A stretch of DNA of 44,620 nucleotides from an uncultured delta proteobacterium (lineage in GTDB: Bacteria > Myxococcota_A > Polyangia > Polyangiales > Ga0077539). Under the pieces are notes generated by a model that was not told the origin of the DNA, did no database searches, and worked only from the letters and a program-made list of their open reading frames with translations. Of the stretch, positions 1-44,620 are shown piece after piece. Location of the stretch: positions 1 to 44,620 of the forward strand of contig CAIOSS010000784.1 in the NCBI GenBank assembly GCA_903860995.1, read 5' to 3'. The position numbers and the translations under genes are program-made. The first letter of the stretch is position 1, and each line of letters begins with the position of its first letter.

Positions 1-123
1 CCGGTGGACGTGCCCGCGGCGATCGACCTTGGCGCCCCGGTGGACGTGCCCGCGGCGATCGACCTTGGCGCCCCGGTGGACGTGCCCGCGGCGATCGACC
101 TTGGCGCCCCGGTGGACGTGCCC
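1..123 (+). repeat. Perfect 36-bp tandem repeat, about 3.4 copies, in frame (12-aa PVDVPAAIDLGA unit)
   Basis: The unit ccggtggacgtgcccgcggcgatcgaccttggcgcc is read identically at 1-36, 37-72 and 73-108. A partial copy runs from 109 to about 123. The array may continue upstream of the window. Confidence 0.95.
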
Positions 124-1221
124 GTCATCTGCCCGTCGTCGCAGGTGAACTGCAGCGGCATGTGCCGCTCGCTGACCATGGACGTCGACAACTGCGGCGG
201 CTGCGGCGTGCGCTGCGCCGCCGGCCAGGCCTGCACGGCCAGCGCCTGCCAGACGGTGCCGCCCGTGGACTCGGGCACCCTCGTCTGCCCGGGCGGCCAG
301 ATCGACTGCGGCGGCTACTGTGCCGACACCAGCAGGGACCCCTTCAACTGCGGCGGCTGCGGCGTTCGCTGCGCCACCGGTCAGGTCTGCACCGCGCGCG
401 TCTGCACCTCGGGCGGTGGCGGCATGGACGCGGGTCCTGGCGGCGGCGACGGCGGGGTCATCCCGCAGGACTCGGGCCCATGCGCGGCGGGCACCGTCTC
501 GTGCGGCGGCTACTGCGCCAACACCAGCAGCGACCCCTTCAACTGCGGCGGCTGCGGCGTTCGCTGCGCCACCGGTCAGGTCTGCACCGCGCGCGTCTGC
601 ACCTCGGGCGGTGGCGGCATGGACGCAGGTCCTGGCGGCGGCGACGGCGGGGTCATCCCGCAGGACTCGGGCCCATGCGCGGCGGGCACCATCTCGTGCG
701 GCGGCTACTGCGCCAACACCAGCAGCGACCCCTTCAACTGCGGCGGCTGCGGCGTTCGCTGCGCCAACAATCAGGTCTGCACCGCGCGCGTCTGCACGGC
801 GGGCGGCACCGGCGGCGGCGACGGCGGCCCGCCCGGCGAGGGCGGGATGGGCACGCTGGACTCGGGCCCGTGCGCGGCGGGCACCATCTCGTGCGGCGGC
901 TACTGTGCCAGCACCAGCAACGACCCGCTCAACTGCGGCGGTTGCGGCGTGCGCTGCACGAGCCCGCAGCCCTGCAACGGGGGGGTCTGCTCCGCCCCCA
1001 GCACGGATGGCGGCACGGGCGGCATGGGCGACGGCGGCGGCTCCGTGATGTGCGGCAACCCCACCCGGCCCTGCTGCACCACCTCGCCGGCCTGCATCTC
1101 GGGTGGCACGTGCGTGTCCGGCACCTGCGTGGCCGACTGCGGCATGTCCGGTCAGACCTGCTGCGCCGGGGCGCGGCAGTGCCAGCCGGGCCTCACGTGC
1201 ACGAGCGGGGTGTGCCGGTGA
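1..1221 (+). CDS. Cys-rich repeat exported protein (5' end cut by window edge)
   Basis: The frame is open from base 1 (track ORF 4-1221) with stop TGA at 1219-1221. The product starts with PVDVPAAIDLGA x3.4. It then has five modules of the form C..G...C.G.C.....DP(F/L)NCGGCG(V)RC...Q.C....C, followed by an extra Cys-rich C-terminal knot. The same module type occurs in ORF 7376-8248. Third positions are strongly G/C. Confidence 0.8.
   Translation, partial: PVDVPAAIDLGAPVDVPAAIDLGAPVDVPAAIDLGAPVDVPVICPSSQVNCSGMCRSLTMDVDNCGGCGVRCAAGQACTASACQTVPPVDSGTLVCPGGQIDCGGYCADTSRDPFNCGGCGVRCATGQVCTARVCTSGGGGMDAGPGGGDGGVIPQDSGPCAAGTVSCGGYCANTSSDPFNCGGCGVRCATGQVCTARVCTSGGGGMDAGPGGGDGGVIPQDSGPCAAGTISCGGYCANTSSDPFNCGGCGVRCANNQVCTARVCTAGGTGGGDGGPPGEGGMGTLDSGPCAAGTISCGGYCASTSNDPLNCGGCGVRCTSPQPCNGGVCSAPSTDGGTGGMGDGGGSVMCGNPTRPCCTTSPACISGGTCVSGTCVADCGMSGQTCCAGARQCQPGLTCTSGVCR
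286..1002 (+). repeat. 195-bp (65-aa) tandem repeat, about 3.7 copies, inside the Cys-rich protein gene
   Basis: The landmark gacccc/gacccg ttcaactgcggcgg recurs at 337, 532, 727 and 922, giving a 195-nt period. Copies 1 and 2 are almost identical at protein level over the unit C..G...CGGYCA.TS.DPFNCGGCGVRCATGQVCTARVCTSGGGGMDAGPGGGDGGVIPQDSGP; copy 3 shares the N-terminal Cys module but has a diverged Gly-rich tail. Confidence 0.9.
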
Positions 1222-1231
1222 CGGTCGCGGG

Positions 1232-3013
1232 GTGACCACTCGCTCCTCCACGACCGTCCGCGCCGGGGTCCCGCTGCTGTGGATCCTGGGTGCCTGTAAC
1301 GGCGAGGCGGTCGTGGCGAGGGACGCGGGCGCCGCGCTGCGCGACACCTTCGCGGAGGTCATCGCGCCGAGGGACGCGGGCCCGGACGCCCCCCCGGAGG
1401 CGCCCCTCACCGCGCCGGTCGGGTACCGGCCCTGCCGGGACAGGGTGCGCGACCCGGAGGGCGGGTTCTGCGAGTCCACGGACCTTTGGCACATGCGGGC
1501 GGAATTCAGCCCCGAGAAGTCGGGCGCGGTCACCGTCGCCGACTTCGACGTGGACGGCTTCCCGGAGGTCATGGTGACCGTGCAGGACGGCAACCCCCCG
1601 ACGCTGCTCACGGCGCGCGTGGGGTTCTGGGAGAACGTCGCCGCGGCCTGGGGGCTCGCGGCCTACCACTCGCCGTTCGCGGTCGCGGTCGCCGACCTCG
1701 ACGGCGACGGCGACCCCGACATGGTGCTCGGGCTGGAGAACGGCTCCTCGAAGATCCTGCGCAACACGGGGACGCGCTTCGAGGAGGTGATGACGGTCGG
1801 CCAGCCGGGTCAGATCGCCGCGGTGTGGCTCGTCTGGGACATCGACCAGGACGGGCTGCTCGACCTGGTCGCGGGCGTCGAGCGGCAGGACGGTGACTGC
1901 CCCAACCCCTTCGGCATCCCGGGCTGTCCGGGCTTCGTCGCCGCGTGGCGGCAGTCGGCTCCGTGGGACTTCCGGCCGATGCCCGTCACGGCCCCCCGGC
2001 GGCGCGTGCAGGGGATGCGCATGCACGACTGGACCGGCGACGGCCGCGACGAGCTGCTCGTGACCAACGACATCGGCACGTACGACGGCGGCAGCCTGCT
2101 GCTGCGGGTCGAGTCGACGCCCGAGGGCTTCGCGCTGCGCGACGCCACGGCCGGGTCGGGCTTCGACCACGAGCTCTACGGCATGGGGATGGGCCTGCTC
2201 GACATCGACGAGGACGGCCGCAACGAGGTCGTGCTGACGAACATCGGCCACAACGTCGTGCTCACCGGCCGCCAGGGGCTGAGCGCCGACGTGAACCTGC
2301 TCCTCGCGCGCGACTGCTACGGCATGGTGATCCCGGGGGAGATGCCGACGTTCCGCTTCTTCGACGAGGAGAACCCGCGGGAGCGCGCCTGGGGGCGCTT
2401 CCAGGACCTGTACTTCGATCAGCGCTCGGCGCGGTTCCCGACCACGAAGTGGGCCCCGGTGGTCTTCGACTACGACGCCGACGGCCACGAGGACATGTAC
2501 GTCCCCGCCGGGAGCGTCCACACGGGCCCCGTCTTCCCCGAGCCCGACGTGCAGGCGAGCGTGCTCATGCGCGGCACCGGCGTCCGCATGGTCGACGTCA
2601 CCGACGGCCTGGCGCTCCGCGAGCGGATGAACGCCCGCGGCGCCGCGGCCGCCGACTTCGACCTCGACGGCGACCTCGATCTGGCCGTCTTCCACACGGG
2701 CGACGGCACCCAGGCGAGCCGCCTGCGCGTCCTGCGCAACGACGTGGCGGGCGGCCACCTGCTCGCCGTGGTCGCGCGGGGCCGCGGGGCGGCCCGGGAC
2801 GGCGTCGGCGCCCAGGTCGAGGTGCGCATCGGCGCCCGAACCATGCACCGGCGCATCGACGGCAACCTCTCACTCTACGGCACGGTGCCCCACGAGGTGT
2901 ACGTCGGCCTGGGCGCCGCGACGATGGCCGACGAGGTCGTCGTGCGCTTCCCCAGCGGCCGCACCGCCCGCCGCGAGCGGGTGCCCTTCGGCCGCGTCGT
3001 CGTCGAGGAGTGA
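1232..3013 (+). CDS. FG-GAP repeat / ASPIC(UnbV)-type lipoprotein (CRTAC1-like)
   Basis: The track ORF is 1103-3013. An in-frame GTG at 1232, 11 nt after the upstream stop, gives an n-region plus the LLWILGAC lipobox. Ca-binding-like loops are DFDVDGFPE, DLDGDGDPD, DIDQDGLLD, DWTGDGRDE, DIDEDGRNE, DYDADGHED and DFDLDGDLD. The C-terminal segment GVGAQVEVRIG...VYVGLG...VVVRFPSG is ASPIC/UnbV-like. The start is uncertain (1103 versus 1232). Confidence 0.85.
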   Translation: MTTRSSTTVRAGVPLLWILGACNGEAVVARDAGAALRDTFAEVIAPRDAGPDAPPEAPLTAPVGYRPCRDRVRDPEGGFCESTDLWHMRAEFSPEKSGAVTVADFDVDGFPEVMVTVQDGNPPTLLTARVGFWENVAAAWGLAAYHSPFAVAVADLDGDGDPDMVLGLENGSSKILRNTGTRFEEVMTVGQPGQIAAVWLVWDIDQDGLLDLVAGVERQDGDCPNPFGIPGCPGFVAAWRQSAPWDFRPMPVTAPRRRVQGMRMHDWTGDGRDELLVTNDIGTYDGGSLLLRVESTPEGFALRDATAGSGFDHELYGMGMGLLDIDEDGRNEVVLTNIGHNVVLTGRQGLSADVNLLLARDCYGMVIPGEMPTFRFFDEENPRERAWGRFQDLYFDQRSARFPTTKWAPVVFDYDADGHEDMYVPAGSVHTGPVFPEPDVQASVLMRGTGVRMVDVTDGLALRERMNARGAAAADFDLDGDLDLAVFHTGDGTQASRLRVLRNDVAGGHLLAVVARGRGAARDGVGAQVEVRIGARTMHRRIDGNLSLYGTVPHEVYVGLGAATMADEVVVRFPSGRTARRERVPFGRVVVEE

Positions 3014-3028
3014 CCCCGAATCCGGTGG

Positions 3029-3823
3029 TCAGGGAGAGCGCTGGAAGAGCACGGCGTAGGCGCTCCAGCCCCCACCCTTCTGCAGTTCGCGCTGAGCCAT
3101 CACCGTGAACCGATCGCGGGAGAGCGCGATCAACTCCTCGGGGGACAGGATGCGACATTCCCGCTCGCCGGGGCGTTGGACCGCGGCGTACCCGTTGAGC
3201 ACCAACATGCGCCCGCCCGGCCGGAGCGCCTCGGCAGCCTGCTGGAAGTAACCCGGATTCAACTCGGGATGACAGGTGCTGAAGGCCCCGATGTCATTGA
3301 ACATCACCACGTCGACCGATGCGGGGGCGAGGCCGAGATCGCCTAGCGCGACGTGGATCGCGCGGACGTTGTCCACCCCTCGGGACGTCGCCTCGTAGGA
3401 GATCTTCCGGGTCATCCGGCGGTCGACATCGACCGCGTGGACCACACCGGTCTCGCCGATGAGCCGCGCGTAGCGGAAGGAGTAGAAGCCGCCGCCCGCG
3501 CCGATGTCACCGATGGCCATTCCCGGCCGCGGTGCGACGAACTCGTCGACCAGTTGTACGGATGGAGAACGTTCGCGCTCGGAGTTGACCACGGGGAGCC
3601 AGAACTCGCGCCATACCGGGTCCTGGGGCGTCTCCAGGACCGGATCGCGGTACACCGGAGCCTCGAGCCGCGGAGAGTCACGAACGGGTTCGCGGTACGT
3701 CGCGTCGGAGTTGGTGTCGGAGTTGGTGTCGGAGTTGGTGTCCCCAGCTCCACTGCAGCCCGCGACATTCAACCCGATGAATAGCGCCATGACCCCACTG
3801 AACATGTGTTGCATATCGTGCAC
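3029..3823 (-). CDS. Class I SAM-dependent methyltransferase with N-terminal lipoprotein-type signal
   Basis: This is a 264-aa ORF. Its N-terminus, MALFIGLNVAGCSG, is a hydrophobic segment followed by Cys. A (DTNS)x3 linker follows. Motif I DIGAGGGFYS, then VHAVDVD and a later RPGGRMLV, fit the Rossmann methyltransferase fold. The gene is convergent with 1232-3013, with a 15-nt gap. Confidence 0.8.
   Translation of the reverse strand: MHDMQHMFSGVMALFIGLNVAGCSGAGDTNSDTNSDTNSDATYREPVRDSPRLEAPVYRDPVLETPQDPVWREFWLPVVNSERERSPSVQLVDEFVAPRPGMAIGDIGAGGGFYSFRYARLIGETGVVHAVDVDRRMTRKISYEATSRGVDNVRAIHVALGDLGLAPASVDVVMFNDIGAFSTCHPELNPGYFQQAAEALRPGGRMLVLNGYAAVQRPGERECRILSPEELIALSRDRFTVMAQRELQKGGGWSAYAVLFQRSP
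3705..3740 (-). repeat. 12-bp tandem repeat x3 (tcggagttggtg) encoding the DTNS linker
   Basis: Read directly at 3705-3716, 3717-3728 and 3729-3740. It lies in frame in the methyltransferase gene. Confidence 0.9.
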
Positions 3824-3884
3824 ATCACTCCCGCAATGACGGCGCGCCGACGGTCTTCACCGCAGGTCGATCACCTCACTGCTC

Positions 3885-4023
3885 CATGCGGGGATCCTCC
3901 CCCGACATAGACGCACATGGAGCAAAGACTGCGCCATAAGTGCCGCATGCCCGAAAGGCGTACAGCCTGAAGGTGGATTCTATGCCGCACGATACATGCG
4001 GCATAAGTGACACGATTTGTCAC
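3885..4023. promoter_or_regulatory. Low-GC intergenic region with permuted CATAAGTG / CATGCGG motifs and inverted repeats upstream of the recombinase gene
   Basis: CATGCGG occurs at 3885-3891. cataagtgccgcatg lies at 3935-3949 and catgcggcataagtg at 3995-4009, which are the same two half-motifs in swapped or inverted order. A 9-bp inverted repeat pairs tatgccgca (3981-3989) with tgcggcata (3997-4005). gtgacacgatttgtcac lies at 4007-4023. The GC content is clearly below that of the flanking genes. Confidence 0.5.
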
Positions 4024-4049
4024 TCATCGCGGGAGCCGGGTGACCATAA

Positions 4050-5279
4050 ATGTCATGTCCACCCCTGAACCCACGGTGTGTCGGCTCCGTGTGCATGGCT
4101 CACGGAAAGGAATGTTTCCGTGAGCTAGACAGGCGCCCCCGGGCTCGGGTAGTGGCCTGGGGGGTGACGACCGGCCGCGCGCAGCGCCCCCCCGAGGCTC
4201 CCCCGTCCGCGATCACGGTCGTCGACGCTGCGAGCGGGCTGCCACCCGCGCTGGCGCAGCGGCTGGAGGGCGCGCGACGGTTCCTGCGCGAGGGCGCCCA
4301 CGCGACCGGCACCCGGCAAAAGTATGCCGAGGACTTCGCGCAGTTCAGCGGCTGGTGCCAGCGCCACGGGCTCAGCCCCCTGCCCGCCGAGCCGGGCCTC
4401 GTTGCCCTGTACGTCCACGCCTTGGTCGACCCCGACCCCTCGAACCCGCCGCGGGTCCGCCGGTCGCCCCACGGGCCGCGCGGCCCCGAGCCCGGCCGTG
4501 GGCCGATGCACCCCAGCTCCATCACCCGCGTCGTGGCGGCCATCCGCTACGCCCACACCCTCGAGGGGCTCGGCTCCCCTACCGCGCACCCGCTCGTGCG
4601 GGAGGCCTTGCGCGCCGCGCGCCGCACGGTCGGGGTCGCGCCCCGCCGCCGCGTCCAGGCGGCCGTCGCCGAGGTCGTGGGACGGATGCTGCTCGGGCTC
4701 GACGACTCCGCGCGCCACCGCCGCGACCGCGCGCTGCTCACGCTGGGCTTCGCTGGCGCCTTCCGCCGCGCGGCCCTGGTCTCCCTGAACCTCGCCGACG
4801 TGGTGCGGGTGCCCGAGGGCCTGGAGGTCACCCTGCGCCGCGACAAGACCGACCAGGCCGGCGCGGGTCGCACCCTCACCATCGCCCCTGGCGCCAGGGG
4901 CCCCACGTGCCCGGTGCTCGCGGTGCTCGCCTGGGTCGAGGCCCTCGCCGCGCTGGGCTTCACCGAGGGCCCGCTCTTCCGCTTCATCGACCGCCACGGC
5001 AACGTGCGCCCCGCCCACCGCCGCGCGGCCAGCGACCGGCTGAGCCCGCAGTCGGTCGCGCACGTCGTCCAGCGCCGGGCGCGGGCGGCGGGGCTCGACC
5101 CGGCGCAGTTCGCCGGCCACTCGCTGCGGGCGGGCTTCGTCACCAGCGCGACCCGCGCGGGCAAGGCCATCCCGAAGATCATGGAGCAGACCGGCCACCG
5201 GAGCGCCGACACCGTCATGGCCTACGTGCGCGAGGCCGACCGCTGGCGCGACCCGGCCTCCGGCGGCATTGGCCTCTAG
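4050..5279 (+). CDS. Tyrosine recombinase / phage-type integrase
   Basis: This is a 409-aa ORF. The N-terminal SAM-like core-binding segment reads TRQKYAEDFAQFSGWCQRHGL...LVALYVHAL. The catalytic region contains AFRRAALVSL (Arg I), HSLRAGFVTSA (H-x-x-R) and GHRSADTVMAYV (His...Tyr nucleophile). GGGAG lies at 4031-4035 upstream of ATG 4050. ATG 4095 is a possible alternative start. Confidence 0.85.
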   Translation: MSCPPLNPRCVGSVCMAHGKECFRELDRRPRARVVAWGVTTGRAQRPPEAPPSAITVVDAASGLPPALAQRLEGARRFLREGAHATGTRQKYAEDFAQFSGWCQRHGLSPLPAEPGLVALYVHALVDPDPSNPPRVRRSPHGPRGPEPGRGPMHPSSITRVVAAIRYAHTLEGLGSPTAHPLVREALRAARRTVGVAPRRRVQAAVAEVVGRMLLGLDDSARHRRDRALLTLGFAGAFRRAALVSLNLADVVRVPEGLEVTLRRDKTDQAGAGRTLTIAPGARGPTCPVLAVLAWVEALAALGFTEGPLFRFIDRHGNVRPAHRRAASDRLSPQSVAHVVQRRARAAGLDPAQFAGHSLRAGFVTSATRAGKAIPKIMEQTGHRSADTVMAYVREADRWRDPASGGIGL

Positions 5280-5286
5280 GACGCCA

Positions 5287-5356
5287 AGACGTTGAAACGT
5301 CTAGGTGTCCAGATGTCTGGAATACAAGACGTCTGGACGTTCAGACGTCTGGACGT
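5287..5356. promoter_or_regulatory. Iteron cluster 1 (AGACGT-type palindromes and direct repeats)
   Basis: A 16-bp palindrome agacgttgaaacgtct lies at 5287-5302, followed by gtccagatgtctgg at 5308-5320. agacgtctggacgt occurs twice, at 5327-5340 and 5343-5356 (16-bp period), and each copy contains the 8-bp palindrome AGACGTCT. The cluster sits between the recombinase stop and the stop of the FG-GAP gene. Confidence 0.75.
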
Positions 5357-5359
5357 CCG

Positions 5360-7369
5360 TCAGTCCCACCAGAGGCGCGGGCGGACCGCGAGCGCGACGC
5401 CGTCGATGCGCACGGTGACGGCCGCAGTGCCGGGTCCCGGCGGGGCGACCACCCGCGCGGTCCAGCCCTCGGGCCCGCGGACGGCCGGGCCCGCGAGCGT
5501 CCCGGCCCCCGCGAGCGCGACGTCGACCATGGCGTCGGCGCGCAAGGCCCCGGCCAAGTCGCGCGGGGTGATCAGCACCGTCACGGCGCTGCGCCCGTCG
5601 GCCGGCGCGTGGCGCGACGGCGGGGTGATGACCAGCGACGGCGGCTCGGTGATCGTGTGCGCGCGGTCGGCCGCGAGGTCGCGCAGCTCCTGGACGGCGC
5701 CGGAGGGCCAGGCGACCCGCAGTCGCGCGATGCGCGTCGCCCCGCCGAGGCCCACGGTCACGAAGGGCTCGTGCACGACGTACGGGTGCGCCGAGCCGCC
5801 GACGTAGCGCCGCAGCGGGCGCCCCCCCTCGTCGACCCAGACCGTGAGCCACGCGCCCACGCCGAGGTGGTTGCTCGTCGTGCCGCGCAGCCGGAGCACC
5901 ACGCCGTGCGCGCCGTTGTCGATGTCGTTGCGGTAGAGCCGCGGGAGCTCTTGCTGGCCGCCGACGGCCAGGTCGGCGTCGCCGTCGTCGTCCCAGTCCT
6001 CCAGGGTGAGCGTCCGCCACTGGCCGCGCCGCTCGAGGTGGAGGGCGGTCGTGACGTCGGCGAAGCGCAGGCCGCCCATGTTCTGGTAGGCCCCCACGAA
6101 CTGCGGGCCGATGAAGCGCTCGGGCGGGTCGGACCAGGCGGTCTGGTCGTTGCCGTGGGCGATGATCCAGTCGAGGCGGGTGTCGCGGTCGAGGTCGACG
6201 AAGGCCATGCTCCACGGGATCATCGCCCGCCCGTTGTCCGCGGACGTGGTCGGGACGCCGGCGGCGGCGGTCACATCCTCGAAGGGCCACGCGGCGGTCC
6301 CCCGGAAGAGCTGGTGGACGGGGTTGAGCGCGACCGCCAGGTCGAGCCGGCCGTCGTCGTCGAGGTCGTCGGCGCAGGCCGCCATCGGCGAGTTGAACGC
6401 GATGGTCGGGAAGCCCAGCTGCTCGCCGCGGAAGTACGACCGCGGCGGCGTCGGGTCGAAGGCCGCGAAGCGGGGGTAGCCCGCGGCGTCGGGCACGCCC
6501 GACCGGTAGAAGACCGGCGCGCTGTTGGGGTCGACGCAGCTCCAGCCGACCGACATGAGCACCCGCTCGCCGGGGGCGAAGCGGGCCGAGAAGGCCGCGT
6601 AGGGCTTGCTCACCTGCGGGATGGTCAGCAGGTCGGGCCGCTCGTCGAAGGTCCGCGGGCCGGTGCGCAGGAGCGCGTGGAGGTCGGTGCAGGGCGTGCG
6701 GCAGCAGTCGGTGGCCACCAGGAGGTCGAGCCAGCCGTCGTCGTCGAGGTCGTCGAGGAAGTAGCTCAGGATGCGCGACGACATCATCCAGTCGGAGGGG
6801 CGCGCGTCGAGCGGGGCGGGCTGCGAGAAGCCGGCGCCCTCGCCCCAGGCGAGGGCCCGCGAGCGCTCGAGCGCGATCAGGTCGTCGCGCCCGTCGCCGT
6901 CGAGGTCGAGGATGCCCGCGAGCGGGGGCATCTCCGGGAGCCGCGCGCCGGCCACCCGCACGAACTGCCGGGCCGCGCGGTCGTAGCGGTAGACCGCGTA
7001 GGGGGCGGGCATGCCCCGGACGATGGAGTCGTCGGTGGGCCAGTGCGAGACCACGAGTTCGTCGCGCCCGTCGCCGTCGACGTCACCCACGAGCGGCGAC
7101 AGCTCGTCGGTCGAGAACATCTCGCGCGACGCCGCCGGGATGACGAAGGGCGCGTCGCGCTCGAGGGGGAGGGTCAGGTCGGTGAAGCCCGGCCCGAAGG
7201 CGCGGGGCGGCGGGACGTCGAAGGGCACGTCGCGCTTTGGAGGGCCGACGTCGTCGGGGCGCACCGCCGCGTCGGGCGCCGGCCCGGGCGCCGCGTCGCA
7301 CCCCTCGAAGCAGAACACCACGGCGAGCATGAGCGGCGGAAGCAGGGCGGGGCGCACGGTCGGTACCAT
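5360..7369 (-). CDS. FG-GAP repeat / ASPIC(UnbV)-type lipoprotein with C-terminal Ig-like tail
   Basis: This is a 669-aa ORF with the signal/lipobox LMLAVVFCFEGC. Loops are DVDGDGRDE, DLDGDGRDD, DLDDDGWLD, DLDDDGRLD, DLDRDTRLD and DWDDDGDAD. The segment GVGAWLTVWV...VTVGLG...LRVAWPSG is ASPIC-like. The tail ends RPRLWWD. It is a close paralogue of 42379-44400. Confidence 0.9.
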   Translation of the reverse strand: MVPTVRPALLPPLMLAVVFCFEGCDAAPGPAPDAAVRPDDVGPPKRDVPFDVPPPRAFGPGFTDLTLPLERDAPFVIPAASREMFSTDELSPLVGDVDGDGRDELVVSHWPTDDSIVRGMPAPYAVYRYDRAARQFVRVAGARLPEMPPLAGILDLDGDGRDDLIALERSRALAWGEGAGFSQPAPLDARPSDWMMSSRILSYFLDDLDDDGWLDLLVATDCCRTPCTDLHALLRTGPRTFDERPDLLTIPQVSKPYAAFSARFAPGERVLMSVGWSCVDPNSAPVFYRSGVPDAAGYPRFAAFDPTPPRSYFRGEQLGFPTIAFNSPMAACADDLDDDGRLDLAVALNPVHQLFRGTAAWPFEDVTAAAGVPTTSADNGRAMIPWSMAFVDLDRDTRLDWIIAHGNDQTAWSDPPERFIGPQFVGAYQNMGGLRFADVTTALHLERRGQWRTLTLEDWDDDGDADLAVGGQQELPRLYRNDIDNGAHGVVLRLRGTTSNHLGVGAWLTVWVDEGGRPLRRYVGGSAHPYVVHEPFVTVGLGGATRIARLRVAWPSGAVQELRDLAADRAHTITEPPSLVITPPSRHAPADGRSAVTVLITPRDLAGALRADAMVDVALAGAGTLAGPAVRGPEGWTARVVAPPGPGTAAVTVRIDGVALAVRPRLWWD

Positions 7370-7375
7370 GTCGCG

Positions 7376-8248
7376 TCAGCGCGGGGGCGGCGCCCCGGCC
7401 CGGGCGCCCGCGGTCCCCGCGTCGAAGGGCGGACCGACCACCGCGCAGCGTCCCTCCGCGCAGACCTGGTTGGGGGCGCAGCGGGCGCCGCAGCCGCCGC
7501 AGTTGAATGGGTCGTTGGCGGGGTTGGCGCAGTACGCGCCGCACGCCACCTGCGGGGCGGCGCAGCGCGCCGGGTCCGCCGCGAGGCCGCCGTCCCTCCG
7601 GGCGACGGACTCCACGCAGCGGCCCGCCGCGCAGAGCTGGCCGGGAGCGCAGCGGGTGCCGCAGCCGCCGCAGTTGAGCGGGTCGGTGCTCGTGGCCACG
7701 CAGTACGCGCCGCACCGGACGCTGGGCGGGGTGCAGCCCGTCGCGGACGGCGTGCCCAGGCCCAGGCCCGGCCCGGCGGCGACGCATTGGCCCACGGCGC
7801 AGATCTGCCCCGGCGCGCATCGGTTGCCGCAGCGCCCGCAGTGCAGGGGGTCGATCGCAACCGTGGCGCAGTATGGGCCGCAGCGGGTCTGTCCCTCGGC
7901 GCACGCCGCCGGGCCCGCGTCGGACCCGCACACGCCCGCCGCGCACACGGAGCTGCTGGTGCAGGCGCGGCCGCAGCCGCCGCAGTTGGCGACGTCCGTC
8001 TGCGGGTCGACGCAGCGCCCGTCGCAGAGGATGCCCCCGGGGCACGGCGTCGCGGCCGGCGGACGCTCGCCGGGGGCGTCGGTCGGCGGCGTCGCCGCGT
8101 CCGCGGGACCGACGCGCGCGGGTCGGACGACCCCGGCATCGGCACTCCGAGCGGGCCGTTTGTTGTCCCTGCAAGCCAGGCCGACGCAACACAGTCCGAG
8201 CAGAACCCACAGCTTCCGTTCGCCGGATGCCTGACGCATGGGCGGCAT
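7376..8248 (-). CDS. Cys-rich repeat lipoprotein (DPxNCGxCG modules)
   Basis: This is a 290-aa ORF with the signal/lipobox WVLLGLCCVGLAC. Five modules of the form C..G...C.G.C.....D..(N/H)CG.CG..C..GQ.C..G.C follow. Its stop lies 6 nt before the start of 5360-7369, the same gene pair order as 1-1221 followed by 1232-3013. Confidence 0.85.
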   Translation of the reverse strand: MPPMRQASGERKLWVLLGLCCVGLACRDNKRPARSADAGVVRPARVGPADAATPPTDAPGERPPAATPCPGGILCDGRCVDPQTDVANCGGCGRACTSSSVCAAGVCGSDAGPAACAEGQTRCGPYCATVAIDPLHCGRCGNRCAPGQICAVGQCVAAGPGLGLGTPSATGCTPPSVRCGAYCVATSTDPLNCGGCGTRCAPGQLCAAGRCVESVARRDGGLAADPARCAAPQVACGAYCANPANDPFNCGGCGARCAPNQVCAEGRCAVVGPPFDAGTAGARAGAPPPR

Positions 8249-8296
8249 TGTAGACGAGTTTGGCGCCCGCCCTCCAATGCCTCGTGCACGAGACCC

Positions 8297-8971
8297 CTAC
8301 GAAGAGTGGGGTGGCGTGGGGCGGCGCGACCGCCGTCGTGCTTCCCAGAGCGCGCCGACGAGCAGCGCGCCGAGGAGGACCCTGCCCACCGAGAACTGCC
8401 CGCTCCGGTCGCGCACGTACCAGGGACCCGTACCCGCCCCAGGCGCGCGGGGCGTGCCGCCGGTCCCGGGCGCGCGGGGGGTCGCACTCCTCACCAGCCC
8501 GCGGGGGGCCGCCGTGACCCCGACCGACCCGCTCCTCGCCGGCGCCGTCCGGGCCTCGGGCACGGCGGCGGCCTCGATCCATCGGACGGCCGACTCGCGG
8601 GGGCGCACCCGCGCGATCACGGCATCGAAGAGGCCGAGGGGCTTCGCCGCGGGCGTCCGGGCGTAGACCGCGAGGCCGCCCGCGCGCGTCGCCCCGGACG
8701 GTGCGGTCGCGGGATGGTGGAGCTCGAGGGTCACCACCTCGGGCTCGGACGCGCAGCGGTACTGCCCGGTGACCTGGCGCGTGGTCACGTGCGCGCTGGC
8801 GAGGCGGCAGCCGCCCGGCAACAGGTCGGGCCCCCCCAGCATCGCGCTGAAGAGCGGCTCCTGCCCGGGCGGGAGCACGGGCAGGAGCTCGTCGGGCCGC
8901 GCCGACCGGGGGGGCGGCCGGTCGCAGCCGAGCGCGAAGCCGGCGAGCAGGAGCAGGGCGGCGCGGGTCAT
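8297..8971 (-). CDS. Small lipoprotein with C-terminal hydrophobic segment and Arg-rich tail
   Basis: This is the 3' 675 nt of track ORF 8297-10519. ATG 8971 overlaps the stop (8968-8970) of the upstream membrane-protein gene as ATGA. The N-terminus MTRAALLLLAGFALGC is a good lipobox. The C-terminus reads GRVLLGALLVGALWEARRRSRR. Confidence 0.7.
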   Translation of the reverse strand: MTRAALLLLAGFALGCDRPPPRSARPDELLPVLPPGQEPLFSAMLGGPDLLPGGCRLASAHVTTRQVTGQYRCASEPEVVTLELHHPATAPSGATRAGGLAVYARTPAAKPLGLFDAVIARVRPRESAVRWIEAAAVPEARTAPARSGSVGVTAAPRGLVRSATPRAPGTGGTPRAPGAGTGPWYVRDRSGQFSVGRVLLGALLVGALWEARRRSRRPTPPHSS

Positions 8972-10653
8972 GGGACGTCCCACCGCAGGACGGCGAGGCG
9001 CACCACCGCGTCGGCGCTCGGCATCTCGAACTGGGGCGGCCGGGAGCGCGCCAGGGGGCGCGTGGCCACCACCCGCCAGGGCGCCGCGCCCAGCGCGCGC
9101 GCGCACTGGGGCAGCAGCCGCCCGTAGGGCGAGGCGGTCATCGGCTGCGGGGCGGCACCCCCCTCCGACGGCGCCGGGAAGGAAGACCGGTCGATGAAGC
9201 ACGCCCGGTCGAGCATCAGGAAGACCGGGCGGTCGCGCCCGGGCCGTAGCGAAGGGAGGGCGGCAGCGCGGATGATCGACCACGAAGGCCGTTGTACCGC
9301 GATCCACTGCGCCGGGAGGTGAGTGAGGGGGTCGTCGTCGAAGGTCACCGCCGTCGCGTCGCGCGGGGCCGCCGCGAGGACGTCGCGGAAGAAGTGGTAC
9401 TCCGCGGTGAGCGGGAGGTCGGGGCGGTACCCGAGGGGGCGCCGCGCGAGCGAGACCGCCGCGAGCAGCGCGACCGCGGCCGGGGCCGCCGCACCCCAGC
9501 GCGGCCCGAGGCCCCGGGCGGCCAGGCCCACGCACGCCGCGACGGGGAGCAGGAGCAGCGCCATCGAGAGCAGCTGGTGTCGCAGGTGGGTGGGGAACCA
9601 GCCGCTGCGCACGAGCCCGCCCTCCAGCAGCGCGACGGCGGCCGGGAGCAGCACGCCCAGGGCGAGGCGCCCGTCGCGCCGGGCCACGCACCACAGCGCC
9701 AGGAGCACCGGCGAGCCCAGCATGGCCCAGGCCTGCCACCGCGGGATGAAGGGTTCGAACCACCCCATCCAGTGCGCGTTGCGGCCGACGGCGCCGTCGA
9801 ACGCCCACGGCAGCGCCGGCGAGCCGAAGTAGCCGGGCGTCGCGGTCTGCTGGCGCCAGGCGAGCAGCACCTGGACGGCCTGGGGTAGCAGCAGAAGCGT
9901 CATCGCGCCGCAGACGGCGAGCGCGGCGCGCCACGGCGTCCGCCTCGACGGCGTGCGCGCCGAGAGGAGGGCGGGCACCGCGAGGGCCGAGAGCGGGAGC
10001 GTGACCTCCCGGGCGCCCGCCCCCAGGCAGAGGAGCGCGGTGCCCAGCGCGAGCGTGCCGCGCAGCCCGTCGCGGGCCCCCGCGTGCAGGAGCGCCATCC
10101 CGGCCAGGCAGAGCCCTGACCCCGAGACCAGGAACTCGTCGGTGGGCCCGAGCGCGATCGCCAGGGGCTGCAGCCCGAGGAGCGCCGCGGCGGCCCACCC
10201 CGCGGCCCGCGAGCCCGTGACCTGCGCGGCGAAGGCCGCCAGCGCGACGACCGAGGTCGCGGAGAGCAGGGCGTCGAAGAGGAAGGTGCTCTCGTCCGCG
10301 ACGCCCACGACGGCGCCGAAGAGGCGGAGCAGGAGGATGTGCGCCGAGGGGACGCCGTGCGACTCGGCCGACTCGTTCACGGCGCCCAGCGACGACACGT
10401 GGTGGTAGCCGTGGTGGTTCTCGTGGATGAGGGTGTGCGTCGCCAGGCCCCAGCGGAGCGCGAACGCGAGCACGAAGAGCGCTGCGCCGAGGGCCGCGTC
10501 GCGCCGACGGCCGACCCACGGAACCCCCGCGAGCTCGCCGACGGCGCGCGGGAGGGCCGCGAGCGCCGCGACGGCGAGCGCCAGGAAGACGAGCACCGGG
10601 AACGTGCGGAACGTGGGCTGGAGGAGCAGCTGCAGCGAGATGCCGGGGCTCAT
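8968..10653 (-). CDS. Polytopic membrane protein, HENHH family paralogue 1 (GT-C-like topology, function unknown)
   Basis: The track ORF is 8968-10695 (GTG). ATG 10653 (MSPGISLQLLLQ...) matches the N-terminal length of the paralogues. By eye there are about 10-12 hydrophobic segments. The invariant HTLIHENHHGY is encoded at 10405-10437. A C-terminal soluble part of about 150 aa follows. It is paralogous to 26790-28469 and 38690-40378. Confidence 0.85.
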   Translation of the reverse strand: MSPGISLQLLLQPTFRTFPVLVFLALAVAALAALPRAVGELAGVPWVGRRRDAALGAALFVLAFALRWGLATHTLIHENHHGYHHVSSLGAVNESAESHGVPSAHILLLRLFGAVVGVADESTFLFDALLSATSVVALAAFAAQVTGSRAAGWAAAALLGLQPLAIALGPTDEFLVSGSGLCLAGMALLHAGARDGLRGTLALGTALLCLGAGAREVTLPLSALAVPALLSARTPSRRTPWRAALAVCGAMTLLLLPQAVQVLLAWRQQTATPGYFGSPALPWAFDGAVGRNAHWMGWFEPFIPRWQAWAMLGSPVLLALWCVARRDGRLALGVLLPAAVALLEGGLVRSGWFPTHLRHQLLSMALLLLPVAACVGLAARGLGPRWGAAAPAAVALLAAVSLARRPLGYRPDLPLTAEYHFFRDVLAAAPRDATAVTFDDDPLTHLPAQWIAVQRPSWSIIRAAALPSLRPGRDRPVFLMLDRACFIDRSSFPAPSEGGAAPQPMTASPYGRLLPQCARALGAAPWRVVATRPLARSRPPQFEMPSADAVVRLAVLRWDVP

Positions 10654-10710
10654 CGGGGGTGCGCTAGGGGTCTCTATGCCCGAGATCCCACGCACCGCAT
10701 ACCGCGGCGT

Positions 10711-11259
10711 TCACGGTCCGCCGGCGAGCACGAGCGAGCGCCCGTCTCGCCCGCCGCGCAGGGCGCCGCCGACCTCGCGCACCGCGACCTCGAGGCGCAC
10801 CCGCCGGCCGACCAGGAGCGCGGGGTTCGACTGGAGGAAGATGCACAGCTCGGCGTTGCTGGACTGCAGCCCGTCGCCCCACGCCTCGAGGCCGGCCCCG
10901 AGCCGTCGCCGCAGCGGGGGCCCGAGGATCGACAGCACCTCCGCGGAGTCATGGTCGACGACGCGGAACGACACGTAGAGGTCGGGCGAGAGCCCCGCGA
11001 CGCGCAGCCGCGCGAAGAGGTGCACGCCCCCCTGCGGGCCGCGCGTCGGGGCGAGCGCCGCGCCGTCCGCGAGGTCCTCCCACGCCGATCGACCGGTGCC
11101 GAGCGTGACGGCGGCGCTGCCAGGGGGGAGGGCGAAGAGGTCGGCCGGCCGCGGCCCGCCGTCCATGTCGACCGGCGCACCGGGCGTCTCCCCGGCGCAC
11201 GCCAGGAGGCCCAGGAGGACGGTCAGGGGGGCGGAGGGGGGCGGGAAGAGTGGGCGCAT
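10711..11259 (-). CDS. Hypothetical lipoprotein
   Basis: This is a 182-aa ORF starting at ATG 11259 with the signal/lipobox LTVLLGLLACAG. It has good G/C third-position bias. It is the first gene of the minus-strand string 11259->5360. I recognised no domain. Confidence 0.6.
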   Translation of the reverse strand: MRPLFPPPSAPLTVLLGLLACAGETPGAPVDMDGGPRPADLFALPPGSAAVTLGTGRSAWEDLADGAALAPTRGPQGGVHLFARLRVAGLSPDLYVSFRVVDHDSAEVLSILGPPLRRRLGAGLEAWGDGLQSSNAELCIFLQSNPALLVGRRVRLEVAVREVGGALRGGRDGRSLVLAGGP

Positions 11260-11327
11260 GAACCGCCGCGAGCGGCGCTCCTTCGACCAGACTGTAGTGC
11301 GTTCCGGCGCACCGGGCGTCTCCCCGG
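11172..11327. repeat. Perfect 24-bp direct repeat ccggcgcaccgggcgtctccccgg (11172-11195 and 11304-11327)
   Basis: Read directly. One copy lies inside the 5' coding region of 10711-11259, where it encodes GETPGAPV. The other lies in the intergenic region right next to iteron cluster 2. Confidence 0.9.
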
Positions 11328-11333
11328 TCTGAG

Positions 11334-11402
11334 CGTTGAAACGTCTGAACGTCTCAGCGCCTTATCGTCTGGACGACGAAGCGTCCGAGGGTCTAGACGT
11401 CT
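11334..11402. promoter_or_regulatory. Iteron cluster 2, upstream of parA (candidate partition site/operator)
   Basis: cgttgaaacgtct at 11334-11346 is identical to 5290-5302. It is followed by gaacgtct (11347-11354), atcgtctggacga (about 11364-11376) and the AGACGTCT palindrome at 11395-11402. The cluster ends 6 nt before the proposed parA GTG. Confidence 0.65.
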
Positions 11403-11407
11403 CGGCC

Positions 11408-12100
11408 GTGATCGTTGCACTGACCGGACAGAAGGGCGGCGTCGGCAAGAGCACCCTGGCGATCTGCATCGCCGCGGAGCTGCTCGCCCGGCGCCACAAG
11501 GTGCTGCTCGTCGACGCCGATCCGCAGGGGACGATCCGCACCTGGGGCGAGGTCGCGGTCGACGCGGGGCAGCCCCTCCCGAGCATCGTCGCCATGGGCT
11601 CGACGATGCACCGGGCCGACCAGCTCCCGACGGTGCGCCTGGGCTACGACGACGTGATCATCGACTGTCCGCCGCGGCACGGGGAGATCCAGCGCTCGGC
11701 GCTCATGGTGGCCGACATGGCGATCCTGCCGTGCGGCCCCTCGTCGGCGGACGCCTGGGCGCTCGGGGCGAGCATCGACCTGGTCAACGAGGCGCGGACG
11801 CTGCGCTCCGACCTCGAGGTGCGCATCCTGATCACCCGCAAGCAGGGCCGGACGGCGCTGGGGCGGAGCGCCCGCGAGGAGCTCGAGAAGAGCGGCATCG
11901 AGCTGCTCAAGACCGAGGTCGGCTACCGGGTCGCGTTCGCCGAGGCGCTCGGCGCGGGGCAGGGGGTGACCGCGTACGCCCCCAAAGACGCTGCGGCAGA
12001 TGAGACCCGCGCGCTGGTCAGTGAGCTGCTGCTCTGGGAGAAGAATCATGGCACGCAAGAAGCCCCCGCTCAGCCTGCGAAGGCCGGGCGACGTCGTTGA
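11408..12100 (+). CDS. parA: ParA-family partition ATPase (deviant Walker A)
   Basis: Track ORF 11336-12100 starts at a TTG inside the iterons. The in-frame GTG at 11408 gives VIVALTGQKGGVGKST, with the Walker A motif at the usual distance from the N-terminus. Further ParA-like segments are LLVDADPQG and DDVIIDCPP. The start is uncertain. Confidence 0.85.
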   Translation: MIVALTGQKGGVGKSTLAICIAAELLARRHKVLLVDADPQGTIRTWGEVAVDAGQPLPSIVAMGSTMHRADQLPTVRLGYDDVIIDCPPRHGEIQRSALMVADMAILPCGPSSADAWALGASIDLVNEARTLRSDLEVRILITRKQGRTALGRSAREELEKSGIELLKTEVGYRVAFAEALGAGQGVTAYAPKDAAADETRALVSELLLWEKNHGTQEAPAQPAKAGRRR

Positions 12101-12410
12101 CCCGCAGCGGGCCGAGCACTTCGTCCGCGGCCTGACGCCCGCGGCGCCCGTCGAGGCCCCAGCCCCGGCGGTGGTGCCGCCGGACGTCGAGGCGTCCAGA
12201 CGTCCAGACGTCCAGGCGCCCGCCGTGTCGGGGTCGAAGGCACTGGTGTATCGCAAGCGCACCGACGACCACCGCCGCCGGATGACCATCTACCTCCCGG
12301 AAGACCTCTCGCGCCGACTGCGCCTCTACGCCGCCCAGCACGACCAGGACTACAGCGTCGTGCTCGCCGAGGCCCTGGACGCCCTGCTCGCCCGCAAGGG
12401 CGTCCGCTGA
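12048..12410 (+). CDS. Ribbon-helix-helix (CopG/ParG-like) protein, probable centromere-binding partner of ParA
   Basis: ATG 12048 is preceded by GGGAG (12036-12040, 7-nt spacing). The C-terminus RRMTIYLPEDLSRRLRLYAAQHDQDYSVVLAEALDALLARK has the beta-strand plus two-helix RHH pattern. The gene overlaps the parA 3' end by 53 nt. The track ORF begins at 12000. Confidence 0.7.
   Translation: MARKKPPLSLRRPGDVVDPQRAEHFVRGLTPAAPVEAPAPAVVPPDVEASRRPDVQAPAVSGSKALVYRKRTDDHRRRMTIYLPEDLSRRLRLYAAQHDQDYSVVLAEALDALLARKGVR
12193..12216 (+). repeat. 8-bp tandem cgtccaga x3 (iteron-related) inside the RHH gene
   Basis: cgtccaga occurs at 12193-12200 and 12201-12208, and cgtccagg at 12209-12216. ggacgtcgagg precedes it. 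The motif is the complement-type of the GTCTGGACG iteron half-sites. Confidence 0.8.
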
Positions 12411-12435
12411 GCGCACCTGAGGGCGCCCCGCAGCC

Positions 12436-12452
12436 GGCGGGTCACGCCCGCC
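12436..12452 (+). terminator. GC-rich hairpin after the RHH gene (candidate intrinsic terminator)
   Basis: The stem is ggcggg (12436-12441) pairing with cccgcc (12447-12452), with loop tcacg. attccattaat follows. There is no clean U-tract. Confidence 0.3.
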
Positions 12453-12660
12453 ATTCCATTAATGAGATCACTTCCGACTTCATTGCAGAGTTGCAATGAA
12501 ATCGGTGTACCAGGATTGCACACTAGTGAAGTGATTTGCCTCGCAAGGCGCGGACAGGTCTCCCATGTCACACGTGTGGAATAATCCCCGTCTTACGGCG
12601 CCGTAATTACGGTGCTAGTCTGAATTATATCTAATGAACAGGAGCTCAGCAGAGCGCCTT
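12453..12660. promoter_or_regulatory. About 210-bp low-GC intergenic region with nested inverted repeats
   Basis: gatcacttc (12466-12474) pairs with gaagtgat (12528-12535). cattgca (12481-12487) pairs with tgcaatg (12492-12498). cacacgtgtg is a palindrome. Half-sites TTACGG / CCGTAA / TTACGG at 12594-12612 form two overlapping palindromes, ttacggcgccgtaa and ccgtaattacgg. AGGAG lies at 12640-12644, before ATG 12661. Confidence 0.5.
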
Positions 12661-12777
12661 ATGGCGTCCTTCACGCTCACCCTGATGTTCAACGCGTGCA
12701 CCGCGTCGAGCCGGCCGGCCGACGCGTAGGCCGCGCCCGAGGCGGCGGCGCCGACCGCCGTCGCGGGTCAGCCGCTG

Positions 12778-14481
12778 GTGCTCCGCGCGACCACGCCGCT
12801 GGGGATGGCGGAGGCCATCGAGGTGGCCTTCGGCGAGGACGGGCGGCTGGTGATCTGCGGCGCGCGCATCGGCCCGATGGTCGTCGACGCCAGCGACCAG
12901 GCCGCGCCGCGCCCCTACCCCCCGACGGTGACGACCCTCGGCGCCGCAAAGTACCGGCGCTGCTCGCACGTTACGGTAGCGGGCTCGGTGGCCTACGTGA
13001 CGTTCCGGGCCGACTCGACCATGCCCTCGTACCTCGCGGCGGTGGAGCTGTCCGCCGCCCCGGCGGTCGTGGCGGTCTACAACGCGCCGGCCGGGCGGGT
13101 GTTCGAGGCCTCCGTCGCGCGCAACGGCCTGGTGATGGTGGCGATGCACCAGGACGGCCTGGGCGTGTTCGAGCGCGCGGGCGAGGCCTTCACGGAGCGC
13201 GCGACGCTCGGCGGCCTCACCAACGCCTACGGCCTCGCGCTCGACGGCAGCACGCTCTGTGTCGCCGACGGCGAGGGGGGCCTGGCCACGGTGGACGTCA
13301 GCGACCCGGGCGCCCCGCGGGTCGTCGGCCGGGTCGCGACCGGCGGGGTTGCGCAGTCGGTGGTGGTCGACCCCTCCAACCACATGGCGTACGTGAACGT
13401 GGGGGCCGGCGGCGTCGTGATCGTCGACGTGGCGCGCCCCGAGGCGCCGGCGCTCGCCGGTCGGGTCGCGACCGGTGGGACGGTCGGGCAGCTCTCCGTG
13501 GAGAGTGGGCGGCTCTACGTGGCGGCGTGGCGCGACGTGCGGGTGTACGCCCTCGACGACCCCCGACGCCCCGCCCTCGTCGGCGTCGCCCGGCCCGCCC
13601 AGAACGACCAGCTCGTGCGGGTGATGGGCGTCGCCGCGCACGGGGATGCCGTCGCGGTCGCCAACTGGAACTACCTACAGACGTGGCGCTTCCGTCCGGG
13701 GTACGCGGCGCCATACCTCGAGACCTCGCCCGAGCCGGTGGCGCTCGGCCGCACCGCCGTCGGCGCTACTACGGATGCCTTCTTCGTCGTCGAGAACCTC
13801 GGGCGCGCCCCGCTCGCGGGCCTCACCGCGCGGAGCGATGACCCAGCGTTCGAGGTGGATCCCGCGTCCCTGACCCTCGAAGCCGGTGAGAGCCGCGAAC
13901 TGCGTGTGCGCTACCGCGCGGCCGACCTGACGCCGCGCCGCGCGACGCTCGCGCTGCAAGGCGACGGCGACGCAGCGAACGCCGTCGCGGTCGAGCTGCA
14001 CGCGAACTCCGTCCACCTCACTGTAGGCGACCGTGCGCCCGACGAGGTCGTGCAGCGCGCCGACGGCTCGGAGTGGCGCCTCGCCGACCAGCGCGGCCAC
14101 GCGGTGCTGCTCACCTACTTCAGCACGTGGTGCCCGGTCTGCGGCCTCGACCTGCCCGACGTCGAGGTGAACGTCTGGCGTCGCTACCGCGCGCGCGGCC
14201 TCGAGGTGGTCGGCGTCGACCCGCCCCTGGCCACGTTCCGTGCGCCCGACACGCTCGCCGACGTGGCCGCGTTCGTCCGCTACCTGGGCCTCACCTTCCC
14301 ACTGGGGGTGTCGACGACGTCGGTCTACGACACCCTGCGCATGGGGCGCAGCGACGAGTCCGCCCCCTTCCCGCTGACAGTGCTCGTCGACCCGGCCGGG
14401 CGCATCGCCTACCTCGGCAACACCATCAATCCGGTCGCCCTCGACGCCGCCATCGAGCGCACACTGTCGGGAGCCCCGTGA
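12778..14481 (+). CDS. LVIVD-repeat beta-propeller + Ig-like + TlpA/redoxin (WCPVC) protein; N-terminus possibly disrupted
   Basis: This is a 567-aa ORF from GTG 12778. LVIVD-like units include GGLATVDVSDPGAPRVVG, GGVVIVDVARPEAPALAG and VRVYALDDPRRPALVG. A middle beta-sandwich-like segment follows. The C-terminal thioredoxin fold reads VLLTYFSTWCPVCGLDLP. An in-frame ATG 12661 plus a short hydrophobic peptide is cut off by TAG 12727-12729 (see findings). Confidence 0.8.
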   Translation: MLRATTPLGMAEAIEVAFGEDGRLVICGARIGPMVVDASDQAAPRPYPPTVTTLGAAKYRRCSHVTVAGSVAYVTFRADSTMPSYLAAVELSAAPAVVAVYNAPAGRVFEASVARNGLVMVAMHQDGLGVFERAGEAFTERATLGGLTNAYGLALDGSTLCVADGEGGLATVDVSDPGAPRVVGRVATGGVAQSVVVDPSNHMAYVNVGAGGVVIVDVARPEAPALAGRVATGGTVGQLSVESGRLYVAAWRDVRVYALDDPRRPALVGVARPAQNDQLVRVMGVAAHGDAVAVANWNYLQTWRFRPGYAAPYLETSPEPVALGRTAVGATTDAFFVVENLGRAPLAGLTARSDDPAFEVDPASLTLEAGESRELRVRYRAADLTPRRATLALQGDGDAANAVAVELHANSVHLTVGDRAPDEVVQRADGSEWRLADQRGHAVLLTYFSTWCPVCGLDLPDVEVNVWRRYRARGLEVVGVDPPLATFRAPDTLADVAAFVRYLGLTFPLGVSTTSVYDTLRMGRSDESAPFPLTVLVDPAGRIAYLGNTINPVALDAAIERTLSGAP

Positions 14482-15359
14482 GGCGCCCGACAGGCCGCCG
14501 GGCCGCCGGGCTCCTCCTGCTCCTCGCGCTGGGGGCCGGCTGCGCGCCCGAGCCCGGCGCTCTGGCCAGCGCCCCCCCGGCGGCGGGGGACGCGCCAGCG
14601 GCCCGCTGCGCGCCCGGCATGACCTGGGTCGGGATCGTCGAGGGCCGCGTCGTCGACGAGCGCGGCGAGGCGCTCCCCGACGAGCGCGTCGGCTTGTGCG
14701 GGGCGACGTGCTTCGGCTCCAACACCCGCTCCGACGGCCGCTTCTCGGTCCACGCCGACTTCTGCTTCCCCACCTCACGGGAGTTCCCGCAAGGCGCGGT
14801 CTTCGACGTGTACGGGCTCGGCTACCGCCCGGACGTGTCCATCGGCTTCAACCCCCGCGAGCTCGCGTCCCTCGAGCACGTCTCGCTCGGCGACGTGAGG
14901 CTGCCCGGGCTCTTCGGCGCGCCGTCGGTGCCCGTGCCGGGCGCGGCCGACCCGGCGCAGCGCCTCACGCTGCCCGACGGCTTCTCCCTCTCGATCGCGC
15001 CCGACAGCCTCGCGCTGGGGTTCAACAGCATCGCGCGCGTGAGCGCGGTGCGCGTCGAGCGCGCCGACCTGCCCCCCTTCCACGGTCGCGACGACGCGGG
15101 GTTGAGCGCCTTCTACGCGCTCACCCCGTCGGGCGCCCGCTGCAGGCGGCCGGCGCCCGCCACGCTGCCGAACGACGCGAGCCTCGCGGCCGGCGCCGAG
15201 GTCGAGATCGTGATGGTGGGTGAGCCCCTGGCGGGCGACGTCCTCCCGCCCGGGTCGATCGGCGTCGTCGACCGGGGGCGCGTGACGGCCGACGGCCGGT
15301 CGATCGTCACCGACCGCGGCCTGCCCTTTCTCGGGTGGGTGGGCTACCGCGTGCCCTGA
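14478..15359 (+). CDS. Lipoprotein with CarboxypepD_reg-like beta-sandwich segment
   Basis: GTG 14478 overlaps the upstream stop as GTGA. The N-terminus RRAAGLLLLLALGAGC is a lipobox. GRVVDERGEALPDERVGLCG...SDGRFSV resembles the carboxypeptidase regulatory-like domain. Track ORF 14073-15359 is in the same frame. Confidence 0.65.
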   Translation: MRRPTGRRAAGLLLLLALGAGCAPEPGALASAPPAAGDAPAARCAPGMTWVGIVEGRVVDERGEALPDERVGLCGATCFGSNTRSDGRFSVHADFCFPTSREFPQGAVFDVYGLGYRPDVSIGFNPRELASLEHVSLGDVRLPGLFGAPSVPVPGAADPAQRLTLPDGFSLSIAPDSLALGFNSIARVSAVRVERADLPPFHGRDDAGLSAFYALTPSGARCRRPAPATLPNDASLAAGAEVEIVMVGEPLAGDVLPPGSIGVVDRGRVTADGRSIVTDRGLPFLGWVGYRVP

Positions 15360-16960
15360 GCCGGCTCAGGGCGCGCGGGCCCGCGCACCCGGTAGAGCGT
15401 CACCCGCATGACCGGGTGGTTCCGCTCGAAATCGTGGACGTTGACGTCCTTCGAGAGCCCCGAGGTGAAGAACATGAACACCTCCCGCCAGCGCGCGGTC
15501 TGCATCACGGGCTGCAGCTCGAAGCGGCCGAACACGGCGTCGTAGGGGGCGGACGCCGGCCGGCCGAGGGCCCGCTGCGCGTCGCACTCCAGGCCGCAGA
15601 AGAAGTAGACGTCGCGGCGGGCGAGGTCGATCCGGGCGGGGTCATCGATGAACGACGGCCCGCGCGGGGAGGGGGCCTCGCCCCAGTGGAGGTACCTCTC
15701 GTAGTAGGCGCGCACGCGCTCGCCCTGGCGGTTGACCGCGAGGGGGATCTCCAGCACCTGGTCGCCGGGGCGGAGGAGGTGGGCGGCGCGGGCCACCAGC
15801 CGGTACTCGTACTGGTAGTCGAGGTCCTTGCGGATGTAGCTCGCCGACAGCCACGGCATCGACAGCACGAGGGCCATCGCGGGCGCCCACATCCACGGCC
15901 ACCGGATAAGGCGCGCCGCGTGCGCGGACATGATGATCAGGGGGTAGATGAGCTGCAGGAAGTACTTGGAGTTGCCCACGACGGTCTCGGACAGGGCGAC
16001 CGAGGTGATGGCCATCGTGCCGAGGTACCAGAGCGCCACGAGGGCCATGCCCTCAGGCATCGACGCGGCGAACACCACGGTGCCCAGGGCGAGGAGGGCG
16101 AGCCCCGGCCAGGAGACCACCCACGGGTTGAAGAGCACGTTGTGTGCGGAGAAGAAGAGCTGCTTGAAGCTGTGGAGGATCTGTACCGAGTGCCGCGGGC
16201 TCAGCATCTGGGTGCTGGAGTCGAGCACCCGGATGAAGCCGAGGTTGATCGCCAGCAGCGCGGCCAGGAAGGCCCAGAGCGCCGGCTGCGCGCGGACGTC
16301 GCGGCGGTAGAGCACCGCGAAGACGTAGAGCACCGGGAAGGACAGGAAGTTCAGCGGGCGGGTGAGCAGGAACGAGGGCAGGACGAGGAGCATCACGAGC
16401 CCGGTGGGGGCCTGCGCGCGCCAGTCGCTGCGCTTCATCGTGAGGTGGAAGAGCACGAACACCAGCGCGCCTAGGAAGAGCGAGCTGATCACCGGCGCCT
16501 CGGTGGAGGAGAGCTTGATGTGCATCGGGTGGCAGGCGAGCAGCCACGCCGAGAACCAGCTCATGGCCTTCCGCCCGAAGATGAGCTCGGTGTGCAGCGC
16601 GATGAGCAGCGGCGAGAGGACTGCCAGCGCCATGTTGAGCCCGAACGCCCCGCGGTAGGGGCTGAACGCGACCCCCACGAGGTGGTCCGCCGCGACGCTC
16701 AGCAGGACGATCACCCGCGGCAGCCGCTCGATGGCCGTGAAGTGGGTGTGCTCGTAGACGACGGGGTTGTAGAAATACCAGCGGAGCCCGACGGTCACCG
16801 CCAGGAGCGCGGCGAGGTGCAGGAGGTCGCGGGGGTCGCTGACCAGGCTGCGGCGGAACTGGTCGAGGAAGATGAGGAGGGCCAGCAGGAGGGCAGCCAC
16901 CTGCGCGAAGACCCAGGCGTCGCCGTTGAGGGCCTCGACAAACCAGGATGGGTAGTACAT
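15344..16960 (-). CDS. Polytopic membrane protein, divergent relative of the HENHH family (GT-C-like topology)
   Basis: This is a 538-aa ORF with many hydrophobic segments. LRWYFYNPVVYEHTHF sits at the position of LRW....HTLIHENHHGY in the three paralogues. The C-terminal soluble part contains PGDQVLEIPL, compared with PGDRFVTLPG/PGDRFVVLTG in the paralogues. It is the last gene of the 26413->15344 operon. Its GC content is lower than the window average. Confidence 0.8.
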   Translation of the reverse strand: MYYPSWFVEALNGDAWVFAQVAALLLALLIFLDQFRRSLVSDPRDLLHLAALLAVTVGLRWYFYNPVVYEHTHFTAIERLPRVIVLLSVAADHLVGVAFSPYRGAFGLNMALAVLSPLLIALHTELIFGRKAMSWFSAWLLACHPMHIKLSSTEAPVISSLFLGALVFVLFHLTMKRSDWRAQAPTGLVMLLVLPSFLLTRPLNFLSFPVLYVFAVLYRRDVRAQPALWAFLAALLAINLGFIRVLDSSTQMLSPRHSVQILHSFKQLFFSAHNVLFNPWVVSWPGLALLALGTVVFAASMPEGMALVALWYLGTMAITSVALSETVVGNSKYFLQLIYPLIIMSAHAARLIRWPWMWAPAMALVLSMPWLSASYIRKDLDYQYEYRLVARAAHLLRPGDQVLEIPLAVNRQGERVRAYYERYLHWGEAPSPRGPSFIDDPARIDLARRDVYFFCGLECDAQRALGRPASAPYDAVFGRFELQPVMQTARWREVFMFFTSGLSKDVNVHDFERNHPVMRVTLYRVRGPARPEPAQGTR

Positions 16961-16982
16961 CGCTCCCGGCCGAACGTATCAG

Positions 16983-19900
16983 CTAGCCGAGCCCGCTCCA
17001 CTCCAGGTTGCGCTCCATGATGGTGCGCTGCGTGGCGGGGCCCGTGACCGTGTAGCCATCGTTGACGAAGGGCTTGTACCGGGGGAGGTTGAGCGCGGCG
17101 AGTTCGGCCATGCGCTCGGGGGTGGTGGGCGCCAGCCGGGCATCGAGGGCCTGGAGGAAGGGCCCCAGCACGCGGATGAGCTGCGAGACCATCTGCGGGA
17201 GGTTGTCGGCGAGCTGGTTGCGGGTCTGGTGGGTGACCCGGTCGCTGAGGTTCTGGAGCGCGGGGCTGCGCCACGTGAAGGTGTACCGGGGCGAGGTGAC
17301 GAAGCCCTGCTGCCCGGAGGAGACCGGGAGCACGGTGAAGTCGACGGGGACGTTCACCAGGGAGAACTGGTCGGCCTCGTTCACGCGCCCGAGGATGTGC
17401 GGGATGTTCACCTGGAAGCGGTTGCGGGGGATGACCTCCGGGGGCGCCTCCACGTTGGGGCCGTCGAAGGCGTTGGAGCCCGCGGCGGGGCCCTGACCCG
17501 GGAAGATGGTCTTCGCGGTCTGCAGGTAGAGCTCGGAGATCTCCGCCTTGCGGTCGTGCCCGAGGGCCGAATACAAGAACATCAACAGGTAGAGGTCGAT
17601 GTTTCCGGCCACGCAGCGGGACTGGCCCTTGGCGCGGGTGATGGTCTTGTAGAAGCGCTGGGTCGACGCCACGATCTGCTGCTTCTTCTCCTCCCATCGC
17701 AGCCCGTCGCTCTCCCACTTGCCGCCCGGGATCTCGTTGAAGGCCTGGTCTTCCAGGAACTTCGTCGCGTCGGTGAGGCGGTCGATGCCGAACTTCTCGG
17801 GGTTCTTCCCCCAGGGGGAGGTGGCGATCAGGTAGTACGAAGAGACCGAGTAGAAGTCCGTGGTGTGCGCCGTGCGCTCCAGGAACTCCATGATGCGGTC
17901 CTGCTTGGTGCGGGTCTCGTGGGGCATCCCGGCGATGAGCAGCACGTGGTTCCAGATGCCGAGCTCGTGGCTGGCCTTGAGGAGCCGCTCGATGGTCTCG
18001 GTGTTGATCCCCTTGTTGATCATGCGGAGCATGGAGTCCTCCGGGGACTCCACCCCGAAGACCAGCCGCATCGCGCCGGAGCGCCGCATCTTCTCCAGCA
18101 GGTGCTCGTCGAGCGAGCGCATGTTGCAGCAGTCCGACCAGAGGATGTCGAGGCGCTGGTCGACGAGCGCGTCGCAGAACATCTCGGCGTACTTGTAGAC
18201 CGAGTTGATCTGCGTATTGAGGAAGTGGAAGTGCTTGCAGTTGTAGGTCTCGGACAGGAACCGTAGCCCCGCCACGGTCTGCGCGAGGTCTTCGCCTTCG
18301 ATCTTCGTATAGGCGTAGGAGCAGAACCCGCACGGGGCGTTGCAGCCGCGGATGAAGATGTGCGGCAGCACCACGATCTGGTCGTTCTCGAAGCGAGAGA
18401 ACTTCAGCATCGTCTCCTTGTCGAAGTGGAACCGCTTCATGATCTGGCGGCCGGAGTACCGGAAGCGGTCGACCAGCTTCGGGTCGAACACCGGCACCGC
18501 CGCCGGGATCGTGTCGTACGCGTGCGCCCCGGCCTCCGCCGCGCTCAGGTCGGTGCGCTCGAAATCCAGGGCCTTCGAGCCGGTCGGCGCGGGCACGTGC
18601 TGCACGCCGTCGATCACGGTGCGCTGGCGCATGAGCTGCCGCGCGGCGATGACCACCGGGGCCTCCGCCTCGGCGAGCCCGCCGGCCGCGGCCATCGCGT
18701 TGGCGCCGATGTTGGTGTGCTCGGGCACGCCCTTGCGCAGCCCCGACAGCGTCAGGAGGTCGCGGTCCATGGCCGTGTCCGGGGCCGCGCGCCCGAAACA
18801 GATGGAGCCGTCCCCGGAGCGGTAGATCACCCGCGGGCCGAGCGTGCGGTTGCGCGCGTGCTCGCCGCTCCAGCTGTTGCGGAACAGCTGGACGGTGATC
18901 GCCTCGGCCTGCCCGACGAAGGCGTAGTCGATGGCCGGACACTCCTCCATGATCCGCTGGTAGATCGCGGGCTGGGTGCTGTCCGGCGAGGCCTGGAGCC
19001 CGCCGATGATGATGGTGCACTTCGGGTATCGCTCGCGGAGCGCCTTGGCGAGGCACTGCCCCACGGCGGCCAGGGCCATGACGTTCACGATGCGGTCGAG
19101 CACGGCGGAGAGGGAGATGCCGAACACGGCCTTCTCGGTGACGCCGAGCACCACGAGCAGCTTCTCGGTCTGCGGGCGCAGCGTGTCGTCGGTGCCCGCG
19201 AGGAAGCCCGCGACCAGCGCATGGTCGAAGTACTGCCGGAGGTCGAAGGCGTTCGCGTCTTCGGAGCACGCCTCGCAGACCTGCGCGTCGAAGTCCCAGT
19301 GCTCGAGGTCGCGGTGCCCGAGGCGGAAGAGGTGCCCCATCAGCGTGGGCACCCCGAGCTTCACCATCTCGTAGTCGTGCTCCCAGTTCATCTCGAGCAC
19401 ACGAAACGTCGGACTGATGAAGCCGATATTCATGGAGTCACTCCCGGACGTGAGCAGCGAAGGGCGTCGATCGACCGCAGGCAGGTTCGCCCCGAGGAGC
19501 CGGCGGACGTGGCCGTCCATGGGCTCGCCGGGGTGCCGCGCCATGCCTCGGTGGAAGAAATCACGCAGGGCCGCGCCGCCGACGACGGGGCGCAGCTCCG
19601 ACTCGCCGTGCACGGCGACGTAGCGCCGGTCGAGCTTGGTGCACACCGACGACAGCGCGCAGCCCTCGCACACCGAGGCCGACCCGCGGCGGTGGTCGGA
19701 GGCGCGGCCGTCGATGAGCACCTCGCCGTCGCGGTTGATGGAGAGGATGTTCTCGTCCGTGAGGTCGGTCGCGAAGACGGCCTCCTCGCCCAGCAGGCAG
19801 AGCGGGAAGTGCGTCAGCGTCACCATCGCCCCGCGCGCCCGCGCAACGCGCACGGCCTCGCGCACGTACCCCATGAGCTCGGTGTAGCGGGCCACCAGGG

Positions 19901-20543
19901 CGGCGTCGGACCCCTCGGCGCCTTCGAAGCAGTGCTTGAAGCGCAGCGTGGGGATGCCCTCGTCGACGAGCATCGCGGCGATGGCCGGAAGCCGCGGGGC
20001 GTTGCGCGCGGTCACCACGGTGGTCGCGCCCAGCACGGGCCGGTACTTCGCGGAGAGCTCGCGCAGGTGGCCCATCCCCCGGCGAAACGCCGCGAAGGCC
20101 CCGGGCCGGGCCATCATGGCGTCGTGCATCTCGGCGCCGTCGCCGTGGATGGAGAAGTCGATGTGGGAGAGGCCTGCGGCGAGGGCCGCCTCGGTCCACG
20201 CGCGGCTCTTGAACACGATGCCGTTGGTGTTGATGGTGATGGACTCGTACCCGAGCTCGCGGCCGCGTCGGCAGAACTCCGCGAAGCGCGGGTGCACCGT
20301 GGGCTCGCCGCCGGTGAACCCGAGGATCGTGCAGCCCTCCGCCCGGGATTCGACCATGCGCTCGAGGATCTTCTCGTCGGTCGGGTTGAGCTCGGGGCGA
20401 TTGAGGATGTCGAGCACGCAGCAGAAGGGGCACGCCGCGTTGCAGAAGGTAGTCAGGCTGATCAGCGCCACGCGCGAAGGCCGCGGCGGGGGCGCTGCGC
20501 CGAGCACCTTCAGGTGGGTTGTCCGTGAAGAGTCTGCCGACAT
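16983..20543 (-). CDS. Double radical-SAM fusion protein: SPASM/twitch-type radical SAM + B12-binding-like (class B) radical SAM + unknown 250-aa tail
   Basis: This is a 1186-aa ORF. Core 1 is C34-x3-C38-x2-C41 (FCNAACPFC) with GFTGGEPT and a downstream C292-x2-C295-x5-C301. From M371 (MNIGFISP...) a Rossmann-like segment runs (...TIIIGGLQASP). Core 2 is C734-x3-C738-x2-C741 (IRGCNAPCGFC) with FGVESPEDSMLRMINKG. I do not recognise aa 930-1186. Confidence 0.85.
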   Translation of the reverse strand: MSADSSRTTHLKVLGAAPPPRPSRVALISLTTFCNAACPFCCVLDILNRPELNPTDEKILERMVESRAEGCTILGFTGGEPTVHPRFAEFCRRGRELGYESITINTNGIVFKSRAWTEAALAAGLSHIDFSIHGDGAEMHDAMMARPGAFAAFRRGMGHLRELSAKYRPVLGATTVVTARNAPRLPAIAAMLVDEGIPTLRFKHCFEGAEGSDAALVARYTELMGYVREAVRVARARGAMVTLTHFPLCLLGEEAVFATDLTDENILSINRDGEVLIDGRASDHRRGSASVCEGCALSSVCTKLDRRYVAVHGESELRPVVGGAALRDFFHRGMARHPGEPMDGHVRRLLGANLPAVDRRPSLLTSGSDSMNIGFISPTFRVLEMNWEHDYEMVKLGVPTLMGHLFRLGHRDLEHWDFDAQVCEACSEDANAFDLRQYFDHALVAGFLAGTDDTLRPQTEKLLVVLGVTEKAVFGISLSAVLDRIVNVMALAAVGQCLAKALRERYPKCTIIIGGLQASPDSTQPAIYQRIMEECPAIDYAFVGQAEAITVQLFRNSWSGEHARNRTLGPRVIYRSGDGSICFGRAAPDTAMDRDLLTLSGLRKGVPEHTNIGANAMAAAGGLAEAEAPVVIAARQLMRQRTVIDGVQHVPAPTGSKALDFERTDLSAAEAGAHAYDTIPAAVPVFDPKLVDRFRYSGRQIMKRFHFDKETMLKFSRFENDQIVVLPHIFIRGCNAPCGFCSYAYTKIEGEDLAQTVAGLRFLSETYNCKHFHFLNTQINSVYKYAEMFCDALVDQRLDILWSDCCNMRSLDEHLLEKMRRSGAMRLVFGVESPEDSMLRMINKGINTETIERLLKASHELGIWNHVLLIAGMPHETRTKQDRIMEFLERTAHTTDFYSVSSYYLIATSPWGKNPEKFGIDRLTDATKFLEDQAFNEIPGGKWESDGLRWEEKKQQIVASTQRFYKTITRAKGQSRCVAGNIDLYLLMFLYSALGHDRKAEISELYLQTAKTIFPGQGPAAGSNAFDGPNVEAPPEVIPRNRFQVNIPHILGRVNEADQFSLVNVPVDFTVLPVSSGQQGFVTSPRYTFTWRSPALQNLSDRVTHQTRNQLADNLPQMVSQLIRVLGPFLQALDARLAPTTPERMAELAALNLPRYKPFVNDGYTVTGPATQRTIMERNLEWSGLG

Positions 20544-20701
20544 GGTGGAGGGAGCCGCGAACGTAGCACGGCGCGCGTGCGAATCAGGGAGCGCCCTGGT
20601 TCGGCGCAGAGGCCCAGGGGATGCCCGCTCGCTACGGCGCTGCTGCCTGCTGGTCCCCTTCGGCGCCCGGAATGCCCGCGCGGGCCTTCTTCAGGGCCCC
20701 C

Positions 20702-21775
20702 TTAGGCCAGCTCCACCACGCAGTCGTCGCCCACCATCAGGCTGAGGGCGCCGGCGCGGGTGCTGCCCGGCCGCACCCGCACCCGACGGCCGAGGAGCGA
20801 GTCCTCCAGGCGCGCGGTGTCCTCGACCACGCAGCCCTCCATCAGCACCGAGTGGTCGACGCCCGAGCGCAGCACCGTCACCCCGTCGCCGATGCTGGTG
20901 TAGGGGCCGATGCGCGCGTCGGTCAGCCGCGCCCCCGCGCCGATGATCACCGGGCCGCGGATGGTCGAGCGCTCCACCACGGCGCCGGCCTCGATGCGCA
21001 CCCGGCCGCTCACCCGGCTCGCGGCGTCGACGAGCCCGAGGCGCGCGGGCACCAGCCACGAGTCGAGCACGGTGGAGTTGGCCAGGAGGAGGTCGTCCTT
21101 CTTGCCGGTGTCCAGCCACCAGGAGCCGAGCACGTCGTGGTGGATGTGCTCGCCCCGCGCCAGGATGCGCGAGAGCGTGTCGGTGATCTCCAGCTCGCCG
21201 CGCGCCGACGGGGCGATCTCCGCGATGGCCGCGAACACCGACGGGCGGAACAGGTACACCCCCACCAGCGCGAGGTCGCTCGGCGGGTCGGCGGGCTTCT
21301 CGACCAGCCGGGTGATGGCCCCGTCGGCGTCGAGCACGGCCACCCCGAAGGCCCGCGGGTCGTCGACGGCCTTGAGCATCACCGAGGCGCTCCAGGCGGG
21401 CTCGGCCCGGAAGGCGTCCACCGCCGGGCGGATGGAGTCGCCGATGAGGTTGTCGCCCAGGTACATGCAGAAGTCGTCGTCGCCCAGGAAGGGCCGCGCC
21501 GTGAGCGCCGCGTGCGCCAGCCCGGCGGGGCGCTCCTGGACGATGTACGTGAGCCGGGCGCCCCAGCGGGCGCCGTCGCCCAGGGCCGCGCGCACCTCCG
21601 CGCCCGTCTCCGGCGAGATGATCACGCCGATGTCGGTGATGCCCGCGTCGACCAGCTTGTCGACGACGAAGAACAGGATCGGCCGGTTGGCCACGGGCAC
21701 CAGCTGCTTGGCGCCGGTGTACGTGATCGGCCGCAGCCGCGAGCCCGCGCCGCCCGCCAGGACGAGGCCCTTCAC
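20702..21775 (-). CDS. rmlA: Glucose-1-phosphate thymidylyltransferase, long form with C-terminal left-handed beta-helix
   Basis: GTG 21775 overlaps the rmlB stop as GTGA. The N-terminus is VKGLVLAGGAGSRLRPITYTGAKQLVPVANRPIL. Hexapeptide-like repeats occupy the last 90 aa or so. Track ORF 20702-21826 is in the same frame. Confidence 0.85.
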   Translation of the reverse strand: MKGLVLAGGAGSRLRPITYTGAKQLVPVANRPILFFVVDKLVDAGITDIGVIISPETGAEVRAALGDGARWGARLTYIVQERPAGLAHAALTARPFLGDDDFCMYLGDNLIGDSIRPAVDAFRAEPAWSASVMLKAVDDPRAFGVAVLDADGAITRLVEKPADPPSDLALVGVYLFRPSVFAAIAEIAPSARGELEITDTLSRILARGEHIHHDVLGSWWLDTGKKDDLLLANSTVLDSWLVPARLGLVDAASRVSGRVRIEAGAVVERSTIRGPVIIGAGARLTDARIGPYTSIGDGVTVLRSGVDHSVLMEGCVVEDTARLEDSLLGRRVRVRPGSTRAGALSLMVGDDCVVELA

Positions 21776-22833
21776 GCGCCGCCCCCGAGGCCGAGGCGCG
21801 CGCGGTCGTGGGCGCGGGCGTCGCACCAGCCGCGGTGCGCGAGGTACCAGCCCACGGTGGCGCGGAGGCCCGCGTCGAGCGAGTGCGCGGGCGACCAGCC
21901 GAGGGCGTCGCGGGCGCGCGCGGCGTCCACGGCGTAGCGGCGGTCGTGGCCGGGGCGGTCGCCGACGAAGCGGATGAGGGCGCGGTAGCCGCCGGGCGGG
22001 GCGCGGAGGCCCGCCGCGGGCGCGAGCTCGTCGAGCAGCGCGCAGAGCGACTCGACCAGGGCGAGGTTGGTGCGCTCGGCGCCGCCGCCCAGGGTGTAGG
22101 TGACCCCGGGGGCGCCGCGCAGGGCTGCGGCCAGGAGGGCGTCGCAGTGGTCGTCGACGTAGAGCCAGTCGCGCACGTGCTGCCCGTCGCCGTACACGGG
22201 CAGCGCGCGGTGCTCGACGGCGTTGAGGATCATCAGCGGGATGAGCTTCTCGGGGAACTGGTACGGCCCGTAGTTGTTCGAGCAGTGGGTGGTCACCACC
22301 GGGAGGCCGTAGGTGTTGGCCCAGGCCCGCGCGAGGTGGTCGCCGCCGGCCTTGGAGGCCGCGTAGGGCGAGTTGGGCGCGTGGGCCGAGCCCTCGTGGA
22401 AGCGCCCGCCGGCGCCGAGGGAGCCGAAGACCTCGTCGGTGGACACCTGCACGAAGCGGAACCCGGGCGGGGCGGCGCCGGACCCGACGTAGCGCCGGGC
22501 GGCCTCGAGCATCGCGTGCGTGCCGAGCACGTTGGTGCGAAGGAAGTCCGTCGCGTCGTCGATGGAGCGGTCGACGTGGGACTCCGCCGCGAGGTGGAGC
22601 ACGGCGTCGGGGCGGTGCTCTCGCAGCAGGGCCTCGACCAGGGCGCGGTCGCAGACGTCGCCGCGCACGAAGCGGTGCCGCGGGTGCCCGGCCACGTCGC
22701 GGAGGTTGTCGAGGCTGCCGGCGTAGGTGAGCAGGTCGAGGGTGACCACGGAGCAGGCGTCGTCGCGCAGGGCGCGGCGCACGAGGTTGGCGCCGATGAA
22801 GCCCGCGCCGCCGGTGACGAGCAGGGCGGTCAC
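21772..22833 (-). CDS. rmlB: dTDP-glucose 4,6-dehydratase
   Basis: This is the 3' 1062 nt of track ORF 21772-23373. GTG 22833 overlaps the upstream stop as GTGA. Motifs are LVTGGAGFIGANLV, HLAAESHVDRS, STDEVFG, YAASKAGGDHL and HCSNNYGPYQFPEKLIP. Confidence 0.9.
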   Translation of the reverse strand: MTALLVTGGAGFIGANLVRRALRDDACSVVTLDLLTYAGSLDNLRDVAGHPRHRFVRGDVCDRALVEALLREHRPDAVLHLAAESHVDRSIDDATDFLRTNVLGTHAMLEAARRYVGSGAAPPGFRFVQVSTDEVFGSLGAGGRFHEGSAHAPNSPYAASKAGGDHLARAWANTYGLPVVTTHCSNNYGPYQFPEKLIPLMILNAVEHRALPVYGDGQHVRDWLYVDDHCDALLAAALRGAPGVTYTLGGGAERTNLALVESLCALLDELAPAAGLRAPPGGYRALIRFVGDRPGHDRRYAVDAARARDALGWSPAHSLDAGLRATVGWYLAHRGWCDARAHDRARLGLGGGA

Positions 22834-25430
22834 GCGGGCACCACCCCGAAGGCCGCGAGCGCGCCGAGGCCCGGCGCCCGCCGCGCGAGCCGCGCCACCC
22901 GCTCGGGGCCGCGCAGCACCTCGAGGGCGCCGTCGGTCAGGCGCAGCCCGTCGCCGAGGGAGAGCACCGCCCCGAGGGCCCGCTCGAAGCCGTCGCGCAC
23001 GGCGCGGTCGTCCGTGGGCGACACGCCACCGACGACGCCGCCGTAGCGCAGCACGTCGGCGTCCTGGCGCGCCTCGGTGAGCACCACGAGGCGGGCGTGG
23101 TCGAAGAACAGCACCGGCCGCGCGAGGGCCTCCCGCAGCGCCGCCGCCGCGGCGGGCTGGGCGCGCGCCAGCAGGTCGAGCACGGCCTCGGCCTGGGCCA
23201 CCGCCCGCGGGCACCCGTACGAGCACGGGAACGACGGCAGCACGTACGCGAAGAGGTTGTTGAGCACCGGCGCGAAGGGCAGGCCCAGCCGCCGGGTGCG
23301 CGCGAGCGCGGCGTAGCGGATGGCCGTGTTGTTGGAGCGGTCGGGGAGGGCGGCGAAGGCCTCCACGCAGCACGGCGGGTACCCGAGCATGGCGCCCATC
23401 TCGGCGAGGTGCTCGCTCGGGCCGCGCGGGTCTTCGTAGATGGCGCGGGCGCGAGCCACGAGGGCGGGGTCACGGGAGAGGAAGAGGTCGACGTGGGTGC
23501 CCTCGCCGGGCGCCGCGGGGGCGCGGCCGCGCACGTCGGTGACGGCGTCATACGTGAACAGGTAATCGACCCGCGCGGCGTGGTGGTCGGCGAAGCGCGC
23601 GGCGAAGGCCTCGGCCTCGGCGCGGGGGAGGGTGAGGTAGAGCGCGGGCTTCAGGCCGTGCTCGTAGGCGAGCACCTCGAGGCGCGGGACGTCCACCCGC
23701 AGCGGGTCGGCGGGGAGCGGGGGAGGGTCCGCGGGGAGCCCGTCGGGGGCCTCGAGGCCGAGGGCGCGGAGGGCCTCGGCGGGGGTGCGGGCGTCGCGGG
23801 CCGCGGCGCTGACGCGCTGCCAGCCGGCGCGGTCGTCGGCCGGGGGCGGGCCGATGACGACGGCGGGCGAGGGGCGGGCGGGAGGGCGCGCGGGCGAGGG
23901 GGAGGGCGCGCCGTCGGCCCCGGGGGAGGTGTGGCGGATCTGCTGGAAGCGCGAGCCGAGCGAGCGGACGACGTCGCGGGCGAGGTCGGGGACGGGGTCG
24001 CCCCAGCGGTCGGGGCGGCGCTCGAGGAAGCGCACGATCTCGCGCAGCATGCGCACCTCGTCGTGGCGGCCCACCACGCGGAACATCGCGTCGTGGACGC
24101 CGTACGCCCGGTCGGTGGCGAGGTGCTGGAAGCGCCACGGGACCTCGGCCTCGTAGCCGTAGCGCCGGGCCGAGTCCATGGCCTCGTAGGGGAAGCGCTC
24201 GGCCAGCAGGCCCTCGTGCTTGGCTTTGTAGAAGAGCGCGGTGTCGGGGTAGAGCCGGAGCTTGGCGCGGGTGACCTGGCCGCGGAACTCCTGGAGCCCG
24301 ACGCGCTCGGCGGCGTCGAGGTTGAGGACGATGTCCGAGAGCTCGGTCCAGGGGTTGTAGAGGATGAACCCGAAGGCCGCGGGGGTGTCCGAGTAGCTCT
24401 TGGGGTAGCGCCGGCGGAGGCGCCGGCACTCGAGCACGGTGCGCTCGTTCTGCTCGACGGTGACGCCCTTGTTGTAGAGGTCGAGGTCCTTCTGCGAGAG
24501 GCTCTCCAGGCCCACCAGGAAGAGCAGCACCCGGTGGCCGTGGCGCTCGGCGCCCTGCCGCGCGCGCTCCATCACCGGCATCGAGCCGAGGAACCAGTCC
24601 GCCCGCGTCTCGATCAGCACCTCCATCGGGTGCGCGGCGCGCTCGCCGAGCCGGTCGATGAACTGCACCAGGTAGGGGAAGGGGTTCTGGTCGTTGAGCT
24701 GGATGCGCGCGGTCTCGGGCGCGTGATCGAGCAGGTGGTCGAGCTGCGCGAGCACCGACGCGAGCACCTCGCCGGACGGGCGCCGCGGGATGCCGCCGGA
24801 CGCGCAGAAGCTGCAGCCGCGGAGCACGACCTTCTCGTCGGGAAAGGGGACGTCGCGGAAGTGGGGGTTGTCCCGCACGCTCTGCCCGTAGGCGCACCCG
24901 GCGCTGCCGTGCACCACCGCGGGCCGGTCGGGCCGCTGGTCGCGGCCGACGCCGATGCGCACCAGGTTGTCCCGGGCGTGCGCCCGGGTGAGCTCCATCT
25001 GCGGCAGCCGGAACATCGCCTCGGTGACGGGCTCGCCGGCGGCGACGGCGCGGGCGATGGCCGCGAAGGTGTCGACCTGGTTCAGCGGGAAGGCGTGGGT
25101 GGTGCCCGGGAAGGCCACGCGCGGGTCGCCGAGGTAGATCCAGGTGACGTCCGGGAGCTGCGTCCGGAGGCGCTGGAAGACGGCCTCGCTCCACAGGCGC
25201 ACGTACGCGCAGACCCGGTAGCGACCCTGGAGCTGCGCGACGAGGGCGTCGATGGCGGAGAGGTCGTCGGCGTCGGGAGCGTCCGAGGCGGGGAGCGTCG
25301 CCTCGAAGAGCTCGTTGTGGACGCCCTGCGAGGTCAGCGCCGCGGAGAGCGAGGGGATGAGGTCGTCGTGGATGAAGTTCCGGCTCTGCGCAACCTGGAA
25401 CAGCAGGATCGCCGCGGCGGGTTCGACCAT
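22830..25430 (-). CDS. B12-binding-like / radical-SAM-like N-terminal half (non-canonical Cys spacing) fused via Pro-rich linker to a PPCC...PCx3C domain
   Basis: This is an 866-aa ORF. The N-terminal half has C179-x26-C206-x2-C209 (GCAY...LRGCSFCAS) and a TIM-barrel-like VGLESLSQKDLDLYNKG. The linker spans aa 500-580 and is rich in P and A. The C-terminal half has MLGYPPCCVEAF (C687, C688) and SFPCSYGC (C736, C740). It is homologous to ORF 31610-32338. Confidence 0.8.
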   Translation of the reverse strand: MVEPAAAILLFQVAQSRNFIHDDLIPSLSAALTSQGVHNELFEATLPASDAPDADDLSAIDALVAQLQGRYRVCAYVRLWSEAVFQRLRTQLPDVTWIYLGDPRVAFPGTTHAFPLNQVDTFAAIARAVAAGEPVTEAMFRLPQMELTRAHARDNLVRIGVGRDQRPDRPAVVHGSAGCAYGQSVRDNPHFRDVPFPDEKVVLRGCSFCASGGIPRRPSGEVLASVLAQLDHLLDHAPETARIQLNDQNPFPYLVQFIDRLGERAAHPMEVLIETRADWFLGSMPVMERARQGAERHGHRVLLFLVGLESLSQKDLDLYNKGVTVEQNERTVLECRRLRRRYPKSYSDTPAAFGFILYNPWTELSDIVLNLDAAERVGLQEFRGQVTRAKLRLYPDTALFYKAKHEGLLAERFPYEAMDSARRYGYEAEVPWRFQHLATDRAYGVHDAMFRVVGRHDEVRMLREIVRFLERRPDRWGDPVPDLARDVVRSLGSRFQQIRHTSPGADGAPSPSPARPPARPSPAVVIGPPPADDRAGWQRVSAAARDARTPAEALRALGLEAPDGLPADPPPLPADPLRVDVPRLEVLAYEHGLKPALYLTLPRAEAEAFAARFADHHAARVDYLFTYDAVTDVRGRAPAAPGEGTHVDLFLSRDPALVARARAIYEDPRGPSEHLAEMGAMLGYPPCCVEAFAALPDRSNNTAIRYAALARTRRLGLPFAPVLNNLFAYVLPSFPCSYGCPRAVAQAEAVLDLLARAQPAAAAALREALARPVLFFDHARLVVLTEARQDADVLRYGGVVGGVSPTDDRAVRDGFERALGAVLSLGDGLRLTDGALEVLRGPERVARLARRAPGLGALAAFGVVPA

Positions 25431-25435
25431 CGCGG

Positions 25436-26413
25436 TCAGCGAAACTCCGCGCGGAACGACAGCCCGGCGGAGGCGTTGACCTGCACCAGCGTGTCGCCCA
25501 CGAGCACCCGCGACTGCCGCTGGCTCACCACCGTCAGGCTGCCGGAGCTGTTGTTCTCGGGCGCCGAGAGGAAGCGCCCGAGCACCGACGGGGGAATCTC
25601 CCCGACGCCGCGGGTGCCATCAAAAGAGCACGACGCCGTGATCTCCTCCAGCCAGGTGGGCGTGGTGCCGTTGGCGGGCCGCTGACCCAGGGAGGCGACC
25701 ACCCGCTCCGACGTGGGCTCCCAGCGGAGCGCGAGCGGCGAGCGGCGCTCGATGTAGACGATCTGGTTGATCGCGTCGGGCACCATCGGCCCGATGTACC
25801 GCAGCGGCAAGGGGAACAACACCGGCGCCTGGAACGGCTCCCGCAACCCGCCTCCCACCGCGCCCACACAGATCTCGTCGTCGGCCCTCCAGCGCGCCCC
25901 GGCGGTGCCGTCCGGGCGCGCGTAGGTGCCGTTCGCCTGGGGCATGAGCGCCGCCACCTCGGCCGTCGGGTCGATGCGGTCGCGCACCGTGACGCGCCCG
26001 AGGCTCCAGCCCGTGAGGGGGGCGCCCATGTCGCCGATGTGGTCCGGCGGCGGACGGCAGTCGCGCACCACGCAGGGCCCATCGGTGACCGGCGCGCACC
26101 GTTCGGCCTCGTGGGCCACCACGTTGAACACCGACGCGCCGTGGCCGAGCTGCGGGCCGCGGGACACCTGGCTCACGCTGACGAGCACCGATCGGGCGCC
26201 GACCGCCGCGCTCACCGCGGTGCCCCCGAGCACCGGGCAGGTGGAGGCCCCACCGCCCCCGCACTCCACCCAGGAGCGGCCCTCCCCGCACCCCGAACAG
26301 TTGGTGCCCACGCACCCCGCGTCGGGCTCGACCGAGGTGCTGCCGCAGCGGCCGAGCAGCAGTCCGCCGGTCAGCGTCAGCGCCACTTGCAGGTTCGTCC
26401 GCGCGGTCGTCAT
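25436..26413 (-). CDS. Exported Cys-containing hypothetical protein (first gene of the operon)
   Basis: This is a 325-aa ORF from ATG 26413. The N-terminal hydrophobic segment is LQVALTLTGGLLLGRCGS, followed by the Cys-rich stretch CVGTNCSGCGEGRSWVECGGGGASTC. Its stop lies 5 nt before the start of 22830-25430. I recognised no domain. Confidence 0.65.
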   Translation of the reverse strand: MTTARTNLQVALTLTGGLLLGRCGSTSVEPDAGCVGTNCSGCGEGRSWVECGGGGASTCPVLGGTAVSAAVGARSVLVSVSQVSRGPQLGHGASVFNVVAHEAERCAPVTDGPCVVRDCRPPPDHIGDMGAPLTGWSLGRVTVRDRIDPTAEVAALMPQANGTYARPDGTAGARWRADDEICVGAVGGGLREPFQAPVLFPLPLRYIGPMVPDAINQIVYIERRSPLALRWEPTSERVVASLGQRPANGTTPTWLEEITASCSFDGTRGVGEIPPSVLGRFLSAPENNSSGSLTVVSQRQSRVLVGDTLVQVNASAGLSFRAEFR

Positions 26414-26459
26414 GGGCCGCCATCATCGCCCCGTCCGCACCGCGCCGCCAGAGGGAGGT

Positions 26460-26760
26460 TCAGCGGGTGTGATTCCCATTTCGTTCACGCGGCTCGTCCG
26501 AGCGCCGGGACCACCCGGGATTGGTGGTGGTGCAGTACTGCGAGGTCATCGGAGTCGAGCCGTGCACGAGCGAAGTGCTCGACGGCGCGGGAGGCATTCG
26601 ACAGCGTCGGGTTGCGCAGCGCAACGTCGTTCGCGACCGAGCCGTCAGGATGGTGCGGCCGACGCGCATCTCATCGAAAAGATGGCGGCGATTGGTGATG
26701 ATGGCTGGCGTGAGCTCGTTGTCGTGGCGGCGCCCTCGGACGAGAGGAGGGGACCGGCGG
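26460..26760 (-). pseudogene. Possible frameshifted gene remnant in a lower-GC spacer
   Basis: My manual minus-strand translation gives ...ELTPAIITNRRHLFDEMRVGRTIL in one frame. The G/C-third-position signal then continues in another frame as DGSVANDVALRNPTLSNASRAVEHFARARLDSDDLAVLHHHQSRVVPALGRAA*. There is no intact ORF and no family I recognise. Confidence 0.2.
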
Positions 26761-26789
26761 CCATAAGGAGACCGGAACGACGACAGCGC

Positions 26790-28469
26790 TCAGTCCGGCG
26801 ACCAGCGGTACACCTCGATGGGGGCGCACCGGCCCCGCGGGGGGATGTCGAACGGCTGGCTGTACCGACCGGCCTGCGACGCCGCGCAGAGCACCGACCT
26901 CCGTACGAGCCGCCATGGGTGCGCGCGCAGGGCCGTAGCGCAGTCCTCGGCGAGGAGTTCCCGGGGCGGGGGCCGTCGGGGTGCACCCGGCTGGCACGAC
27001 GACGGCTCGCGGAAGCACCCGGGGTCGAGGGAGCACACCCGGTCGATCACGAGCCAGTGGGCTCCGCGGTCGGAGTCGCGGAGCTGGCCGACGTCCACGG
27101 TCCACACGTCCGGGCGGAGCGAGCGGACCCAGGTCGCCGGGAAGCGCCGAAGCTCCCGCCCAGGCAGGGTCACGAAGCGATCGCCGGGCGCCATGCGGGC
27201 GACGGTCTCTCGCAGCAGGCGGTACTCCGCCGCGATGGGGAGCGGCGGCGCGTGCTCGAAGCGCGCGACGCCCGCGGCGACCACGCACAGCGCCGGCGTC
27301 GCGAGCCAGGCGGCGGCGAGGGCGCGGGGTCGTGAGGGAACCAGGACCGCCAGCGCGTCGGCGAGCCCGGCGACGGGCAGGAGGGCCAGCACCATGGAGA
27401 ACTGCCCGTGCCGCAGCCCCCCCGGAAACCACCCGTGCGACAGGCTCCCCTGCAGCACGCCCACGAGCGGCGCGAGCACGACGAGGAGGGTCGCCTGGAG
27501 GTCGCGGCGGAGGGCGCACCGCAGCGCCAGGAAGATCCATGCGGCGCACATCGCGGCACCCATCCAGGTCGGGATGTAGGGGGTGGCCCAACCCAGCCAG
27601 AGGTCGTCGCGGCCGACGTACCAAGCGTGCAGCGATGGACTGCGCACGATGAACGGCAGGTGCGGCATCGAGAGGAGCCCGGACGACTCCCGGTGCGACC
27701 GCATCGCGCCGAGGATGGAGACGAGCTGCGGCAGGAGCGCGGCCCCGAGGGCGGCGCAGGCCACGGCGAGGGTCCACCAGGGCAGCCGCGGAGAGCGCCG
27801 CGCACCCAGCATCGCCAGCGGCGCCAGCGCGGCCAGCGGGAGGGTCACGTCGCGGGCGAGCGCGGCGGCGGCGACGAGGGCGCACCCCGCGGCAAGCGAC
27901 CTGCGCGACCCCTCGGACGCGCCTACATGAAGCAGCGCCATGCCCGCGCACGCCGTCGCGACGGTGAGATTGAGCGGCTCCTCGGTGGGCGCCAGGAAGA
28001 GCGCGAGCGGCTGGAACATCAGCAGCGAGGCCGCGGCGAGGCCCGCGCGCCGGCTGCCGAACGCCCGCGTCGCGAGCCAGAACAGCCCCGGGACGCCCAG
28101 CGCGGAGAGGGTCACGCCCAGCGTGAAGGTCGGGTCGCCGTCGGGCCCGAACGCCCTGTTCAGCAGTGCCACGAGCAGCCGGTGCGCGGAGGGGACGTCG
28201 TGGTAGAGGGCTGCCTCGGAGAGCGGCATCCCCGCCGTCGCGACGTAGTCGTAGCCGTGGTGGTTCTCGTGGATCAGCGTGTGCGGCGCGGCGACCCAGC
28301 GCACCGCGAAGGCGAGTGCGAAGAGGGCGGCGGAGACCCCGAGGGCCTCCCGGCGGGCCGCCGGGGGCATGCGCCGCAGCCGGTCGTACACCGCGGCGCA
28401 CGTCGTGAGCGCGGCCGTGAGCAGGACGATCTGCAGGCTGAGCAGGGCGTACGCCGGCGGTTGGTACAT
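26790..28469 (-). CDS. Polytopic membrane protein, HENHH family paralogue 2
   Basis: This is a 559-aa ORF from ATG 28469. HTLIHENHHGYDYVATAG is encoded at about 28251-28283, and 24 nt there are identical to paralogue 1. The C-terminal soluble part has conserved Cys residues (DRVCSLDPGCF...EDCATALRAHPWRLV...RCAPIEVYRWSPD). Confidence 0.85.
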   Translation of the reverse strand: MYQPPAYALLSLQIVLLTAALTTCAAVYDRLRRMPPAARREALGVSAALFALAFAVRWVAAPHTLIHENHHGYDYVATAGMPLSEAALYHDVPSAHRLLVALLNRAFGPDGDPTFTLGVTLSALGVPGLFWLATRAFGSRRAGLAAASLLMFQPLALFLAPTEEPLNLTVATACAGMALLHVGASEGSRRSLAAGCALVAAAALARDVTLPLAALAPLAMLGARRSPRLPWWTLAVACAALGAALLPQLVSILGAMRSHRESSGLLSMPHLPFIVRSPSLHAWYVGRDDLWLGWATPYIPTWMGAAMCAAWIFLALRCALRRDLQATLLVVLAPLVGVLQGSLSHGWFPGGLRHGQFSMVLALLPVAGLADALAVLVPSRPRALAAAWLATPALCVVAAGVARFEHAPPLPIAAEYRLLRETVARMAPGDRFVTLPGRELRRFPATWVRSLRPDVWTVDVGQLRDSDRGAHWLVIDRVCSLDPGCFREPSSCQPGAPRRPPPRELLAEDCATALRAHPWRLVRRSVLCAASQAGRYSQPFDIPPRGRCAPIEVYRWSPD

Positions 28470-28559
28470 GTGGTCCCGGCGCCGACGCTACGCCACGCAG
28501 CGCGCGGCGGAAACAGGGCGGCTCGACCAGCACGCCGCTGCCACGGTACGAATGGTCCG

Positions 28560-29573
28560 ATGTCACTCTGCGTGGTCACAGGCGCCCCCGGCTGGTTGGG
28601 GACGACCCTCGTCCAGGCCCTCCACGCGGGGGCGGCGTTCGGCGCGTTTCGCACCGAGGCGCGGCGGGTGCGCTGCGTGGTGCAGCCGGGCGTCGACGCG
28701 GGCCGGCTCGAGCGCCTCGGGCCGGGCGTGGAGGTCGTGCGAGCCGACCTGCGCCACCGCGAGATGCTGCGCGGCGTCTGCGACGGCGCGACGAGCGTCT
28801 TCCACGCGGCGGGCATCGTCCACCCGCGCCGCGTGTCCGACCTCTACGACGTCAACGTGACCGGCACGCGCAACCTCATCGACGAGGCCATCGCCGCGGG
28901 CGCGAAGCGGTTCGTCCTGGTGAGTTCGAACTCCCCCGCGGGGTTGAACGACTCACCCATGCACCTGATGACCGAAGACGATCCGCCGCGGCCGTACCTG
29001 GGCTACGGGCTCTCGAAGCTCCAGGCGGAGTGGGCCCTGAACGACGCGCACCGCGGTGGGCGCATCGAGGGGGTGATCCTCCGGCCCTGCTGGTTCTACG
29101 GGCCCGACCAGCCCGAGCGGCAGTCGCGGTTCTTCCGGATGATCCAGGGCGGGCACCCCATCATCTTCGGGCGCGGCGACAACCTCCGGAGCATGAGCTA
29201 CATCGACAACACCGTGCAGGGCCTCCTGCGCGCCGAGCGCGTCGCGGCCGCCGCCGGGAAGACCTACTGGATCACCGACCGCCGCCCGTACTCCTTCATC
29301 GAGATCATCGAGACGGTCGCCAAGGTGCTGGGCGTCCGCGTGCAACCGCGCTACCTGCCCCGCGCCAGCTCCGACGTCGCGCGCCTCTGCGACTCGCTCC
29401 TGCAGATGGTGGGCCTCTACAACCAGGAGATCCACGTCGCGGGCGAGCTCGCCGCGTCCATCGCCGTGAGCATCGAGGCCGCGCGCCGCGACCTCGGCTA
29501 CGACCCGGAGATCGAGCTCGAGGAAGGCATGCGGCGCTCCGTCGAGTGGTGCCGCAAGAACGGCCAGCTCTAG
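28560..29573 (+). CDS. NAD-dependent epimerase/dehydratase (extended SDR)
   Basis: ATG 28560 lies within track ORF 27408-29573. Motifs are VVTGAPGWLGTTLV (GxxGxxG) and YGLSKLQAE (YxxxK). The gene is divergent from paralogue 2 across a 90-nt gap. Confidence 0.85.
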   Translation: MSLCVVTGAPGWLGTTLVQALHAGAAFGAFRTEARRVRCVVQPGVDAGRLERLGPGVEVVRADLRHREMLRGVCDGATSVFHAAGIVHPRRVSDLYDVNVTGTRNLIDEAIAAGAKRFVLVSSNSPAGLNDSPMHLMTEDDPPRPYLGYGLSKLQAEWALNDAHRGGRIEGVILRPCWFYGPDQPERQSRFFRMIQGGHPIIFGRGDNLRSMSYIDNTVQGLLRAERVAAAAGKTYWITDRRPYSFIEIIETVAKVLGVRVQPRYLPRASSDVARLCDSLLQMVGLYNQEIHVAGELAASIAVSIEAARRDLGYDPEIELEEGMRRSVEWCRKNGQL

Positions 29574-30610
29574 TGGTGCCGCGGCTCGCGCTGGTGACCG
29601 GGGGCTCCGGGTACCTCGGGAGCGTGCTGGTGCGCCGGCTGCTCGGGCGCGGGTACCGGGTGCGGGTGCTCGACCTGCGCGACGCCGACGACCGGCCCGC
29701 GGGGGTGGAGTTCGTCCGCGGGGATATCCGCGCCGGGGCGGAGGTCGCCCGGGCCTGCGAGGGCGCCGACGTCGTCCACCACGGCGTCGCGCAGGTGCCG
29801 CTGGCGAAGGACTCCAGGCTCTTCCGGAGCGTCAACGTCGATGGAACCCGGACGCTCCTGGCGTGCGCTCGCCGCGCGGGGGTGCGCAAGACCGTGCTGG
29901 TATCCTCCAGCGCCGTCTACGGGGCCCCAGAGCGCAACCCGGTCACCGAGGCGACGCCCGCCCGGCCGGGGGAGGCCTACGGCGCCGCGAAGCTGGAGGG
30001 CGAGCGCGTCGCCGCCGACTTCGTACAAAGGGGCATGGACGTGACGATCGTCCGGCCCCGTACGATCCTCGGGCACGGCAGGCTGGGGCTCTTCCAGGTG
30101 CTGTTCGAGTGGACGCGGCGGGGCAGACCGCTGTGGGTGCTGGGTCGCGGCGACAACCGCTACCAGTTCGTGCACGCCGACGACCTCGCCGACGCGTGCA
30201 TCCTCGCTGGCGAGCGGGCGGGTCCGGCCTCCTATAACATCGGCGCCGAGCGCTTCGGGACCATGCGCGAGGCGCTCGAGACGCTCGCCCGCCACGCGGG
30301 CACCGGGAGCAGGGTGCGCTCGCTCCCCGTCGGCATCGCGGTGCGGCTGATGGCGCTCTCCGGCCGACTGGGGCTCTCCCCCCTGGGCCCATATCACGCC
30401 CTCATGTACGGTCGCGAGATGTACTTCGACGTCACCGCCGCCCGCGAAGACCTGGGCTGGCGCTCGACCGCGAGCAACGAGGAGATGCTCTGCGAGTCGT
30501 ACGACTGGTACCTGGCGCACCACGAGGAGGTCCTCGCCCGACGGGACGCCTCGCCGCACCGATCGGCGGTGCGCCACGGGGTCCTCGATCTGCTCGGTTA
30601 TCTCCCCTGA
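29573..30610 (+). CDS. NAD-dependent epimerase/dehydratase (extended SDR) with C-terminal extension
   Basis: GTG 29573 (or 29576) lies at the upstream TAG. Motifs are LVTGGSGYLGSVLV and YGAAKLEGE. The tail contains YDWYLAHHEEV. It is a paralogue of 37631-38674. Confidence 0.85.
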   Translation: MVPRLALVTGGSGYLGSVLVRRLLGRGYRVRVLDLRDADDRPAGVEFVRGDIRAGAEVARACEGADVVHHGVAQVPLAKDSRLFRSVNVDGTRTLLACARRAGVRKTVLVSSSAVYGAPERNPVTEATPARPGEAYGAAKLEGERVAADFVQRGMDVTIVRPRTILGHGRLGLFQVLFEWTRRGRPLWVLGRGDNRYQFVHADDLADACILAGERAGPASYNIGAERFGTMREALETLARHAGTGSRVRSLPVGIAVRLMALSGRLGLSPLGPYHALMYGREMYFDVTAAREDLGWRSTASNEEMLCESYDWYLAHHEEVLARRDASPHRSAVRHGVLDLLGYLP

Positions 30611-30657
30611 TCGGGATGTAAGGGCAACGGGTCTACACTCCTCTGGGAGGGCGTTCG

Positions 30658-31263
30658 ATGGCAGCGGGCGACGACGACACGAAGGTCCCCGGCCGACCCG
30701 AAGGCCCCCCGAGGATGCTCGCGACGGGCGTCGCGATCCTCGCGCTTGGCGCGGCGCTGGTGGTGACCCGGGGCCGTCGGCACCCCACCCGCCCACCGCG
30801 CACGCCGCACGCAGCGAGCGGCGCCCAGCCCATCGGAGCGCCCGACCCTCCTGCGGGCGGCGCTCCCTCCGCGCCCCCTATCCCCCCCGTGGGTGGCGCG
30901 CCGACGCGGGCGCCGCCCGCTCCCCCGGCGGGCGCCGCCGAGCTCGCGCTGGTGGCCCCGCTCGTGGCCGGCGCCGCCCTGGGCGACGGGGAGATCACAG
31001 CGATCACCGGGGTGCAGCGGGGCTTCATGCACGTCCTCGTACGCAGGGGCGCGCAGACCTTCGACCTCGGCATCGGCCTCGCTCGCGATGGAATCGCAGG
31101 CCTGCGCGCGGGCCGCTACGCCGTGTACATCCTGGGCTCGACCCGGCCCGACCCGGCCGCGTTTCCCATCGCCGACGCACTCGCGCGGCGCATGGTCGTC
31201 AACGCGGGCGTGGCCCCTCCGCCGGGGATGTCCGCGGGCGACTTCCCCGCGTCGACGCGGTAG
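30658..31263 (+). CDS. Membrane-anchored protein with Pro-rich linker and small C-terminal domain
   Basis: GGGAGG at 30645-30650 lies 7 nt before ATG 30658. The TM segment is MLATGVAILALGAALVV. A Pro/Ala-rich stretch follows, then about 100 aa of ordered-looking sequence. I recognised no family. Confidence 0.55.
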   Translation: MAAGDDDTKVPGRPEGPPRMLATGVAILALGAALVVTRGRRHPTRPPRTPHAASGAQPIGAPDPPAGGAPSAPPIPPVGGAPTRAPPAPPAGAAELALVAPLVAGAALGDGEITAITGVQRGFMHVLVRRGAQTFDLGIGLARDGIAGLRAGRYAVYILGSTRPDPAAFPIADALARRMVVNAGVAPPPGMSAGDFPASTR

Positions 31264-31609
31264 GGCTCACGGACTCGACGGCGAAGTCCCCGCCCGGGCG
31301 CACGGCGTCCTCCAGGACCTCGACAGCCCGCGCGGCGCCGCCACCCACGACGATGCGACGGGGCTGATCTCGAAGAAGCGCAGACGGCTGAGCCCGCGAC
31401 GTCTCCATGACAAGTTGCGCGTCGATGTGCTCGACCCTCGTCCGCAGGTCGAGTCCTCAAAATCACTTGAATCTTGGCCGCAGTAGGGACGGTCCTTCGT
31501 CGCTGACGTCTCGGGCCGCCTCTGGCACAGATCCCAGCAGGCGCGGCGAGCGCACTGGGCTCCTGCCTCGGGTACGGACGTCAAACCGCTGGTCGGGCCA
31601 TGGGGCGGC

Positions 31610-32338
31610 TCAGCCCCCGAAATCCACGCACCAGGGTGGCGCCGCGGCGTCCGCCCCGCCCGCGGTGATCGCCCCAGCCGCGTCGACCCGGAGCCCCGCG
31701 AGGCGGGCCGCCAGGGCCGCGTCCCGGGGGTCACTCGCGCCATCGCGTCGCCGCGGGGCAGCCGCCCGCGCGATGAGTGCGCGGTCGTCATCGAGGGACA
31801 GCAGCGCCAGCAGGGACTGCGCGGTCGTCGGCTGGCGGGCCGCCAGCGCCGCGCGGAGCGCCTCGGCGACGCCCACCGCGACGGGGCAGTCGTACCGGCA
31901 CGGGTAGAACGAGATGAGCTGGGCGCGCGCGGCCATCAACAGCGGGTTGATGCGCGCGTCGGCCCGCGGCGCCCATGCGCCCCGGTCGAGGCGATCGACG
32001 CCGCGATCGAGGCGCTCGAGGAAGGCCTCCACGCAGCACGGCGGAAAGCCCAGGAGACTCCCGATGGCCCGGTGGCGCGCCGCGGCATCACCCGCGCTCG
32101 CGCGCCCCGGCAGCACGGCCTCCTCGGCGTCCCGCAGGGCGCCCGCGTGCCCGGCCGATCGCGCGGCGTAGAGCACCACCTGCTCGCGCCCGCCCAGCAC
32201 CGCGGTCTGCGCCGCGCGCAGCACCACGGCCCCGCCGGACCGGAGCTGCGCCTCCACCCGCGCGGCGTCCGCCGGGTCGACGGTTCGGCGAATCGCCGGC
32301 TTCTGTCCCAGCTCGAAGGCGAGCCACTCGGCGTCCAT
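31610..32338 (-). CDS. Stand-alone PPCC...PCx3C domain protein
   Basis: This is a 242-aa ORF. LLGFPPCCVEAFLERL and SFYPCRYDCPVAVGVAEAL align with MLGYPPCCVEAFAAL and SFPCSYGCPRAVAQAEAVL of 22830-25430. It is divergent from the radical SAM gene at 32470. Confidence 0.75.
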   Translation of the reverse strand: MDAEWLAFELGQKPAIRRTVDPADAARVEAQLRSGGAVVLRAAQTAVLGGREQVVLYAARSAGHAGALRDAEEAVLPGRASAGDAAARHRAIGSLLGFPPCCVEAFLERLDRGVDRLDRGAWAPRADARINPLLMAARAQLISFYPCRYDCPVAVGVAEALRAALAARQPTTAQSLLALLSLDDDRALIARAAAPRRRDGASDPRDAALAARLAGLRVDAAGAITAGGADAAAPPWCVDFGG

Positions 32339-32469
32339 CGGGGCTCAGGGCCGTTCGGGTTCGTGGTGGCGGCGCAGCACGTCGTGTCCGATGGTCCACC
32401 ACCCCGTGCCGCGCCGCCACCGTGATTGACCTGCCTGGGGCCCTCTGCCACCGTCCGACCATCTCCCCC

Positions 32470-34629
32470 ATGGACCCCGATCGCGCCCGCGGTCTCCCGG
32501 TGCGCCCCTTCTGCGTCACGGCCGCGTGTGATCTCCGCTGCGCATGGTGCGAGTGCTGCGGTGGCCCGACCGGCGTGGACTTCTCCCCGGGCAGCCCCGA
32601 GCAGCCCTCCTTCCCGACCGACCCCACGCACTTCCGTCTCGTGGGCGGCGATCCCTTCTCCCACGGCGACCTGCGCGCGTGGGTCGACTGGGCCCGACAC
32701 AACCCCGCGGCCTACGTCTCCGTCGAGGGCCACGCGCACCGCCTCCTGGAAGCGGGCGCCATCGACCGCCTGCTCGCCGCGCGCCCGGACGCCGTGCGCG
32801 TGCTGCTGCCGACGCTCGACGACGACCTGCTCGCCCGCTGGACGGCGAAGCCCCTCGTGGCCGCGCGCTCCCTCGCGGCGATGGAGGCGCTCCTGGCCGC
32901 CGGGCTCCCGGTCGTCGCCGTCGTCGCCCTCAACGCCGCCACCGCGCCGCACCTCCAGGACACCGTGTCGGGCCTCGCGCGGCGCTTCCAGGGGCGCGTC
33001 CCGGTGGTGCTGCTCCGAGCGCCCGTGCTGCCGCCACGCCCGGGGCGCCTGCACGACCTCGCGGTCGACGATCCCGCCGAGACGCTCACCATCGGCGAGG
33101 CCCTGGAGGCGCTGCCCGCGGCGCTCCCATTCGACGCCTCGCTCACCTTCGACGCGCTGAAGAACGACCCCCCGTGCCTGCTCCCCGCGAGCGCCCGTCG
33201 GCCGGGCCTGGTGACCGCCGCGAGGTCCGAGCGGGCGCTGGCGAGCACCCCCGCCCCGGAGGTGTGCGGCGGGTGCGCCTGGAGGCCCCGGTGCACCTGG
33301 CGACCGGCCGCGCGGGCGGTGCCGGTGCACGCCATGGTGCCGCTCTCGCAGGCCGAGGCCATGGCGATGCAGTCCGCCCTGGAGGCCGGCGCGGCGACCC
33401 CCGCCCGCGTCGACGAGCGCGCCCGGCGGCGCGAGGCGCAGGGGCTGCCCGACCTGCTCTGCTTTGCGCCGTTCACCTCCCTCTCGGTGCACGAGCTGCG
33501 CAAGCGGCCGGTGCCCTGCGCGCAGTCGTGGGTGGACACCACCTCGACGCCGGAAATGGAGGCCGAGGCGCTGGGGGTGCCCGTGGCGGAGGTCGTCGCC
33601 ATGAACGCCCGCGCCCAGGAACTCTGGGGCGTGCCCTGGCACGACGTCATGAACGAGGACTGGCCCCTGCGCGAGGTCTGGAACGCCCCGCTGCTGCGCC
33701 ACATGCGTCGGCAGATGGTGCGCGGCGGGCCGAGCGACCGGTGCCGCTCGAGCTGCCGCGTGGTGCTCGGGGTCGAGGAGCGGGGGACGCCCTTCCTGAC
33801 GCGCCCGGACGCCGAGCTCTCCGCGGCGGTGGTGGCCAACCGACGGCTCCTGCTCGACGAGCTGCGCGCGGGGAAGGCGGTGCTCACGGCGCTGCCGATC
33901 GACCTGTGCGTAGGCGTCTCGTCGCACTGCAACATCAGCTGCGGCTTCTGCACCGGCCCGATGGGAAACTTCGGAGAGCTGAGTGACCGGCGCTTCGCGG
34001 AGGTCGTGGAGCTCCTGCCGACGCTGATGCACTTCTCCGCCGTGGGCCCCGGAGAGCCGCTGATGAGCGCGGCCTTCAACCGCCTGCTCGACCACATCGC
34101 CGCCGGCGACTACCCCTCGCTCACGGTGAGCGTCACCACCAACGGGACCCTGCTGCGCCAGAGCTGGATCGACCGCTATCAACACCTGCGCTGGGGAATG
34201 ATCCGCGTCTCGCTCAACGCCGGGAGCGCCGCCACCTACGAGCGGATGACCGGGAAGACCGGCTACTTCGAGCGGGTCCTTGCAGGCCTGGAGATGCTCG
34301 CCGCGATGCGCGACCGCCAGCGCGACCCCTTCGAGCTGGTCGTGAGCTGCGTGCTCGGCGCCAACGTGCAGGGCGACCTCGCGCCCTTCGCCGCGTTGGT
34401 CGACCGCCTGGGCGCGCGCATCGTGCTCGAACCCATGACCGGCGACCTGGACGGCACCAGCCCCTACAAAGACCCGGGGCGCACCCGCGCGCTCGCGGCC
34501 GAGTGCCATACGGTCGCAGACGCCTATGCGATCCAGAACCCCCCGGTGGCGCGCGCGTTCAACGCCATGGCAACGTTCGCCGAGGAGCGGCTGCGCAAGC
34601 GGCTCCAGGTGATCCTGCCGCGCCGGTGA
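32470..34629 (+). CDS. Double radical-SAM protein: radical SAM (CX3CX2C) + CX2CX5C/SPASM-like Cys cluster + second radical SAM core
   Basis: ATG 32470 lies within track ORF 31975-34629 and gives 719 aa. Core 1 is C20-x3-C24-x2-C27 (TAACDLRCAWC) with LVGGDPF. Next come C266-x2-C269-x5-C275 and a SPASM-like LCFAPFTSLSV...PVPC...EVWNAPLLRHMRR...CRSSC. Core 2 is C487-x3-C491-x2-C494 (SSHCNISCGFC) with GPGEPLM and TTNGTLL. Confidence 0.85.
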   Translation: MDPDRARGLPVRPFCVTAACDLRCAWCECCGGPTGVDFSPGSPEQPSFPTDPTHFRLVGGDPFSHGDLRAWVDWARHNPAAYVSVEGHAHRLLEAGAIDRLLAARPDAVRVLLPTLDDDLLARWTAKPLVAARSLAAMEALLAAGLPVVAVVALNAATAPHLQDTVSGLARRFQGRVPVVLLRAPVLPPRPGRLHDLAVDDPAETLTIGEALEALPAALPFDASLTFDALKNDPPCLLPASARRPGLVTAARSERALASTPAPEVCGGCAWRPRCTWRPAARAVPVHAMVPLSQAEAMAMQSALEAGAATPARVDERARRREAQGLPDLLCFAPFTSLSVHELRKRPVPCAQSWVDTTSTPEMEAEALGVPVAEVVAMNARAQELWGVPWHDVMNEDWPLREVWNAPLLRHMRRQMVRGGPSDRCRSSCRVVLGVEERGTPFLTRPDAELSAAVVANRRLLLDELRAGKAVLTALPIDLCVGVSSHCNISCGFCTGPMGNFGELSDRRFAEVVELLPTLMHFSAVGPGEPLMSAAFNRLLDHIAAGDYPSLTVSVTTNGTLLRQSWIDRYQHLRWGMIRVSLNAGSAATYERMTGKTGYFERVLAGLEMLAAMRDRQRDPFELVVSCVLGANVQGDLAPFAALVDRLGARIVLEPMTGDLDGTSPYKDPGRTRALAAECHTVADAYAIQNPPVARAFNAMATFAEERLRKRLQVILPRR

Positions 34630-34635
34630 GGGCGC

Positions 34636-34666
34636 GTACCCGAGTGCGAAGCTCGAACTCGGGTAC
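34636..34666 (+). terminator. 9-bp-stem hairpin after the radical SAM gene
   Basis: gtacccgag (34636-34644) pairs with ctcgggtac (34658-34666) as a perfect inverted repeat with a 13-nt loop. There is no U-tract, so it could be a terminator, an attenuator or an RNA-stability element. Confidence 0.3.
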
Positions 34667-34690
34667 GATCGACCGGAGGAGACTCCCCCA

Positions 34691-36304
34691 TTGGGCCGGA
34701 TCAAAATCCTTGCGCTGGTGATGCTGGGCGCGGCCTGCGCGACGCCCGGGGCCGCGCGCGACGCCGGGACCGACCCGGAGCAGCCCGTCGATGACCAGCC
34801 GCGCCTGGTGGTGCGGCGACGGCTCACGCGCGACGAGCTCTCGGCCACGCTGCGCGCGCTCCTGCGCAGGGGCGGCGAGTTTCCGCAGCTCCCCCTCGAC
34901 GCGCGGATCCGGGGCTTCGACACCAGTCCGGAGGTGCTCCCGGTCTCCTCGGCGCACGCGGCCGCCTTCGCGCTCATCGCCAACGAGGCCGCCGTGCAGA
35001 TCGAGCTCTCGGGGGGCCCCGCGGTGCTCCTGGGCGCCCCGTGCAACCTCGCCGGCGACGCCGACCGCTGCGTCGACGCCTTCATCCGTCGCCTGGGTCG
35101 GCGCGTGTACCGGCGCGCGCTCAGCGACGAGGAGGTCGCGTCCTACCACGCGCTCGCGGCCGCGGCGGGAGGTGACCACGGCCAGGCGCTCCGCTCAGTG
35201 ATGTCCGCGCTGCTCCAGTCGCCGTGGTTCCTCTACGCGGTGGAGTCGGCGCGGCGCGACCCCGCGCGCCCGGGGCGGTGGCGCCTGGATGGGTGGTCGA
35301 CCGCGACCCGGCTGGCGCTGCTCCTGTGGGGTGAGGGGCCGGACGACGCGCTGCTCGACCGCGCTGCCCGCGGCGAGCTCGACACCGACGAGGGCGCCCG
35401 GCGCGTGGCGGCGGACATGCTCGCCGACGGGAGGGCGCGCGCCGGCGTCGGGCGCTTTCTGCGCGAATGGCTGCGGCTCTACGCGGTCGACTGGCTCCAG
35501 CGCGACCCGACGCGCTACCCGAGATGGCAGGGCAACCTCGGAGGTGACCTGCGCGAGGAGACCGTGCGCTTCGCCGACGAGGTGGTCTGGGGCGAAGGCG
35601 GCGACCTGCGCGACCTGCTCACCGGCCCTTGGACCTGGATGAACCCCGCCATCGCCGGTCTCTACGGCGTCGCGCCGCCGCCGTCGGGGGCCTGGACGCG
35701 CGTGGCGTTCCCGGACGGGGAGGGGCGCGCGGGCATCCTCACGCAGCCCAGCGTGCTGGCCATCACCGCGCTGAGCCGCCGGGAGTCCGCGACGCTGCGC
35801 GGGGAGTACGTGCGCTCGGTGCTGCTCTGCGACCCCGTGGGCTCGCCGCCCCCGGAGGCCGCGGACGTCCCGCCGGGGCCCGCCGACGAGACCGAGCGCC
35901 AACGGCTGGCGCGGCACGCGAGCGCCCCGGCGTGCGCCTCCTGCCACGCGCGCCTCGACCCCGTGGGCCTCGGGTTCGAACGCTATGACGGCGTCGGCGG
36001 GATGATCGCAGGGCGTGACGACCTCACCGGCCGCGGCTCCGTCGCCGGCCTCACCCCGGCGGACTTCACCGGGCCGGTCGAGCTCGGCCGCCTGCTCCGC
36101 GCGAGCGGGCGCTTCGAGCGCTGCGCCGCCACGCAGCTCCTCCGCTTCGCGCTCGGCCGCGCGGAGGCGCCCCGCGACGAGGCGACGATCGACCTCATGA
36201 CGCGCGCCCTGGCCGCGTCGTCGTACCGATTTCCGGCGATGGCGGCCGCGCTGGTGACGAGCGAGGCGTTCCTCACGCTGAGTGACGCGGAGGTGATGCG
36301 ATGA
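34691..36304 (+). CDS. DUF1592/DUF1588/DUF1585-like exported protein (usual partner of DUF1552)
   Basis: GGAGGA (34675-34680) precedes TTG 34691. The signal is GRIKILALVMLGAAC. Family-typical segments are GILTQPSVLAITA, RGEYVRSVLLCDPVGSPPPE and CASCHARLDPVGLGFERYDGVGG. Confidence 0.8.
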   Translation: MGRIKILALVMLGAACATPGAARDAGTDPEQPVDDQPRLVVRRRLTRDELSATLRALLRRGGEFPQLPLDARIRGFDTSPEVLPVSSAHAAAFALIANEAAVQIELSGGPAVLLGAPCNLAGDADRCVDAFIRRLGRRVYRRALSDEEVASYHALAAAAGGDHGQALRSVMSALLQSPWFLYAVESARRDPARPGRWRLDGWSTATRLALLLWGEGPDDALLDRAARGELDTDEGARRVAADMLADGRARAGVGRFLREWLRLYAVDWLQRDPTRYPRWQGNLGGDLREETVRFADEVVWGEGGDLRDLLTGPWTWMNPAIAGLYGVAPPPSGAWTRVAFPDGEGRAGILTQPSVLAITALSRRESATLRGEYVRSVLLCDPVGSPPPEAADVPPGPADETERQRLARHASAPACASCHARLDPVGLGFERYDGVGGMIAGRDDLTGRGSVAGLTPADFTGPVELGRLLRASGRFERCAATQLLRFALGRAEAPRDEATIDLMTRALAASSYRFPAMAAALVTSEAFLTLSDAEVMR

Positions 36305-37575
36305 GACCGTTCCGACTGTCGCGCAGGGCCGTACTGAGGGGCCTCGGGGCAACGATCGCGCTGCCCGTCCTCGACGCGATGCTCGACGACCGTGGGCGCC
36401 TGCACGGCGTCGCGCACGCGCAGGGCATGGAGGCCCCGGTGTGCCTCGTGACGTGGTTCTTCGCGCACGGCACCAAGATGGACGCCTGGACCCCGCCCGA
36501 CGACGGCGCCCGGTGGACGCCCACCCCGTGCCTCGCGCCGCTCGACGCGCACCGCGGCGACCTCCTCGTGCTCACCGGGCTGGCCAACCCCGCGCCGGAG
36601 CTTCTGTCCTCCGTAGGCGGCCCGCACTCCCGCGGCGCCGCGAGCTGGGCCAGCGGGATGCCCACCTCCGCGACGGGCGCGGGCGGCCCGACCTTCGAGC
36701 GCCTCGCCGCGGCGGAGCTCGGCGGCGCCACCCGCTTCCGCGCGCTGAGCGTGGTGAACGCCCCGGAGGCGCCCGGCGTCGAGTCCGGCTCCTCGGCGAT
36801 GCTCACCAACCTCTCGTGGTCCGGGCCGAGCCGGCCGGCGCCCGCGACGCGGGACCCCGCGCAGCTCTTCGCGCAGCTCTTCGGCAGCGTGCGCTCCGAC
36901 GGCTCGGGCGGCAGCGTGCTCGACCACGTGCGCGGCGAGCTGCTGGCGCTGCAGTCCCGCGTCGGCCGCGACGACCGCGCGCGGCTCGAGGAGCACCTGG
37001 GCGCGGTGCGCGACATGGAGCGCGCGGCGACCCCTGGCGCGGCGTGCTCCCCCGGCGTCGCGCCCCCGGACGCGACGCTCCCTCCGCCGGAGAGCGCGCG
37101 GCTCCTCCTGCGGCTCATCACGGCCGCGCTGCGGTGCGACCTCACGCGCTTCGCCAGCTTCGCGCTCAGCAACGCGCTCAACAACAGCCCGCTCCCCTGG
37201 CTCGGCCTGAACGACGGCCACCACGACCTGTCACATCAGGACGACCACGACACCATCGTGCGCATCACGCGCGACGCCATGGAGCACGCCGCGTTCTTCC
37301 TCGGCGAGCTGGCGGCGGCGCGCGACGCCCGCGGCCGTCTCCTCGACCGCTGTCTGGTGTTCATCTCGAGCGAGGTGTCCGACGGCGCGCGCCACGACTA
37401 CCGCGACCTCCCGGTGATCGTGGCGGGCCGCGGCGGGGGCGTGGCGCCGGGCGCCCACCTGCGCGTCGCCCCGCACACGTCCATCTGTCGGCTGTACCTC
37501 TCGCTGCTCCAGCGCGCGGGGGCGCGGGTCGACCGCTTCGGCCTCGACGGCGAGTCCCCCCTCGCGCTCCCGTAG
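36301..37575 (+). CDS. DUF1552-like protein with twin-arginine-type signal
   Basis: The start overlaps the upstream stop as ATGA. The N-terminus is MRPFRLSRRAVLRGLGATIALPVLDAML. It is 424 aa long and shows the typical pairing with the preceding gene. Confidence 0.8.
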   Translation: MRPFRLSRRAVLRGLGATIALPVLDAMLDDRGRLHGVAHAQGMEAPVCLVTWFFAHGTKMDAWTPPDDGARWTPTPCLAPLDAHRGDLLVLTGLANPAPELLSSVGGPHSRGAASWASGMPTSATGAGGPTFERLAAAELGGATRFRALSVVNAPEAPGVESGSSAMLTNLSWSGPSRPAPATRDPAQLFAQLFGSVRSDGSGGSVLDHVRGELLALQSRVGRDDRARLEEHLGAVRDMERAATPGAACSPGVAPPDATLPPPESARLLLRLITAALRCDLTRFASFALSNALNNSPLPWLGLNDGHHDLSHQDDHDTIVRITRDAMEHAAFFLGELAAARDARGRLLDRCLVFISSEVSDGARHDYRDLPVIVAGRGGGVAPGAHLRVAPHTSICRLYLSLLQRAGARVDRFGLDGESPLALP

Positions 37576-37630
37576 GCGGCGGCGGGGGATCCCGACTAGG
37601 ATCGCGGGCGATGCACCCCGACGGCGCCCG

Positions 37631-38674
37631 ATGACGACGCGCTACCTGATCACGGGCGGGGCTGGGTTCCTCGGCGTCAACCTCGCGCGCTTCCTGCTCA
37701 CGCGCGGCCACGCGGTGACCTCGCTCGACATCGCGGACTTCGACTACCCCGACCTCGTCGGCCGCGTGCGCGCAGTCCGGGGCGACGTCCGCGTACGCGC
37801 CGACGTCGACCGCGCGATGGAGGGCGCCGAGGTCGTCGTCCACGCCGCGGCGGCGCTGCCGCTCTACCCCCGCGACGTCATCTTCTCGACCGACGTCGGC
37901 GGTACGCGCCTCGTGCTCGACGCCGCCCTGCGCCGCGGCGTCGACCGCGTGGTGCACATCTCCTCCACCGCGGTGTACGGCGTCCCCGACCGCGGCCCGC
38001 TGCTGGAGGACGACCCGCTGGCGGGCGTCGGGCCCTACGGCGAGGCCAAGGTCGTCGCCGAGCGCCTCTGCCGCGAGCACCGCGAGCGCGGCCTGTGTGT
38101 GACGATCCTGCGGCCGAAGTCCTTCGTCGGCCCCGAGCGCCTGGGGATCTTCTCGCTGCTCTACGACTGGGCCGCGAGCGGGAAGGGCTTCCCGCTGCCT
38201 GGGCGTGGCGACAACCGGTACCAGCTCCTCGACGTCGAGGACCTCTGTGAGGCGATCGTGCTCGCCGCGACGGCCGACCGGTCCGCGGCGAACGACACCT
38301 TCAATGTCGGGGCGCGCGAGTTCGCCACCCTGCGGGAGGACTTCCAGGCGGTGCTCGACCGCGCGGGCTTCGGCAAGAGGATCGTCCCGCTGCCCGCGGC
38401 GCCGATGCTCGCCGCGCTCCGGGTGCTGGAGGCGCTCCGGCTCTCGCCGCTCTACCACTGGACCTACGGCACCGTGACGAAGGACTCCGCCGTCTCGGTC
38501 GAGAAGGCCGCGCGGGTGCTCGGCTTCGCGCCGCGCTACTCCAACCGCGACGCGCTGCTGCGCAACTACGAGTGGTACCTCGCCCACCGGTCGCGCTTCG
38601 CCGACACCGTGGGCGTGTCCCACCGCACGCCGTGGAAGCAGGGCGCCCTGCGGCTGGCCAAGCGGCTGTTCTGA
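37631..38674 (+). CDS. NAD-dependent epimerase/dehydratase (extended SDR) with C-terminal extension
   Basis: This is a 347-aa ORF. Motifs are ITGGAGFLGVNLA and YGEAKVVAE. The tail reads YEWYLAHRSRFADTVGVSHRTPWKQGALRLAKRLF. It is convergent with paralogue 3, with a 15-nt gap. Confidence 0.85.
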   Translation: MTTRYLITGGAGFLGVNLARFLLTRGHAVTSLDIADFDYPDLVGRVRAVRGDVRVRADVDRAMEGAEVVVHAAAALPLYPRDVIFSTDVGGTRLVLDAALRRGVDRVVHISSTAVYGVPDRGPLLEDDPLAGVGPYGEAKVVAERLCREHRERGLCVTILRPKSFVGPERLGIFSLLYDWAASGKGFPLPGRGDNRYQLLDVEDLCEAIVLAATADRSAANDTFNVGAREFATLREDFQAVLDRAGFGKRIVPLPAAPMLAALRVLEALRLSPLYHWTYGTVTKDSAVSVEKAARVLGFAPRYSNRDALLRNYEWYLAHRSRFADTVGVSHRTPWKQGALRLAKRLF

Positions 38675-38689
38675 ACGCGCGAGACGGCC

Positions 38690-40378
38690 TCAGTCCGCGC
38701 TCCAGCGATAGAGCCCCAGCGTCGCGCAGCGCCGCCGCGGAGGCAGGTCGTAGGGCTGGGGGTAGTGCCCCGGCGACGGCGCGCAGGTGCGCGCGGACCG
38801 CACGAGCCTCCACGGTCGCGCCCGCAGCGCCGCGGCGCACTCCTCGTTGACGACCTCCCCCAGGGGTCGCGGGGCCTCGTACCCCGACGACCCGCATAGC
38901 GACGGGTTGCGGAAGCACTCGCGGTCGAGCGCGCACACCCGGTCGGTCACGAGCCAGATGGGCCCGCCGCTGCCCGCGCCCGCCCCGGCGGCGAGCGCTT
39001 CGGCGGGGATCGGCCGCACGTCCGGGCGCACCGTGGTCACCCACCGCGCGGGGATGTGATGGATGTCGGGTCCGGTCAGCACCACGAAGCGATCCCCCGG
39101 GCGCATCGACGCCAGGGCCGCGCGCACGAAGCGGTACTCCATGGCCATCGGGAGGGGCGCGGCGTCGGCGAAGCCGCCCCGGTCGGCGGCGATCAGAGCG
39201 GCCGCGGGCGCGAGCAGCCACGCGGCGGGTAGCAGGCGTGGGGGCAGGCGACGCGCCGCGGCGGCGTAGAGCCACGCGACGGGCAGCAGGCACAGGGCCA
39301 TCGCGAAGAGCTCGTGCCGCAGCCCGGAGGGGAACCACCCGTTCGCGGTCAGGCCGCCCTGCGCGACGGCCACGACGGGCGCGAGCAGGCCGACGCACGC
39401 GAGGTGCAGGTCACGCCGGACCAGGCAGCGCAGCGACAGCACGGCCCACGACGCGCACATCGCGGCGCCCATCCAGAAGGGGATGTACGGCTCCACCCAG
39501 CCGACCCAGTACCGGTTGAGGACGCGGTCGCGGAGGATCGGCGATCCGACGTCGCCGGGGAAGGGCAGGTGCGGCATCGAGACGAGGGCCGAGGACTCGG
39601 CGTGCGCGCTGCGGGCCGCCAGGATGGCGAAGAGCTGGGGCGCGAGCGCGACACCGAGGGCGGCGCACGCCGCGAGGGGCGCCCACCAGGGCAGCCGCGG
39701 CGGGCGGCGGGCGGAGAGCAGCGCCAGGGGGGCGAGGGCGGCCAGCGGGAGGGTGATCTCCCGCGCCGTGGCCGCGACGGCGACGAGGGCACAGCCCGCG
39801 ACCAGGGAGGGCCGCGAGGCCTCCGCGACGCCCGTCTGGAGCAGCGCCATGCCTGCGATCGCCGCGGCCACCACGAGGTTGAGCGACTCCTCGGTGGGCG
39901 CCAGGAAGAGCGCGTGGGGCTGGAACATGAGCAGCGAGGCCGCGGCGACGCCCGCGAGGCGGCCGCCGAAGGAGCGCGCGGCGAGCCAGAAGATCGCCGG
40001 CACGCCGAGCGCGGACAGCGTCACGTCGAGGGCGAAGACCGGGTCGTGCGCGCCGGACAGGGCGCGGTGCGTGAGCGCCGCGAGGAGCCGGTGGGTCGAG
40101 GGGACGCCATGGAGCAGGGCGGCCTCGGCGAGTGGCAGCCCCGCGGTGGCGACGTAGTCGTAGGCGTGGTGGTTCTCGTGCACCAGCGTGTGTGGCGCGG
40201 TGCTCCAGCGCGCGAGGAACGCCACGGCGAAGAGGGCGACCGAGGTGACCAGCGCCTCCCGCCGGGCGATGGGGTCCAGGGCGCGCAGCCGCTCGACCAG
40301 CGCGGCGGCGGTCGCGAGCGCGGCAGTGAGGGCGATGAGCCCGACGGCGATCAGGGCGAGCGGGTTCGAGGGTTCCAT
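38690..40378 (-). CDS. Polytopic membrane protein, HENHH family paralogue 3
   Basis: Track ORF 38690-40558 has an Arg/Pro-rich leader. ATG 40378 (MEPSNPLALIAVGLIAL...) matches the paralogue N-termini. HTLVHENHHAYDYVATAG is encoded at about 40160-40192. The C-terminus reads DRVCALDRECF...EECAAALRARPWRLV...RCATLGLYRWSAD. Confidence 0.85.
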   Translation of the reverse strand: MEPSNPLALIAVGLIALTAALATAAALVERLRALDPIARREALVTSVALFAVAFLARWSTAPHTLVHENHHAYDYVATAGLPLAEAALLHGVPSTHRLLAALTHRALSGAHDPVFALDVTLSALGVPAIFWLAARSFGGRLAGVAAASLLMFQPHALFLAPTEESLNLVVAAAIAGMALLQTGVAEASRPSLVAGCALVAVAATAREITLPLAALAPLALLSARRPPRLPWWAPLAACAALGVALAPQLFAILAARSAHAESSALVSMPHLPFPGDVGSPILRDRVLNRYWVGWVEPYIPFWMGAAMCASWAVLSLRCLVRRDLHLACVGLLAPVVAVAQGGLTANGWFPSGLRHELFAMALCLLPVAWLYAAAARRLPPRLLPAAWLLAPAAALIAADRGGFADAAPLPMAMEYRFVRAALASMRPGDRFVVLTGPDIHHIPARWVTTVRPDVRPIPAEALAAGAGAGSGGPIWLVTDRVCALDRECFRNPSLCGSSGYEAPRPLGEVVNEECAAALRARPWRLVRSARTCAPSPGHYPQPYDLPPRRRCATLGLYRWSAD

Positions 40379-40406
40379 GGTCCTTGCGCGGCGCTTTTGG
40401 GGGGGA

Positions 40407-42347
40407 TTACTCCCACCACACCCGCGGGCGCACGCCGGACGCGACGCCGTCGACGCGGAACTCGAACCGCGTCGACCCGGGAGTGGCGGGCGCGCGCACG
40501 GACGCGACCCAGGCGTCGCCCTCGCGCCGGGGCGGGGCCACGACCTCGCCGCCGCCATGGGTGATCGCGAGGGTGACGGCGCCCGCCGCGAGGGGCGTGA
40601 ACCGGAACGTCACCAGGCTCTGGCCGTCGGCCGGCGCCCGCCGCGTCTCCGGGGTGACGCGCAGCAGCGGCGGCTCGCGGAGCGTGTGGACCCGCCCCGC
40701 GGCGAGGTTCTCCACCACCTGCACGGCCCCGGAGGGCCAGCGCACCTCGACCCGTGCGGCCTGCGTCTCGGCCCCGAGCCCCGCGAAGATCAGGGGCTCC
40801 GAGACGCTGTGCGGCGACGAGATCCCGCCCATGAAGAACCGCATCGGGGCGTCCGCACGGCGCGCCTGCACGAGCACGACGGCGTTGAGCCCGTAGGCGT
40901 TGCTGGTCGTCCCGCGGAGCGCGAGGGCGAGGCCGTGGTGACCGTTGTCGATGTCGTTGCGCAGCACGCGCGGCGCGAAGCGGTGGCCGCCCACGAGCAG
41001 GTCGGCGTCGGCGTCGCCGTCCAGGTCGCCCACCCACAGCGAGCGCCAGTGGCCGAGCTGGCGCTGGAGCCCGGTGAGGGCCGTGATGTCGACGAAGCGC
41101 AGTCCTCCGGCGTTCCAGTGGAGTGTTGGGTGCTGCACCCCGATGAAGCGCTGGGTGTCCTCGTCGGGGATGAAATCGTCGCCGTGGACGTTCACCGTGT
41201 CGAGGCGGCCATCCTGGTCGAAGTCGATGAAGGCCACGCCCCACGGGATCATGCCCCTGGCGGTCTCGACGGCGCGCGTCTCGCTGAACGACGCCTGCGG
41301 CGCGAGGTCGCGCAGCGGCCACGCGGACCCCCCGAGGAAGACATCGTGGCGAGGGTTGAGGGAGACCGCGAGGTCGAGCCGGTCGTCGCCGTCGAGGAAG
41401 CCCACCCACGCGCCCATCGGGGCCCGGCACGAGAGGTTCGGGCACATGTCCGGCCGCGGCTGGCGATAGTCCGCGTCGGGGCGCGTGAGGTCGAAGCCCT
41501 CGAAGCGCGGCAGCCCCGCTGCGTCGAGCGACGCCTGCCGGTGGAACATCTGCTCGCTGTTGGCGCACGTCGCGAACGTCGCGAGCACCATCGGGTCGGG
41601 GCCGAGCGGCGAGGCCAGGAGCGCGTACGCCCCGCCGAAGGGGTTGTCGGCGATGAGGTCGGTGCGCTCCGCGAAGGTCCGGGGTCCGGTGCGTAGCAGG
41701 AGGCGGTAGGCGCGGCAGTCGGGGCAGCAGTCCCGCTGGCCGGTGAGCAGGTCGAGCCAGCCGTCGCCGTCGATGTCCTGCACGTGGAGGCCCATGATCT
41801 GGAAGGGGCGCGTGTCTTCCGGCTGACGATCCAGGAGCATGACCGGCGGCTCGAACCGGCCGCCCGCCATGCCCCACGCGACGGACGGTCGGTTCTCGAT
41901 GAGGTCGAGGTACCCGTCGCCGTCGAGGTCGAGCAGCGCCATGGGCATCGCGCCGCCGCGCACGTCCGGAAGGTCTATCGGGGTCAGCGCGCCGCGGTCG
42001 CGGCGGTAGGTCCACGCGAGCGCCATGGGCGGGCGACCGAACGAGGACACCGACCCCATCAGCACCTCCGGGTCGCCGTCGCCGTCGAGGTCCCCCGCGA
42101 CGATCCCGGTGAGCCCGATGGGGTCCCCCGACATGAGCCCATCGGGCGGAAACGCTACCCCCGGGGTGATGTCATACGGCACCGCTGTGAAGCCCGCCCC
42201 GAGGGTCGTCGGAGACGGCGCGTCCGGGGCGCCGGCGTCGCTGGTCCGCGGGGCTTCGCTCTCACGACAGCCCGCTCCGGCAAGGGCGACGAGCAGGGCG
42301 ACGCGAGCCGGTGGATGCGACCAACAAGCCACGACCATCAGGATCAC
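40407..42347 (-). CDS. FG-GAP repeat / ASPIC(UnbV)-type lipoprotein with Ig-like tail
   Basis: This is a 646-aa ORF from GTG 42347, with ATG 42338 as an alternative start. The lipobox is LLVALAGAGC. Loops are DLDGDGDPE, DLDGDGYLD, DIDGDGWLD, DGDDRLD, DFDQDGRLD and DLDGDADAD. It has an ASPIC-like segment and its tail ends RPRVWWE. The stop lies 28 nt before paralogue 3. Confidence 0.9.
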   Translation of the reverse strand: MILMVVACWSHPPARVALLVALAGAGCRESEAPRTSDAGAPDAPSPTTLGAGFTAVPYDITPGVAFPPDGLMSGDPIGLTGIVAGDLDGDGDPEVLMGSVSSFGRPPMALAWTYRRDRGALTPIDLPDVRGGAMPMALLDLDGDGYLDLIENRPSVAWGMAGGRFEPPVMLLDRQPEDTRPFQIMGLHVQDIDGDGWLDLLTGQRDCCPDCRAYRLLLRTGPRTFAERTDLIADNPFGGAYALLASPLGPDPMVLATFATCANSEQMFHRQASLDAAGLPRFEGFDLTRPDADYRQPRPDMCPNLSCRAPMGAWVGFLDGDDRLDLAVSLNPRHDVFLGGSAWPLRDLAPQASFSETRAVETARGMIPWGVAFIDFDQDGRLDTVNVHGDDFIPDEDTQRFIGVQHPTLHWNAGGLRFVDITALTGLQRQLGHWRSLWVGDLDGDADADLLVGGHRFAPRVLRNDIDNGHHGLALALRGTTSNAYGLNAVVLVQARRADAPMRFFMGGISSPHSVSEPLIFAGLGAETQAARVEVRWPSGAVQVVENLAAGRVHTLREPPLLRVTPETRRAPADGQSLVTFRFTPLAAGAVTLAITHGGGEVVAPPRREGDAWVASVRAPATPGSTRFEFRVDGVASGVRPRVWWE

Positions 42348-42378
42348 ACACCGTCATGGCGGCGAACAGACACGCGCT

Positions 42379-44400
42379 TCAGTCCCACCAGATTCGCGGT
42401 CGGACCGTCAGGGACCGCCCCCCGATGCGCACGGTGACCACCGTGGAGGCGCCCGGGGTCGACGGGGCGGTGACCCGGGCGCTCCACCCGGCGGCGTCGC
42501 GCGTGGGGGGGCTGAGCGTGCCGGGGCCGGAGAGGGAGAGTTCCACCGCGGCGTCCGTTCGCAGGGTGCCGTCGAGGTTGCGCGGGGTGACGCGCAGGGT
42601 CGCGACGCTGCGGCCGTCGGCCGGCAGGTGGCGCCCCGATGGCTCGACCACCACGGTGGCAGGCTCCGTGACCTCGTGGGTGCTGCCGGCCCGGAGGTCG
42701 CGGAGTTCCTGCACGGTCCCCGAGGGCCAGGCCACCTGCAGGCGCGCGACCCGGTCGGCCCGGCCCAGCCCGAGAAACACCAGCGGATCGGAGACGATGT
42801 ACGGGTTCGAGACGCCGCCCACGTAGCGGCGCAGGGGGCCCTGGGCCTCATCGATCCAGACGGTGAGCCAGGCGCCGACGCCCAGGTGGTTGCTGGTCGT
42901 CCCATGGAGCCGCAGGGCCAGCCCGCGGTTGCCGTTCTCGATGTCGTTGCGATACAGCCGGGGGAGTTCGAGCTGGCCGCCGATGGCGAGGTCGGGGTCG
43001 GCGTCGCCGTCGAAGTCCCGCAGCAACACCGTGCGATACTGCCCGCGCCGCCCGAGGTGGAGCGCGTCGGTGACGGGGGTGAAGCGGAGCCCGCCGGCGT
43101 TCCAGTAGGCGCCCACGAACTGCGGCCCGATGAAGCGCTCTGGAACGTCGAACCACGCGCCGCCGTCGTTGCCGTGGGCGATGATCCAGTCGAGCCGGGT
43201 GTCGCGGTCGAGGTCGACGAAGACCGTGCCCCAGGGGATCATCGCCCGACCGCTGTCCGCGAGCGTGGTCGGGACGCCGGCGGCGGCGGTGACGTCCTCG
43301 AAGGGCCACGTCGCGGTGCCGCGGAAGAGCTGGTGGTAGGGGTTGAGCGAGAAGGCCAGGTCGAGCCGACCGTCGTTGTCGAGGTCGTCGGCGCAGACCG
43401 CCATCGGGGAGTTGAACGCGATCGATGGAGAGCCCACCTGATCGCCGCGAAAGAACGCGCGGCTGGGCACCGGATCGAAGGGGCGGAACCGCGGCATCCC
43501 CGCCGAATCGCCGCCGTCCTGGTGGTAGAATACCGGGGCGTCGGTGGGGTCCACGCAGCTCCAGCCGACCGAGAGCAGCACCTTATCGCCGGACGCGAAG
43601 GTGCCGGAGAACACCGCGTAGGGCTTGCTGCTCCTCTCGATGTCGACGAGGTCCTGCCGCTCGTCGAAGGTGCGCGGGCCGGTGCGGAAGTACGCGTGCA
43701 GGTCGCGACACGGCAGCTGGCAGCACTCCGCGCCGACCAGCAGGTCGAGCCAGCCGTCGCCGTCGATGTCGTCGAGGGCGTAGGCGTTGATGCGCGAGGC
43801 CGCCCCCCAGTCCTGCGGCGTGGCGTCGAGCGGGGCGGGCGCCGCGTAGGCCCCGCGGCCCTGCCCCCACGCAACGGCCTGCGCGCGGTCGAGGGCGAGC
43901 AGGTCGGTCACGCCGTCGCCGTCGAGGTCGAGGGTGCCCGCGAGCGGGGGCATGTCCGGCAGCCGGATCGACGGGACCCGGTTGAACCGCCGCGCCGATG
44001 GGTCGTAGCGGTACACCGCCGTCGGCGCGGGGGGCGGGTTGAAGAACGGGCGCCCGCCCTGCCAGTGTACCAGGACGAGCTCGTCGCCTGCCTCGTGGTC
44101 GACGTCGCCGAGGAGCGCGAAGACGTCGTCGTTGGCGTCCATGCCCGGTCGCGCCGCGGGGATCGAGAACGGGCGCTCCTGCTCGATGTTCGAGGTGATG
44201 TCGGTGAAGCCGGCGCCGAAGAGCCCCTCGGCCGGGACCTCCGGGAGGCCGCGGTCCACGGGGGCCGCCGGGACGTCCCGGGGCGGCGAGGCGGCGTCGG
44301 TCGATGGGCAGGGCCCCGCGCACGGCGCCTCGTCACAGCCGGCGAGCGCCAGCACGCCCGCCAGCGCCACGCGGGTCCCCCGGGATTGAATCATCGCCAT
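42379..44400 (-). CDS. FG-GAP repeat / ASPIC(UnbV)-type lipoprotein with Ig-like tail
   Basis: The track ORF is 42379-44430. ATG 44400 (MAMIQSRGTRVALAGVLALAGC) gives a clean lipoprotein signal. The protein is very similar to 5360-7369 over long stretches, for example NSPMA.CADDLD.DGRLDLA...FEDVTAAAGVPTT. The tail ends RPRIWWD. Confidence 0.9.
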   Translation of the reverse strand: MAMIQSRGTRVALAGVLALAGCDEAPCAGPCPSTDAASPPRDVPAAPVDRGLPEVPAEGLFGAGFTDITSNIEQERPFSIPAARPGMDANDDVFALLGDVDHEAGDELVLVHWQGGRPFFNPPPAPTAVYRYDPSARRFNRVPSIRLPDMPPLAGTLDLDGDGVTDLLALDRAQAVAWGQGRGAYAAPAPLDATPQDWGAASRINAYALDDIDGDGWLDLLVGAECCQLPCRDLHAYFRTGPRTFDERQDLVDIERSSKPYAVFSGTFASGDKVLLSVGWSCVDPTDAPVFYHQDGGDSAGMPRFRPFDPVPSRAFFRGDQVGSPSIAFNSPMAVCADDLDNDGRLDLAFSLNPYHQLFRGTATWPFEDVTAAAGVPTTLADSGRAMIPWGTVFVDLDRDTRLDWIIAHGNDGGAWFDVPERFIGPQFVGAYWNAGGLRFTPVTDALHLGRRGQYRTVLLRDFDGDADPDLAIGGQLELPRLYRNDIENGNRGLALRLHGTTSNHLGVGAWLTVWIDEAQGPLRRYVGGVSNPYIVSDPLVFLGLGRADRVARLQVAWPSGTVQELRDLRAGSTHEVTEPATVVVEPSGRHLPADGRSVATLRVTPRNLDGTLRTDAAVELSLSGPGTLSPPTRDAAGWSARVTAPSTPGASTVVTVRIGGRSLTVRPRIWWD

Positions 44401-44620
44401 CGAATAGGGACCAGGAGATCGTCGACCCACCCGCTACGATAGGGTCACGAGCGAAGGCCGGTCAACGTGAGCCGCCGGCCCTGGGATTCGGAGTAGGCGT
44501 CTCCGGGCCGGATCGGGAGGACCGACGGGGGACGAGGCGTGACCGGACGCCGCCTGGCCGCCGGGACATCGGCGCCGCCGCGCTCTGCGCGTCGGGTGGG
44601 TTGAGTTTTCGGGAGCCCGC

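Follow-up and report, generated by a model that had tools for sequence, protein, structure and literature searches.

A DUF483-like four-cysteine domain recurs beside or fused to HxsC-like radical-SAM modules and occurs twice in a sugar-linked bacterial gene cluster

In the 44,620-nt contig analysed here (the window; GC content 75%), a gene for a small protein with a PPCC motif diverges from a gene for a large protein with two radical-SAM cores, and a second gene of each kind lies in the same window. This raises the question of whether the PPCC domain, a label kept from the original prediction, forms a functional unit with the radical-SAM proteins, as that prediction proposed, or adjoins them by chance. 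The two ORFs of the divergent pair are present as predicted on either side of a 131-nt spacer, and their coding status is backed by GC third-position phase. The contig appears to come from an uncultured, Polyangiales-like member of the Myxococcota. The pair belongs to one biosynthetic gene cluster, which spans roughly 15.3-34.6 kb and has the following content.

15344..16960, minus strand: 538-aa polytopic membrane protein with 8 TM-like segments, final gene of the minus-strand operon
16983..20543, minus strand: 1186-aa double radical-SAM protein (family profile matches)
20702..21826, minus strand: sugar-1-phosphate nucleotidyltransferase with a hexapeptide-repeat C-terminus (NTP_transferase 189 bits, Hexapep)
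21772..22833, minus strand: dTDP-glucose 4,6-dehydratase-like gene (GDP_Man_Dehyd 268 bits, Epimerase 214 bits)
22830..25430, minus strand: 866-aa radical-SAM-like and PPCC fusion protein (BLASTP, Pfam, profile comparison)
22833..23678, minus strand: second PPCC domain, C-terminal in the 866-aa protein at aa 585-866 (BLASTP, DUF483 21.7 bits)
25436..26413, minus strand: 325-aa cysteine-rich protein, immediately upstream of the 866-aa gene
26790..28469, minus strand: polytopic membrane protein (~10 TM) resembling GT-C / PMT_2 glycosyltransferases
28560..29573 and 29573..30610, plus strand: two tandem NAD-dependent sugar epimerase/dehydratase genes
31610..32338, minus strand: stand-alone PPCC protein, 242 aa (ORF call, DUF483-like match, homologue alignment)
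32339..32469, between the divergent genes: spacer, 131 nt
32470..34629, plus strand: three-part radical-SAM protein, 719 aa (ORF call, Pfam, homologues, AlphaFold2)

An in-frame PPCC motif occurs exactly two times in the window, as GFPPCC in the 242-aa ORF and, around aa 685, as GYPPCC in the 866-aa ORF. Two PPCC copies are thus present as predicted, but they do not make two independent pairings with radical-SAM genes: the gene for the 866-aa protein shares its strand with the 1186-aa gene rather than diverging from it, two sugar-nucleotide genes lie between them, and both PPCC paralogues sit in the window's single cluster. The dehydratase-like gene begins with a GTG that overlaps the stop codon of the gene for the 866-aa protein, and the four large components are co-retained despite a changed gene order in the related loci L007, L008 and L012. 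Pfam and NCBIfam searches returned no match for the 538-aa membrane protein, and a family search returned none for the 325-aa cysteine-rich protein, a homologue of which is encoded at locus L006. The PMT_2 score of the 26790-28469 product is 22.5 bits, under the cut-off of 26.1.

The 719-aa protein consists of a divergent HxsC-like module, a twitch-like four-cysteine region and a canonical radical-SAM core, which are arranged as follows.

32500..33297, plus strand: module 1, divergent HxsC-like radical-SAM module, aa 11-276 (hhalign, orthologue alignment)
33445..33771, plus strand: middle region, twitch-like, aa 326-434 (NF033640, N-terminal twitch part, matched weakly)
33895..34569, plus strand: module 2, canonical radical-SAM core, aa 476-700 (Pfam, hhalign, invariant columns)

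Its predicted cysteine motifs were all found in place, namely CX3CX2C at C20/24/27 and C487/491/494 and a single CX2CX5C at C266/269/275, together with GGDP at 59, LCFAPF at 330, PVPC at 347, EVWN at 402 and CRSSC at 425. There are 22 full-length homologues with 43-92% identity, 20 of which were taken into the alignment. Module 1, whose structure model has a (beta/alpha)6 pattern, keeps its tail cysteines C236, C266, C269 and C275 and other residues invariant across these orthologues, and C24 and C30 are at least 90% conserved. C20 and C27 vary: 7 of 21 sequences have T or S in place of C20, and the cysteine triad is missing in P0062 and deleted in P0070. Taken alone, module 1 scores 18.9 bits against the Pfam radical-SAM model, whose cut-off is 29.5, and it may or may not be catalytic. 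The second core alone is above that threshold (47.3 bits for aa 321-719 and 64.4 bits for the whole protein), with invariant C487/491/494 and a GPGEP motif. The stretch between the cores had been read as SPASM-like, a reading that we refine: a motif scan of this region found no SPASM motif CX2CX5CX3C, and the region instead bears a weak likeness (E 1.1e-3) to the N-terminal twitch part of NF033640 (N_Twi_rSAM), with C331, C350, C425 and C429 invariant in orthologues. NF033640 is also the best NCBIfam match for aa ~320-719 (E 1.8e-14) and has the same part order, a cysteine-bearing twitch-like region before the radical-SAM core; however, this match reaches 53.7 bits where the cut-off is 170, and the 719-aa protein carries the extra HxsC-like module in front.

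In a Foldseek search, the AlphaFold2 model of the 719-aa protein (pLDDT 82) gave as its best predicted structural matches BlsE (7vob, E 5e-7) and DesII (8hzv, E 8e-7), both twitch-type radical-SAM enzymes acting on sugar nucleotides, with NifB, SuiB and viperin just ~10- to 100-fold behind and MoaA also close. BlsE is moreover among the top sequence-model matches of the 1186-aa N-terminal module (E 3.5e-15), and the DesII pathway, which belongs to desosamine biosynthesis, resembles the dTDP-glucose dehydratase context of the window. Unlike the proteins in the window, BlsE and DesII each have a single module and no PPCC partner, and the sequence scores against their families are far under the cut-offs.

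The original prediction also held that the N-terminal modules of the 719-aa and 1186-aa proteins are alike. The 1186-aa protein has CX3CX2C at 34 and 734, GGEP at 78 and CX2CX5C at 292, and it combines an HxsC4-like module at aa 25-302 with a radical-SAM region of the B12-binding type, whose core is at aa 709-920. Although pairwise BLASTP of the two N-terminal modules gave no significant similarity (best E 0.057, over the CX2CX5C stretch only), hhalign comparison of a module 1 profile (21 orthologues) with a second profile (107 sequences, that is, the 1186-aa N-terminal module and its 106 homologues) aligned 254 columns with 99.6% probability and an E of 2.5e-24, which bears the prediction out. 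The alignment covers aa 11-276 of module 1 and residues 25-302 of the 1186-aa protein, and it pairs C236 with C249 and C266/269/275 with C292/295/301 in a PxC...CX2CX5C tail. Module 2 matches the 107-sequence profile over a 162-column core only (E 2e-8 against the 1186-aa N-terminus). C34/38/41 and C292/295/301 are kept by all 107 aligned sequences, C249 by 96% and E80 by 97%. The recurrent module is about 300 aa long: CX3CX2C lies near the N-terminus, a GGE/GGD motif is present, and the four-cysteine site PxC...CX2CX5C is C-terminal. Judged from these profiles, both N-terminal modules belong to one HxsC-like module family, for which HxsC and HxsC4 are the nearest named families. The matches (HxsC4 102 bits and HxsC 61.6 bits for the recurrent module, and PhpK family 69 bits for the 1186-aa protein) are far under curated cut-offs. 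In its C-terminal half, the 1186-aa protein matches B12-binding class B methyltransferases (PhpK, HpnJ, BchE; E 2e-19 to 1e-14, all scores under cut-offs).

The 866-aa protein has an N-terminal radical-SAM-like half, a proline-rich linker and a C-terminal PPCC domain. Its N-terminal part matches a general radical-SAM profile with 90% probability (E 2e-6) and shows faint similarity to ArsL, HpnJ and the 1186-aa C-terminal core; in place of CX3CX2C, the first cysteine of which is missing, it conserves the non-canonical C179...C206-x2-C209. BLASTP shows the two PPCC regions to be homologous (E 4e-11; 176 aa aligned at 31% identity), and their four conserved cysteines are C101, C102, C147 and C151 in the 242-aa copy and C687, C688, C736 and C740 in the 866-aa protein. 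For the 242-aa protein there are 50 homologues, mostly of 270-285 aa, with the conserved pattern G-L-G-x-P-x-C-C ... N ... P-C-x-x-D-C. Two segments (14 aa and 15 aa) conserved in all homologues are missing from the 242-aa copy, and because these 29 residues include a near-invariant E-D pair and are conserved, this copy may be impaired. The family is large, with 2,747 representatives at 50% identity at E<=1e-3 and 984 at E<=1e-10, and four Cys, two Pro and one Gly are invariant in a diverse alignment. The radical-SAM module and the PPCC domain are thus each shown to be a real homologous family.

The PPCC domain is a distant relative of DUF483 (PF04467) with four invariant cysteines, forming an uncharacterised bacterial branch. 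The core G-[FY]-P-x-C-C to P-C-x3-C of the DUF483-like copies aligns at profile positions ~30-100, and the gathering score is passed by L081 (35.8 bits), P0226 (32.8), the L064 fusion (28.8) and P0174 (26.9), whereas both window copies are under the cut-off of 25 (21.1 bits for the 242-aa and 21.7 bits for the 866-aa protein), and the bacterial proteins have ~270 aa with extra N- and C-terminal beta-rich parts against a 122-position model. A literature search on DUF483 found no paper discussing the family, and PPCC had no sequence match in the PDB. The AlphaFold2 model of P0002, a close homologue of the 242-aa protein, has a pLDDT of 94; a structure search with the PPCC model gave no informative neighbour, the best being 2guk (E 0.014), a functionally uncharacterised protein, with a weak match to NleE next.

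Linkage was surveyed in 80 genome loci found via the PPCC motif. A radical-SAM ORF lies within 10 kb in 47 of them and within 3 kb in 39; the 47 positive loci span 1.27 Mb and hold 170 radical-SAM ORFs (1.3 per 10 kb). This bears out the predicted enrichment of PPCC genes near radical-SAM genes, with the caveat that the background density, ~0.05 per 10 kb, is a general value rather than one from the genomes compared here. HMM false positives are unlikely, since the remaining 33 loci (0.55 Mb) carry zero radical-SAM ORFs. In the reverse survey, which started from homologues of the 719-aa gene, 8 of the 9 contexts had PPCC within 10 kb. Only one neighbour family of PPCC is widely conserved, the HxsC-like radical-SAM type with 106 ORFs in 35 loci, and the linkage is seen in Myxococcota, Binatia, Thermodesulfobacteriota, Planctomycetota and CPR, showing that PPCC genes are linked to this module type strongly and repeatedly across phyla. 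Both domains stand together on seven stop-to-stop ORFs. Fusions are seen in P0174 (Radical_SAM 74.9 bits, DUF483 26.9 bits), where the CX2CX5C tail directly precedes PPCC, in L064:7802-10795 with two radical-SAM stretches and a DUF483 match, and, in similar form, at L047. At least two PPCC ORFs occur in 23 of the 80 loci, and 21 of these 23 have radical-SAM genes, averaging 4.4. A CPR operon (L081) holds 10 radical-SAM genes and a PPCC gene, and continues after the latter with PMT_2, GT2, GT4, aminotransferase and carbamoyltransferase genes. Polytopic ORFs occur at 16/47 radical-SAM-positive vs 3/33 negative loci with mixed Pfam identities, and a GT-C-like association of PPCC loci is not general. 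A four-cysteine DUF483 branch thus stands beside or fused to HxsC-like radical-SAM modules in many bacteria.

The profile similarity of the modules, the linkage and the fusions support a functional unit over chance adjacency. That the adjacency is meaningless, with the genes sharing variable genomic islands in Myxococcota and module 1 being a decayed duplicate without a role, is highly improbable and contradicted by the fusions, which come in several architectures, and by the recurrence of linkage in unrelated phyla. It would account for the 33 loci (41%) with no radical-SAM gene within 10 kb, which include all six cultured Nannocystis loci and have unrelated PPCC neighbours (kinase, CoA transferase, sigma factor), for the module 1 CX3CX2C that is not conserved among orthologues, and for the two deletions in the small PPCC copy; against it stand also the invariant tail cysteines of module 1 and the co-retention of components through gene-order changes. 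It is improbable, too, that PPCC is itself a substrate or scaffold, its cysteines being modified by the radical-SAM neighbours or carrying a cofactor under assembly. HydF and NifEN-type scaffolds and the cysteine targets of anSME and QhpD offer precedents, PPCC and multiple radical-SAM paralogues are the sole conserved components with no common third partner as substrate, and the domain is defined by its four invariant cysteines. Up to 10-11 radical-SAM genes per locus suggest multi-step assembly, and L090 also has NifH-like and nitrogenase-like (Oxidored_nitro) genes. However, covalent fusion of enzyme and substrate would be unusual, many PPCC genes have no radical-SAM neighbour, and several clades have a separate obvious substrate in (HGS)n peptides.

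These peptides point to a further reading, which we regard as doubtful for the window: that its cluster performs peptide or protein maturation of the HXS type, with PPCC helping to recognise or process the substrate and the sugar genes being separate or serving later decoration. In the HXS system (TIGR03977, NF038332 HxsC4; Nat Commun 2026, PMC13128918), HxsC binds the small protein HxsD to modify HxsA, which is matured by HxsB/C/D. Like HxsC, the recurrent module has a second, C-terminal cysteine motif, is accompanied by a small non-catalytic partner protein, and scores best against HxsC4 and HxsC. Precursors with a leader followed by AQH-x-S-(HGS)10-15-W are encoded at 12 other PPCC loci and HxsD-like proteins at 12, with both at 11; a related 73-aa protein is encoded at 11 loci, and Pfam HxsD was called in L087 and faintly in L092, within a radical-SAM protein of a 719-like cluster. 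These precursors and HxsD-like proteins speak for peptide rather than sugar chemistry for the PPCC family. In contrast, the window and its close relatives L003, L004 and L006-L012 yielded neither a His-Xaa-Ser repeat ORF nor an HxsD-like ORF, the scanned members of this set had no other repeat-peptide ORF, and no conserved small ORF family emerged; a precursor could lie beyond the window because the contig is just 44.6 kb. A DUF483/PPCC component is absent from the four-gene classical system, PPCC has no relation to HxsD, the module scores 3-5 times under curated cut-offs, and the PPCC clusters carry sugar genes besides as many as 11 radical-SAM genes. In the window the sugar-nucleotide genes lie inside the same operon, where a stop and a start overlap.

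We therefore lean, with some confidence, towards PPCC as an accessory partner domain for HxsC-like modules in a cluster that tailors a sugar or glycoconjugate. It is most likely a metal-binding accessory domain, as its cysteine pattern suggests: PPCC would dock on the HxsC-like modules, its four cysteines would bind a metal centre (Fe-S cluster or zinc), and its role could be structural, electron-transfer or substrate-presenting. By analogy, it may parallel HxsD for HxsC, or the PqqD-like domains, free or fused, for PqqE-type enzymes. PqqD-like recognition domains of peptide-modifying radical-SAM enzymes, like PPCC, occur free beside the radical-SAM gene or fused to it; however, no sequence or fold relation to PPCC was seen, they lack an invariant four-cysteine site, and in fusions PPCC is C-terminal to the radical-SAM module. 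The two PPCC paralogues in the window may act as a pair. Because nucleotidyltransferase, dehydratase and epimerase genes are co-operonic and BlsE and DesII are the nearest predicted structures, the radical-SAM enzymes of the window probably tailor an NDP-deoxyhexose-derived sugar or glycoconjugate, which the GT-C-like membrane proteins would then probably transfer.

A search of the spacer for a shared divergent promoter had been suggested. A consensus sigma-70 scan of 32339-32469 gave no match; aligned with its orthologues from L003 and L012, the spacer shows the following element as the only conserved part.

32424..32454, plus strand: conserved promoter-like block GATTGACC-N17-CACCGT

This block, which may act as a promoter, ends 16 nt upstream of the radical-SAM ATG.

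The G+C content of the window is 75%, and genes were therefore assigned by third-position GC phase in addition to ORF length. The two divergent ORFs of the original prediction, 31610–32338 (− strand, 242 aa) and 32470–34629 (+ strand, 719 aa), are both present with a 131-nt spacer between them, and their coding status is backed by third-position GC phase. The motif of the PPCC domain, a four-cysteine domain resembling DUF483, has just two in-frame occurrences in the window, one in the 242-aa ORF and one at about residue 685 of the 866-aa ORF 22830–25430 (− strand). The latter, the first PPCC gene, lies on the same strand as the gene of the 1186-aa double radical-SAM protein, two genes upstream, and is thus not divergent from it. 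Of the two PPCC/radical-SAM pairings that had been proposed, the two PPCC copies stand, but not the separate pairs, both copies belonging to one cluster with the following layout.

Genes of the cluster in the window
15344–16960, − strand: 538-aa protein with eight TM-like segments, in an operon-like run
16983–20543, − strand: 1186-aa double radical-SAM protein, in the operon-like run
20702–21826, − strand: sugar-1-phosphate nucleotidyltransferase, in the operon-like run
21772–22833, − strand: dTDP-glucose 4,6-dehydratase-like protein, whose GTG start overlaps the stop codon of the 866-aa gene, in the operon-like run
22830–25430, − strand: 866-aa protein with a C-terminal PPCC domain, in the operon-like run
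25436–26413, − strand: 325-aa Cys-rich protein of no family, in the operon-like run
26790–28469, − strand: protein with ten TM segments, whose PMT_2 match is sub-threshold
28560–30610, + strand: two epimerase/dehydratase genes
30658–31263, + strand: 201-aa ORF
31610–32338, − strand: small PPCC gene (242 aa)
32470–34629, + strand: 719-aa radical-SAM gene

Rfam and tRNA scans of the window gave no matches. Directly downstream of the 719-aa gene, at 34691–37575 (+ strand), are encoded a 537-aa DUF1587/1595/1592/1588/1585 protein and a 424-aa protein that is annotated as HXXSHH (PF07586) on the identical contigs L001/ERZ1426743; in the related locus L003, the orthologue of the 719-aa gene is trailed by a pair of the same type. 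Just beyond the cluster edge, the gene 12778–14481 (+ strand) encodes a 567-aa protein with a choice-of-anchor D domain and a C-terminal ResA/TlpA-like thiol-disulfide oxidoreductase domain. The contig starts with a perfect 36-nt repeat (1–124, 3.4 copies), followed at 307–957 by a 195-nt repeat (3.3 copies, 91% matches) that could encode Cys-rich CGG-x-C units, its coding strand being uncertain. The G+C content is lower at 3029–3823 (about 0.69 vs 0.75), and a perfect 12-nt repeat (3.2 copies) at 3704–3742 would be translated as (VG)n or, on the other strand, as (TP)n.

BLASTP shows the PPCC regions of the 242-aa and 866-aa proteins to be homologous (E 4e-11; 31% identity over 176 residues). 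The 242-aa protein has 50 homologues, mostly of 270–285 aa, which share the pattern G-L-G-x-P-x-C-C ... N ... P-C-x-x-D-C; in a more diverse PPCC alignment, four Cys, two Pro and one Gly are invariant. These four cysteines may bind a metal, as an Fe-S cluster or zinc. A search of 1.84 billion representatives returned 2,747 relatives at E ≤ 1e-3, of which 984 reach E ≤ 1e-10; among their architectures are stand-alone proteins of ~220–280 aa, proteins of ~380–410 aa, and proteins of ~865–926 aa with a C-terminal PPCC domain. The DUF483 (PF04467) scores of the two copies in the window are 21.1 and 21.7 bits, just under the gathering threshold of 25, and several homologous members of the alignable PPCC family pass it with 26.9–35.8 bits; a third homologue search, using the diverse PPCC profile, did not reach the archaeal DUF483 proteins. 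The AlphaFold2 model of P0002, a close homologue of the 242-aa protein, is confident (pLDDT 94). Foldseek found no informative neighbour for it, returning 2guk (function unknown), a weak NleE match and scattered low-probability, partial GNAT-like matches, and these weak, partial or low-probability resemblances were not relied on. Searching PDB sequences with the PPCC profile yielded no match even at E ≤ 10, and literature searches on DUF483, PF04467 and 2GUK, as well as a broader one on Myxococcota radical-SAM clusters, found nothing relevant. A kinship between PPCC and HxsD was considered and dropped, hhalign giving no relation, and the PPCC subtypes 'A' and 'B', told apart by regular expression, were too coarsely drawn for quantitative use.

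The 242-aa copy lacks two segments kept in all homologues, one of 14 aa (RGGPGGFAEDYVAA-like), which includes a near-invariant E-D pair, and one of 15 aa (HPVAVAADGARALLS-like). Both deletions keep the reading frame, and in the protein sequence each has short direct repeats on either side (RG...RG and ALLS...ALLS); the identical 242-aa protein is recorded on five contigs from several public sources. In the 866-aa protein, C179 and G-C206-x-F-C209 of the N-terminal 480 residues are conserved across 18 homologues. This region matches a general radical-SAM profile (90% probability, E 2e-6), and it shows a weak alignment with the 1186-aa protein's B12-type core; the second PPCC copy thus already forms a fusion with a radical-SAM-like domain. 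The related locus L002 encodes 242-aa and 719-aa proteins identical to those of the window. Its 866-like gene (9945–12529) is called as two genes (415 + 285 aa), the C-terminal part being 82% identical to window 22830–25430, and is followed by a Stig1-like gene in place of the sugar-nucleotide genes; a Stig1-domain protein adjoins the 866-like gene in both L002 and L003. The differences between L002 and the window suggest a strain-level rearrangement or a chimeric assembly.

The 1186-aa protein carries CX3CX2C motifs at 34 and 734 and CX2CX5C at 292, and its N-terminal module of about 300 aa had been proposed to be shared with the 719-aa protein, which consists of module 1 (aa 11–276), a middle region (aa 326–434) and module 2 (aa 476–700). 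In pairwise BLASTP, the similarity between these two modules fell short of significance (E 0.057), and hhalign against the single 1186-aa sequence gave 19% probability for the module-1 profile and 95% for module 2. The 1186-aa module (aa 26–322) has more than 100 homologous ORFs in the loci fetched via the PPCC motif, and a family profile was built from 106 of these together with the module itself. This family profile matched the module-1 profile with 99.6% probability (E 2.5e-24, 254 columns, 17% identity), pairing the PxC motifs (C236 with C249) and the CX2CX5C motifs (C266/269/275 of module 1 with C292/295/301 of the 1186-aa protein); module 2 aligned to it over a 162-column core only. With this E value and the paired tail cysteines, the shared module is upheld as homology at the family level. 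Its nearest named relatives are HxsC4 (NF038332) and HxsC (TIGR03977), against which the 1186-aa N-terminus scores 102 bits (cut-off 500) and 61.6 bits (cut-off 267.9), respectively; the 719-aa protein scores 33 bits against these models, below the curated NCBIfam cut-offs.

The predicted motifs of the 719-aa protein are all in place: CX3CX2C at C20/24/27 and C487/491/494, a single CX2CX5C at C266/269/275, and the strings LCFAPF (330), PVPC (347), EVWN (402) and CRSSC (425). Conservation was analysed in 21 sequences, the window protein and 20 of its 22 full-length homologues (43–92% identity). The whole protein scores 64.4 bits against Pfam Radical_SAM (PF04055; cut-off 29.5), its best stretch being aa 484–612, and module 2, whose C487/491/494 are invariant, is the only radical-SAM part above threshold. 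Module 1 alone scores 18.9 bits against the same cut-off, CX3CX2C being present in the window protein, and it matches radical-SAM modules in profile–profile comparison (E 2.5e-24 and E 1e-6). Of its cysteines, C20 and C27 are not conserved, C20 being replaced by T or S in seven of the 21 sequences, and the triad is absent from homologue P0062 and deleted in homologue P0070. C24, C30 and GGD are at least 90% conserved, and most sequences retain at least three Cys among C20/C24/C27/C30; module 1, which at first looked like a dead pseudo-domain, may therefore still be active. C236, C266, C269 and C275 of the module-1 tail are invariant, as are C331, C350, C425 and C429 of the middle region. The description of this middle stretch as SPASM-like was not borne out, since a motif scan found no CX2CX5CX3C in the 719-aa protein and Pfam gave no SPASM match. 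The middle region weakly matches the N-terminal twitch part of NF033640 (N_Twi_rSAM; E 1.1e-3), and residues 320–719 score 53.7 bits against this model; the order of parts is alike, but the scores, 51–54 bits, are below the cut-off of 170. In the AlphaFold2 model (pLDDT 82), modules 1 and 2 both show a (beta/alpha)6 pattern, and the closest structures are BlsE (E 5e-7) and DesII (E 8e-7), with NifB, SuiB, viperin and MoaA close behind.

A consensus promoter and terminator scan of 31200–32700 detected nothing. When the spacer was aligned with the orthologous spacers of loci L003 and L012, a single conserved block, GATTGACC-N17-CACCGT, was found at 32424–32454 (+ strand), ending 16 nt 5' of the radical-SAM ATG and representing a putative promoter; the remainder, including the PPCC-proximal side, is unconserved.

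Scanning one genome per species for the PPCC motif yielded 80 loci, most of them from Myxococcota (Polyangiales, Nannocystis, Sandaracinaceae, Kofleriaceae) and the others from Binatia, Thermodesulfobacteriota, Planctomycetota and one CPR bacterium. A radical-SAM HMM trained iteratively on these loci identified 170 radical-SAM ORFs across 1.27 Mb, a density of 1.3 per 10 kb. Bacterial genomes hold roughly 0.05 radical-SAM genes per 10 kb, a general figure rather than a matched background for these genomes. At least one radical-SAM ORF lies within 10 kb of PPCC in 47/80 loci and within 3 kb in 39/80, and the other 33 loci (0.55 Mb) contain none. When the neighbours were clustered, a single family proved to be common to many loci: the HxsC-like radical-SAM type, with 106 ORFs from 35 loci. 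At least two PPCC ORFs are present in 23 loci, 21 of which have radical-SAM genes (mean 4.4). Viewed from the 719-aa homologues, PPCC lies within 10 kb in 8/9 contexts, the exception being an orthologue without the module-1 cysteines, and in L007, L008 and L012 the small PPCC, 866-like, 1186-like and 719-like genes stay together in a changed order. Both domains are found together in seven stop-to-stop ORFs of the genome loci. In the 593-aa protein P0174, Radical_SAM (74.9 bits) is followed by DUF483 (26.9 bits), with the CX2CX5C tail immediately before PPCC; L064:7802–10795 combines two radical-SAM stretches with DUF483 (28.8 bits), and L047:1369–5712 is similar. The predicted enrichment of PPCC next to radical-SAM genes is thus seen in these loci when set against the general background figure. 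The link between PPCC and HxsC-like radical-SAM modules spans several phyla and includes natural fusions. We infer that PPCC is a metal-binding accessory domain acting with HxsC-like modules.

Two types of chemistry were considered for these clusters. On the peptide side, a six-frame scan for H-x-S repeats found one precursor type in 12 PPCC loci, inside clusters of PPCC and multiple radical-SAM genes. The ORFs share a leader, P-x-F-K-x-K ... SDRA-x-D-x-AD, followed by AQH-x-S-(HGS)10–15-W and a stop, and look like His-Xaa-Ser-type precursor peptides.

Precursor ORFs with (HGS) repeats, by locus
L087, 14830–15108, + strand: 92-aa ORF ending AQHCS(HGS)11W
L030, 12546–12893: precursor ORF
L037, 11814–12224: precursor ORF
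L039, 4711–5019: precursor ORF
L042, 6586–7797: precursor ORF
L048, 10462–10812: precursor ORF
L049, 11851–12819: precursor ORF
L054, 11791–12162: precursor ORF
L058, 11844–12473: precursor ORF
L059, 11839–11955: precursor ORF
L074, 3298–3591: precursor ORF
L078, 17234–17800: precursor ORF

Small-ORF clustering recovered no conserved peptide and missed these precursors; its composition filter and the masking of low-complexity sequence by BLAST are the probable causes. L087 also contains 11 radical-SAM genes and a Pfam-called HxsD-family protein (12600–13097, ~165 aa) with a related 73-aa ORF (13094–13315). HxsD-like genes are present in 12 loci (L087, L029, L037, L039, L042, L047, L049, L054, L057, L058, L074 and L078), in most of them accompanied by the 73-aa ORF, which was not found in L029 or L039. 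About 9–11 of the 12 also have an (HGS) precursor (11 as stated, 9 from the locus lists): no precursor was detected in L029, L047 and L057, and L030, L048 and L059 have a precursor and no HxsD-like gene. A recent study describes an anti-phage system in which HxsA, a protein with HxS repeats, is matured by HxsB/C/D and HxsC binds HxsD (PMC13128918). Different from this system, the window lacks both HxsD and a His-Xaa-Ser substrate gene: the six-frame scan found no His-Xaa-Ser repeat ORF in the window or its close relatives, tblastn with the L087 HxsD-like proteins (E ≤ 0.01) found no HxsD-like ORF in the window, and none was found in close relatives. When core proteins were compared with the PADLOC-DB defence models, only a generic radical-SAM likeness to pVip (37 bits) appeared, and the PPCC proteins had no match.

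On the sugar side, the window encodes a nucleotidyltransferase, a dehydratase, epimerases and four polytopic GT-C-like proteins, and its cluster probably tailors a sugar or glycoconjugate. A 17-gene operon (106–19922, + strand) in L081, from a Candidatus Portnoybacteria MAG (CPR), has unambiguous ORFs owing to its 45% GC. It comprises about ten radical-SAM genes, mostly encoding ~300 aa, most with CX3CX2C at about residues 16–37 and about half also with CX2CX5C at about 272–301. A bona fide DUF483 (PPCC) protein is directly followed by a PMT_2 protein, and further genes encode GT2, GT4, a class-III aminotransferase, a carbamoyltransferase and a GDSL protein. For an organism with a small genome, such an operon is a considerable commitment. 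Polytopic ORFs occur in 16/47 radical-SAM-positive loci vs 3/33 negative ones; the Pfam identities of ten of them are mixed (one weak PMT_2, plus MFS transporter, ClC channel and COX1), and a general association with GT-C glycosyltransferases was not established.

Radical-SAM enzymes carry out some of biology's hardest reactions and often need small partner proteins, which are hard to spot by sequence. Our data provide the first context for DUF483, tying it to one radical-SAM module type by neighbourhood, fusion and co-retention across distant phyla. A broader reading, which we consider speculative and rather unlikely, is that DUF483/PPCC proteins are a new four-Cys, probably iron-sulfur, partner class, whose paired paralogues would organise HxsC-like modules into a multi-enzyme assembly that, depending on the clade, matures His-Gly-Ser peptides or, in the clade of the window, builds either a new cofactor or a deoxysugar glycoconjugate tailored by radical chemistry. 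If this were true, a family of ~2,700 sequence clusters would receive its first functional assignment, and HXS-type chemistry would no longer be confined to anti-phage effectors. The (HGS)n precursor peptides connect one PPCC branch to the recently characterised HXS system, and the natural fusion proteins, the clean low-GC operon of L081 and the defined precursor family offer experimental handles.

The clusters can be very large, with up to 10–11 radical-SAM genes per locus, in Myxococcota, Binatia and even the small-genome CPR bacterium. Further radical-SAM fusions recur in them (L092 8552–10753; also L006, L011, L039, L088 and L092), one combining a faint HxsD-like region with a Fer2 (2Fe-2S ferredoxin) domain. 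In several proteins of ~980–1000 aa, a radical-SAM module is fused to a GFO_IDH_MocA oxidoreductase domain, and in L054 and L087 one is fused to a methyltransferase. In L090, whose cluster includes a 719-like gene, genes for a NifH-like ATPase, a B12-binding radical-SAM protein and two nitrogenase-like (Oxidored_nitro) proteins lie at 16789–22082; next to them are a PPCC gene and ten more radical-SAM genes.
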